In this document: positions 1 through 64,000 of the stretch, piece after piece | Layout of the letters: each line of letters opens with the position of its first letter | Position numbering within the stretch: position 1 is the first letter of the stretch | Source of the DNA: Adineta vaga | Taxonomy: Eukaryota; Animalia; Rotifera | Assembly: GCA_021613535.1 (NCBI GenBank) | Contig: CP075497.1 | Coordinates: forward strand, 8,221,488 to 8,285,487 | DNA length: 64,000 bases | Direction: 5' to 3' | The notes under the pieces: generated by a model | Database searches by the model: none | Seen by the model: the letters and a program-made list of their open reading frames with translations, nothing else | What the model was told of the DNA's origin: nothing | Translations under genes and position numbers: made by a program

Positions 1-125
1 CGATCGAAAGAATTTTTTATTATTACTCTGGAATGTTATTCTTATTAATAAAAAGAAAAAAGAAATTGCGATAAAATTTGCTTAGATTTTGAAAGACAAA
101 ATGAACTAGATATGTTTGTTTACTC

Positions 126-2551
126 TTAATATCGGCTAATATCTCGACCAAAGATGTGCGTACGAACCCAATCAAAAGCAAGTAATGTTTTTGTACGTCC
201 AGTGAACATTTCCGTAAAATAAAATGATTTCCATAAATAAGCAGCACTACGACCCGATAATGGTTTTAAATCAACTAAATCAAGAAGTGGTTTTGAACCT
301 GTAAAATCAAAAACAGCTTCATCACCACCAACATATGCTAATGAACCCATATGTTTGTATAGAAATGGTTTTAAATTTTGTTGTTGAAAATCAGTTGAAC
401 GAATATCAGGTAATTGATTGAGTAGATTAGCAACATAACGACCTTCCTGAGATGCAACTTGAGCAGTTGCTGGTAATGCACGAATTTTCTGATCAGCTTT
501 TTCAAGAATCGAACGAAGTGTAGCAAGAGTTAAATAACCAGATTTCTCTTTATCAGCTTCTTCAAACGCTTTTTCAACTTTTTTCGAAAACATATCAAGC
601 TAAAATGAAAATTTCAGATTGTTTGCTTTTCTTTTCATTCATCTACAAACATGAGAAAAGAAAAGAACGATAATAAATAACATACTTGTGGAAATTCTGT
701 AATTTTCTTTTCGACTAATGTTCGAAATTGTTGAAGATCAAGTGAACCTCGATTTTGTGTATCAACTTCTTCAAATAATGATTGTATTCGATCAATTAAT
801 TTTGGTTGTTCAATTGTAGCACAATCTCCAAGAGCAAATATCGATCCATCATCAACACCTTTCACACGTAAATATCGATCGGTAAGCAGACCCATACGAT
901 TACTTTGAATATTCAAACCAATGATTTCTCGAATTTTATTTGTTAATGGTCGAGCTTTGATACCAGTTGCCCAAACAACAATTGAACATGGAATAGATTT
1001 AAGATCAGTTGAACCTTTTAATTGAATAACAACTTCACGTTGTTTGACTTCTTTCACGAATGTATTTATTAAAACTTGGATATTTTCACGATGAAAATGT
1101 CGCTCAGTATAATCACTTATTTTCTTATCCTGAAAACAGAAAAGTACGATTCAAATAATCTAATTTGAATAGTATTGAAAATAAACGAACCATCATTGAT
1201 AAAACATGATCAAGTGCTTCGATTAATGTTATTTTAACATCACTAGCAACTAAACGTGGAAAATAATGTTGAAGATCTTCACGAACAAGATCAGCGAGCT
1301 ACAATTTAATCGAATGCATAGATGACTAAAAATAGAATTCTAGACTCTTGGCATACTTCAGCTGCAAATTCAACACCAGTTGGTCCACCTCCAACAACGA
1401 CAAAATGTAGAAGACGTTTTCTTTCTTCGATTGATTGTGTTGGCGTCATGGCTGATTCAAATGCATCACTAATTGCTGAACGAATACGTCGAGCATCAAG
1501 AAGTTCTTTGAGAAAATGTGCATGTTCTTCAACTCCTGGCGTATTAAATGTATTATTTTCTGAACCAATAGCAACAACAAGAATATCATATTTCATATCA
1601 AATTGTGGTCGTGTTCGGACTAAATAAAAATAATGATGATTATTTGTTTTAGAAAAAGATATTCTTGTACCTGAATCTTTGATAATTCTTGATGAAGCAC
1701 CACTTTCACGTTTTGAAGGTTGTATTACTGCTTTAACATCATCACCACGAGCAACATTTATATTTCCATCAGTATTACATGTAATCACTTTTTCTTTTGG
1801 ATCAATATTAACACAAGTTGCTTCAACAAATTTAATACGTGGACCAATAAGTGAACGAATCGATTCAATTACCGTTCGAGTTTCAACTGTACCAACACTT
1901 ACCGAGGGCAATAATGGTGTCATCAGAAAATAATTACGTGGAGATACACAAACAATTTCGAATTTATTCGTATCAATATGTTTTAATAATGGTACAGCAC
2001 CCCAACCTAGCAAGATACTTGCTCAAAATACATGATCAATTTGAATCTTTACCTGTTCCTAAGATTACTATACGTGGTTTTGTACCAATAGACTTTTCCG
2101 AATCACTCATTTCGTGAAACCATTTATAGTGTTTATAAGCACGATAACTATAAAATGTGCCGAGACCAACGACGGTTATAATAACGATATTTCGTAAACG
2201 TCGTTTTAATCTTGCACCTAAAAGAAAAAGAAAACGATTCAGATTGTTCTAAATAGAAACAAAAACACGTGTCTCAAATATGAACTATTCGGACAGCATC
2301 TTATTCATGAGCATTGTTCTCTGTATCCTTTTAATACTAATACGTCTCAAAATTCTTCACAAACCGAAAGTTTGCTTCACTGGTTGCCTTGAAAACCATG
2401 CAAGATTCCTCGTAATGATTGGTTTGACATCATATAATTGTTTGAACGATAAATTTCGTCGTAAGTTTTTTTCTGTCAATTTTTGAAGAAGCAGAGTTGA
2501 ACGAGAGAACATCTTACTCTCTAAAACAAAAGCGAAATTTTCGAAATACAT
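126..2551 (-). CDS. Type II (alternative, rotenone-insensitive) NADH:ubiquinone oxidoreductase of the NDH-2/NDI1-NDE family, mitochondrial, with a degenerate EF-hand-like insert
   Basis: Six inferred exons on the minus strand at about 2551-2365, 2229-2053, 2006-1357, 1298-1191, 1129-686 and 599-126, separated by GT-AG introns of 46-135 bp. The spliced protein starts with a basic/hydroxylated mitochondrial presequence (MFSRSTLLLQKLTEKNLRRNL...) followed by a TM segment. It carries a first dinucleotide-binding motif (PRIVILGTGWGAV) and a second (HFVVVGGGPTGVEFAAE) that is nearly identical to the yeast NDI1 signature. An EF-hand-like loop (EEVDTQNRGSLDLQQFRTLVE) matches plant/fungal NDB external dehydrogenases but is degenerate at Ca-ligand positions 3, 5 and 12. 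The C-terminus (LKPFLYKHMGSLAYVGGDEAV) is typical of NDH-2. Confidence 0.8.
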
Positions 2552-4119
2552 TCATGTTATTTATTATGTCATATAATTAAAAGAGAAAGATTAAATGAAA
2601 AAAAAACCCACGAACGAAAACTATGCACGAATATTATTTCATTGGCTGATGCTTTAGAACCAGTAAGATATTTTTTATTTAAGTCATTTCCACACGATCG
2701 ATGGCGCTATAAAATACTCGTCTAATTTGACAGTAACGCAAGTAAAATAACAAACGTGTCCTCTCATAGAATCGTAAAGACCTCTAGATAACGTCTTTAT
2801 CCTTTTCCATCAAAAAATATTAGGAATATTCTAAATGAAGAGGGTGTGGGTGAGGATCATACTTAAATAATTGAATAGTTGAATTGAACTTTCAAGTTTG
2901 ATATTACCGTATACTTTTCAAGAGTAACTACTTTTAAATTTATAGATGTGTGACTTTCGTCTACTATATGTAATTCATGTATTGAAAGAAAGATTATATG
3001 ATTTTACCAAGATTTGATTGATAGTCTTATCACAAGCATGTAAAATAATGGTTTTTTGGAAAGTAACTACAGAATGAAGTATCACTCCTAACTGACATCT
3101 TTCGAGGAAAGAAACTTGATGCTATGAGTGGTCAGTTCCCTAGATTCATTTGTTTTAGTTAATGAACTTCGAAGTTCGACTATTGAAATGGCAAAATTTG
3201 GTCAAGTTGGTTGAAGTAATGTATAGATAAATCGAAATTTGTTCGAATCCACTTTTGAGAACATGTTACTCGATGATGATTTATGGTCTTTGATCCATTT
3301 TATGAAATAATTTCAATATATCTGCCTTTCTTGGACTGAGAGTAACAAGAAATATTTCATTTTATCAAAAATTAAACTACTTTATTTTTAACTCAAACAA
3401 GGTTTTAGTGATAATGACTATCGTATCAATATTCATATTCGTTCCACCAATCATCGCCGTAAAAATTGTTTGTTCCATTATTGAAAGAACATACCCTGTC
3501 AGCTTCAAATAAATATGTTTGTTAGATCAATACATATGATAATCGTAAATGATCTTTACAAAAAGTATATTTTAGATAGATCGAAGAAAATTTAATCATT
3601 TCTATATGAGATTTCTAGTCAAATCGAATAATGACTATGTGGTATGCTAGTTCCGATGTTCGAATCTACTCTCGAGACTAGAGTCAGGGATGTCTCTTTC
3701 AGTGGCACATAACTGTTCATGCTCTCGATATATTAACGATTTCCAACAATTTTATCACTATACATTCGGAGATTTTCATTCTTCAAATGATCGATATGAA
3801 GTTGTTGTACAATCATATTGTTATTTTCTTATCGAACTTGTATTTTTGTATTTACAGTTGATCAAAATCTTTCATATACTAATCTCTATTGTACTGATAA
3901 CAAGCGAGCGCTTAAAAGACTTTTTTTTGAATTTTGAACAAATATTTTTGAAGAATTTTTTGATCTTACCAAATGGCGCTTATTTTTTATCATTACTATT
4001 TGTCATTTAATTTGTTTTTACCTTCGACTATGTTTTTGTGCTATGTAATTTTCTTCATTTTTCTGAAACATTCCGAAACGATAAATATTACTAATCATAA
4101 TATACGAAAAATCGAACAA

Positions 4120-6896
4120 ATGTTTCCATTACCAACCAATGACCAAATGGAAATGCTTGCTGCTCAATTCAATCAAAATCCTAATTGGGAACATGGAAAT
4201 ATGCCTTTGACATTATCAGATATAGAGGAAACGACTCCAAATGATATTACAATCAGTTCACCTAAAAAAATTGGACCTGGCATTATTAAAGAAGGTCATC
4301 GTTTTCTTCCTGAACGACATCATGGATATCCAATTGATGGCAGGGGAGTTCATCCTGATTCGGAACATCATATATTTCTTGTTCGACATGGTAAACGAAA
4401 GAAAAAAGTGAACAAGATATGTATCAGTCGATTGTTTAGGTTTATATTTAAATACAGAAGATGATGCATCTTCACATCTACTTCGATACGGAAAATATCA
4501 AGCTCGAATGGCAGGCGATAAACTCAATTATATCATTCGAGATATAATTGAAAAGATAGGTCCTCTAACACGACCCATTAAATTAGTATCGAGTACACAA
4601 ACACGTGCATTTGAAACTCTTTATAATATTCGTTTACAACTTAGTAATGATTTTCCATATGAAACAGAATTTATTCAAGATACTGGTCTTACTGAATGCG
4701 TGTATGATTTTGTTTTCATTATTTTTCATCATTCTGAAACTGAAAAAGAAATAGACGAACGACTTAAACTTATAGACAACGATTAGTTTTCGAATATTAA
4801 TAATTTTCTTCTATTATTAGTGATATCAATAAAATACGTCTTCGTTGGATGTATTTTGTTCGTGAATATTTACAACCAATAAAATCAGATGAACGTGAAC
4901 ATACCATAACAATTATTGCTAGTCATGGAAATCTTTTAACAAGTTTTTCTTATATTATTAATAATTTCATTCACGAAAATCAACCTTATAATACATTTCA
5001 TCATTTCAATTTCCCTATTTCAACAGGAGTAACACATGCAGGAATATTATATTACAAGACGTATGGAAGTGAGCCAATTACTCAGCGAAGTTATATGCGT
5101 CAAGATGAAATTCCTATAACAGTTAATCATGCTCAATTAGGACGAGATTGGTTATATGAATGGGCTGCTCAACATCAATGTAGAGTAAGTAAAAACAAGA
5201 GCAACATTTCTTTTGTTCTATTGACAAAAAACTTATCGAATTCTATCCTTTTTCTTTCCTAATTCAAGTCAAATTATGGTCTCGACAATATGGAAAGATA
5301 CATCGCAGCTGCAATTACGCGTCTTGTTTTCAGTGTTGATAATTTTAGAAATTCATTACCTAACTATGTGGATATTCTTCACATGGAAATGGTAGAAGAA
5401 TATGAAACACATATTTTACCGATGTTAATGCATACTTGTCGTACATATCTCTATCATCTATCTTTAATGCGAACTAATACAGAGTTTCAATCATTTCATC
5501 GTTTAATGTCACCAGTACCGATTCCTGAAAGTGAAGCTGAACAAGGTACACCAGTATCACCACCAACCGATCGATTCAGTGCATATGCTTTGCCATATCC
5601 AGTTGATAATAGTATTCTCGGATTTGCTGGAAATGGTGATTTTCATCTAGCTTGGCTTTCACCTGATATAGTCAATCCAGAATCACGAAAACTTATCTTT
5701 TTACTACGACACGATAAGTAGCATATCAACATAATACACTCATAAACTATTTCCATTTTTACTTTTCTATCTTCTACGACTTAATGTTGATACTGGCGAT
5801 GAAAAAACATCATACCTTACTCGTCTTGGTATTAATCATGTACGTGCTGTAGTACAACAAATACATTATACTATTCATCGATATATGGAAGACTTGCCTA
5901 AGAATGCTCGCGTCTTACCAATTAGTGTAGTCAATGATCCAATACTCGCATCAGCTGAAACATGTTCTCATGTTCGAAGTCTTCTATTAACTGGAGAGTA
6001 TAATTTATCTGAACAAATGACAGATATTGGTCTAGAATTCAATTATTTTCAAAGAAGTATACATATGTTGAATTCATAGAAAGTAATTCCTTTCTTTTGT
6101 GAATATTAAAGAATCGAGAGATTTCAACATCTACCAACGTATGCAAGAGCATTATGCGTTCGAACGATATTTTCGTGCTGATCAAATGGAGCCCAAACGG
6201 CCTTCATTTCAGGTTCATGTTTTATGTGGAGAAGGACGATTCTTTTCAGGGCTTCGTCAAAGTTTCATTGAACTTAATCTACTTAGTAGACCATTACCAG
6301 AGGGAATACCACTAACTGGACGACTTGGTAATGGATTAAGTCATGCTGAAGCATTATTTTTCGAAGCAATTGGTTCTGATACTTTAAAATTACATAAATC
6401 ATTGGTTATAGATAGAGCAAGAGATCTTCCCGATAAACAATCAGTATCGACACGTTCTTCACTAATAATACCAATACCTGAAGTTCTAGCTTGGATACGT
6501 GATCGAAATGGACCTTGTACATTAAAACATTTTCTTAAAAATAAAAATCATTTATCTCAACAAATCAGTATTGGAAGTACTTATTATCATCATAAGCTCG
6601 TTAATGTACTAAAAGAAGAATGGAATCCATATCTTGCTGGTATTGAGATATCTTCATTTATATAGGAAATTGATTCATCACGAAGCTTATCTATTCTTTC
6701 AGGAATGTTTATCTATGCTTGTCGTCTTCAACTTACTTCATCTGATGCACGTGGATCTCAACGAGCACGAACTGCAAGCAAACAAACTGGAACTTCAAAT
6801 CAATGTCGAAGAGGAGATGGTGAGGATGGTGACGGTGCTACTGATTCAGCAACAGCAGCAGCAGCGGCGGCAGATCCTTCAGGTGATTGTACTTAA
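4120..6896 (+). CDS. Histidine phosphatase superfamily (branch 1, phosphoglycerate-mutase-like) protein with a long C-terminal extension of unknown function
   Basis: Coding blocks on the plus strand at about 4120-4390, 4458-4701, 4821-5184, 5269-5721, 5885-6056, 6112-6639 and 6703-6896. The catalytic RHGE motif is restored only after splicing (LVRHG|E across a 67-bp intron). A second family motif is VSSTQTRAFET (SSxxxRAxxT), and the EREHTITIIASHG motif supplies the distal His. The C-terminal half (blocks from 5269 onward) has no recognisable domain. Junctions 4701/4821 and 5721/5885 are not confidently resolved. Confidence 0.5.
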
Positions 6897-8130
6897 ATGA
6901 TAATCGATTTATCGATATATATATATATATGTATCTAATTTCCCTTTTTTATATTATGTTTAATAATATTTATTGAAAATAAATTCTTAAAAAAGAACTT
7001 TTGACATCTTTATCATGATGGCTTTTGCTTTCTGTAATATCGAATTTGCATGTCATTATTGTTCATACTTCATTATATTGCTAAGGCCGGATGCGTTGCT
7101 TTTCTCACGACATAAATGTCCTTCGACTCTAACGACAAAAAAGCGTCTTGTTGTTGTTGTCATTGTCAGATCCAATGATCAAAAAGGCGGTACGAAGTTT
7201 GCCGTTTTTCTTCCCACCCTCAAAAAAAACACAACTCCATGCATGCAAACAATACTATCCTATTTCAACTCTGTCAGTGTCTTGTTCATCATTAGTTTCT
7301 TTTTTCTCGACCTCATCTGTCCGTCTGATAATATAAGAAATAAAGACATGTTCAAGTATCTACAGTCATCGTCCATGCAATTATTATCTAGTTAACATAC
7401 ATACACGCATCTTCTTTCATTCACTTGTTCATTGCACGCGCAATCGACAATAGAAACATAAAAAGAAATGCAAATTTTGCTCATTGCAGATTAAAATGAG
7501 GTCATCAAATGACGTAAAGAAAAAGGACCTTTACTTGATTATTCTCATCAACATCATTCAATGAACAACGTACAGTAGTTTTCAAGTGACCTTTTTTCTT
7601 TTATTCTACTTCTAATCTACGCTTTCATATAATCAAGAGCAATCTGTCTGTATATAAAGTAAGATTGAAACTAAATGAATTTCATATGATTTTAATTATT
7701 CTTTCTTTGTCAATGAGTTTTGACTAGACGACAAACATGCTTTTTTCTTCTTCTTCTTCTATGAATAAAAGAGATTTAGATATCTGATAATGAACATCGA
7801 ATCATTCAAGTTGTTCACGTGGGTGATTTTTTCTAATTAATGTTTTCGACAGTTATCTATTCATGCTTGATCGATTGATTAAGGAGTAGCTTAATGATCT
7901 ACTTGAAAATAACATTCGAATTGATCTAACAATTTATTAAAATTTCTAGATGTATATACTGTTCAATGAATATTGTCTTTGTTTAATGTTGCAAAGTAAC
8001 GAAAAGAAATAAAACAAAAAAAAGCAAAAAATTATTCAAAGTTAGTTGTCGACGAGAACAATTGGCTAATAAAGCACTAATACGTTGATGTTTCAAAATA
8101 TCTAAATAAAGAAAAATAAAATTAATCAAA

Positions 8131-8980
8131 ATACTATACATACACACACACGTCAAATTGTCTACCTTTTTCAACAACTACTTTCGCACTTAGCCGTTGA
8201 CGTCTATAGGCACATGTCCAAATGCCTGTATGAAATATATGAGCAGTATTGATAATTAAAAATGAAGAGAAAGTATTATTCATTGATTTTCTTCGAATAT
8301 ATACATCATGTGGTTTAGTTTTATTCATTTGATTGGATAAGAAATGCCAAGTAATTGGCGATTGCTTGCTATTTGTATTGTTATGTTCAGTGATTAGAAG
8401 ACTGCAGTTTAAGAGAATGTTTGCACCTGGTTCGACATATACAGTCGTTGGATAAAGTATCATCGGCATTTGTATATGTAAATGAATATAAACACTCACA
8501 CTTGCTTTTCGATTCGCTATTTTACACATATGTTCCTTCATCCAATTGTCGTAATTGATAAATTTCCAATGACCATAAGGAATCTCTTGGTGATATTGAA
8601 TAAAATGAGATTGAATAACGTGTATCAGTTGTAAATAGTTGTTTTCCAACAGCTAATGGTGATAATAAAGATGAAGATGAATCAAGTTTAAACCATGTCA
8701 CATGATGTTCACCTAAATCACGTACATGACATGTTAAAATAGCTGTTGATGAAATATTTAATGTTTGATTATATGTTTCAGTAAGAATTTGTGGAAACGT
8801 GTTAACAGCTGTAGTTATTTGTATCATTAAGAAAACTAAAGGAAAACGTATAAACAATCCGAATATAAAAATGAGTATTTAATCAGTAACAATCATGTAT
8901 GATTGTTAATGGAATGTTAATGACTTACTGAAACTATAGAATAAGAAGGCGTCTTTAGTTGAAAGAAAAATCTTGTTCAT
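8131..8980 (-). CDS. Small secreted or membrane protein with two immunoglobulin-like domains
   Basis: Minus-strand exons at about 8980-8929 (MNKIFLSTKDAFLFYSF signal-peptide start), 8835-8526 and 8494-8131. Domain 1 is LTCHVRD...VTWFK...RYSISF...LEIYQLRQLDEGTY. Domain 2 is LNCS...ITWHF...FHTGIWTCAY. Exons 2 and 3 are joined by a candidate 31-bp GTAAAA...AG mini-intron that removes the frame conflict between ORFs 8522-8857 and 8134-8649. Domain 1 lacks the second canonical Cys under this model. Confidence 0.45.
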
Positions 8981-9241
8981 TTTTAGAAATTTCAATATTC
9001 AACATGATTGAAATATCTGAGTCATTGGTTGAAAATCATTGTTATAAAAATTAAACGTAACGATTGATTTTCTTTTTTTGTATAATTACTAGTACATGTT
9101 GATACTCTGTAGTAGAGAGATGAATGAAACAACGTATACAAGAGAAGATGAATAGAGATTATGCTTATATATTCTCTCTTGTGACGATAAGGGAAAGGCA
9201 AAAAGGAAAGCGATGAAGAAGAAGAAAAAGAAGAAGAAGAC

Positions 9242-9268
9242 GATGATGATGATGATGATGATGATGAC
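9242..9268. repeat. (GAT)n microsatellite
   Basis: A perfect GAT x 8 run, flanked by GAA/GAC-rich purine repeats at 9215-9280. Confidence 0.9.
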
Positions 9269-10932
9269 GACGAGAAGGGGAGAGAAAAGAAAAATAAACT
9301 TAGACTAATGGAATTAGGACTAGAGAAAAAAGATATCTAACTTAGCCATGTTGATTAAAGCTGGCGAGAAAAAAGCGTATACATACAAAAACAAGAGACA
9401 TAGAATATTCATTAATTTTGTGTTCAAAAGAAGCTTTTTTTTATGTAATCAAAATAGCTTTCATATACCAATAGAAGAAATACATATTCTCATTTCTTAG
9501 CTTTCTTTTTCCAACACTATCGATCTCTTTCTTATCCGGTGACATTGTCATTGACTAGATCACACATTGGATATTTTATCCTTCAACCTTATGGCAATTA
9601 GTTTTCCTACTGTGCATGATAAAAGTGACAAATACACTTACTGTTTCTAATTCGTTGTCGAAGAAAAAAGAGAAAGAAAGGAAGAAAGGAACGAACTGAA
9701 GACATATCTAGCCGAATCAATTCAATTTTGATGCTTTTCCACTAGCTCGTTTACTCATACAATACACATAAGTACTATTACATGCTGTCACTAAGTTATT
9801 GAGAGTCATTAAATGACAACAGCAAATTGCTTTTTCTCTTATGAATGATTTTTTTTTCAAAAAACAAATATGTTCATATCGTTTTTGCTATTCAAAAATT
9901 GATCATCAAAGAAATGCGAAATGATGAATAGAAAAATCAAGGTTCTTTTTTTCAATTCCTTTTGATTGACTTAAGAGTCATTGTTAATCAAACATCAATT
10001 TCTCAAAAGATTATTCGAAAAACAAAAAAAAAGAAAATAATTACAGAGCTTGTATTGATTAGTCTGCATTTGTTTTCGATCGGAATGCGATCTAAATCAG
10101 TCGATAATAATAACAAAACAGAAAAGATTGAACATATATCCTAGGATGCATGTGCAAGACATTTGTGATGGTGATTAAACGTTAGAGAAATTAATGTGAA
10201 CAACATGACCACAAATACATCATTGTTCAGAGAAGATAGTTTTAGATCATGGTCAAGCATTATTCTTATCTAGATTGATAAGTGACATCGCATATTGTAC
10301 TGTATAGTCTCTAGAGAAGTTCGATGGCCTTGTTTTTATAAGAAGAATATAAACAACAAGTTGAGTTTAATTAGATTGAGCGACATTTTCATTGATATAC
10401 AGAACATGTCTCATTAGAAAAGGGATGATTAATGCTTTTTTCGAATATGTAAAACTCTAATTATTCATTATTGAAATAAATAAAATAGTAGAGAGAAGAT
10501 GCGGATTGTTTTTGATTATCGAATAATGTATGCAATCATTACTATCCTATTTATATTGACCTTTTTCAATCATTTAGATGAGTCTTCTGTTCTTCGTAAT
10601 TCAAGATATATTGAAAGTTGTCTAGTGACATTTAACCGAACAGATATTTTGTAGAAAGAAATTATAATTCGTTTTTTTTAGAAAAGCTGATTTCATTTGT
10701 TATTGTTTTTTTTTGTGATAAGATTATTCGATAATTATCAAAACATAAATTTACATAATAAATCAAGCAATATTCTCATTCAAATCAAATAAGTATTATA
10801 CAAATTCTTTGAAGAAAGTTTTATTTCATAGATAAATATAAGACAATAGTTTGTGCATAAATAGACGCATAATACTACGATAAACAACATTAATATATAA
10901 TTTTTTGCTTTCTTTGGTTCAGTATGATTTAT

Positions 10933-12240
10933 TTATGAATTTCTTCTCTGTGGGTGTTGAGTTCGAACAGTTATTGTTGCCGTAAGTTCCATAGCACTTG
11001 CTCGTGCTCGTCTATCACCTAATAAATATTTGATTTGTAATCGAAATTCTTTACGAAATAATGTCGATGTAAGACAATGACTGTAGAAATTCACCTATAG
11101 ATCAAATGAAGACATACAAATGATATTTTAAGCGAGAAAAAAATATTTACGGCATAATTAAGAGTCTGAAACCATCCTAAACCGACCCAAATACTTGCAA
11201 TAGAAAGAATTTCAGTTGATATACTTTTTTGTCTTGGTGATGCTATTTTGTAAATAGCCACAGGAGTTGTAGTAATAAAAAAAATAGCAATACTTGAAAG
11301 CATAAGAACAAGCAATTGGTTTTGAAGAGTTCTTTGATGTTTACTCTTATTTGTTTCGTGTATAGTATTGCCTGGTTGAACGACAGCTCGTTTACGTGAC
11401 CGAATATTGATATAGATATCAATAAGAAACAATAGCATTAGAATAACTGGAATGATAGATACCACAAAAATCTAAATAATAATATACATTAGATTCTTCT
11501 TCAGGGATAAAACAAATGTTGTCATTCTTTTTACATACCTGCACTATACTCCAATACAAAAAGTAAAATAAGAAGTAGTTTATATCGAATATGGAGGGTC
11601 CACATGCGGCAATTGAAAATCCTGGTATAAGTATTCCATAGAACGGTGCTAATGTTTGAGCATAAAGTCCAATAGCTACTGTAATTAGAACAGCCACGAC
11701 TAACAGAGCCTTTTTTGGTGTACATAAAGAACCAGATTTGTATGGAAATCGCGTACGAATCCATCGATCCAATGATATTGTCACTAATGTCCACGAAGAT
11801 ACGACTTGTGATACATTTGTTATAAATGATCGAAATTTACAAAGCTCATTATATGAAATACGACGATAGAAAGGAATCTATAATTGAAAAAAAGACATTC
11901 AAATGAAAGAGATCCATTCGAAAAAGACTTTTACCTGTAAACCAAACTCAACAAAATCAATAACACATATTGTTAGAAATAATGTGTCAGAAATAGCTAA
12001 GACAATAAATAAACAACCAGTTGAAACTTTTCGTAATGTTAAACGTGAGAAAGTAATTAAACTTGCTATATTACCAATGAAACCAAGTAGGAATGTAATG
12101 GGATAACCAATCTGATAGAATCGAACCACAACGAGAGGATTAACAAAAAGTGCATAGAAATATTCGATAGGATATGTGATAGTTGTGTTTGATCTTATTG
12201 TTGTTGTTGTTGTTGTTTGTGCTAGTGTTGTATTTGCCAT
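10933..12240 (-). CDS. Class A (rhodopsin-like) G-protein-coupled receptor, orphan
   Basis: Four minus-strand exons at 12240-11935, 11877-11539, 11471-11151 and 11094-10933, with introns of 57, 67 and 56 bp. The N-terminus is Thr-rich and carries N-glycosylation sites. TM1 has the GN motif (GFIGNIASL) and TM2 has LAISD. A DRW triplet sits at the TM3/ICL2 boundary (TISLDRWIR). TM5, a basic ICL3 and TM6 follow. TM7 is split by an intron and reads NYAVNFY in place of NPxxY. A helix-8-like FRKEFRLQIKYLL follows. Confidence 0.8.
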
Positions 12241-24849: not shown

Positions 24850-25431
24850 ATGGCGACGAAACATTTTGTACTTATTGATAGTACGCCAGAATCTCGAGCT
24901 TTAGCCTTTGCAAACGACTCTAAATTTCAATCATGGTTACGTACATATACTGATGTATCTGAAGCATTACAATTTCTATCAACAATTACATTACCATATA
25001 GTATACAAATATTTTTAGCAAGAGACAATATTTATAGTCCTGGTCTACCTTCAGAAACGAATGGTCGAAGTCTTACCTTACTTCAAACTCTTTGTGGCTT
25101 GCAAGCAATTCATCACATTAGTGTCTTTAGTCCAGATATTAGTGAGAGTGTCATCATACAAATTCGTAGTCTGTTTTCTAACCAGCAAATAATAAAAGAA
25201 ATTCTTTCTGTAAATGAACTGCATAGTTATTTGTGTTGTGAAGGTATAAATTATTTCCAGCAACAAATTACTCATCGTACGACTACACAAGAATTTCATC
25301 TTATACGTAATTTTCGACGAAATAGAGCGGAATTGATACGCGGTACCTATCAAGATCATACTGAACAAGGACAACACCTGCAAGTTCTAGAAGATGAATA
25401 CAGTGATAAACGAGGTGTACAACAGTCTTGA
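24850..25431 (+). CDS. Hypothetical protein, a possible paralogous alpha/beta repeat unit adjacent to the ART gene
   Basis: Continuous ORF from the ATG at 24850 (MATKHFVLIDSTPESRALAFANDSKF...ALQFLSTITLPYSIQIFLARDN...). Its pattern matches the units of the upstream gene: a hydrophobic strand, then S/D, then helix, then a hydrophobic strand ending in D/N. It is preceded by a strong acceptor (TTTATTTCAG at about 24826), so it could instead be a further exon of a transcript reading through from upstream. Confidence 0.4.
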   Translation: MATKHFVLIDSTPESRALAFANDSKFQSWLRTYTDVSEALQFLSTITLPYSIQIFLARDNIYSPGLPSETNGRSLTLLQTLCGLQAIHHISVFSPDISESVIIQIRSLFSNQQIIKEILSVNELHSYLCCEGINYFQQQITHRTTTQEFHLIRNFRRNRAELIRGTYQDHTEQGQHLQVLEDEYSDKRGVQQS

Positions 25432-26395
25432 CCAAATGATCATTATCGTCATTTATACAAGATCTTATTTTCAATTGTGATTTAAAACATTCTCCTAGAA
25501 TCAATTGTGTAGAGGTGTGTAATTATGGAATTTCATGTTTTCTTTGTTTCAGACTATGTAGAAAGTGTACGTTCTCTCTCTGAAAGTGAAAAATCGAACA
25601 GAATCTGTTTTTCCCTGTCAATCGTCAATATGCTCAGCGAATCTATTCATCTCCATATACAAATGTAATTTTATTTCCCAGTGTGAACATTGTGTTCAAA
25701 ATGCTTTCATCCTCCTGTGATATAAGTATTCGAGCTACTAGAGTATTTTACAATACTTGAGGTGATAAGCAGATACTTAGACAATAATAATAGCAAATAA
25801 CCATGCATTTATTTAACTTTGTGTATTTTGCACGAAACTTTGCTCATTGCTTTTATCATAGTGCACTTGTAGTGCTAGAGAATTTCTATTACATAGATAG
25901 TGTTTGTTTTGTATAATTTATTACTGCTATTTGTAAACACAAATATAACGACGGCAGGTCATTTTTATTTTTCTGTATTTTTGATGAAATCCATATTTGA
26001 AACAATAAAAGCGACGAAAAATAATGAATTTCGAATCATAATATATTTCTTTAGTATTAATCGAGAAATATCAATTAATGTTCTCTACTTATCTTCTGTT
26101 GCATCTTTACTCAAGACAAATATGAATGTGAACATCACGAAAACTTTATTTGAGATTGTCAAATGATCGATAAATGTATATATTATCTTTCAAATAACTT
26201 TACTGATGTAGATTGAAATGATTTTCTTCGATGGATATGATAGAAATCGACGTCTAGCGACTCCTTTGAACGTCGGCAACGACTGATTCTTCCAATTGCC
26301 AATAGTAAATGTCATTATGTAATCATCAGCATATCACTGTAGTAAGAATTGTCTTGTTCAATGAAATTTTCATTATCTCAAATAATAATTTGATA

Positions 26396-29300
26396 ATGAG
26401 TGGTCTAAGAAAATCATCACGGTTACGAAAACCTATTACAACAATCGATCAAAATCTTGATAATGATGATGATGATTTCGAAGACATATCGGTAAATTTG
26501 AAATCAAGAAAATCGTCGACACGTACATCCATCAAACGTCCATCAACCGATGATAATGATGATCAAGAAACAATCACACCAAAAAAGAAACAAAAGAAAA
26601 AACCATCGACAACAGCCACAAAAACATCACCATATTTTAATAATAAACCATCTGAAAAGGCAAAACCTGATTCACCTAAACCAAAAGCAAAAAAATCAGT
26701 CAAACAAAAACCTAAAACAACTACAAAAAAAGCGAATACAACTATTGATGAAAATATGGTACTATCAAATCAAACTAACAGTGTGACACGCAAAAGTAAA
26801 TAAACAATTTCAATTATTTTTCAATCAACAGAATTTTTTTATTAGCATCCAAAGGAAGTGATGACGGTAATAATAATTTTGATTCTGATTCTGATTCCGA
26901 TGAGGATGATGACGATGAAGGATGGGAAGATGTTCAATCGAAACCGAGGGAAGAAGTTGCTATTCAAAAAGTAATTCACTCATTCTTATTCCATAGATTT
27001 AATCTAGTAAATCTTTAATTATATAGTTACTCAAAGAACGTGAAGAAAGACAATCAACTATGGTTGATGGTGAAGTTGAAGTTAACTTAACTAGTGAAGA
27101 AGTCGCTGCAGCTCAAGGTAAACGAAAGAAAAATCTCAATTCAAAAGAACATCAACTAGAACTTCATTTAAAACGTGTATTAAAGAAAAATTTTCTTCAA
27201 AAACATAAGCATCATATTGTGTGTAATCTTGGTCATGGTTTTCATCTAATTAAAACATATATTCACAATCAAGAACTTAGTTCACTTATGTTATCTTTAC
27301 TCGATGAATCTATTACCAAACCTTTGATTTATAATGCTAAAACAACAAATATGAATGATATCCATCGACTTGTCAAATATTTCAATGAAGTTTTCATTGT
27401 AGTAGATAAAAATGAAAACGACGATGAGAAGAATCGACCAATAACAATCGAAAAATTACGTCAAGCAATGAGTGAACATTTAACACAATCATCATCATCA
27501 ATACGAGTGATTCTTTTTGCAATTTATGTTCGTCTACTTCGTTATGAATGTCGATTACTATTTGCTGCTGATTTACCACCAATTCGACCACGTTCTGCAA
27601 AACAAGATAAATTTCGTATACCACACGGTAGTCTCATTAAAAATATAAAGAAAACGAAAAAACAAACATTATCCGAAGATGAAAGCAGTAATAGTATGAG
27701 TAATGAAGATACATCACGTTTACATTCTCATGATCATTCATCTGATTTATCTCGTGTTGTTGCATCAAATTCATCACAATCAGTAAAAGATAATCGAGCA
27801 ATTTCACCAACACCAACAGTCGCTACATCGATAACAACGAAGTCAAAAATTCAATCACGTTCTTTACTACCACGATACTATTGGATTGAACTTTTTATTG
27901 AAACAACCGAAGATGGTTATATTCCCATTGATCTTCATACATCAAAAATTAATTCTCTAACAGAATTTGAAACAAATATTAAATTTCCTATGCTTTATAT
28001 TTGGGCATTTGATACAGATCAATCGAGTTCATATGCAAAAGATGTGACAAAAAGATATTCACAAAAATGGTTAACAACACCTTATCGTACATCTCATATT
28101 GAACATAAAACAAATGGTGATCCAAAATGGTATGAAAAATTAATGAAAAAATATCAACCGAAGGATAACAAGAAATCTAGACATTCACAATACGAAAATA
28201 AACAAATTGAAAGTATAAAGAGTTTGTTTATATTTAATCTAATCTACATTTGTGTATAATTTGTTTTAGATAAATTAGCTCAACAACCAATTCCTCAATC
28301 GAAAGCCGAACTAAATGGTCATCCATTATATGTCTTAAAATCGAAATTACTCAAATTTGAAGGCATTTATCCAAACGATACACCACCCGTCGGATGGTTT
28401 AAAGTAAGAAGATTGAACTGAACGAAATAGATATCGATTAATTGTATGAATTACATACTCGTATTTAAACATAGCTAAGAAAAGAAGTTAATATTTTTTT
28501 TGCGAATGAAAGAACCTATTTAAGAATAGTACATTAGAACTGGAACGGTCTATACTATTTAAACAGATAGCGTGTGCTCAAGAGGAATATCTTGTCGATG
28601 GGATCGTATACTTAGTAATATTTTCAGTATAATCGTCTTAAAAATGTCTAAGCATTATATCTAAATATAAACCTAATATCTATGTCATGATTAACAATTG
28701 ATGGCTACACAATAATGAAATAACCAATTTCGTTTTATTCTTTTAGGAAGAACCAATTTATCCGCGAGATAACATTCATATTTTACGTTCTAAACAAACA
28801 TGGCTTAAAGAAGCTCGACAAGTCAATTATGGTGAAGAACCATATAAAATCGTTGATGGACGAATAAAAAATGTTAGTCTTTTAAAAATCTTCTCTGTAA
28901 TTTCTTGAATTTTTGTTTTGATATTTAGATGGATCGTAAAATGGGTGTGACAACAAGACCTGAATTAGAACTATTCGGTGAATGGCAAACATCGGATTAT
29001 ATTCCGCCTGTTGCCAAAGATGGTATTGTACCGTGCAATGAATATGGCAATGTAGATTTATTCAAACCAGATATGTTACCAGTAGGCTGTGTTCATATTG
29101 TTGAACCAAATGCTGCTCGACTTTGTAAAAAATTAGGAATTAATTATGCAGAAGCTATTACTGGTAATTATCTTGAGGAAAAAAGATTTCGAAGTTCTTG
29201 ACTTTTGTTTACTCAGGTTTCGATGCACATGGTGGAGGATCACATCCGGTGATTGAAGGTATTGTGATTTGTCAAGAATTTGAACAAAGTCTACGTGTTG

Positions 29301-29527
29301 CTATTGAACAACAAAAACAAATTACACTCGAAAAAGATATCAAGAAAAAAGAAGAACGTGTTTATAAAAATTGGAGAAAACTTATTCGTGGTTTAATTAT
29401 AAAACAAAATCTTGCCCGTAAATATGCAACTGATGGTAATGATGAAGAACAATTAGCAACCGATGCCAAATACCAATGGCCAATATTACCAAAAGAAAAA
29501 AATGATAATGAAGAAGAATTCATGTAA
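26396..29527 (+). CDS. XPC: DNA repair protein XPC / Rad4 homologue
   Basis: Seven exons at 26396-26795, 26846-26970, 27027-28221, 28270-28403, 28747-28872, 28929-29163 and 29217-29527, with introns of 48-343 bp. The N-terminus is Lys/Ser-rich low complexity followed by an acidic stretch. Conserved XPC blocks include LAQQPIPQSKAELNGHPLYVLKSKLLKFEGIYP, WQTSDYIPPVAKDGIVPCNEYGNVDLFKPDMLP, and the BHD3 signature TG|FDAHGGGSHPVIEGIVICQEF, which spans a 53-bp intron. Confidence 0.85.
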
Positions 29528-32500
29528 TTCAATATTGATTTTCAACTTGTTATAAAGTTCGCTCAGATCTTTCTGGTCTATTTATTCACGCAACATATAT
29601 TTAGTTGTCTATTCTCTTTCAAATAAATAAACAATATTTTTTATATTAATTCAGATCTAAATCGTGAATTTTGCTTTCGAAGGAATATCCGACTGATTTA
29701 ATTTACTTTTTAATGATCTCGAAAAAAGACATCAGGTGAAACTTCTATATGAGAAAAGTTATTTTTATTGATTATTCATTCGTAAACTAATTAGATCATA
29801 GTGTCTATCGTATACGCTTGAAAATTTCTAGCCTATTTGCATATTTATTTTCCTTGTTTCGTCAGTTATGTAGTGTGCGTAAATATTACTCTCTGGTAGA
29901 GTCGATTGTTTTTATTCATACGCAATTTTGAAGTAAGAGAAGCTTATTCATCTTCAAGATCAACAGCACGTCATCTATGAATAATAAATTAAATATCATC
30001 ATAAGTATTAGTTATATTGATAAAACAAAGAACAAATATACTAGTTTCTTGTTATTATTTATACCGTAAAACCAACTGTTACGAGCTCACCTCTTTGTTT
30101 TTAAGGTCTTTTTATTCATCTCGTAGATAAACCATCAGTTGATGTTCCGATCGGTGCCTGAACGACTACGACTGAATCTACCGTTCAATTACAATAAACT
30201 ATTCATCGTTCAAAAAACATTTTCAAGTCTTTTTTTGTATGAGGGTGTAGGTAAGCGTGGCGTGAAAGTATGAATGTTTCTTCGTCCATTGTTCTCCACA
30301 TCATCAACCACACCTACACTTTTACCTCGTGTAGTTTGTTGTCAAGGAATTGTACTGTGTACAGAATGTTTTGTCGACGAAAAGCCTTTCAGCGAAGTAT
30401 TATGTTGACGAATTGTCCTTCGACGAAGCATTATGTCGGTGCAGATTTCTCAACAAAAATTCACCGTCAAAATGTCTGTCGCACGATTTTTCTTCACCGA
30501 TAGATTGATTCCTATAAAACCTATACTTTTTGTAAATCAAATAAAAACAGCAGAAGTGTTTTTCCAGAAAACTTTCGCATAATTTTTCTCCGCTGTGTTG
30601 CTAAATAAAAACTTCTCACACTTTCTATTTACTTGTCTGTAGGAAAGACTTCATAAACAATGAAAACATTGAGGTGCAATAGAACAATCATATTTTGGAG
30701 CAGCAAGAACGAATTATTTTTAGATTTTTTTAAAATCATTAGCCACGCAGTCTACTATCGTATTGTCATCAGATCAAATACACGTCTCAACTAACCCATT
30801 TGTAAGTAATGTATTGCTGCGTACACACGCATCTATACTTGAATTCAATGCAGTTGGTAAAACCGAAATTTGATCGTAATTTAAGATCATTAATTATTTC
30901 GACCAAAGCTTACACATTGCGAAGCAAGTTTCTTTCTTGTTTTGTACTTTTACGAATAAGAAAAACAAAATGTTTTGTCTGATTATATTTTATATAGATA
31001 ACAAATAATATTTTCGGAAAAAACGAGTACTGAAAATTCAAATTCTTTTTTAGCTGAAAAGAAGAGCAAGATTTTGTTTATCGATCATCCCGTTAATTTC
31101 TCTTCGAAATCGAATAAATCTTATCTTAAACAGTAAATGATGTGCATCGATTAAACGCAATCATTTACACAAAAATGTCAAGAAGTATTTATATCATATG
31201 CAATGAAAGTTAATCATATGAATACTATTTTTACTTTTCTATTAACCTTGAAAGTAAACTTGCCTCTTCAATAAGATACATATCAGTCATTGATAAAAAA
31301 AACACGGAGAGGATGCCTAAACTTTTGTTATCAGAAAAATGCGAACAGTGATGATAAAATAAACATTAGAAAAAACAACATTCGATTGTATAAGACTAAC
31401 CAAAGATGACTATATATACAGTCATCTGAACAGAAAAAAGGAAAGAAAGTATGACCGGATCGTTTTTTTCTCTCTCGTTGTCTATTACTTATTCTTTAAG
31501 GGAGTACATTTAGTTAGAAATGAAGAAAAAATAGAGGAAAAAAAAAGAAAAACGCATGACCTGAGTTGTTCGTTAAAACATCAAGTATATAATTGTGCTT
31601 TAGTTCATTCATGGTAAATATTCTATGACTTTTTTCATATTTATTAACATTCAAGTCTAAAGAAGATTATTTACATTTTTCTTTTAGTAGTCAATTAGTT
31701 TGTACATCGACTGGATGCTTTTTTACGTTCTATGGTATGAGTCATATGTACAGGACGATTTTATCGAACTATAGTGAAGAGGACAAATGTATGTCTTTGT
31801 GTTAGAATAGTTTCAATCAACTTATAGAAAAGATATTACGGAAAAGTTTGTCTCCTATTATGATGAGTATAAAAAAAGTTCAGTACTCATATAGATATAG
31901 AAGACTCACAAGAAGTCATACTCACGAGATGACAAACAAATGTTAATTTGACATTGAGATTGAGTTTGATTATACACCTCAAAAGTGTTATTACGCGCCG
32001 AATGGAAAGTATATTATTCAAACATGAATAAATTACTTTGAAAAAAAAAGTTGTATTTATTTATCTTCTATTACCGATTGTAGAGTCATTAGAGTTCATT
32101 TTGTCAATTTGACATTTGCCGGAAAGATACAGGTTCTTATAACATTCCATAAAGTATTAAATCTTTTTTCTTACTATTAATTTTATGAATAGTTTGACAC
32201 ACTAGATGTAAATTCTAAAGTCTCGTCATTGAATAAATGAATAGAATTTTTGAATAGAATGCTAGCAGGCAATCAATATTTGACGTGCTTTTTCAGTTAA
32301 ATCAAACAATCACGAACACATAGATTCAATAGAATTGAGATTAGATATATCATCAATAACTAGCAGACTAGACGTTATTAAACATAGAATAAAAAGAGTA
32401 TAGAAGAACAGTTTAAAAATATATCTTGTTTTTTTGTAATATCAATAGTATTGTTGTATGATTTCCTTCTTTTGACACTCATACAGTCATGTACTTGAAC

Positions 32501-32704
32501 GACAACTGACATTCCCCTACTTTTTTCATACTATTGATTATTCAAAACTGTGATGAAAGAAAGAATAGTTTTGTTCTTATTTCTTTTTTTATTCGCTTAC
32601 GGTCAAGGTCACTTTGTTCTGTATTTTCACCACTTTTTTCTGATACATATGCGTACATTCATATAATTTTCTAAATAGAGTATCACTTCAGATATTCTCG
32701 TAAA

Positions 32705-33957
32705 ATGGCTTTTACAAATTGTCAAGATAATGAAAGCAAATTTTCAGACGATTGTTTATCATCAACAATATCATCGTCAACATTAGAAATTGTCCTCGAT
32801 GATCAGTCATCCAATAATTCCGAGGATGATGAAAATTTGAATGATCATGCTAGGTATGTCAATGAATAGAATTTTCTTTGAAAAACTATTTCAATTTTAT
32901 TTAAAGACAATCAGAAGCAGGTACAACTAAACATGATGATCAATTAAACTATAGAAGAAATAAACAAACACCAATACGAGTATGTGTTTTTTCTTCTCAT
33001 ATTCGAAGAAAAAGATAATTTTGTTTCATTCTAGAATCCAAAATCTCATCGATTAATTGAAAAACGTCGTCGTGATCGTATGAATTCTTTTCTAGTTGAT
33101 TTATTAGAACTCGTTCCTCATGACAATACACATGGTCAGCGACGAATTGAAAAAACAGAAATTATCGAAATGGCGATTAAACATATTCGATATTTATTAT
33201 CAAAATTAGAAAAAAAATGTACGAAATATATCTCATAATCATTCATTCTGATGAATTTCTTTTAGCTCAAACTGATCTATCCAATTTGAACACATATCGA
33301 ATTGGTTATGGAAATGCTTTATCTGATCTGTATGATTTTCTTCATGAATATTCTGACAGTAAACATTTTTTGATGGATATAGTACAATTTTTGAAAGAAA
33401 AAGATCTCGATTTGAAAAGTCTTACTGGTTAGTGAGAATCTAAATTTTGCAATAAACAAAAACTCATGACATATTTTCCTTTAGATTTACCAGATAAAAA
33501 ACGACCAAAATACATGACAATATCAAATAAACAAACAAAATTATCTCCGGTACCATCGATCTCTCCGAAAGATCAGATTAAAAAATCCAGTTTGTCTGAT
33601 AAAGATGATGAGAGATTATGTGTGATATCCGAAGTCACGGGATCTAAATATAATGAATTAACATCATCAATGGATGAACGATCGAATTCTCATGTCAAAG
33701 TTCCAATCTTTGTTTTACATCCATCTGGTACACATTATATTCCAATGTGTATCGATGCTTCTGTTGTATCACATGTATTTGAGAAAAAATCTAATTTAAC
33801 TCATTCATCATTTACATCAAATCAAGTTCATTGTCATCCTGTCTCAATACCTGTAAATTTCAATCCTGCCATGACTCTTTCTGATCCTTACGAACTCGAT
33901 ATTCAAAATATCAATGTTATTGGTACTCGTCATCAAACCAGTGTAAGACCAAATTGA
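32705..33957 (+). CDS. bHLH-Orange transcription factor of the Hairy/E(spl)/HEY family
   Basis: Five exons at 32705-32853, 32907-32979, 33035-33218, 33266-33427 and 33486-33957. The basic-HLH region is [28 protein letters not shown]...[19 protein letters not shown] ([16 protein letters not shown] signature). An Orange-like region is [22 protein letters not shown]. The C-terminus ends ...TSVRPN rather than WRPW or YRPW. Confidence 0.8.
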
Positions 33958-36900
33958 TGATATTTAAAAGAAAAAAAACAATTTTTTTGTTTTTATTGTC
34001 GTTTTTAAATACACTTATAAGTATAAAAAGTATTATCGGTTATCTTATTTGCATCTTTTGTGAAAATCAAAATCATATAGAGATAGAAGACATGCATGGT
34101 TAGAATGTCTTGACATTGGATAAACTGAGACTAAAGAATGAAAAAAATATTTCCTCATAGGTAAAATAACCTGGTGCTATTTATAGAAAGAATGACTGAG
34201 TATGCAATTTTCGATTACCTATGGTTTTTAAGAGAACAAAAAAATTTGCTTGTTTGATTTCAATGAAAATATTTTTTTTGTTCAATATAATCAGAGGAAT
34301 TCATTTTCAAAGAACAATTACGAAGAATCGGATAGACATGTTCTTTATTGTTGCAGTAGGTTTAGTACTTATGAGTTATTAATAATGAAAAGATTATATA
34401 GACCTAACTGATTGATGAATAGAAAAGTATAGTTAGAGAAGATTAGTATGAAATGTACTTCTCTCTGTTCATTGATAGAAGTTGGACAAAAATTAAATCT
34501 TTTGAAAATAAAAGATGAATTAAACGGATTTCTTCTCTGTCATATCGATGGATATTTGTGCTTCACTCATCAAACTATGTTTTCTTCGTCAATTTTTCTT
34601 TGTTTTTATTACATCACAATGTTGGTATGATAGTTATGTGTAATGTGAATGTCGCTTTTTCTTTTACTCGATTTCTGCACATATGAAAATAACAACATGC
34701 ATGAAATTGTTTCTTTTCAAGTTAAGCAATGTGGAAATTAAATTACTACACAAGTATCAATATCGTTTTTAGTTACATAATCAATTATTTTGCGTGAGAT
34801 ACATTGAATTGATACATTTTTATCAGTATTCTTCTAGTTTCGAGGTGTTATTTCAGATGAACATGATATTGCTTTAACTGGTACATATATTTCACAGTAA
34901 TTTGAACCTATCAAATCATTCATTGAAATAACATTTTATTTTCCAATTGAACATATATTCTCTATACAATCTTGACTGATTTTGAAAGATTCACTATCAA
35001 CACTATTCATCGTTGGACAATTACAAAGAAAATAGCTATTTTCATCAAAATCATGTTCAATTATCTACATCAGTCTAGTGTAGTGAATAAATGAGCTAAA
35101 GGCAATTGCAGAATCGATTCAAGATATATTTCCTACGAAAAATATGATGACCACACATGAGCTATATCAGAATCATCATTCTTTTCCTACGAAGATGATC
35201 CTTTGCAGCTCATTAGTAACAAGGAAAGTTGATAAATATATATATATATGAGATATTCAAACGAAAATGAAAAGGAATTTATCTTCTAAACAGTTGACCT
35301 CGTTTCTTTTTGTCTACAATAAATTGATTTGTACTGAATTGAATCATCATCATTATCATATGAGAAAAATGGAGTGAAATAAATGTGTCTATAATTGAGA
35401 TCGTTTGTTATTACACAATGATTTAATTCAATTTTCTTACAAGAAAAATTCCTAACGAAATGATAATCATCTTCTATTAAGTGTTCACACATGCATTTGA
35501 CAATATCTTTAGTCGTTCTTATGTAAAGATACAATTGTCATTTGTTTCTTTTTGTGTATATATTGAAATGAGACTCTTTGCATAATTATAGGCGAAAACA
35601 ATTAGTTAAGCCTTCTGTCTCATTTTATTTGTCCGTGATTTTTATTTTCTCTCTCTCTTACTGTCTCATCGTTCGTAGTCGAACAAATAAAATAAAAAAA
35701 CTCACAGTTCAACCGCATCATTATCTAGCTATTTTCTATTCACTTAGATCATCATTCAATGTGTGAGGCAACATCTTGTTTTGTCGTTCTTATTACTCTA
35801 TACATAATGTCCGATTTCAATTGAGATGTCAAGTCTTTCTATTCTATTCGGTATTTTTTCTCATTTTTATGCATTTCTTCTTTTGTCCATATATATATCT
35901 GTACATATATGCTTAATATGTGTATGAATGAGCGTGCATACACGAGTATGTAATAATGATGAGGTTCATTGTATGCTTGAAGTGGATGAGAGGGCCATTG
36001 GACCGGTAGTCACCTGAATAGACCAGAAGTTTCACATTGTTCAAAAGAGTGAAAGTTTTTTTTTGGTAATGTTGATATATGCTCATCGTATATAAAACAA
36101 TTGAAGAATTGCCAATGATGATGATGATGATGATAAGAATAAAAAGCAAGTATAGGTATGTTGTCTGACATCACATCTGGTCAGCAGAAGTGAGCGTGAT
36201 AGAGAGTGGTGCGAACTGAATCAATTTATCATTATTAATTGAGAGAGTAGTAGAGACAAAGTGTAACACGTCCCCATGTGTTTAGAATAAAGGTGTATGG
36301 AAGATAAATTGTTGTTGATCTTTTTCGACCAAAAAAACTTGTGATTAGAGAGAAGTACGATCGATGAATATTTAGTTCATCGTTAGTTTCAAGTGAGATA
36401 TTTTTTGATTGAATTTTCTATTTGATTCTCTCGTTCTCATTCTATAACGTGGCTTGAATCGTAAGAGTATTGTCGCCATCGGCGATCTCTAATGCCGAAT
36501 CGATGTCGTAAGAAGAGACCAAGGACAGTATGATGAAGCCGGAAAAATACGAACTCTTTCTCTTTTTCTTTTCTTGCTTTAGTCGATAAATCAAGTCAAG
36601 GCCAGTTGTTTCATATCATTTTTTCAACTTTCTAACTATTTTCTTTTCTAATTCATTGATTCCATCAAATGTCATTTTCATATCTCAATTGAAATGATTT
36701 TGTCTTGAATTTTGAAGATAAAAGGAAATGTGTGATACAACCATAGATCTGAATTGTTTACTTCTTAAGAGCGCGTGTATTGATCATCAAGTGTGACAAA
36801 AGAGCGTGTGTTCTCATTAGAGTTTCATGATGCCGACCTCCTCTATTCTTTCATATTGTTTGAAGTGTACTTTTACTCTTTTTTTCTTCTTCTTCTTTTG

Positions 36901-39900
36901 CAAAGGAAAAAAATCAATCACTACTGTTCTCTATTCAAAATGAACTCTTTACCACCGCTGATCATTAACACACGAAATCATAACAAACGAGCGTCACTTA
37001 CAATGCTTGCACAATCGAATAGGTAAGCAAATGTTTCTCAATTATCATATTTATTTCTAACGAAATACGAAAAAGAAAATGTTAGTCTTCAATTTCATTT
37101 CATATTCAAAAGATCGAATATCTTCATTTTTGACATTTTATTTCTTAGCGTTATCAAATCATCATCTTTGGTCAATGACTATTTTGTCAAATTTTATACA
37201 TCAAACCATTGTTCAATGTTCGATGAACAAATAAATTCGAACAATCAAAGAAAAGATGATCAGAATCAAGTAAGTAGCCATGTCCAATCTATTTTCGTAA
37301 AAATAGAGAAAGATAAAAAGAAAAGACAATTTGATATGCCTAAAAGCGAAATTTGCCGTTTTTCTTTCTCTTCTCATAATGGTTATCGATGTCTTTTCTT
37401 CTTTCTTCTCGCTCTATAACCTTGCACACTCAAATATTTGTCTCGTCTTCTTTATTGCATGAGTTGTTATTATAGTATTGCCGTTCTGTTGTCATCACTA
37501 ACACTTCATCGAATTTTCAACCTGCTAGTCTTGCGAATAATCATCGACATCATCATTATACAAAACGATATCGACGTTGTGAATACATATCAAGGTAAAA
37601 ATATTTCAACGTTTTTTTTTCGATCAATGATGACATATATTTTTGTTATCACTCTTTCATTTCTTTTCTATCAATAACTTGAATAGGTTATTTCTATAAT
37701 CTGATAAATGAAAATCAGTAGAGAACATTTGTGTATGAACATAAATCATCAATGAAGAGAGTTAATGTCTTATCTATTGAAAAGTCCAATCATGAACATG
37801 GTCTATCCCTGTCTCGACGTGTTGAAAAGACAAGATTGAATAAGTAATAACGCAAGGTCAGCTGTTCTACTATCCGATGAGTGAGTAGACATAGATTATA
37901 AGACAGTCTTACTTTGAACTTATTCCGCTGTCAATATACGATGATCATCTAACTGTTGCGATCATTAACACTTCTCTGCAAGTATGTCTAGTCTTAAACT
38001 TCTCATTCGATGAAGTCAAATAAGGCGGAGTGGGCTAATTCTTTAAAATAATCCGATTAATTTCTGTAAGATATCTTCGTACACATTTGAAAGGTTATTC
38101 ACATTGAGTGGTCATAGATAGATCATTATTATCTTTTATACACTCTCTGCATGTTACGCATTCCATTCATGCTTTAGAATTTCTTTCTTTCTTTACAAAT
38201 GCACATGCCGATTAATGAAGCGATTAATCATAAGATTCGATGGGGGAAACCAAATTTGACTCGTATTTGTCTCTGTATTCGATTTACACATCCGTTGGTT
38301 AGTGTCATTGTTGCCTGTGTGAAGGACATATCGTGATCTTAATTTACTTCATCGTTTTATTATCAGCAACAAAAACGCGGAAATCATATTCGTCTTCATT
38401 CATAACGAGCGGCAGCTATGAGCAATTCCGTTATGTATTTGTTCTACTGACCATTACCATATTAAAATCTTAGTTCCTATTTTCTATTCAATAAGTAAGT
38501 AGGCAAGAAGGAACAGGAAGAGAAAATATAAGCGTATATGTCGTTTATTAGTTAGGCAATTGGTTCTTTGTGTGACACCTCTCTTGTTCACTGTTAAACG
38601 TGCATTCTTTTCCTTTCTTTTTCATTCTTCGTTAAATCAAAAGATGATTTTGAACTCGGATGTATGTACTGTGCTCGAGCAACTACTTTGCCTGATTACA
38701 TCATTTTCATTGCCTCACTATATCTCAGATGTTTTGTTGACTTTAAGGTAGATTGTTACATAGAAAATTTTCTTCGAGAAGAAAAAAGAAACGTAACTTT
38801 TCCCTTCTTCTTCATCTTGTTCTCGAACTGATTTATTTTACTTTATCAAGGTTGAGACTTTCTTTTTTCTTCTTCTCAGATACATTGAAATCCTTGATAC
38901 TTGTTTTACAGAATATTGATGACGGGTATATGTTGTTTTTTCTTCATAAGAGAAATCAATTACTTGCTCTTGTCGCTTTTAATAATAATAGATTTGTTCT
39001 TCTTTTGAAAAAAAACAGATTCTCCTCGTATGTCATTTTGATAAACACTAGGCGTAAAAAAGTTCTTTATCTCTCTCGTTGACAACATAGACTATTAAGA
39101 AAAAAACACTTGCTAGTTACTTTAGATTTCATTAACCATGAATATGAAGTAAACATAACCTAGCCGAACAGATCTACTCGTGCGTATGTAACCAAGGACT
39201 AAGTGACAAATTAAAATAACAGCATGTGTTCGTTTTTAATTAATATTAAGAAACACAAAAATAAATCATTCTTTTTTTTCTATCTAATTCCAAGGTTAAA
39301 TAAATAGGTTATTTTGTTAGGAAGAGAATGAATGGACAGATAGATTTCAAACGAAAGCAACTCATTTTCATAGGAGATTGTTTCAATCGAGCATAGATGC
39401 CAAGATGGTCTTGAATCTTTATCAATACTTGTCATCTCGTATCTTTTCTCAGTCGATTCGCCAATTGACTTGTCATCAGAGATGAATAAAGAAAAAACGA
39501 AGAAGCAAATGCCTGGTTTTCTAATCTAGACAAATTGTTAGTAGCGGGTCAACTCGTCACAAATTCATCTATAAACAATGTCGAGAATAGAATATGCCCA
39601 TCAACTATGATGAGACATCATCACTTACTTTTGCTTCTTAGAAACAATCTCTACATTGAGTTTCCATTTTCTTTTCTGTCTTTATACATATATCCTTCAT
39701 CGTTAACAAATTACGAGATACACTGTCATCTGATCTACTGATTGATCGATGACGGTTGTTGTTGTTGTTGTTGTTTTCTCTTTCGACATGCTCTTTGTCG
39801 CCATCGAAATTGAGTTAATCTGAGCAAAGAGTAAAAAAAAAGAAACTTCATTAGTATGCATATGAGATGGACATATCTTGAAATCAGCAGTATATCATAC

Positions 39901-40273
39901 AAGAGTGCTGTTTGTATAAATATATATATATATGAGAAAGAACGACATATTTACATAGCATAGTACAGTGATGAAGTCATCTTTTATATATATATATGTA
40001 TATCAGCGAGTGAAATTCAATACTTGTCGAAGAATGTCAGTAGAGATCGTGTATAACCTTGTAGATACGTGTTCCATACGTATAGTTGTGATGTATATTT
40101 GCTTTTATATTACTTCTGTACTTGCGTCACTCAGTATAACAAAAGAGATGACACATTTCTTTCTTTTTCGCTTCTCTCTTCTCTTCTCGTTCTTGGTTTA
40201 ATCAAGTAGAAATTAGAGCCATGTCTTCTTTCATCATTTCATTTGTAGTTTGCTTTCATCGAAACAACGAGTA

Positions 40274-41717
40274 ATGATCGGCGTTGACCAAAAGCATACG
40301 ATCGGACTTATGCAACAACAAGAACAAACGCCTTTGTCTTCCTCACTTGTCCATCAATTTCCATTGTCCACTTCTCCAGATTTGACTTCAAGTATTTATG
40401 ATAATACTCATCATCAAAAGAAGTTTATCTCATCATCATCATCATCATCATCACAAGTAAGAAAAAAAAATATCAAATAACACATGTCTATGACTCTCAA
40501 GTTAATCGAATACATAAACTTAGCAGAAAGCGGGAGAGAGAGAAAAAAATAAGAGAAGAATGTCAGCATCTTCTTTTTTTCTCGATTGACCGATGCAATT
40601 TATTTCTATTCATTCAATTTTATCTCTATTAAATAACTAATACATTAGTAATGAAAAGCGTTGTGTCCCAACCGAATTACCAATGAGTTTTGAGACATGA
40701 TAAAAGAATTCATCGTTTTTTTTTCTGCATTGTTTTGTATAGATTAGACTTGGTCTACGTTGTTCATGTCCATTAGATGACAAGCAACAGCAACTATTTG
40801 ATGAGATCTTCGCTTATAATGAACAGACAACGAACATTAGTGAACGAATATTAGATGAATGTATTCCACGTCTAGCACAGAATTCTTCCAATACTTTAAT
40901 TATACTTTCTGGTCAATACAAAGATTGTAAGAACATATTGTTTGATTGAAATGATTTAAGTATCAAGAAATAAATATCTTATTTTTAGTTTATCAACTTC
41001 AAGCAATAGTTTTATCATCTACATTGACACGTTTATGTACATTTATTAAGGAAAATTCAGAAAAAGATTTAATTATTCGTATAAATGCACAAGAATTTCT
41101 TAGTAATAAAGGTAAATTCATTATTTACAAGTGTAAAGTGTTTTGTTTTACAACGTATCAGTTTTTCTTTTAGTCAAATGTTTATTTTCTTCCGATGATT
41201 TTTCTGTTATTTCGGAAAGTGAACGATATCAATGTTTAAATAATCTCTGCTCTAATCATCGTATTAATCCTTTACTAATTACATTTCATCTTTTGACTCG
41301 TTCATCAAATCTCAATCATGGATCAATCCGTATTCTTCTTACAAATCAAATCGATAATGAAATAGGGAAACAACAATTTTCCGATATATTTATGTCATTG
41401 GCATTATCATTCTCATCAAATCGACAAAAACAAACGTTTTATACATCAACGTAAGTTATACTAATTATCCTATTTTTCTTCGTATGAATGTATTTACCAA
41501 ATGTTTCTCTGACGATTATTTATATAATAGGAAGCGGAATTTAACGACTGGACTATCATTACCATCGATACTAAGCGAATACATCTCGAATCATTCGGAG
41601 CAAACATCGAAAAATTTCTTGTATATATTAGCAAATGTTAAAAATGAGAAACAGTTAAAATATTGGTCAAAAATTCAACGATTATTTCGAGTGAAAAAAC
41701 ATCGATTAAAAGTATAA
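40274..41717 (+). CDS. Hypothetical protein, five exons, no recognised domain
   Basis: Exons at 40274-40456, 40743-40926, 40989-41111, 41174-41450 and 41528-41717, with consistent splice phases throughout. The N-terminus has Gln-rich and Ser-run low complexity. The terminal stop is in frame. Confidence 0.4.
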
Positions 41718-41770
41718 TTTAGAAACAAACAAAAATCTTTTATAATAATTTTATTTATGTCAACTTTTAG

Positions 41771-43846
41771 ATGTCTCGTGAACGATTCGATTCTTATGCA
41801 GATTCATCATCTGGAGAAACAATTACAAATCGAAATAACGAAGAAATTTGGATTGATGGCCCATTAAGTTCAACGAATTCAAAAACGGAAGTTTGGATCG
41901 ATGGTCCACCTGAATTCTGTCCTCATTCAACAAGACTTCATCCTGTTAAATTGACATTGAAGCATCGTTCAAATTCAACGCGTCAATATAAATCGAAATC
42001 TAAACCATCAATATTAAATCCAAAACATCCATTACTTTCTTCAACAATTTCACAGCAAGATGATCAAGATGTTACTTCTCAAAATTTCGATACTGAATCT
42101 GTCGTCAGTTCACATTGTCATCTACCTGTCTTACCCGTATTTAAAGATCATTCATTACTTCCATTTCGTTCTCATCAAACTTTGCCACGAATAAAACCAC
42201 TGGTGACTACTAATTCGACAAAATTAGATCTGAGATTAAGTACAACAAAATTAAATGATGATATGGAAGCATTAGAAAAAACATTGGAAACATTATTGAT
42301 CCCATCACCAATTGTTGTAACTCCAAATGATAGTAGCAATTCATCAAATATGAGTCAATCATTGAATCGAATTGATCAATTATCATCATCAATGTCAAAT
42401 AGTGAAAAAACGAAACGTTTATCTCGTATTGTTTCACCGACACGTTTTGAAAAATTATTTTCGTAAGAAACTTTTTTGTCGCCATTCGATTTTCTTTACT
42501 TATTTCTAATCTTTTAGTAATAATCAATATGTTGATGATATCAATTGGTTACATCCTCTTTCATCATCATCAGTCGGTTCATCAGTTCCTAATTCTCCTT
42601 TAATTAAATCAAAAAATCGTCAAGTACGAACACCAGTAGTTGCAACACCGGAAACTCCTCGTCGTTCAGTCTTACCAACCAAAAAATCTAAAACTCTTCC
42701 TGATCAAAATCGTCAAATCACAGCAACTCATTCTCGTCCTTCCATTTTTCAACGTTTATTCGGTCTACGTTCATCATCTAATTCTCAACAACCATCGTCA
42801 CAGCAGCAACAACAACAACAACCGATATCAATTATTATTGAATCTCCGCCTGCATCACCACTAATCTCACCACTTAGAGTTACCTTAGATTCACGTGACG
42901 ATCTTATGCCTTTAACAACTAGTAGTACTGCTTCATCAGCATCTGGACGTGCCAGTTCAAGTGGTTATGAATCTATGAGTAATACAGTATTCGAAGAAAT
43001 AATCTCATCAATACCAGTCATCGTAGCAAATGAAAATAATTCAATAAAATTAAGAAATAAATCCATACGAAAAGGTATATTTCGAATTATTTTAATAATC
43101 TTATAACAACTTAATAATATCTTTTACTAGTCGAACTAATTTTCTAGAGCTTTTCAACATAGAACATCGTATTCAGACATTTCTGTACTATTCATTTGAC
43201 CTATACAATAAATATCTGAGAAGGTCATTGTAAGAATCCAATGTCTGGCGTCTTACTTAAGTTTAACGATAAATATTTAACTTTCTGTAGAGGTAATTTA
43301 GACATGCAAACTGTACGTTTGCTCAAGGATTGCCTTCGATCATATATAATAGTCAATGTTCACTAAATGTATTATTCTTTGTTACTTTTAGACGAACGAC
43401 GTTCAAATATGAATGCATTATGGAATAGTCCAATTGTAAGTTTGTAAAAAGCAATTAAATATATGCGATTTCTTTCATCATAAATAGCTTCGCGAAAAAT
43501 CGAATCGTCAACAACGTGTTTCTCAATTGAAACATCGTCAAAATGAATTAAAACTTGAATTAGCAATGACAAAAACATTTCTACTTATGGATAAAACCAA
43601 ACATTTTGATTATATTGATTGTAAATATTCGATGACTATCTTGTTTTAATCAATAATATCTTTTCTTTGACTTTTCTAGCATTCAATTCAACAATAAATA
43701 ATAGTCCAATGCATACAAATATGGCAAACACGAATGAAGAAGATGAACTTGAAAGAGATATTGACCATTTAGAACGACGTTTAGCATCTGCTAAATCACA
43801 ATTAATATTTGTCACATATCAAAAAAATAAACAACTCAAATCCTAG
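41771..43846 (+). CDS. Hypothetical Ser-rich protein with a duplicated E-[IV]-W-I-D-G-P motif and a C-terminal coiled coil
   Basis: Exons at 41771-42458, 42518-43073, 43392-43445, 43488-43612 and 43675-43846. The N-terminus reads ...NEEIWIDGPLSSTNSKTEVWIDGPPEF. Ser/Thr/Pro-rich disorder follows. The terminal exons (LREKSNRQQRVSQLKHRQNELKLELAM...ERDIDHLERRLASAKSQL) have a heptad-like pattern. Confidence 0.45.
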
Positions 43847-43995
43847 AATGAAATATCTACATTGTTTCTTTTTCTTTTTTACTTTCTTTATTTGATTTAT
43901 CACAAAAGCAAATCTACTTATTTATAAATAAATGTGCAAAAAGATTAACAGTTTTACAAAACAAAACATTATTATTTGCATGATTTTTTTCATTC

Positions 43996-44016
43996 TAGAG
44001 AAAGAGGAGAGAGAGA
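43996..44016. repeat. (GA)n microsatellite about 220 bp upstream of the intronless polytopic ORF
   Basis: A GAGAGAGAGAGAGAGAGAG run. Confidence 0.85.
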
Positions 44017-44238
44017 GAGAGAGAGTACGATTGATATGTTAAGTACACCTTGCTTGTTATTTGATTACAATCGTCATAACTGCTACTTCATCATTTTTTT
44101 CCTCCGTTCTGTATGACTGAGAAAAAAGACGTGTACGCGTGTGCATTTTTATGAGAAAGCTTATGTAAAATAGAAGGTACATATATTTATATCATTCTTT
44201 GCAGAATATTTTAGTTAAAAAACTCAAGTTGGAAGAAT

Positions 44239-45954
44239 ATGGCTTCGTTACTCGTTTTTCTCATGTACCCTCTTGTTGGGCCATTTGCAATTTTAAAACT
44301 TTATGCAAAAAATCTCATGCGACAAGCTTATGGAAGACAGATTTTACTCAAATTAGCAGCATCTATGGTTAGTTTAGCAGTCGGTTCTCAAATTGCCTAT
44401 AGATATCGTTCGAAACATACATTGATATGGTTAACTAGTGGTTTTTTAGCACTTTTGATGAATTATTGGTATATAATTCCACTTCTTCTAATATACATTC
44501 TTCCTCTGATCAATTATATAATCAGATCTTGGACTTTATTAATCGATTCATTTACTGAACGAATAATTCGTCCGAATAGCACAAAATTTCGTCAACTATT
44601 ACCATCCATATGGACATTTGAATCAAATGAAAAACTTTGGCCGATTGAAAGTATTCGTTTTATGTTAACATATGGTTCAATTGGTCCAGCACTCTATTGT
44701 GGTTACGAAGTCTATTCTCACTTATGTTTTGGTATTAGTTTTAATTTATTCATTGCAATTGGTATAACAATTCTTGTTACAACAACATTATGGCATCTAC
44801 TTGACGCGATTGATCGTGATCTTTATCCATTTATATTCGCAATTATTATTCAATATTATATCATTCCAATTCGATCAGTTCTAAACATTCCCTTAACATT
44901 ATTATTAACAACATTTTTATTTCCATTTCTAAATAATCTTTTAACAAGTAATTCAATACAAGAATTTATACAAAATATCAAATTATTAAATTTTCGAACA
45001 TTTATCGAAGGAAATCAAAATTACAAACAATTTTTTACAGAATTTGTTAATCTATTTCTTACAATTTATTTCACATATAAAATTTCAATCATATCAATTA
45101 ATAGTCATGTATCTTATTTCTTAATTCTTTCAATGATTCTAGTTTTACCGATGTATTTTTATACGAAATTAATTCGTTTTATTTCTATTGAACCAAATAC
45201 AATCATGTTTTTATTTTCATCATTTCTTTTAAGTAAAGATATTTTACAACGTCGATTGAATGATCATTTTATTTATAAATATTTTCTTCTAACTATGATT
45301 TTAACATTCTATTTCGCTTTTATTTATCCTTTATTGTATCATCTATTACGTCGTTCAATAATTAAATCTGCACATCGAATTGGTTTGAAATTAAAATCTT
45401 TTCGAGAACAAATCAATCAACTTGCACATCAGTTTAATGAACAATATTTACGTATAACATATATTCATGATCAATCAAAATACTTCATTTTACATTTATG
45501 TAATCTATTTATTGCAAGTTGTTTGTTGTTCATTCTTCCAATAAATGTTTTATTACGTGTAATCTTATCTTTATTAAGTTATTTACTTATTGGTCGATTA
45601 TTATTAGCACGTGGAATAGAAATTCTTGCAATTGTTATATCACTTTCGACAAGTATAACAGCCGGTGCTGATGTTTATGCTCGATATAATAATTCAATTC
45701 TCATAACAATGTCAATTGCTTTGATTACATATATTTCGACACTACTGATTGCATTTCCAATAATCTATCGTTTGATACAATATTTTATTACACATTTACC
45801 TTTAATAAACTATTTTGATTGGTTTTTACAAAAGATTTTCTCATTTACTTGGTCATATTTCGATATCATTTGGCGACATATAAACTCGAGTTTTAATGAA
45901 GTTAAAATGAAGATCGAACAATCAAGATTGAATATATTTCGAAATAGACAATGA
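44239..45954 (+). CDS. Intronless polytopic membrane protein (about 12-14 predicted TM helices), family unknown
   Basis: A single uninterrupted 1716-bp ORF. Chance ORFs of this length are very unlikely in AT-rich DNA, where stop codons are frequent. About 14 hydrophobic stretches of 18-25 residues are separated by short basic loops (for example RYRSKH, RRSIIKSAHR, RNRQ at the C-terminus). Confidence 0.6.
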   Translation: MASLLVFLMYPLVGPFAILKLYAKNLMRQAYGRQILLKLAASMVSLAVGSQIAYRYRSKHTLIWLTSGFLALLMNYWYIIPLLLIYILPLINYIIRSWTLLIDSFTERIIRPNSTKFRQLLPSIWTFESNEKLWPIESIRFMLTYGSIGPALYCGYEVYSHLCFGISFNLFIAIGITILVTTTLWHLLDAIDRDLYPFIFAIIIQYYIIPIRSVLNIPLTLLLTTFLFPFLNNLLTSNSIQEFIQNIKLLNFRTFIEGNQNYKQFFTEFVNLFLTIYFTYKISIISINSHVSYFLILSMILVLPMYFYTKLIRFISIEPNTIMFLFSSFLLSKDILQRRLNDHFIYKYFLLTMILTFYFAFIYPLLYHLLRRSIIKSAHRIGLKLKSFREQINQLAHQFNEQYLRITYIHDQSKYFILHLCNLFIASCLLFILPINVLLRVILSLLSYLLIGRLLLARGIEILAIVISLSTSITAGADVYARYNNSILITMSIALITYISTLLIAFPIIYRLIQYFITHLPLINYFDWFLQKIFSFTWSYFDIIWRHINSSFNEVKMKIEQSRLNIFRNRQ

Positions 45955-47782
45955 ATTAAACGATATTTTCTAAGTTATATGTTTTGATTTTATAATTAAT
46001 CATGCATGACCAACAAATATATGCAAGGTCATACAGTTTCTTTATCTTGATATGCAATTAAAAAGAAAGTCGATTTTGTCATAGATTTCTTCAATGAAAA
46101 CAATGGTTAAAGTTCTATGCTTTCTTTAGTTTGTTTGGATATAACGATTGAATAGGTCTTCATAGAATATTTTAATCGAAAATATAATAGATCATTCATT
46201 CGTTTCTTTCGTTAAAGTCATGTTATACTATGATTGTATTTATTTTTTTACATTCATCAATCGTTTTTACTTTGATTTTCAAAGAATATCAAAATCAATT
46301 CTGTTTGATTAGGAATAACATATGACTTCTCGTTTATCGTCTCATCTTTAATTCATTTTCCCAACAGGTTAGAGTTTTGATTACTTTCGAAAGTCATTTC
46401 TCTTCTTATGGCCTCTCAGTGCCTATAAGCTATAAACATCTATTCCCTGCTGTTATCACAATTTGTTTATTCGGACATGGGTCAAAGATGAATATAGCAG
46501 GAGTTAAATGCCATTTAATTAGTTCTTTATATATATTTATTCGAAGAATAAAACAAGAACAAGATTGCAGGTCAAAAAGAAAGATTTCGATATATATGCA
46601 GCAGTAGTACTATTCATTGTGTCGCGTGTCTACCATGGATGTCTGAGTGTCATTATTCGTAATTGGAGAAGCGCTATATCTTCTTACTAGAGAGTAACTT
46701 TTCTTGTCGCTCGTTTGCTTGCGTTCATGACCTTCTTTTCTCCTTTTCTCTTTTTTTTCTTTCTTGCACAAAAGTTCATCCTGACGTTGCTGAACGTTCA
46801 CTGTTCATTTATATACGTTGGCAAACGATGGAATTCGTTCTCTTCCCGTTCAATGTAGAAAAAATTTTCTCTTCTTTTTTTTGTTCTTTATCTTCTTTTT
46901 TCCTCTTCGTCTCGTATGGTCGCTAGAATAAATGAGAATTATTGACGAGGTACTTTTTTTTCATACTAGAAATATGTTTAACAACCATCTCTCATCTGCG
47001 TTCGCGTAAGAAAGAAAAAGAATGAGAGAGAGAAAGTTTGATATATGGTCATCGTCTCTTGTTTGTGTTTGACGCCCGAATGCTTTTGATATGATGAGGT
47101 GAGGACAATAGAATAATATAAATGATTGAACGAGGTGTGATAGTCGGAACTGTATACTTCAAAACATTCGGCACTAAAGGGCAGCAGACATACAGCATAA
47201 GTAAAATCCAACGAAACAAAAATCGATTTACATTCAAAAAATAAATATTTTTTTATTATTATTTAAAAGGTCTTTGCCTTGTCCCTTATGGCCATGATTA
47301 GATGTTTTTTAATTAAATGTTTTGCTTTATAAAAAATAAATTGATATCAATAGTTATTGTCTGTACGGTTTTTCGTTTGTCTTGTCATTGTACATAAATG
47401 TTTTGTCGATTTATATCGAGGACAAGGAAATGTTCCGATCGAGAGAAAGAATTTTAGTGATATCGTGCGCGTAACTTCGTTGTCATCTGTTTCTTTTTAT
47501 ATCTAATGTTTTCTAGCTTTTTATTTGCTAAAGCATACATCCTCATACTATAAAGACAAATCTAACATTGAGTTGACCATCTGGCGATGCTTTCTCGTTT
47601 CTTCTCGTCTGTTCATTTGACTCTTGAGGGTCGAACACAAATGTATATATATATGTACGTATGTATGTATGTTCGTGCTGCCGTCCTTGTCTCTTCCTCT
47701 TTCTTGTGCCCTACCATTCGTTCGTTCACCCACACTCATTCGGACAATAAAAATCGATCATTTTACGGCGGCTGCAGTAACT

Positions 47783-47798
47783 ATATATATATATATAT
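47783..47798. repeat. (TA)n microsatellite within a CT/TA-rich low-complexity region upstream of the cadherin gene
   Basis: A TATATATATATATATA run. The surrounding 47600-47830 is pyrimidine-rich and simple-sequence. Confidence 0.8.
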
Positions 47799-48025
47799 GT
47801 ATATCTCTCTTCTCTCTTTTTTTCTCCTCTCTTCATGACCGGCTCAATTTGTGGATGGCGAATGAGACTAAGCGTACGGACAGAACTGGTTCATCATCAT
47901 TGAACAGAACAGACACACATCCTTCTTTTCTTCTCTCAACATACTCTACAAGTGTTCGATAGTCTATCGTTAGTGAACTCGACTATTTTCTTTTCCTTCT
48001 TCTTTTTTTTTGTTTTAGAAAATAA

Positions 48026-48948
48026 ATGTATTATCATCATTTAAATAATTTAATAGTTTTATTTTTCCTCGTCCCAACATTAGTAGAGTTATTATCAATC
48101 AAGTCAGATATTTTAATTATACCACAAGATGCTCCACCTGGTTTTGTTCTACTGGAAGAAACAAGGCCTAGTCGAATTGATGAATTTCGACAATGTATAA
48201 ATCAAACTGAACAATTAAATATTAATATCGATGAAAAATATGGTGATTTAATATTAACTAAATCGATTGAAAATCATCTTACTAATCAACAACGACTTCT
48301 TTGTACAATTCATCGAAATCAAGTAAAGAAAAACGATTTTAATGTGAGTTTTGACAATGATCTAATCAAATTGTTAGTTGTCACATTAGGAGAGTCTACA
48401 CGCAAAGTTGTTCATACTAGGCAGACTATTTGTTCAATGAGGAAAGAAATCTATCGGAGAGGTTAATTTGTCTGATTGATGTTTATGTAAAAATAATACA
48501 GATGGAAATATGTATGGGTTTTGTTCTTTGCCTTTTCTAGCCAACGATTTTCAAACTTTACTATACAATTATTGATTCAACGAATGATATTAGTTTTACT
48601 TCACCTATCTATCATGTGGATCCAATATCATTTACTGTACATCGATTTCATAAAATTCAATGTCAGTCATCATCTTTTATTAATTATGAATTTGTTGATT
48701 CATCAATACCATTAAATATCAATCATATAACGGGAGAAATTTCATCGAAAAGTACTTGTCCAAATCTCAACGAAGTTCTCATCCGATGTTTTGATATATC
48801 CAATCGAATGAAAAATGCCCATGCAAAACTAATCTTTGATAAAATTTGTCAAACAAATTCCACTAAACAATCAGATAATAGTTGGATTAATCGAATAGGT
48901 GAAGAACGACGAAAACAAATTCATTTTCAAGAATTAGATACGACTCTG
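48026..48948 (+). CDS. Putative 5' exons of the cadherin gene (signal peptide and prodomain)
   Basis: ORF 48026-48457 begins MYYHHLNNLIVLFFLVPTLVELLS, which is signal-peptide-like. An exon at 48541-48948 is in phase with the RSRR-containing exon that starts at 49576. The junction between 48457 and 48541 could not be put in frame, so an intervening micro-exon or an alternative first exon is possible. Confidence 0.35.
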
Positions 48949-49575
48949 GTAAGTTAATACAATCATCATTTGAGGAGTAGGAAAAGAAAAACAAACCAAA
49001 TCTCGCGTGAGCAATTGATTAGAAAATAGAAATGGTTTATCAATCGTCTGATTACATAAATCAGTTGATGATCTAAGCAAGTCGAGAGATGACTTTAATT
49101 TCCTGTTGAAAAAAGCAGATGAGAGATTTCTTACACAGCTGTCTCTATTGATTTTAGTCGGTGTTTAAAAGAGAACTTTGCGTTATTATCCTAGAATGTC
49201 AATTGAAATACAATGTAAAATAGAAACGAATCGTTCAAAAGAACTCTCTGTTTTCTCTTTCTCAAGAGCTTTTAAACGTATTCATACTTTTAACTATGAG
49301 AATAACAAGAATTATATAATCGATTGAGTTGTATTATTGATCAGTCTGTAAAAGAGAACTGCAAATATTGTTTCTATGTTTCAATGAACATTGTAAGTAG
49401 TTCATGTCTGTTGACACGTTACATCCGTTCACTTTACATACAATCTAATAGAAATATACCTAAAAGCATAGTGTATCAATAGTACCATCATTGTTCTCTC
49501 GATGGAATAAAGAAAATAGAATTAAGATAAATCAAATGATATTGTTTTTATTGATAATTGTTTTTCTTTGTAAAG

Positions 49576-52500
49576 ACTCAATCAATTCGTTCTCGACGAC
49601 AACAATCCGCTCAACCACCATCACGTTTAACAATACATTTTAATGAATCTTATATTGGTGCTATATCTCAAATAAAATATTGTCGAAAACAAACATCTAA
49701 AGATCATCTTGAACAAACATTTCAATTTCCAACGAAATATGAAACATTCCTACGTGAACGTTTACAAATCAATGATCAAGGACAATTATCTGTTTTACGT
49801 CCATTTGATTATGAAACATTTCAAACAGTTACATTTCAATTTCGTTGTTTAATCTTAGAACAACAAAATGGTGGAATGAATTTAACACGTGTCAATAAAA
49901 CAGAAGATATTCAACTCATCATTGATGATATCAATGATGAAGTACCACGTTGGATTATGGATGAACCATTTCAATATGGAACATATTTTGGTTATGTAGA
50001 AAAAAGTGCACGACCTGAAACACCTGTTTTTCGTTTTAAAGCATTTGATCCTGATACAACATCGAAATTAACCTATGAAATTGTTCAAGGAGATAAGAAT
50101 CTTTTTCATCTATCATCAGATGGAACATTAACAACAAATTCAAATCAACAATTAGTTTTTCCTATGTATAATTTAACTGTTCGTGCAATAGATTTAAATT
50201 CTCAAGTTTCATCAATGTCTCGTTCAAATCAAGCTCATCTTTTAATTCGTACTGATCGTTTTGATCCAAAATTTTTCCAACAAAAATATATCTTTAATGT
50301 TAGTGAATATACTCAACCATCGACTGTCATTGGAACAATTCGAGCAAAATCTTATTCAACCACAAGTGATAATCTAAGATATTTCTTACAACAACCAATT
50401 ACAGGTGGTACACAAACAATTCTTCAATCCGGAACAATTAGTAGTGGTGGTGGTGGTGATATGTATGAATTTAAAATTGATGAAACTGAAGGTTCAATTA
50501 AAATCTTAAAAATGCTCAGATATTCCGATCAACATAATAATAATACAAAATATTTTACAGGTAAATAAGGTTGAAAATGATGAATGAGATATCAAAGGAT
50601 AGAAAGAAAGATAGAATATAACATGATTGATGATGAATCTTATCAGTTGTTATTAATCTTGCGACGAAGTTTATCAATGTTCAGATACGTTGATTTCTAT
50701 TCAAACGAAAATTACCTGTCAGTCTATAATGAAAAGAATTATACTTGAGATGCAGAATCATTCATAACAGATGATTAAATACATGAAAATATATTCATTA
50801 CTGAATATTTTTGAGTTGATCAAGTTCATTGTATATCGTTGATTCGAAATGAAGCCAATATATCTGGAATAAATTTAATTACAACTAATAACTGATTTTT
50901 TCCTTGTGCATTTCAGGTGTTGTGAAAGAATTAAGTGGTTGGCAATTGCAATCTCATGTTGATATTGAAATTCATGTAATTGATATCAATGATAAAATTC
51001 CTACATTTAAACAAACGTATTATACGCCTCAAATTTCTGAAGATTATCCATTGAATACACCAATTATAAATTTTACTGTTACTGATGATGATGCACGTTA
51101 TACTCCAAATTCTAATATTACTCTTGATTTAATTGATCCATATGGAAAATTTGCGATATTCAATGATACACGTGTGTCAACATCAAATAATATTCAAGCA
51201 TATCTTATTGCTAAAGAACGTTTGGATTATGAATCTTTATCTCCATTAGATCGACAATATAAATTGAAAATAATTGCACGTGATCATGGACATCCACAAC
51301 CATTACAATCGGAAGCACAGATTTATATCACTATAACTGATGTTAATGATGAAGTAAGGAATTTAGTTAGAAAATTTATTTCCTAATTCGTACTTTTATT
51401 ATTTTATTTAGCCACCTGTTTTCAAAGAAAATCCAGTACAAAAAACAATTGCAGAAAATACTCAACGAGGAACATTTGGTAAAAATAGCTCATTAAATTT
51501 TTTCGTACGGAAATTTAGAAAAAAAATGAATTTGATTTTTTAGTGGTTTTTGTTAATGTTGTTGACCCAGAATACAATGATTCGGTTACTGTACACTTTT
51601 TACCAACATCGGAATATAATCCATTTCGAATTATTACAAGTCCTGGTGGTGGAAGAGTTGTTCTTGAACAAGCACTTCTACCGGATAAAGAACTTTATAA
51701 TTTAACTATTCAAGCATCGGATCGACTTGGACATACGTCTCAAGCACAACTTTTAATTACTATCTATGATGTTAATGATCATACAGTAAGCAGAGTATTT
51801 TTATATTTTGTTTCAATTTGAAAGCGTTTGTGTGTGTGTGTGTTCTTCTTTAGCCACGTATTGAACAATGTGAACAAGGAATAATTACAGCTTCGATTCG
51901 TGAAAATGCAACAATGAACACTCAAATTATAAAGATCAATGCGACAGATGAAGATCGTGGTTTAAATGGTGAAATTCAATTTTCATTAAAAGGAACAAAT
52001 GATCCTCAACAAGATTCCGATATGTTTTCAATTGATGCTGATACAGGAATGGTATCAAATAAAAAGAAATTAAAACATTTAAAATCAGGTTTTAGTGAAT
52101 ATACGATGACAATATTTGCACAAGATAAAGATCCATCAAATTCACGTTCAACACATTGTATTTTGAAAATAACTGTAGAAGATATCAATGATCAGTAAGT
52201 CGATTCACATTTTGAAAGAATAAAATTAACCAATTTATGTACTCTTTTAGTTATCCTTTAATCACATCACCAGCTCGTGATAATGATTTAATATCAATTA
52301 AAATGGAAAAACGTGTTAATTTCAATTATCCCGTTCTTGTCGTTCGTGCTAAAGATGAAGATAGTGGAAAAAATGCTCTTCTACACTTCTCACTCAAATC
52401 TCGTGATGATTGTTCGAATGGTATTGAATATTTCGTTATTGATCCTCAATCTGGCGTTATATCCACACGTTCATCGAATGTAAATAATCCAATTAATTTA

Positions 52501-55500
52501 CAACTTAAATATTGTCTTGTTGTACAAGTATGCGATTCACCTGATGATGGACCTCCAAAATGTTCCGAACGTAAAATTCAATTTCAATTGTCACAAGATG
52601 GTTTTGAACCACCCATATGGGCGCCTGAAACTGCGTTAACATTTCAACGTGTGATGAAAGTTGTTGAATTAGCTCAACAAAATATTGTTATTGATACATT
52701 TAAAGCATCTATCGCAAATGATTCAACAAAAAAAGTTATCTTCGAAATGGAACCATTTAATTGGACATGTTCAAATGCAGCATCAGCAAGTGAAAAACCT
52801 CGTATACCATTTTTATTAACACCAGATGAAAATGGACGAAATATTGCACGATTAGTTATCTATCAACCTATTGATGCTGATCCACCCACAGGTTGTACAC
52901 GATATCAGTTTAAGATTCGTGCCAAAAATGCAGCAATGGAAGCTTTATCATTAGAAAGTATCTATGAAATTGAAATCGTCGATTCAAATGATAATATTCC
53001 AATGTTCAATGTTAGTTCATATCGTGCACAAATATATGAAAATGAAGTCAAAGATAATCTATTACGTGTACAAGCTGAAGATAAAGACATTGATCCTAAA
53101 AATCGTAATACAACTTATTTTATTCGATGTCCTAATGATGGTATGAATTCTATTTGTTTTTAAAATATACAAATAAATTTTACTACATTGTCTCTTCTTC
53201 TAGGTAATCAACAAAATCTTCAATATCATTACAATAGTCCATTGTCCAATTCTTTATCATGTCAAGGAATTGTTTCGATTGATCCTGAAACAGGTTGGAT
53301 CAGTGTTCAACGACAATTTGATTATGATAATCCATCGGATCGTCGTTTTGTCTTTGATGTTTTTGCGAAAAATATTCTTCCATCAGATCGATGTAGTGGA
53401 CAAAACACGAAAGAATCTCAAGCACAATCATCTTCTCTATCATCTGGAGCTGATGCTAATCCAACCATTCAAATATGTGTTACAGAACATCGTGTACCCG
53501 TTATTATCGAAGTACTCGATAGAAATGATAATGCGGTAAGAAGTTTTTTCATTTAACCTTCATACGAATTAAATTACGAATTTCATTTTGTTTTCTTCTT
53601 TAGCCACAATTCAATAATTTACCTTATTTTACAAAAGTAATGGAAGATGCTGAACCAGGAACGACAATCTTTCATTTGAATGTTAGTGATGTTGATACTG
53701 ACGATATTTTAACATTTTCTATTGTTAATGAACAAGAAGCAAGCGCATTTGCAGTGAAAGAAAATACGGGTGAAGTGTATCTTGCTTCTGCTCTTGATTA
53801 TGAACGTGTTCAACAACATAGTGTAGAAGTTCAAGTTAGTGATTCAAATAATGAACATCGTGCTAGAACAATCCTAACAGTTATCGTCGAAGATGCTAAT
53901 GATAATCCACCACGTTTTCTGAATTTACCGAAGGAAATTGTTGTGGAGGAAGGTCGACAAACACTTGATTATGATCAGTTAATATTACGTCAACCAGCAC
54001 GAATCAAACGTGATACTCAAATGAATAAGAAACAAAAAGATTCGAATAAAAAACGGATTTCAACATCAACAAAATATCCTGATGAAGATTCCGATAGCTA
54101 TTCTTCTTCTCAACCCTATACATCCCGTATTATATATCGAGTTGAAGCAATCGATCCTGATTTTGGTCGTCCATTAAAATTGCCTATTCGATATACCTTA
54201 ACTTCATCGAATCCTTTATATACGCAATTCTTTGAAATTCATCCATTAAATGGAACGATTCATTTGAAAAAAGAATTAGATCGTGATCCACCCAATGGTT
54301 TTGATGAATGGTTATTAACTATTATTGCAGCAGATGAAGATGGTAGAGAAGATATGGGTTCAAAGAAAAATGCATCATGGTTAAAAATCATTGTTAAAGA
54401 TATCAATGATTTAGCTCGTAAGTTTCATTTCTTCTCATTTCTTATCATATACGTATTTCTTCTTCTAGCAATGTTTATTGACGTTGATCCAATTGGACAT
54501 ATACCTGAAAATGCACGAGCAGGTACACGTGTTGAAGGTTTAAGAATTAAAGCTACTGATTATGATAAATTATCTGAAAATACAACACGATATGCATTAA
54601 CATTGAATACGAAATCAATCGATGGTTCGGATGTTTTTCGTATTGATGAAATTACTGCAGATATTTATCTGAATGTTGATAATTATCTGGATAGAGAAAA
54701 AACTCCTCATCATAATCTATCAGTTATTGCAAGGGATTCAGGTGATCAATCTGGAAATTTGCAATCAAAAGAATTGAAAATTACGATTATTATTGATGAT
54801 GTTAATGATATGCCGGTAAGAATTTTTATTTTTGAATGAGAATATTATTCTATAGTTGTTGTTGTTGTTTCTAGCCACGATTCAAACCATCAAATCAACA
54901 AGCACAGATATCGGAAACAGCACAACGAGGCGATTTTGTTACTGAAGTTCGAGCAGAAGATGATGACGTGGGAGTAAATACACATTCTTTATATGAAATT
55001 ATTGAAGAATGTCAATTAACCAATGATCAAATGATACATTGTTCACGACCAAGATATTTCATTTTTAAAGAAACAGCATTAGCTGAAAAGGGTACAATTA
55101 TTCTCCTCGAACCAGTTAATTATGATCCACCTGATAATCAAGTAAAATTTCTCTTAAAAATCAAAGCAACAAATGGTGGCATGTCAGATTATGCCAATGT
55201 CACAGTATTTATCACTGATGCTAATGATAATGTTCCAGGTTAGTTTTAAGAATGATTATTTAAACTTTAATATAACTTTTCTTTTTCCTTTGCTTAGTCT
55301 TTTCTCAATCGGTTTATTTTGCTAATATTAGTGAAAATACACCATTGGAAAAAGAAATTCTTCGTGTACAAGCTACTGATAATGATGTCAGTCCAATAAA
55401 TAAAGAATTTATTTATCGTATTCCACCAGATCGTTCTCAATATGAAAATCGTCAACATTTACGTATTGATGCAATCAATGGTCGAATATATTTAAAGAAA

Positions 55501-58500
55501 AATTTCGATCGTGAAAAATCGTCAACAATCAGTTTACCTATCGAAGCTGTTAATAATCAAAGTTCGAATCCATTAGTTGGTCGTGCTGTTTTAGTCATTA
55601 ATGTACTCGATGTGAATGATAATCCTCCACGATTTGCTGAAAACTATTCTCCACGTGTACGTGAACATAAAAGCGGTGGAAAGATTTTCGAATTTGAAAT
55701 CAATGATCCTGATGATTCGAATAGTGGAAGAAATAAATTTCAAATGAAACTTGGTTAGTATTGTAGAGATTAGATTGAAGAGTATTTGACAAGTAAATGA
55801 ATTTTTTTATTATAAATTTTAGGTAAAAATAATGTTTGGCCTGAACAAGGTGATCCAAAATTTCGTCTGGATATTCAATATAGTGCTGATGGTAGACCAC
55901 GTGGTACTCTCAGTAGTTTACGTGAACTTGATCGAGAAGAACTTTGTCCGAAAGATGAACAATATAAAAATCAACGTTATTGTGGCAAATATTATGATTT
56001 GCCCATTTGGATGTCAGATGGTGAACAATCAGGCATTAATCATCTTCGCGTTCTTGTTGAAGATATTAATGATAATCCATTCAATAGTGGCTATAAATCT
56101 ATTGATATTTATGATTATAAACATATTCTAAGTAAATTATTATCAACATCAAATATATATCTTGGTACTGTGTATACTGATGATGAAGATGATTGGGATT
56201 TACATAATAAAGTTTTTGAACTTCAACCATCTGATGATAACAATTTCCTACATGTTGATAAAAATCTACAAACATCACGAACACCTGGTGCAATCTACTT
56301 AACTACCCAAAACAATAATGCAACAATCAAACATAGTAAGTTCAAATCTTACTTATCTTCTAATTCACATTCGATGTTTCTTATTTTCTAGATACTCCAT
56401 ATAAATATGATATTATCGTTCGCGATACACATCCACAATGGTTAAATCGAGATCCTCAAACATCTTATATTGAATTTCGTTTATATGAATTACCATCTGA
56501 TGTATTAGATAATGCTGCATCGATTCGTCTTCAAGATATAACAGCTGAAGAGTTTATTGAAACACGTCATCGAGATGAATCGTTCTTGGCAATTTTCAAA
56601 CGTTTAATCTTAGAAATCAATTCTCAAGCACGTCAAATAGAAGTTTTTTCAATACAAAATCATGAAACTTTAGTTCGTACAATCGATGTTTACTATGCAT
56701 TACATGGTAGTGGCTATCTATCGAAAGTAAAAATCAATGGTCTTGTTGAAATTTCACGTTCAAAATTAGAGAAATATTTCAATATAAGTCAGATAGGTAT
56801 CGATGAATGTTTAAATGCTGATCAACAATGTTTTACAATTGGTTGTTTGAATCAAATTGAAATTCAATCAAAACAACCCTATTTAATCAATGCCAATCAA
56901 ACTTCATTTGTTGGTTTAAATCTTAAAACAGTTGCCAAATGTGCTTGTGATACAGATGTTCATATTCAACAAGAAAAACAAAGAGAATTATTAAAAACAC
57001 AGAAATATTGTTTAAACGGTGGATATCCAACAAGAGATAATCATCATATCAAATGTGTTTGTCCTGATCATTCATTGTATAATGGTGGTGATCGTTGTCA
57101 ACTAACAAGTATTTCATTTGATGGTAAGTAAAGCAATGTTTTTCAATGAATAAAATCAAAACGTTCTCATTCATTCTTTCCGTAGGAAATGGTTATGGTT
57201 GGTATAAACCATTAACAACATGTGATACATGGATGTTATCTATTGAATTTTTAACTCAAGCATCGAATGGTTCAATCTTATATAATGGACCTTTGAATAA
57301 ACGAATACAATCGGAAGATTTCTTTGCAATACAATTATTAAATGGTCGTCTTTTAATTGATTTAAATTTTGGTAATGGAGCAAGTATTCGTCGACATTTG
57401 AAAACAAGTATAAATCTTGCTGATGGTAAATGGCATACAATTGAAATACGACAAATTAGTACTATTGATCATATTTTGGAAATTCTAATTGATTATTGTC
57501 CAATAACAAGTACATCGAAACAACTTAGTGAATGTCGATTCATGATTGAATTCAACGAAGATGATGTTTTTAGTAGCAATCAACCTTTACAGTTAGGTGG
57601 TATTGCTCTACAAGAAAAACAAAATCATCAACAACAATTACCAATGGAATATATGGGCAATTTTAAAGGTAAATATTGATTATTATAAATAAATAAGAAC
57701 AAAATTCTATTTCAACTTATTATTTAGGTTGTATTCGAAATCTTCGTTTTGCTGATGAATTATATGATCTTCATGTCGATTTACACAGTGGTCAATCAGT
57801 TAATCTACATGAAGGTTGTCTTCTAACTGATTTAAAATGTCAAAAACTTTCTTGTCAATCTAATAATGGTATTTGTGATGCTGATCTTTATCAAGCTCAA
57901 TGTGTTTGTAAATCTGGTCGAACAGGTTCCACATGTTCTCAAGACACGACTGCATATGACTTTACTTATGATAAACAAACTTGGACAGGTGATCGTGCAT
58001 CCTATGCTACATTTCGTCATCAACATAAACCTGATAATGATTTAACATATTCATCACAAATATTAAAATTTCAAATCATGTTTCGTACACGTGAAACATC
58101 GGATAATATCTTAACATTAATAGATTTTCATAATGATGATACATTCATGTTTTTGGAAATTAAATCAGGACATTTACAAGCACGATTTGGTTCGAAATCA
58201 GATACGCAATCAATTGATTTAAAACATGTTTCAGTTAATGATGGACGATGGCATACAGCTTATCTTAATCGTTATGGTCAACGATTATTCTTACGACTTG
58301 ATGATGGAGAATATTATCGATCGAATATGAGTTATGGAAAATCAATATGGAAACATTTTCCAAATACTCTATTAAATGTTGGTGCTCGAATTGATTCGGT
58401 AAGAATGATTTTTCTCTCGTGTAGAACTATAACGATTTTAATCAATTTTTTTAGGCTGTTCATAAAATTGTTACTGCCGATTTTAATGAGGGTTGTATTA

Positions 58501-59573
58501 TGGATGTTCGTTTCAATGGTCAAGTTCTTGATTTATTAAATGGTTCATCATCATCAGATATGAAATGGACATTTCAATCAAATATTAAAGAAGGTTGTGA
58601 TAATCTCGATAATTGGTGTCGTGGTGTTCAATGTCGTTCACCAGCATTTTGTGTCAATACATGGAGATATGGTCAATGTCAATGTACAGATGCATATAGA
58701 TATAATCCTGCAAATGAAACGTGTATTTTATATGATTGGTGTTCTGATATAACAAATCCATGTCATATGCCAGGTACAAAAAATTGTTTATATGAAGCTC
58801 GTGAAGATTCAATTAAATGTGAATGTAAATCACGTTGGCAAGGTGACCGTTGTACAATTAAAGCAATGCCATTAGCAGGAACATTTAATTGGCATATAAT
58901 TGCATCAACAATTTTCTGTCTAATAGTTATTTTACTTCTTGTTCTATTACTTGTTTTATTTACACGACAACGACAGTCGAAAAAGGCTTATATACTCGGT
59001 ATGGATGATGAAATTCGAGATAATATTATAAATTATGATGAAGAAGGTTGTCCAGATGAAGATCCAGTTACTTATGATATATCAACATTGAAAAAACCTG
59101 TTTTTACAGCAAATGGAAATACGAATACGAATCGAAATGGTCGACAAAATTCTGAATCGGAAAGTAAACCATTACTAAAAACTGCTTTAGATGGAAATAA
59201 TCAAACAGATTCATCGAAAAAGAACGTAATTCGAAAAGATATGCCACCTGTACCAGCACCAAAACCTGTTCTAAATAAAAATCAAATGAATGGTTTAAGT
59301 AATGGTATTAACGTTGGAGAATTTATTAAAGGTCGAATACGTGATATTGACGACGATCCATCTCAACCGCCATATGATAGTTTACAAGAATATGCCTATG
59401 AAGGTGAACCATTAGCAAGAAATGATGAATGTTCATTATCAACATTGACGATTACTTCGAAAGATCAGAGTGAAATCGATAAAGAATTTGAACTTGAATA
59501 TTTAAAAAACATGGGACCGAAATTTCAAAATATTGCTAAACTTTATGCTGGCAATGGAGAAAAAGAATCTTAA
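49576..59573 (+). CDS. Classical cadherin of the invertebrate type-III architecture: multiple extracellular cadherin repeats, EGF-like and laminin-G modules, a single TM and a catenin-binding cytoplasmic tail
   Basis: Sixteen exons with mini-introns of 50-345 bp: 49576-50560, 50917-51353, 51412-51478, 51544-51785, 51854-52194, 52251-53140, 53204-53535, 53604-54417, 54469-54815, 54875-55238, 55298-55753, 55823-56335, 56392-57142, 57186-57668, 57728-58398 and 58453-59573. The prodomain ends at a furin site RSRR. At least 12 EC repeats are bounded by DxNDNxP-type linkers (DINDEVPRW, DVNDE, YDVNDHT, DSNDNIPMF, DRNDNA, DANDNPPRF, DINDLA, DVNDMP, DANDNVP, DVNDNPPRF, DINDNPF) with internal DxD/DxE Ca-binding motifs. 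The membrane-proximal region has Cys-rich EGF and LamG modules, a TM segment IIASTIFCLIVILLLVLLLVLF, and the tail ...YDSLQEYAYEGEPLARNDECSLSTLTITSKDQSEIDKEFELEYLKNMGPKFQNIAKLYAG. This tail matches the beta-catenin-binding consensus of classical cadherins. Confidence 0.9.
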
Positions 59574-60082
59574 TAAAAGACAATAAATAAATCTTTGTAA
59601 TATACTGATAAAAACACAGTATTCGAACAGGTCCCATGTTTTCTATTTTTCTAATTATTGTCATTTGTATAGTCAATTTGTCATCATTCATTGTTTGTTT
59701 GTTTTGTCAACGTTTTCCTTTTTCTTTCTGTTTACTGTCAGATACATATTAGATGTAGTCTGTGACGTTTTTTTTAAAATTATAATATTGTTGTTGTTGT
59801 TGGTTTTTTCTTCTCTTTTTCGACTCTATTCGCATTCATAATAAATTTTGACCCGACAAACAACTTTACTATTGTTACATAAAACAAGATCACTTTTGTC
59901 AATTTGAATCTAAAGACCAAGATTAAAAAAATCTTATGATTATATAAGATTTGTTTTTCCTTTGTGTAGCTCTTTTAGCATTGATGATTCGAAGGACTTA
60001 TTCGAATATAAAAGGTAACATCATACGATAGATTAAAAACATGAGATAAAAGAAAACAGATCTTCAATTTCATTTCAAATCA

Positions 60083-61862
60083 ATGTCTAGTGAAATTTCC
60101 TTGGAGAATATTCTTCATCGATGTGATGATTTAGGTCGTTTTCAACTAATTCATTATATTTTCTTGAATCTAATAACACTTGGTAGTGGAATAACAACAT
60201 ACTACTATGTGTTTGGTGTTGCTGAACCATCGTATCGTTGTCGATTACCAGAAAAGATTTGGTCATATGAAGATCAGTATCAACCATTGAATCTTACACA
60301 TCGATATTTGATTAATCAATGGCAACATTCATCAAAGTGTCTTGATTTCAATGAAACTATGTGTACAAATTTTATATATGATCGAAGTATATTTGGTCGA
60401 ACATTTACAGAAGAAGGAGATTTTGTGTGTGAAAATGCTTTGAAAAAAACTTGGCTTTCAACAATGTATCAAGTCGGTGGGTAAGTTCAAACTAGTTTAT
60501 CATTTCGTCTAATCCCATGATTTCTATATAGATTTGTTGTTTTATTGAGTGGATATATTAGTGATAAAGTTGGACGACAAAAAATGATTCGAATATTAAC
60601 TCTCATTTTGTTTATAATTCCACTTTCAACACTGCTATTACTTCAAAATGTTCATATGGATATAAACACCAAGTAAACACATATTATCTGAATCTCTTCT
60701 CTATTTTTTATAAAATTTTGATCAACTTATACGTATCACTATGTTCTTTAGATTTATTCTTCTTTCGATTAATCAATTATTTTCAAGTATTGATGCATAT
60801 CCAATGGTTTTTCTTCTTCTTATGGAATTAACATCTTCATCTCATACAAGTCTTGCTGGTAATTCAGCTCTCATTGGATTTACTATTGGTGAAATAATCA
60901 TTACTTTATTTGCTTATATTGCTCGTGATTGGTTGCGACTTAAATGGATAATAACTGGTTATTTTGCACTTATTTTACCATATCTATATTTCGTACCTGA
61001 ATCACCCTATTGGTTATATACGAAAAAGAAATACAATCAACTTGAAGTATGTCTAAGAAGAATAGCTCAAATGAATGGTCGTTCTGAAAAGGATTGGTAT
61101 CCATATTATCGACAATTAATATGTGATCCTCGTCTAGCTATTTTAAGTACAAAACATGCATCACGAACCAACAAAGATATTATGATTCAACATTTACCAC
61201 GACTAAGTCGATGTGCATTTATTGGTTTTGTAACAATGCTTTTATATATTAAAATCTCATATGGTCTTGGTGCAATGTCTGATGTTGTTAGTCCATATTG
61301 GAATATTATTATCGGAGCAATTGTTGAAGGTATTGGTTATATATCTGCAAGTATATTAATAACAACTAAATTAGGTCGAAAAAATTCATTAATCATTTTT
61401 TCTTTATTAACCTGTTTATGTGTATTGATTATTCCATTTCTAATGGGATCCTATCCAATGGCAACAATGATCATCTCACAAATAGGTAAACTTACAATAA
61501 GTGGTGCAGTTTCAATAACATGGATTTTTGTTCCGGAAATATTTTCGACATCAATGCGTGGAATTGCTAATGGTGTCTTTGTATTTGCTGGACGTCTAGG
61601 TGCCATTGCAGCACCTATTGTTGATGTAGTTCTTGGTGAACAATATATTAAAATTACATTTTTTGTGTATTCGGCTTTAACGATAATTCAAGTTTTCTTC
61701 ATTCATTTCTTACCGGAAACTCGCAATCATTCGTTTCATACAGATGAAGATGAAGAAAAGGATATAGACAATTATGCTGAACTATCGAATGAAACTATAA
61801 ATCGATCAGTACCGATGCAAATGAGAATGAATATAAATGGTGTTTTTCATACGAAATTTTGA
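60083..61862 (+). CDS. SLC22-family (organic cation/anion transporter-like) major facilitator superfamily transporter
   Basis: Three exons at 60083-60480, 60532-60671 and 60752-61862. The large first extracellular loop has conserved Cys residues (YRCRLP...CLDFNETMCTNF...FVCEN). The spliced product contains WLSTMYQVGGFVVLLSGYISDKVGRQKMIRIL (the MFS and SLC22 signature G-x-x-x-D-[RK]-x-G-R-[RK]), ESPYWL (ESPRWL motif) and LPET. Confidence 0.8.
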
Positions 61863-62403
61863 GTAGATATTCACATTTAATTTAATTTTTTTTCAAATTG
61901 TAATTTTTAGCAAATAGATGTATCAGATAGTAATAGAAATGATCTGTATGATTTCGTTTTTGATCAACAACGGTTAAAATATAGATGTTGAAAATCTCAT
62001 AAAACTAAGACAAGAAGCGATCCACATGAAAGCATGGTGAGTATTCTTAAGATATTAAAACAAATCATTGATTTTTCTAACCGTAAAAAAAACATTTTTG
62101 TTTGTTGCACTTTTACAACCTTGAGATCTATTGAAAAAAAAATTACCAATTGTCATCAACAATACAACTCATTAATTAATGAGATGTGTCATTTATTTTT
62201 TCTTTCGTTAATAATTCTTCTGCACATGATCGACATGTACGTAGACACATGTGAGAGCATACAGCGAGGACAAGGTGATGACACAGTCGTTTTCTACATT
62301 GATGATATCTTTTCTTTTTCTTTCGTTATTTTATTTGTATATACGATATAATGTTCTATACAATTTTTTTTATGCATCGACATTTTTCTTTTCTCGATGT
62401 GCT

Positions 62404-62426
62404 AATATATATATATATATATATAC
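62404..62426. repeat. (AT)n microsatellite about 150 bp upstream of the sHSP start
   Basis: An ATATATATATATATATATATATA run. Confidence 0.85.
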
Positions 62427-62570
62427 ATATATGCATCATCACTTTCTGTTCTTTTTTCTTTTTGATCATCACAGGTAAAAGGTCTATTCTCATTGCAATA
62501 CATAGTAGTAACTTACATTGTGAAATATTTTATCGATTGCGTCATATATTTATGATTGAAAGAAGTTAAG

Positions 62571-63293
62571 ATGATGCCCTTCTTATATCCTTCACAAGCA
62601 ACAGCATTTCCAGTCTTAGTTATAGCCAGTCAATCTCATGCTGAGGATGATGAAGAAGATAATGATCATGATGAGGAGGAGGATGATGATCTTACAGATG
62701 AGTATTTATCATCATCAGCAACAATGTTCTCCAGAACTTTGCCAATTCCAATGACAGCTTTGTCACATTTTACTCATGAAGATGATTATTTACCTTCAAC
62801 CATAATCAATCCTAATGATGATCCAAGAACTTATCTTTTACGTATGCATGTCGATGGTTTTCAACCAAATGAACTAAATGTTTCAATTCGACATGGTCGA
62901 CTGATTGTTCGTGGTAAACATATTGTATGTGTTCCATCTCATTCAACTTTTCCATTAACAACAAATGCTATGATTAATGAAAATGATGATATAGAACCTG
63001 ATTTTGTTGCTAAAGAATTTAAACGTACATTTACTATTCCACCAAATGCAGATATTCGAAAAGCGCATGCACAATTCTATCCTCAACAACAATTACTTGT
63101 TATTGAAATACCATTTCAAGATTCTACAGATTCATCTCAAACAAGAATTCAACGATCACGTATTCGTGCTATAGATGTCTTTTTAATGATAGTAACTATT
63201 TTATTAATGGAACGAGCATTACGTATAACGTATCAACAATTTATGCTTAACGAACAACAATTATCGATTAGATCTAGTCAATCAACAATTTGA
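62571..63293 (+). CDS. Small heat-shock protein (alpha-crystallin / Hsp20 domain) with an acidic N-terminal region and a hydrophobic C-terminal tail
   Basis: Single exon. The alpha-crystallin domain is TYLLRMHVDGFQPNELNVSIRHGRLIVRGKH ... EFKRTFTIPPNADIRKAHAQFYPQQQLLVIEIP. An Asp/Glu run (AEDDEEDNDHDEEEDDD) precedes it. The C-terminal segment VFLMIVTILLM is TM-like. Confidence 0.75.
   Translation: MMPFLYPSQATAFPVLVIASQSHAEDDEEDNDHDEEEDDDLTDEYLSSSATMFSRTLPIPMTALSHFTHEDDYLPSTIINPNDDPRTYLLRMHVDGFQPNELNVSIRHGRLIVRGKHIVCVPSHSTFPLTTNAMINENDDIEPDFVAKEFKRTFTIPPNADIRKAHAQFYPQQQLLVIEIPFQDSTDSSQTRIQRSRIRAIDVFLMIVTILLMERALRITYQQFMLNEQQLSIRSSQSTI

Positions 63294-64000: not shown

Follow-up and report, generated by a model that had tools for sequence, protein, structure and literature searches.

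An NDB-type alternative NADH dehydrogenase gene of probable horizontal origin in the bdelloid rotifer Adineta vaga

The window analysed here, a 64-kb stretch of an Adineta vaga contig, opens with a gene for a type II NADH dehydrogenase (NDH-2). The gene occupies positions 126..2512 of the minus strand, with its ATG at 2512-2510 and its TAA stop codon at 128-126, and encodes 645 amino acids, as delimited by an exon model, Pfam domains and matches to PDB chains. Its coding sequence of 1938 nt (GC 34%, GC3 14%) is distributed over seven exons and interrupted by six GT-AG introns of 46-147 nt. Head-to-head with it on the plus strand lies an upstream neighbour (3973..7395) made of five exon-like ORFs, recovered by tblastn as colinear matches of 46-76% identity. 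This neighbour is orthologous to the gene that accompanies NDH-2 in Adineta ricciae, which makes the locus syntenic between the two species. Pfam scans of 30 other ORFs provided the wider context: the same 64 kb carries a DE-cadherin gene (49.5-59.6 kb), Rad4/XPC (27-28 kb), an MFS transporter and HSP20, and the neighbouring genes have a GC3 of 12-19%, like that of NDH-2. The A. ricciae orthologue is itself adjoined by GPCR and Ig genes. DE-cadherin and the other animal genes on the contig, together with the synteny, uphold the preliminary description in placing the gene in an animal genome. Its suggestion that the enzyme might be a drug target if the organism were a parasite falls away, since this bdelloid rotifer is free-living, and no drug-target lead follows from this gene.

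Exon 1 (2365..2512) encodes residues 1-49, ends in phase 1 and specifies a presequence-like N-terminus rich in K, R, S and T. The ATG at 2512 is most likely the start, judging from the sequences of the orthologues, because all of them begin with MFSRS or MLSRT at this point; the in-frame ATG at 2551, where the gene had earlier been taken to begin, would add 13 residues that occur in no orthologue. Intron 1 (2218..2364; 147 nt, GT..AG) lies where A. ricciae has one and leads to exon 2 (2053..2217), which carries a basic cluster, RLKRRLR, the hydrophobic segment NIVIITVVGLGTFYSY (residues 59-76; 2138-2191) and the beginning of the first GxGxxG motif. Intron 2 (2007..2052), only 46 nt long, falls within a codon of the GTGWGA motif, that of its second glycine, Gly105. 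The FAD-binding Rossmann fold continues through exon 3 (1671..2006), with a surface insert modelled at low confidence at residues 184-216 (1672-1770). Intron 3 (1620..1670; 51 nt) is in frame and free of stop codons here and could thus pass for coding sequence; in A. ricciae, however, the corresponding intron includes a stop codon, and the 17 residues are missing from all orthologues and from the RNA-derived contigs. The second GxGxxG motif, GGGPTG (1375-1392), marks the NAD(P)H fold in exon 4 (1357..1619). Introns 4 (1299..1356; 58 nt) and 5 (1130..1190; 61 nt), both at A. ricciae positions, flank exon 5 (1191..1298), in which Glu331 (1218-1220) stands at the end of strand beta-2 of the NAD(P)H fold (TLIEAL). 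Exon 6 (686..1129) closes the catalytic core with GDCA and enters the first half of an EF-hand insert, including the EF1 loop DTQNRGSLDLQQ (728-763). Intron 6 (600..685; 86 nt, phase 0) follows ..EFPQ and shares position and phase with an intron of the red alga Rhodosorus. Exon 7 (126..599, stop included) completes the protein with the EF2 loop DKEKSGYLTLAT (519-554), the motif TAQVASQEG (441-467) and the NDH2_C domain (141-353).

The gene model therefore has seven exons where six had been proposed, a figure that corresponds to the number of introns. The annotated orthologue of A. ricciae has all six introns at the same positions and in the same phases. The exon joins, for which transcript support had been sought, agree with uninterrupted RNA-derived contigs of 2.1 kb from bdelloid orthologues: these contigs, obtained from two sequencing runs, are colinear and intronless, and align across every junction without an indel. 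An Illumina adapter remnant is still present in one of the two runs. As read from these contigs, the orthologues of related species are transcribed, and their splicing agrees with the exon model presented here. The gene is under purifying selection: dN/dS is 0.12 for the sequence as a whole, 0.05 for the core and 0.20 for the EF-hand insert.

That the protein is a type II NADH dehydrogenase, as first proposed, is confirmed on several grounds. Pfam recognizes Pyr_redox_2 (1.1e-45), Pyr_redox (3e-12), NDH2_C (1.6e-17; 63.8 bits, cut-off 27.7) and EF-hand_1 (31.9 bits, cut-off 25.4). The two dinucleotide folds are encoded and align with yeast Ndi1, GTGWGA at residues 103-108 for FAD and GGGPTG at 293-298 for NAD(P)H; the near-identity of the second with the yeast signature also holds, as the motif and its flanks (FVVVGGGPTGVEFAAEL) match Ndi1 (IVVVGGGPTGVEAAGEL) at 14 of 17 positions. 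Sequence matches extend over the full length to Ndi1 (E=1e-80) and Plasmodium falciparum NDH2 (PfNDH2, about 1e-74), and FSP1/AIFM2 chains match at only 1e-8 to 1e-5, so that the protein falls with NDH-2 proper. The AlphaFold2 (AF2) model (pLDDT 83, pTM 0.79) retrieves NDH-2 enzymes as all of its best structural matches in Foldseek, with TM scores of 0.90 for PfNDH2 (E 3.6e-50) and 0.86 for Ndi1. These two enzymes share its catalytic fold and motifs at 29-31% identity; unlike the bdelloid protein, they lack an EF-hand insert. Ndi1 faces the matrix. In TAQVASQEG, residues T533, A534, Q535, V536, A537, Q539 and G541 are invariant across 43 homologues; the AQxAxQ motif is assigned to the quinone site by reference to the Ndi1 structures. 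The protein has an intact fold, and its two dinucleotide motifs, its quinone-site motif and the membrane-binding domain at its C-terminus are intact as well. The NDB type is the NDH-2 subfamily with an EF-hand insert, and this nuclear bdelloid gene is predicted to encode a functional member of it, a single-subunit, FAD-containing, non-proton-pumping NADH:ubiquinone oxidoreductase.

The N-terminus combines a strongly basic stretch, with 15 K/R and 2 D/E among the first 58 residues, and the hydrophobic segment that follows. The Kyte-Doolittle maximum over 17 residues (1.44) falls at residues 60-76, with basic clusters on either side; the AF2 model places a helix at residues 49-91, and an equivalent hydrophobic segment occurs in nearly all family members examined. 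Such a terminus is consistent with a mitochondrial presequence; of the earlier proposal, the presequence-like character stands, and targeting itself is suggested by composition and homology. The basic presequence and the hydrophobic, glycine-rich segment, a layout found throughout the NDB family, would direct import into mitochondria. The plant NDB enzymes, of which NDB1 is exposed to the intermembrane space (PMC4587368), suggest by analogy a position on the outside of the inner membrane, where the protein may oxidise cytosolic NADH and reduce ubiquinone, thereby circumventing complex I. Since beta-2 ends in Glu331, the predicted substrate is NADH and not NADPH.

The plant NDB enzymes (AtNDB1-4, StNDB1) offer the closest parallel in architecture. 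They share the N-terminal extension with a hydrophobic segment, the two Rossmann folds, NDH2_C and an insert with a pair of EF-hands at the same surface loop, and their paralogues show the same split between Glu and Gln at the end of beta-2, in NADH-type and NADPH-type enzymes respectively. They nevertheless form a separate subclade, at 38-41% identity to the bdelloid protein, and their EF-hands are degenerate in the opposite order: EF1 is canonical and the second motif degenerate in plants, the reverse of the bdelloid and red-algal lineage.

The insert itself (residues 447-527) occupies the surface loop that connects the GDCA strand to the LPxTAQ helix, and every one of its columns can be aligned with the inserts of plants, cnidarians and amoebozoans. 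It is predicted to form two helix-loop-helix units (AF2 pLDDT 80-90), so that the external NDB/NDE-type insert proposed at the outset is present, with two EF motifs instead of the single one described. The degeneracy reported for the first loop was found exactly as stated, with Q3, R5 and Q12 in EF1 (residues 463-474). EF2 (residues 504-515) lies 30 residues downstream; it exceeds the EF-hand_1 threshold and is near-canonical, falling short at two positions, with E3 and with T12 in place of the position-12 Glu. Scored with a PROSITE PS00018-type pattern, the protein of the window contains no canonical Ca2+ loop, EF1 failing at positions 3, 5 and 12 and EF2 at 3 and 12.

The pair of EF-hands would thus be retained as a folded module in which neither loop has the full set of canonical ligands, and because neither loop is canonical, this copy has probably kept little or no control by Ca2+. 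On this analysis the enzyme is probably Ca2+-independent or weakly Ca2+-responsive. Its closest functional analogue would be plant AtNDB4, a Ca2+-independent NADH dehydrogenase within the NDB family that has a deviant EF motif (PMC4587368). The original proposal of a loop kept for structure after the loss of Ca2+ regulation is accordingly plausible and at the same time less secure than it seemed, given the near-canonical second motif. Since EF2 exceeds the Pfam cut-off and is modelled with a pLDDT of 80-90, this loop may bind Ca2+ or Mg2+ with low affinity.

The same enzyme could even still be switched by Ca2+, EF2 coordinating the ion through D1, E3, S5, T9 and water or Thr12, and we regard this as a real though less probable alternative. 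The Pfam score of EF2, the two predicted helix-loop-helix units and the constraint on the insert (its dN/dS given above) all speak for it, as does the canonical form of EF2 in other bdelloid copies and in red-algal homologues (5/5). Canonical EF2 loops with Glu12 are kept in the Rotaria magnacalcarata copies and in Didymodactylos P0060; R. socialis P0012 also keeps Glu12 and fails the pattern through an Ala at position 6, and further bdelloid copies have Thr or Ala at position 12. Against a Ca2+ switch, the canonical pattern demands Glu or Asp at position 12, where this copy has Thr, and position 3 is Glu rather than D, N or S. No loop fits the pattern in 23 of the 29 bdelloid sequences tested, and AtNDB4 illustrates that NDB enzymes whose EF motif deviates may work independently of Ca2+. 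We therefore retain weak or absent Ca2+ control as the preferred reading for this copy.

The ancestry of the gene is the point on which the preliminary description has to be revised most. It had called the gene clearly native on account of its introns and AT-rich codons; these features indicate only residence and long adaptation, and the nearest relatives outside bdelloids, the tree, the intron positions and an indel all set the gene apart from cnidarian and sponge NDH-2. The best matches are from Adineta and Rotaria, at 82-86% identity. Orthologues in A. ricciae, A. steineri, A. vaga and Rotaria spp. are 78-86% identical, with 645 residues, the same introns and the syntenic neighbour; no sequence in the database is identical to the one here, so that the window stems from a haplotype or species absent there, and the bdelloid orthologues are entered as 'EF-hand domain-containing protein' or 'NADH:ubiquinone reductase (non-electrogenic)'. 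One Logan sequence, P0030, has no introns; its contig is 5.4 kb long with a GC of 31-40%. Beyond bdelloids, the closest proteins are the NDB-like enzymes of red algae and cryptophytes (Porphyridium purpureum, Erythrolobus, Rhodosorus, Purpureofilum, Guillardia, Baffinella) at 50-60% identity, the top matches being red algae at 53-59% and up to 690 bits (Erythrolobus). Like the bdelloid protein, they carry a degenerate EF1 and an EF2-bearing insert, except for Guillardia, which has no insert. The red-algal copies differ from the one described here in their canonical EF2, and the genes of Porphyridium and Guillardia, unlike the bdelloid gene, are intronless. The best animal match outside bdelloids, from Dendronephthya, reaches 40% identity and 433 bits. 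The best 120 hits, which extend down to 417 bits, include none from monogonont rotifers, Seison or acanthocephalans. With bdelloids left out, the non-metazoan score exceeds the metazoan one by about 257 bits, a difference in HMMER rather than blastx bits; the hU criterion for foreign genes in bdelloids is at least 30 bits (PMC3499245). In a search over 1.84 billion representatives, the whole subclade amounted to about five representatives at 50% clustering.

Tree reconstruction points in the same direction. By neighbour joining (NJ), bdelloids are monophyletic (100%) inside a clade of red algae, cryptophytes and Tetraselmis, and a bootstrap of 100% splits the clade containing them from that of cnidarians, sponges and plants. 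Maximum likelihood (ML) analysis of this one gene (541 sites) relied on our own implementation, with a Gonnet-derived matrix, four gamma categories and an NNI search; constraining bdelloids with Cnidaria and Porifera cost 198 lnL units (z 7.2, RELL 0). The exact sister group is less sharply defined. NJ joins bdelloids to Porphyridiales with 38% bootstrap; ML makes them sister to the whole group of red algae and a choanoflagellate (RELL 0.80), with the Porphyridiales placement at 0.15 and 5 lnL units worse. We accordingly leave the specific donor unnamed.

The gene could instead have descended vertically from an animal ancestor, to disappear from most bilaterians but persist in bdelloids, a reading that we find unlikely. 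Cnidarians (Dendronephthya, Rhopilema, Hydra, Clytia) and the sponge Oscarella do carry NDH-2 of the EF-hand type in their genomes, most of them with two canonical EF loops, and the presence of NDH-2 in some animals is attributed to Matus-Ortega 2011 where that work is cited in PMC7056681. Introns, host codon usage and stable synteny would also be expected of a native gene. However, the cnidarian and sponge enzymes belong to the other subclade, at the likelihood cost given above, and the six intron positions conserved in two cnidarians (Dendronephthya, Rhopilema) include none of the bdelloid ones (0/6), against one of six shared with Rhodosorus. An insertion of five to six residues after YPQ, found in Oscarella and in all cnidarian sequences except Hydra, is absent from the bdelloid and red-algal sequences in the alignment. 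In the homology search, no other animal protein ranks above the plant NDBs. A further argument for vertical descent comes from the choanoflagellate Salpingoeca macrocollata, whose homologue lies in the algal clade, so that an old holozoan 'type B' paralogue with many losses is conceivable. Yet it is the only one among many choanoflagellate transcriptomes in the database with a match in this subclade, and forcing holozoans to be monophyletic, either inside the subclade or at its base, lowers the likelihood by 26-54 lnL units (z 2.2-3.6), the upper value (dlnL -53.5, z 3.6) applying to a clade of bdelloids and choanoflagellate basal to the algae. At this cost (dlnL -26 to -54), the holozoan paralogue was rejected as the best reading.

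Two other explanations can be set aside as extremely improbable. Co-assembled algal or protist DNA would account for the algal affinity of the closest non-bdelloid relatives, but not for a gene on the same contig as DE-cadherin and further animal genes, with the GC3 of its neighbours, introns of bdelloid size at positions common to four other bdelloid genes, a locus syntenic with A. ricciae and no more than 50-59% identity to any alga. An AIFM2/FSP1- or AIF-like oxidoreductase would share the Pyr_redox_2 superfamily and the modest matches to FSP1 chains, and is contradicted by the full-length matches to Ndi1 and PfNDH2, the NDH2_C domain, the AQxAxQ motif and structural matches that are exclusively NDH-2.

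Old horizontal acquisition is thus the best reading of the ancestry. The gene would most likely have been taken up from a red-alga-like donor before the radiation of bdelloids, would have gained spliceosomal introns and the codon usage of its host, and would later have been duplicated into Glu-type (NADH-like) and Gln-type (NADPH-like) lineages. In the published analysis of bdelloids, foreign genes are drawn with introns, and about 10% of transcripts are foreign (PMC3499245). Taken together, we consider it probable, with some reserve, that the gene encodes a mitochondrial NDH-2 of the NDB type, with weak or no Ca2+ control, a horizontal origin from a red-alga-like source and a later duplication. 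The fuller scenario is offered more tentatively, as falling a little short of even chances: a capture before the radiation, the gain of introns, a Glu/Gln (NADH/NADPH) duplication resembling that of plant NDB1 versus NDB2-4, and a progressive loss of Ca2+ control in most copies.

Enzymes of this kind are already known, and orthologues have already been entered in databases. In full-text literature searches no paper connected NDH-2 with bdelloids or rotifers, and terms for NADH dehydrogenase had no match in the text supplementary files of Boschetti 2012 (PMC3499245). NDH-2 is studied as a bypass of complex I, in therapy, in work on ageing and in drug targeting, and its patchy distribution in animals is only partly mapped; bdelloid rotifers can now be added to the animals that carry it. 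The gene also illustrates that, where about 10% of a lineage's expressed genes are foreign, introns and host codon usage are no evidence that a gene is native. The natural series of EF-hands, from the canonical EF2 of Rotaria magnacalcarata and Didymodactylos to the Thr or Ala at position 12 elsewhere, could be used for studying Ca2+ gating in NDB enzymes. If the algal origin is true, horizontal transfer can provide animals with a central respiratory enzyme, beyond peripheral metabolism. It would represent an alga-to-animal transfer of a core enzyme of mitochondrial electron transport, perhaps connected with redox control while the animals dry out and rehydrate.

The minus-strand gene at window positions 126-2512 encodes a type II NADH dehydrogenase (NDH-2) of 645 residues from a coding sequence of 1938 nt. 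It comprises seven exons, obtained from open segments joined at GT-AG boundaries on the minus strand (in plus-strand coordinates: exon 1, 2512-2365; exon 2, 2217-2053; exon 3, 2006-1671; exon 4, 1619-1357; exon 5, 1298-1191; exon 6, 1129-686; exon 7, 599-126). The preliminary description counted six exons, which is instead the number of introns (147, 46, 51, 58, 61 and 86 nt), and placed the start at 2551, an in-frame upstream ATG used by no orthologue; orthologue N-termini all read MFSRS or MLSRT and match the ATG at 2512. Intron 3 is in frame and without stop codons and could therefore pass for coding sequence. The matching Adineta ricciae intron contains a stop, and the 17 intron-3 residues are missing from every orthologue. 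The annotated A. ricciae orthologue (P0001, locus L001) has introns at six of six identical codon positions and phases (49.1, 104.1, 216.1, 304.0, 340.0 and 488.0). Two sequencing runs yielded uninterrupted 2.1-kb contigs with UTR-like flanks that code for a protein of 647 residues, 80% identical. One contig retains an Illumina adapter remnant, which identifies these contigs as assembled transcripts, and they align to the exon model with zero indels at all six junctions. The exon joins are thus supported by the same introns in A. ricciae and by transcripts of related species rather than of the window's own. Judged by codon comparison with A. ricciae, the gene is under purifying selection (dN/dS 0.12 for the whole protein, 0.05 for the catalytic core).

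The gene is resident in a free-living animal, a bdelloid rotifer, which removes the drug-target interest raised earlier for a possible parasite. Its best matches are bdelloid proteins, none identical (A. ricciae 86%, A. steineri 85%, Rotaria sordida 83%, A. vaga 82%). Contamination is ruled out by animal genes on the same 64 kb, by a GC3 of 14% matching the 12-19% of neighbouring window genes, and by synteny, the head-to-head upstream neighbour being orthologous to the gene adjoining NDH-2 in A. ricciae. As marker of a metazoan contig we used a DE-cadherin-type classical cadherin gene (49558-59573, plus strand) with cadherin repeats, Ig_Shg (56586-57131, plus), Laminin G (57146-57679, plus) and a Y-type LIR cytoplasmic tail (58500-59573, plus). 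It is accompanied by exons of a Rad4/XPC DNA-repair gene (27060-28259), an MFS sugar transporter (60741-61862) and an HSP20 small heat-shock protein (62556-63293), all on the plus strand.

Elsewhere in the window, a plus-strand run of ORFs at 19.3-25.4 kb includes one matching the bacterial ADP-ribosyltransferase exoenzyme family (23040-23792; ADPrib_exo_Tox, 29.9 bits, cut-off 23.4), which may be another foreign-derived bdelloid gene; the other ORFs of the run have no Pfam match. An uninterrupted 571-residue ORF at 44239-45954 (plus), also without Pfam match, is unusually long for an exon given the surrounding intron-rich, AT-rich sequence.

The identity of the enzyme is clear from its domains (Pyr_redox_2, 1.1e-45; NDH2_C, 1.6e-17; Pyr_redox; EF-hand_1, above its cut-off) and from the conservation of both GxGxxG motifs, the GDCA strand and the TAQVAxQxG motif. 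Among solved structures, its sequence matches yeast Ndi1 at 1e-80 and Plasmodium falciparum NDH2 at 1e-74; an AIFM2/FSP1 identity fails, with a match of just 1e-8. An AlphaFold2 model based on 43 homologues (pLDDT 83, pTM 0.79) has as its top structural matches PfNDH2 (TM 0.90), Ndi1 (0.86) and bacterial NDH-2. The second strand of the NAD(P)H fold ends in Glu331 (TLIEAL). In plants, Glu at this site marks NADH-type and Gln NADPH-type enzymes (Michalecka 2004, as cited in PMC4587368), so NADH is the predicted substrate. A second bdelloid paralogue group, 65-72% identical (P0020 of A. steineri, P0021 of A. vaga, P0023 of A. ricciae; one locus at L005, 8001-10251), has Gln there (TLIQS) and the window's group Glu (TLIEA), the same switch that distinguishes plant NDB1 (NADPH-type) from NDB2-4 (NADH-type). 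The two groups have four of six introns in common, and the second is missing an insert at residues 184-216. In the window protein this surface insert, DGNINVARGDDVKAVIQPSKRESGASSRIIKDS (window 1672-1770, minus), is predicted to be disordered (pLDDT <50), contains an RGD tripeptide, has the highest dN/dS of the protein (0.37) and terminates at intron 3.

Residues 1-58 hold 15 K/R against 2 D/E and are followed by RLKRRLR and an uncharged Gly-rich stretch, NIVIITVVGLGTFYSY, the most hydrophobic 17-residue window of the whole protein. A similar segment lies ahead of the first Rossmann fold in almost every family member compared, from plants to cnidarians. This composition fits a presequence followed by a membrane-sorting segment. 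Plant NDB1 faces the intermembrane space (PMC4587368), and by analogy the window enzyme would fit an external orientation.

The EF-hand insert (residues 447-527) carries two motifs and lies in the loop where plant NDB, cnidarian and amoebozoan enzymes have theirs. EF1, DTQNRGSLDLQQ (residues 463-474), shows the degeneracy described earlier (Q3, R5 and Q12). The motif is degenerate throughout the bdelloids, and red algae already have it in degenerate or partly deleted form. EF2, DKEKSGYLTLAT (residues 504-515), had been missed; this is the stretch above the Pfam threshold, but its positions 3 and 12 are Glu and Thr. A PS00018-type pattern has no match in the window protein, and 23 of the 29 bdelloid sequences tested likewise lack a canonical loop. 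By the same pattern, EF2 is canonical in five R. magnacalcarata sequences, Didymodactylos P0060 and each of the five red-algal homologues; several cnidarian and amoebozoan sequences tested have two canonical loops, and plants EF1 only. Copies from R. magnacalcarata, R. socialis and Didymodactylos have Glu at position 12 of EF2, contig P0017 has Asp and one R. sordida group has Arg; the remaining copies have Thr or Ala. This spread indicates that canonical EF2 was ancestral and was lost from most bdelloid copies, the window's included. The insert is nonetheless predicted to form two helix-loop-helix units (pLDDT 80-90) and its evolution is constrained (dN/dS 0.20). The proposal of a structurally retained loop with lost Ca2+ regulation is a fair reading for this copy if worded as control weakened or lost, though a tentative one, since EF2 keeps D1, S5, G6, L8 and T9. 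Ca2+ independence of an NDB has been published before, for AtNDB4 (PMC4587368).

The gene is best read as having been acquired horizontally, long ago, from a red-alga-like donor. Among the matches listed, the nearest non-bdelloid proteins belong to unicellular red algae (Erythrolobus 59%, 690 bits; Porphyridium 56%; Rhodosorus 53%), followed by cryptophytes, and the top non-bdelloid animal match is an octocoral (40%, 433 bits), on a par with plant NDBs. The gap between the red-algal and the animal score, about 257 bits, lies far above the hU threshold of 30 for foreign bdelloid genes (PMC3499245). With the octocoral as query, cnidarians come first, then plants, and no bdelloid is found among the best 120 matches. 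In a neighbour-joining tree (51 sequences, 541 sites, 200 bootstraps), all bdelloids, including deep-branching Didymodactylos, form one clade (100%) within a group of red algae, cryptophytes and Tetraselmis, separated at 100% from a clade of cnidarians, the sponge Oscarella, plants and amoebozoans.

Fixed alternatives were compared by maximum likelihood in a single-gene, home-made analysis (self-written program, Gonnet-derived reversible matrix, four gamma categories, NNI search). Bdelloids as sister to Porphyridiales are not rejected (dlnL -5, z 1.0, RELL 0.15). A position basal to all other subclade members fares worse (dlnL -17, z 2.1, RELL 0.009), as does grouping with the subclade's one choanoflagellate (dlnL -26 to -33, z 2.2-2.8, RELL <=0.001). 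Vertical descent of an old paralogue would place a bdelloid and choanoflagellate clade basal to the algae (dlnL -53.5, z 3.6, RELL 0). Bdelloids with cnidarians and sponge are the weakest arrangement (dlnL -198, z 7.2, RELL 0).

The choanoflagellate member (P0038, Salpingoeca macrocollata, EukProt) is 55% identical to the window protein, with no other choanoflagellate among the matches listed for it. It could represent a second, separate algal transfer, given the many algal genes that choanoflagellates carry (PMC4046809), or may be a contaminant of that transcriptome. A further subclade member, P0030, is intronless and 49% identical (Logan SRR26424591 contig L004, 5366 nt, 31-40% GC).

Rare genomic changes agree with the trees. 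None of the six intron positions common to two cnidarian genes coincides with a bdelloid one, and a 5-6-residue insertion after YPQ, present in Oscarella and all cnidarian sequences except Hydra, is missing from bdelloids and red algae. Introns are absent from the genes of Porphyridium and Guillardia. Among the nine introns of Rhodosorus, one (phase 0, after YPQ) falls exactly at the position of bdelloid intron 6; this match is only suggestive, as its chance probability is roughly 3-5% by hand estimate. Rhodosorus marinus (L007) and the plant NDB of Turnera subulata (L010) have two exact intron positions in common (alignment columns 433.0 and 810.0), which suggests that the family carries old introns. 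Within three codons of window residue 340 an intron is present in plant, bdelloid and cnidarian genes alike, at differing exact sites. After horizontal acquisition, the gene would have gained introns and undergone full codon amelioration.

NDB-type enzymes, Ca2+-independent ones too, are already well known. NDH-2 has been reported in some animals (Matus-Ortega 2011; McDonald & Gospodaryov 2019, as cited in PMC7056681), machine-annotated orthologues from several bdelloids are already deposited, and about 10% of bdelloid transcripts are of foreign origin (PMC3499245). No work linking bdelloids with NDH-2 was found in the searchable full-text literature. That an animal's respiratory-chain enzyme shows affinity to algae is a point of modest interest that can be tested.

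Follow-up and report, generated by a model that had tools for sequence, protein, structure and literature searches.

A single-exon membrane-protein gene of bdelloid rotifers has homologues in Obscuribacterales-related bacteria and was probably acquired by ancient horizontal transfer

Results

Genomic context of the single-exon gene

The stretch of Adineta vaga DNA analysed here, a 64,000-nucleotide part of contig CP075497.1 that we refer to as the window, contains on its forward strand a single-exon coding sequence of 571 codons plus a TGA stop codon (44239..45954; ATG at 44239, TGA ending at 45954), whose 571-aa product is predicted to be a membrane protein with approximately 15 transmembrane (TM) helices. 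The call is supported by rotifer orthologues, by the dN/dS ratio and by bacterial homologues, and the coordinates, length and uninterrupted state of this 1.7-kb open reading frame (ORF) are those given in the first-pass annotation. No ORF in the window is longer, the runner-up being 420 aa, and the chance of finding 571 open codons, given the base composition of the window, is about 8e-21. The GC content at the locus is 27%, and L, I and F are abundant in the protein.

The gene is located between two syntenic neighbours on the same strand. The upstream one is an intron-rich gene of approximately 840 aa without a Pfam domain (39071..43846), which provides a metazoan-style context, and the downstream one is an intron-rich classical cadherin (48026..59573), which anchors the ORF in an animal genome. 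The cadherin gene is spread across many ORF pieces; cadherin repeats and a Y-type LIR cytoplasmic tail were matched in the window, and laminin-G domains are present in the gene models of cadherin orthologues. As had been noted at first reading, the neighbouring genes are split by introns, which are about 60 nt long (for example, 42465-42527 in the upstream gene).

The same reading placed a (GA)n tract and a gene-poor stretch directly upstream of the ORF. The tract exists, as a (GA)9 microsatellite (44007..44024; no strand assigned) located 215 bp 5' of the ATG; however, the last coding exon of the upstream gene ends near 43846, and the spacer 5' of the ORF (43847..44238, forward strand), presumed to contain the promoter and the 5' UTR, is therefore only about 390 bp long. 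The long spacer is on the 3' side, with about 2 kb between the ORF and the cadherin coding exons. Between the end of the upstream gene and the ATG, no cross-species conservation was found; possible splice-acceptor-like AGs lie in this spacer at 44203-44204 and 44215-44216. At the orthologous loci, the 350-450 bp of upstream sequence examined contain at most (GA)4, and this lack of conservation rules out the tract as a conserved promoter element, so that we regard it as incidental. Directly after the stop codon, an ATTAAA (45955..45960, forward strand) is a candidate polyadenylation signal. Searches of the flanks against Rfam gave no matches.

Conservation and selection in bdelloid rotifers

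A total of 21 rotifer homologues were found, which are 495-591 aa long (19 of them at least 548 aa) and 59-75% identical; those with a species name come from Adineta and Rotaria. The syntenic slot holds uninterrupted orthologues in Adineta steineri, in Rotaria magnacalcarata and on three more bdelloid-like contigs, some of which are very divergent. The lengths of these ORFs are 574, 587 and 569 codons. The 574-codon orthologues, present in A. steineri, R. magnacalcarata and one metagenomic bdelloid-like contig, have the same two neighbours each time, and the 587-codon orthologue still keeps its synteny at an identity of 38%. The same intron-bearing animal genes flank the gene at six rotifer loci, none of which are assembly duplicates. 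A Logan contig (L018) that was examined for transcription proved to be genomic.

The dN/dS ratio is about 0.28, which indicates purifying selection, and the GC3 of the ORF (0.165) compares with values of 0.10-0.16 for the other ORFs and exons sampled in the window. On the basis of the syntenic, uninterrupted orthologues of the same length, the dN/dS ratio and the host-matching codon usage, we consider the 571-codon ORF to be a genuine, conserved bdelloid-rotifer gene that is old and under constraint. The first-pass annotation had allowed for a spurious ORF in the event of no transcription evidence and no conservation; instead, conservation across the bdelloid orthologues is strong. Bdelloids also possess a second, divergent paralogue lineage; a paralogue of this kind (contig L012) is uninterrupted over 419 called codons and adjoins a reverse-transcriptase ORF at the contig end.

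It should be noted that the lack of introns is not rare in these animals. Bdelloid genes have 4-5 introns on average, and single-exon models make up 21-25% of the bdelloid gene models (4.3% in R. macrura; annotation made without RNA-seq) (Nowell et al. 2018, PMC5916493). Against this background, missing introns alone are weak evidence of a particular origin.

Predicted protein architecture

No family in Pfam or NCBIfam matched the ORF at E<=10, and sequence-profile searches of the PDB gave nothing significant; searches of all three with rotifer and bacterial members were likewise empty. For MFS, ABC, GPCR, MATE/MOP and other transporter or receptor superfamilies, there was neither a family-profile match nor a common fold, which bears out the earlier description of a protein of unknown family without MFS, ABC or GPCR signatures. 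From the AlphaFold2 helices and the hydropathy together, about 15 membrane helices are predicted, in good agreement with the approximately 14 hydrophobic helices counted before. The AlphaFold2 pLDDT was 62.5 with rotifer sequences only and rose to 86.7 once bacterial sequences were added; for the resulting, confident model (pLDDT 87), the PDB contains no fold relative.

Self-comparison with hhalign and the predicted structure suggest a tandem array of four homologous modules, all oriented in parallel. Each would have approximately four TM helices, preceded at the cytoplasmic face by an amphipathic helix of basic or aromatic character. The N-terminus would be outside and the C-terminus inside. 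Module R1 (aa 1-120; 44239..44598, forward strand, as are the other three), defined by hhalign and AlphaFold2, appears N-terminally truncated, having three TM helices and a linker helix, and contains the motif NYWYIIPLLLIY (P81); its residues 37-119 align with residues 460-550 (hhalign probability 95.8%, E 8e-9). Module R2 (aa 130-250; 44626..44988), with the motif LFPFLNNLL (P229), is the most degenerate one, and its hhalign match to R3 is weak (probability 82.5%, E 1e-5). Module R3 (aa 251-399; 44989..45435) comprises an amphipathic helix with NYKQFFTEFVN, four TM helices and the motif IYPLLYHLLRR (P364, Y367). It aligns with R4 over about 132 columns (probability 99.5%, E 9e-23). Module R4 (aa 404-545; 45448..45873), delimited by hhalign and by cross-kingdom conservation, contains TYIHDQSKYFILHLCN, SYLLIGRLLL (Y448, G452) and FPIIYRL (P507), and ends with a C-terminal amphipathic helix that includes W538.

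Bacterial homologues

When a hidden Markov model (HMM) built from rotifer sequences only was searched against 1.84 billion representative proteins, 69 matches were obtained, of which 13 are AT-rich and rotifer-like and 56 are GARP-rich. The latter are mostly 620-820 aa long, the best ones span nearly the whole profile, and bacterial proteins are picked up at an E value of 1e-17. Non-rotifer eukaryotes are absent from the matches in this set of 1.84 billion proteins, a search made at the protein level. Alignment of the rotifer with the bacterial alignment by hhalign gave a probability of 99.93% and an E value of 3.7e-36 over 562 columns. In the opposite direction, an HMM built from bacterial sequences only scored the ORF at 184 bits (E 4e-49 at library size); the same model gave at most 5.7 bits for 500 shuffled copies and the reversed sequence, and about 3 bits at most for the remaining ORFs of the window. 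Pairwise BLASTP between rotifer and bacterial proteins reached 101 bits, with 22% identity over 551 aa. We therefore regard the homology between the rotifer and bacterial proteins as secure. The earlier suggestion of a lineage-specific orphan holds in the sense that, among eukaryotes, the gene was found only in bdelloid-like rotifers, but not beyond them, as there is a bacterial family that is homologous over nearly the full length. A homologue of known fold with an ordinary intron-containing structure had also been envisaged; none with a known fold, and none with introns, was found, and the homologues recovered are all uninterrupted ORFs.

Across bacteria and rotifers, the modules keep Pro, Tyr, Gly, Asn and Trp residues at equivalent positions, and there is no near-invariant charged residue among the conserved positions. 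No Pfam domain, including nucleotide-binding ones, was detected in the protein. The rotifer protein matches the bacterial profile over nearly its full length, contains the R3/R4 duplication and carries the motifs SYLL.G(K/R)LL, FP..Y and (F/I)LH..N, which together place it in a four-module Obscuribacterales/bdelloid family. This family is defined in the present work and has no database entry.

All bacterial members with a taxonomic name are assigned to Candidatus Obscuribacterales, Melainabacteria, or Cyanobacteria bacterium HKST-UBA01. One more is labelled 'soil metagenome', and its 'CYA1' locus tag hints at a cyanobacterial bin. The Obscuribacterales are non-photosynthetic relatives of cyanobacteria. 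Most bacterial members are metagenome proteins without a taxonomic name, and the named ones come from a handful of metagenome-assembled genomes, on which the donor taxonomy rests. A scan of species-representative bacterial and archaeal genomes with the bacterial sub-alignment recovered a single Melainabacteria genome. The bacterial genes are located on contigs of up to 1.1 Mb, their loci have a GC content of 53-64%, and the annotated ones are compact and prokaryotic in arrangement, with genes for fumarase C, NUDIX, DeoC, M20 peptidase and S1 nearby. Over eight loci there was no conserved gene neighbour, apart from a NUDIX gene in three of them. Viral relatives were found neither in viral-contig scans with both profiles nor by fold search. 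Taking contigs, composition and neighbourhoods together, we judge the homologues to be truly bacterial.

Phylogenetic analysis

The rotifer sequences are monophyletic. The bacterial members, being 22-37% identical to the reference bacterial sequence, are far more diverse than the rotifer ones. In a midpoint-rooted tree, a long branch leads to the rotifers, which come out as the sister of all bacteria and are not nested among them. When the tree was rooted with the R3/R4 duplication, the rotifers nested within the bacteria in both repeat subtrees (neighbour-joining, about 150 columns, a clean R3/R4 split in 16 of 100 bootstraps). Because of the long rotifer branch, and because the repeat rooting was obtained by neighbour-joining on about 150 columns with 16 of 100 usable bootstraps, the donor and the direction of transfer are tentative; the sequences point to a relative of the Obscuribacterales/Melainabacteria as the most likely donor.

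Discussion

Here we have described a bdelloid gene that has homologues in non-metazoans and none in non-rotifer metazoans among 1.84 billion proteins, and that is linked to metazoan genes, namely a classical cadherin and a second intron-rich gene. Genes of non-metazoan origin are exceptionally numerous in bdelloid genomes (PMC5916493). In our opinion, the gene is probably the product of an ancient transfer from a bacterium to bdelloids that is now functional, with a donor most likely related to the Obscuribacterales/Melainabacteria. An intronless bacterial gene would have landed between two animal genes prior to the split of the bdelloid lineages sampled, its composition would have shifted toward the AT-rich codon usage of the host, and purifying selection would then have acted on the captured gene, which would have gained no spliceosomal introns. 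The intron-free state of the rotifer gene would thus most likely reflect its bacterial origin. In the first-pass annotation, a recently acquired gene was one of the options; acquisition fits our results, but a recent date does not, given the shared syntenic orthologues, the host-like GC3 and the dN/dS ratio.

The direction and source of the transfer could be different: bacteria may have obtained the gene from a rotifer or some other eukaryote, or both groups may have received it from a third, unsampled donor such as other bacteria, a protist or a virus. The trees leave the donor ambiguous and most bacterial members are unnamed metagenome sequences, which gives this explanation some room. We nevertheless consider it unlikely, because diversity is much greater in the bacterial family than in the rotifer clade, the internal-repeat rooting puts the rotifers within the bacteria, viral relatives were found neither by sequence-pattern scans nor by fold search, and the gene lacks introns in every rotifer examined. 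Slightly less probable still is the vertical descent of an old eukaryotic or animal gene, intronless as part of the single-exon background, and lost or diverged past recognition in all other sequenced eukaryotes. Such a history would agree with the frequency of intronless genes in bdelloids, with the stable synteny of the locus and with the position of the long rotifer branch, which falls outside the bacterial cluster when the tree is midpoint-rooted. Yet the rotifer profile that reaches bacteria at an E value of 1e-17 reaches no other eukaryote among the 1.84 billion proteins, so that vertical descent would require massive parallel loss, and the narrow bacterial distribution, in which the named members all belong to the Obscuribacterales, is unlike that of a universal ancient family.

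The idea that the gene is a retrogene, that is, a processed copy of an intron-containing bdelloid paralogue, was put forward at first reading and could draw on the absence of introns, the ATTAAA after the stop codon and the existence of the second, divergent paralogue lineage. It has become very improbable: no intron-bearing parent was found, the divergent paralogue is itself uninterrupted over its called codons, and the bacterial homologues account for the absence of introns in a simpler way. Any retroposition would, moreover, have to be older than the sampled lineages, since a syntenic copy is common to all of them. That the ORF is spurious or a bacterial contaminant has only the absence of a family annotation in its favour and can practically be dismissed. 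Against it stand an open-frame chance of about 1e-20 and purifying selection; it is refuted by the animal-gene synteny shared at six loci, together with a GC content of 27% and a host-like GC3 that differ from the composition of the bacterial loci.

As to function, the conservation of Pro, Tyr, Gly, Asn and Trp, without a near-invariant charged residue and without a Pfam domain, leads us to speculate that the protein might be a passive, pseudo-symmetric channel, a facilitator or a membrane scaffold rather than a pump or an enzyme, a guess that is more doubtful than not. With similar reserve, it is conceivable that the Obscuribacterales/bdelloid proteins have an as yet undescribed fold of four tandem 4-helix modules and interfacial helices, without a counterpart among solved structures, and form a new class of pseudo-symmetric channels or facilitators, co-opted by the bdelloid ancestor from a bacterium that it ate or lived with, and kept for tens of millions of years in every bdelloid lineage. 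If true, this would be a rare instance in which a large multi-helix membrane protein of bacterial origin became functionally integrated in animal membranes.

That bdelloids take up foreign genes is well established, and one extra case leaves that picture unchanged. However, the product of the transferred gene is a large integral membrane protein, which an animal cell had to be able to insert and target, and the apparent donor group, the Obscuribacterales, is a little-studied lineage, which a literature search did not find mentioned together with bdelloid gene transfer. Although it has neither an annotation nor a fold relative in the PDB, the family is subject to purifying selection in an animal, so that the rotifer copy offers an experimentally tractable eukaryotic handle on a family otherwise confined to uncultured bacteria.

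The closest known counterparts are the Obscuribacterales/Melainabacteria proteins of 620-820 aa (e.g., MCB9466984.1 and HEY9870440.1), which are homologous over nearly their full length and have the same four modules as the rotifer ones. Both share the motifs TY.D...Y..FF.H..N, SYLL.G(K/R)LL and FP..Y, and a C-terminal W..F...W. Compared with the bacterial proteins, those of rotifers lack about 80 aa, having reduced loops and a reduced N-terminal extension, and their abundant residues are L, I, F, N and K in place of A, G and V; the His of the H..N motif in repeat 3 of the bacterial proteins is a Glu in rotifers. Tandem helical modules with interfacial amphipathic helices also occur in the 4-helix units of the Piezo blade and in four-domain cation channels, and the resemblance of our protein to these, in its tandem parallel helical modules joined by amphipathic helices, is one of analogy only.

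Soluble enzymes dominate the transfers described in bdelloids, in contrast to the large multi-helix membrane protein encoded here. In other respects, the gene resembles the bdelloid HGTc genes (Nowell et al. 2018, PMC5916493) in having only non-metazoan homologues, linked metazoan genes on the same contig and a host-like composition, and in being common to Adineta and Rotaria. The host-like composition and the presence in both genera are consistent with an old, domesticated acquisition. It differs from the HGTc genes in that its nearest bacterial proteins are only 17-22% identical and almost all come from recent metagenome assemblies; in similarity-index screens against older UniRef releases, it would probably have passed for an orphan. 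Some 'orphan' single-exon genes of bdelloids may thus be old transfers, whose donors may become visible only by profile searches at metagenome scale.

The ORF and its surroundings

The longest ORF of the 64-kb window (runner-up 420 aa) is located at 44239..45954 on the forward strand and encodes, from an ATG start to a TGA stop, a protein of 571 aa rich in L, I and F, in agreement with the first-pass annotation. At the base composition of the window (G+C about 30%), the chance probability of 571 open codons is about 8e-21. Introns of about 60 nt interrupt the genes on either side, as had also been noted: the upstream gene contains one at ~42465-42527 (gtaag...ttttag; 61 nt if placed at ~42467-42527), and the downstream cadherin gene, with exons from 48026 to 59573, is scattered across many ORF pieces. 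The ORF is thus uninterrupted among intron-rich genes, but this state is unexceptional in bdelloids, because 21-25% of the gene models in three of four genomes are single-exon (PMC5916493). The share is 4.3% in R. macrura, whose annotation was made without RNA-seq, and bdelloid genes have a mean of 4-5 introns each, whose median length is 55-67 nt (PMC5916493). The (GA)n tract reported upstream is present as (GA)9 at 44007-44024, but the gene-poor stretch said to adjoin it is not: the last exon of the upstream gene stops near 43846, leaving a 5' spacer of only ~390 bp, and the longer spacer (~2 kb) is on the 3' side.

An ultra-conserved non-coding block is present at 46622-46770, downstream of the ORF and ahead of the coding exons of the cadherin, in which ~110 nt (GTGTCGCGTGTC...GTCATTATTCGTAATTGGAGAAGCGCTA...CGTTTGCT.GCGTTCATGACCTTCT) are almost invariant; further conserved blocks lie between the two genes at about 46326-46592, 47007-47221, 47498-47700 and 47785-48005. 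The ~110-nt block is kept across loci with saturated synonymous sites, including those of a genome of 50% GC and of the orthologue with 38% identity. It has no match in Rfam, and may be a cadherin promoter, a 5'UTR exon or an unknown RNA. Elsewhere in the window, the region 21701-23792 (+) contains a 420-aa ORF without a Pfam match, followed 77 bp on by a 250-aa ORF matching ADP-ribosyltransferase domains of bacterial-toxin type (PF03496 ADPrib_exo_Tox, E 4e-7; PF01129 ART), a further candidate for a foreign gene in the window. An MFS/sugar-transporter exon (PF00083, PF07690) downstream of the cadherin, at 60741-61862 (+), is unrelated to the 571-aa ORF.

Conservation in rotifers

A word-indexed protein search retrieved 21 rotifer proteins of 495-591 aa (19 of them at least 548 aa) with 59-75% identity, the named sources being Adineta steineri, A. 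ricciae, Rotaria sordida, R. magnacalcarata and Rotaria sp. Silwood1/2. Neighbour joining places the window sequence with the Adineta-like ones. In A. steineri, R. magnacalcarata and a 527-kb metagenomic bdelloid-like contig, the orthologue is an uninterrupted 1725 nt (574 codons plus stop) and occupies a constant slot, with a ~840-aa gene without a Pfam match on one side and a ~3165-aa cadherin on the other; the gene order in the window is identical. Single-ORF orthologues preceded by the same upstream gene were also found on a Logan genomic contig (569 codons) and, far more divergent, as P0022 (587 aa, 38% identity), so that orthologues in related genomes are uninterrupted as well. The dN/dS ratio of the ORF is 0.28 against A. 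steineri and equally against R. magnacalcarata (Nei-Gojobori), which is to be read as an upper-bound-like estimate because dS is near saturation, and its GC3 (0.165) is like that of other window ORFs and exons sampled (0.10-0.16). Conserved synteny, dN/dS and host-like GC3 together exclude a spurious ORF or a contaminant, and the suggestion of a recent acquisition is contradicted by the syntenic orthologues in both Adineta and Rotaria and by the GC3. The ORF is therefore a real, old and constrained rotifer gene.

Some of these loci have features of their own. The orthologue CDS occurs twice on the A. steineri contig CAJNOM010000295.1 (50-64 kb, reversed, and 145-159 kb); the copies are identical (dS = 0), inverted and ~80 kb apart, with near-equal flanking models (upstream gene 842 vs 830 aa, cadherin 3167 vs 3142 aa), which reflects either a palindrome of the bdelloid type or an artefact of assembly. 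The 527-kb contig (ENA ERZ26165376 ctg355325_15x_c) has a G+C content of 49.7%, whereas that of Adineta, Rotaria and the window is 29-32%, and the proportion of synonymous differences between its orthologue and the others is above 0.89; the contig seems to come from a GC-rich rotifer lineage whose codon usage is radically different. The 61-nt intron of the upstream gene is missing at another bdelloid-like locus (L018, 2098-2108 vs window 42454-42570), pointing to variable intron presence in this neighbouring gene between bdelloid species.

Bdelloids also have a second, divergent paralogue lineage (P0023, P0024 and P0027, the cluster of the last being named Rotaria sp. Silwood2). One such paralogue (L012; ENA ERZ25069412 ctg837020, 258-3359) shows no interruption in the 419 codons called; its match reaches only to about position 398 of the 574-position profile, and an RVT_1 reverse-transcriptase ORF directly follows near the contig end. 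A retroelement seems to have disrupted this copy or to lie next to it. The proposal that the ORF is a retrogene finds no support, because no intron-containing parent was found among the rotifer homologues.

Homology to bacterial proteins

The ORF has no match in Pfam or NCBIfam, even at E<=10, and none in the PDB when this was searched with a profile of the rotifer sequences; as had been surmised, it belongs to no described family. A rotifer HMM (19 sequences) was run against 1.84 billion proteins, the cluster representatives of about 15 billion predicted proteins. The 69 matches fall into two clean composition classes: 13 are rotifer-like proteins or fragments from AT-rich genomes, and 56 are A/G/V-rich and mostly 620-820 aa long, the best being collinear across almost the whole rotifer profile (E down to 2e-17). 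Exact-sequence look-ups identified members of the second class as hypothetical proteins from Candidatus Obscuribacterales, Candidatus Melainabacteria and 'Cyanobacteria bacterium HKST-UBA01' genome bins, one further member being labelled just 'soil metagenome' (locus tag 'CYA1'); the sole match among species-representative genomes is a Melainabacteria genome bin. The genes of this class lie on contigs of up to 1.1 Mb, at loci of 53-64% G+C with, where annotated, compact prokaryotic gene content (fumarase C, NUDIX, DeoC, M20 peptidase, S1 protein, Ser/Thr kinase with TPR repeats).

Several independent checks show that this homology is real. When the rotifer alignment was compared, profile to profile, with that of 34 bacterial proteins, the probability was 99.93% (E 3.7e-36) over 562 columns, both profiles being covered nearly end to end. 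An HMM built from bacteria only scored the ORF at 184 bits (E 4e-49 at library size), against at most 5.7 bits for its reverse and for 500 shuffled versions of equal composition, and ~3 bits at most for the other window ORFs of at least 60 aa (192 scanned in all). The best single-pair BLASTP alignment reached 101 bits, with 22% identity across 551 residues. Both groups have common motifs in the same order (rotifer/bacterial: NYWYIIP/TYWYVWP, E.N.NYKQFF.EF.N/YDE.D..YR.FF.H..N, TYIHD.SKYFILHLCN/TY.DK..Y..LFLH..N, SYLLIGRLLL/SYLLVGKLLL, FPIIYR/FPL.YL and TWSYFDI.W/.W..F...W). Adding the bacterial sequences raised the AlphaFold2 pLDDT from 62.5 to 86.7 and pTM from 0.50 to 0.78, as expected if all these proteins have one common fold. 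The ORF is thus no strict orphan.

Protein architecture and possible function

The final AlphaFold2 model and hydropathy give ~15 membrane helices, making the earlier count of about 14 a fair one, and four long amphipathic helices. Comparison of sub-alignments with hhalign related R3 (aa 251-399) to R4 (aa 404-543; probability 99.5%, E 9e-23), R1 (aa 37-119) to aa 460-550 (95.8%) and, weakly, R2 (aa 142-240) to aa 266-375 (82.5%). On the basis of these repeats, the modelled helices and hydropathy, the protein is predicted to consist of four tandem modules (R1-R4; aa 1-120, 130-250, 251-399 and 404-545), all oriented alike, each with four membrane helices preceded by an amphipathic one, except that R1 lacks the first membrane helix. 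By the positive-inside rule the linker helices at aa 96-120, 238-255, 378-404 and 523-561, which are rich in K/R, presumably face the cytoplasm; the N-terminus would then lie outside and the C-terminus inside. Twelve positions are near-invariant in both kingdoms (L26, Y31, P81, P229, Y308, P364, Y367, N422, Y448, G452, P507 and W538); they represent equivalent Tyr, Gly and Pro positions of successive modules, and none is charged.

A Foldseek search of the PDB with the model, the check proposed for remote homology, returned no fold relative (E>1, TM<=0.14), and no gene neighbour is common to eight bacterial loci. Given the like-oriented modules, the repeat-equivalent conserved residues and the lack of a catalytic or nucleotide-binding signature, one may speculate, with considerable doubt, that the protein is a passive pseudo-symmetric channel, a facilitator or a membrane scaffold rather than a pump or an enzyme.

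Origin of the gene

Within the 1.84 billion representatives homologues are only bacterial and rotifer-like, and eukaryotes other than rotifers have no family member, which bears out the option of an acquired gene. The bacterial family is diverse within one lineage (22-37% identity to a reference bacterial sequence), all rotifer members fall into one clade in the neighbour-joining tree, and the gene is intronless between intron-rich animal genes. These facts are explained most economically if a bdelloid ancestor received the gene once from a bacterium, prior to the split of the sampled lineages; its base composition would then have ameliorated, and it would have been domesticated. Vertical descent with massive loss is possible but less likely.

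The direction of this transfer is supported only moderately by the trees. With midpoint rooting the rotifers, on a long branch, fall outside the bacteria; the tree was therefore re-rooted on the internal R3/R4 duplication, which is present in both kingdoms. With the full data this root nests the rotifers inside the bacteria in both repeat subtrees; the clean R3/R4 split was kept in only 16 of 100 bootstrap replicates, with the rotifers nested in 15 of those 16. The reverse direction is possible but less likely, and the same applies to a third, unsampled donor from which both groups received the gene. Viral relatives were found neither by sequence scans nor by fold search, the model having no match among the BFVD viral structures. 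In the literature searched, no paper connects bdelloid gene transfer with Melainabacteria.

In summary, the ORF most probably belongs to a well-known class, the domesticated foreign genes of bdelloids. What is less usual here is that the family is uncharacterised and without a fold relative in the PDB, that the product is a membrane protein, and that the apparent donor is Obscuribacterales-like.
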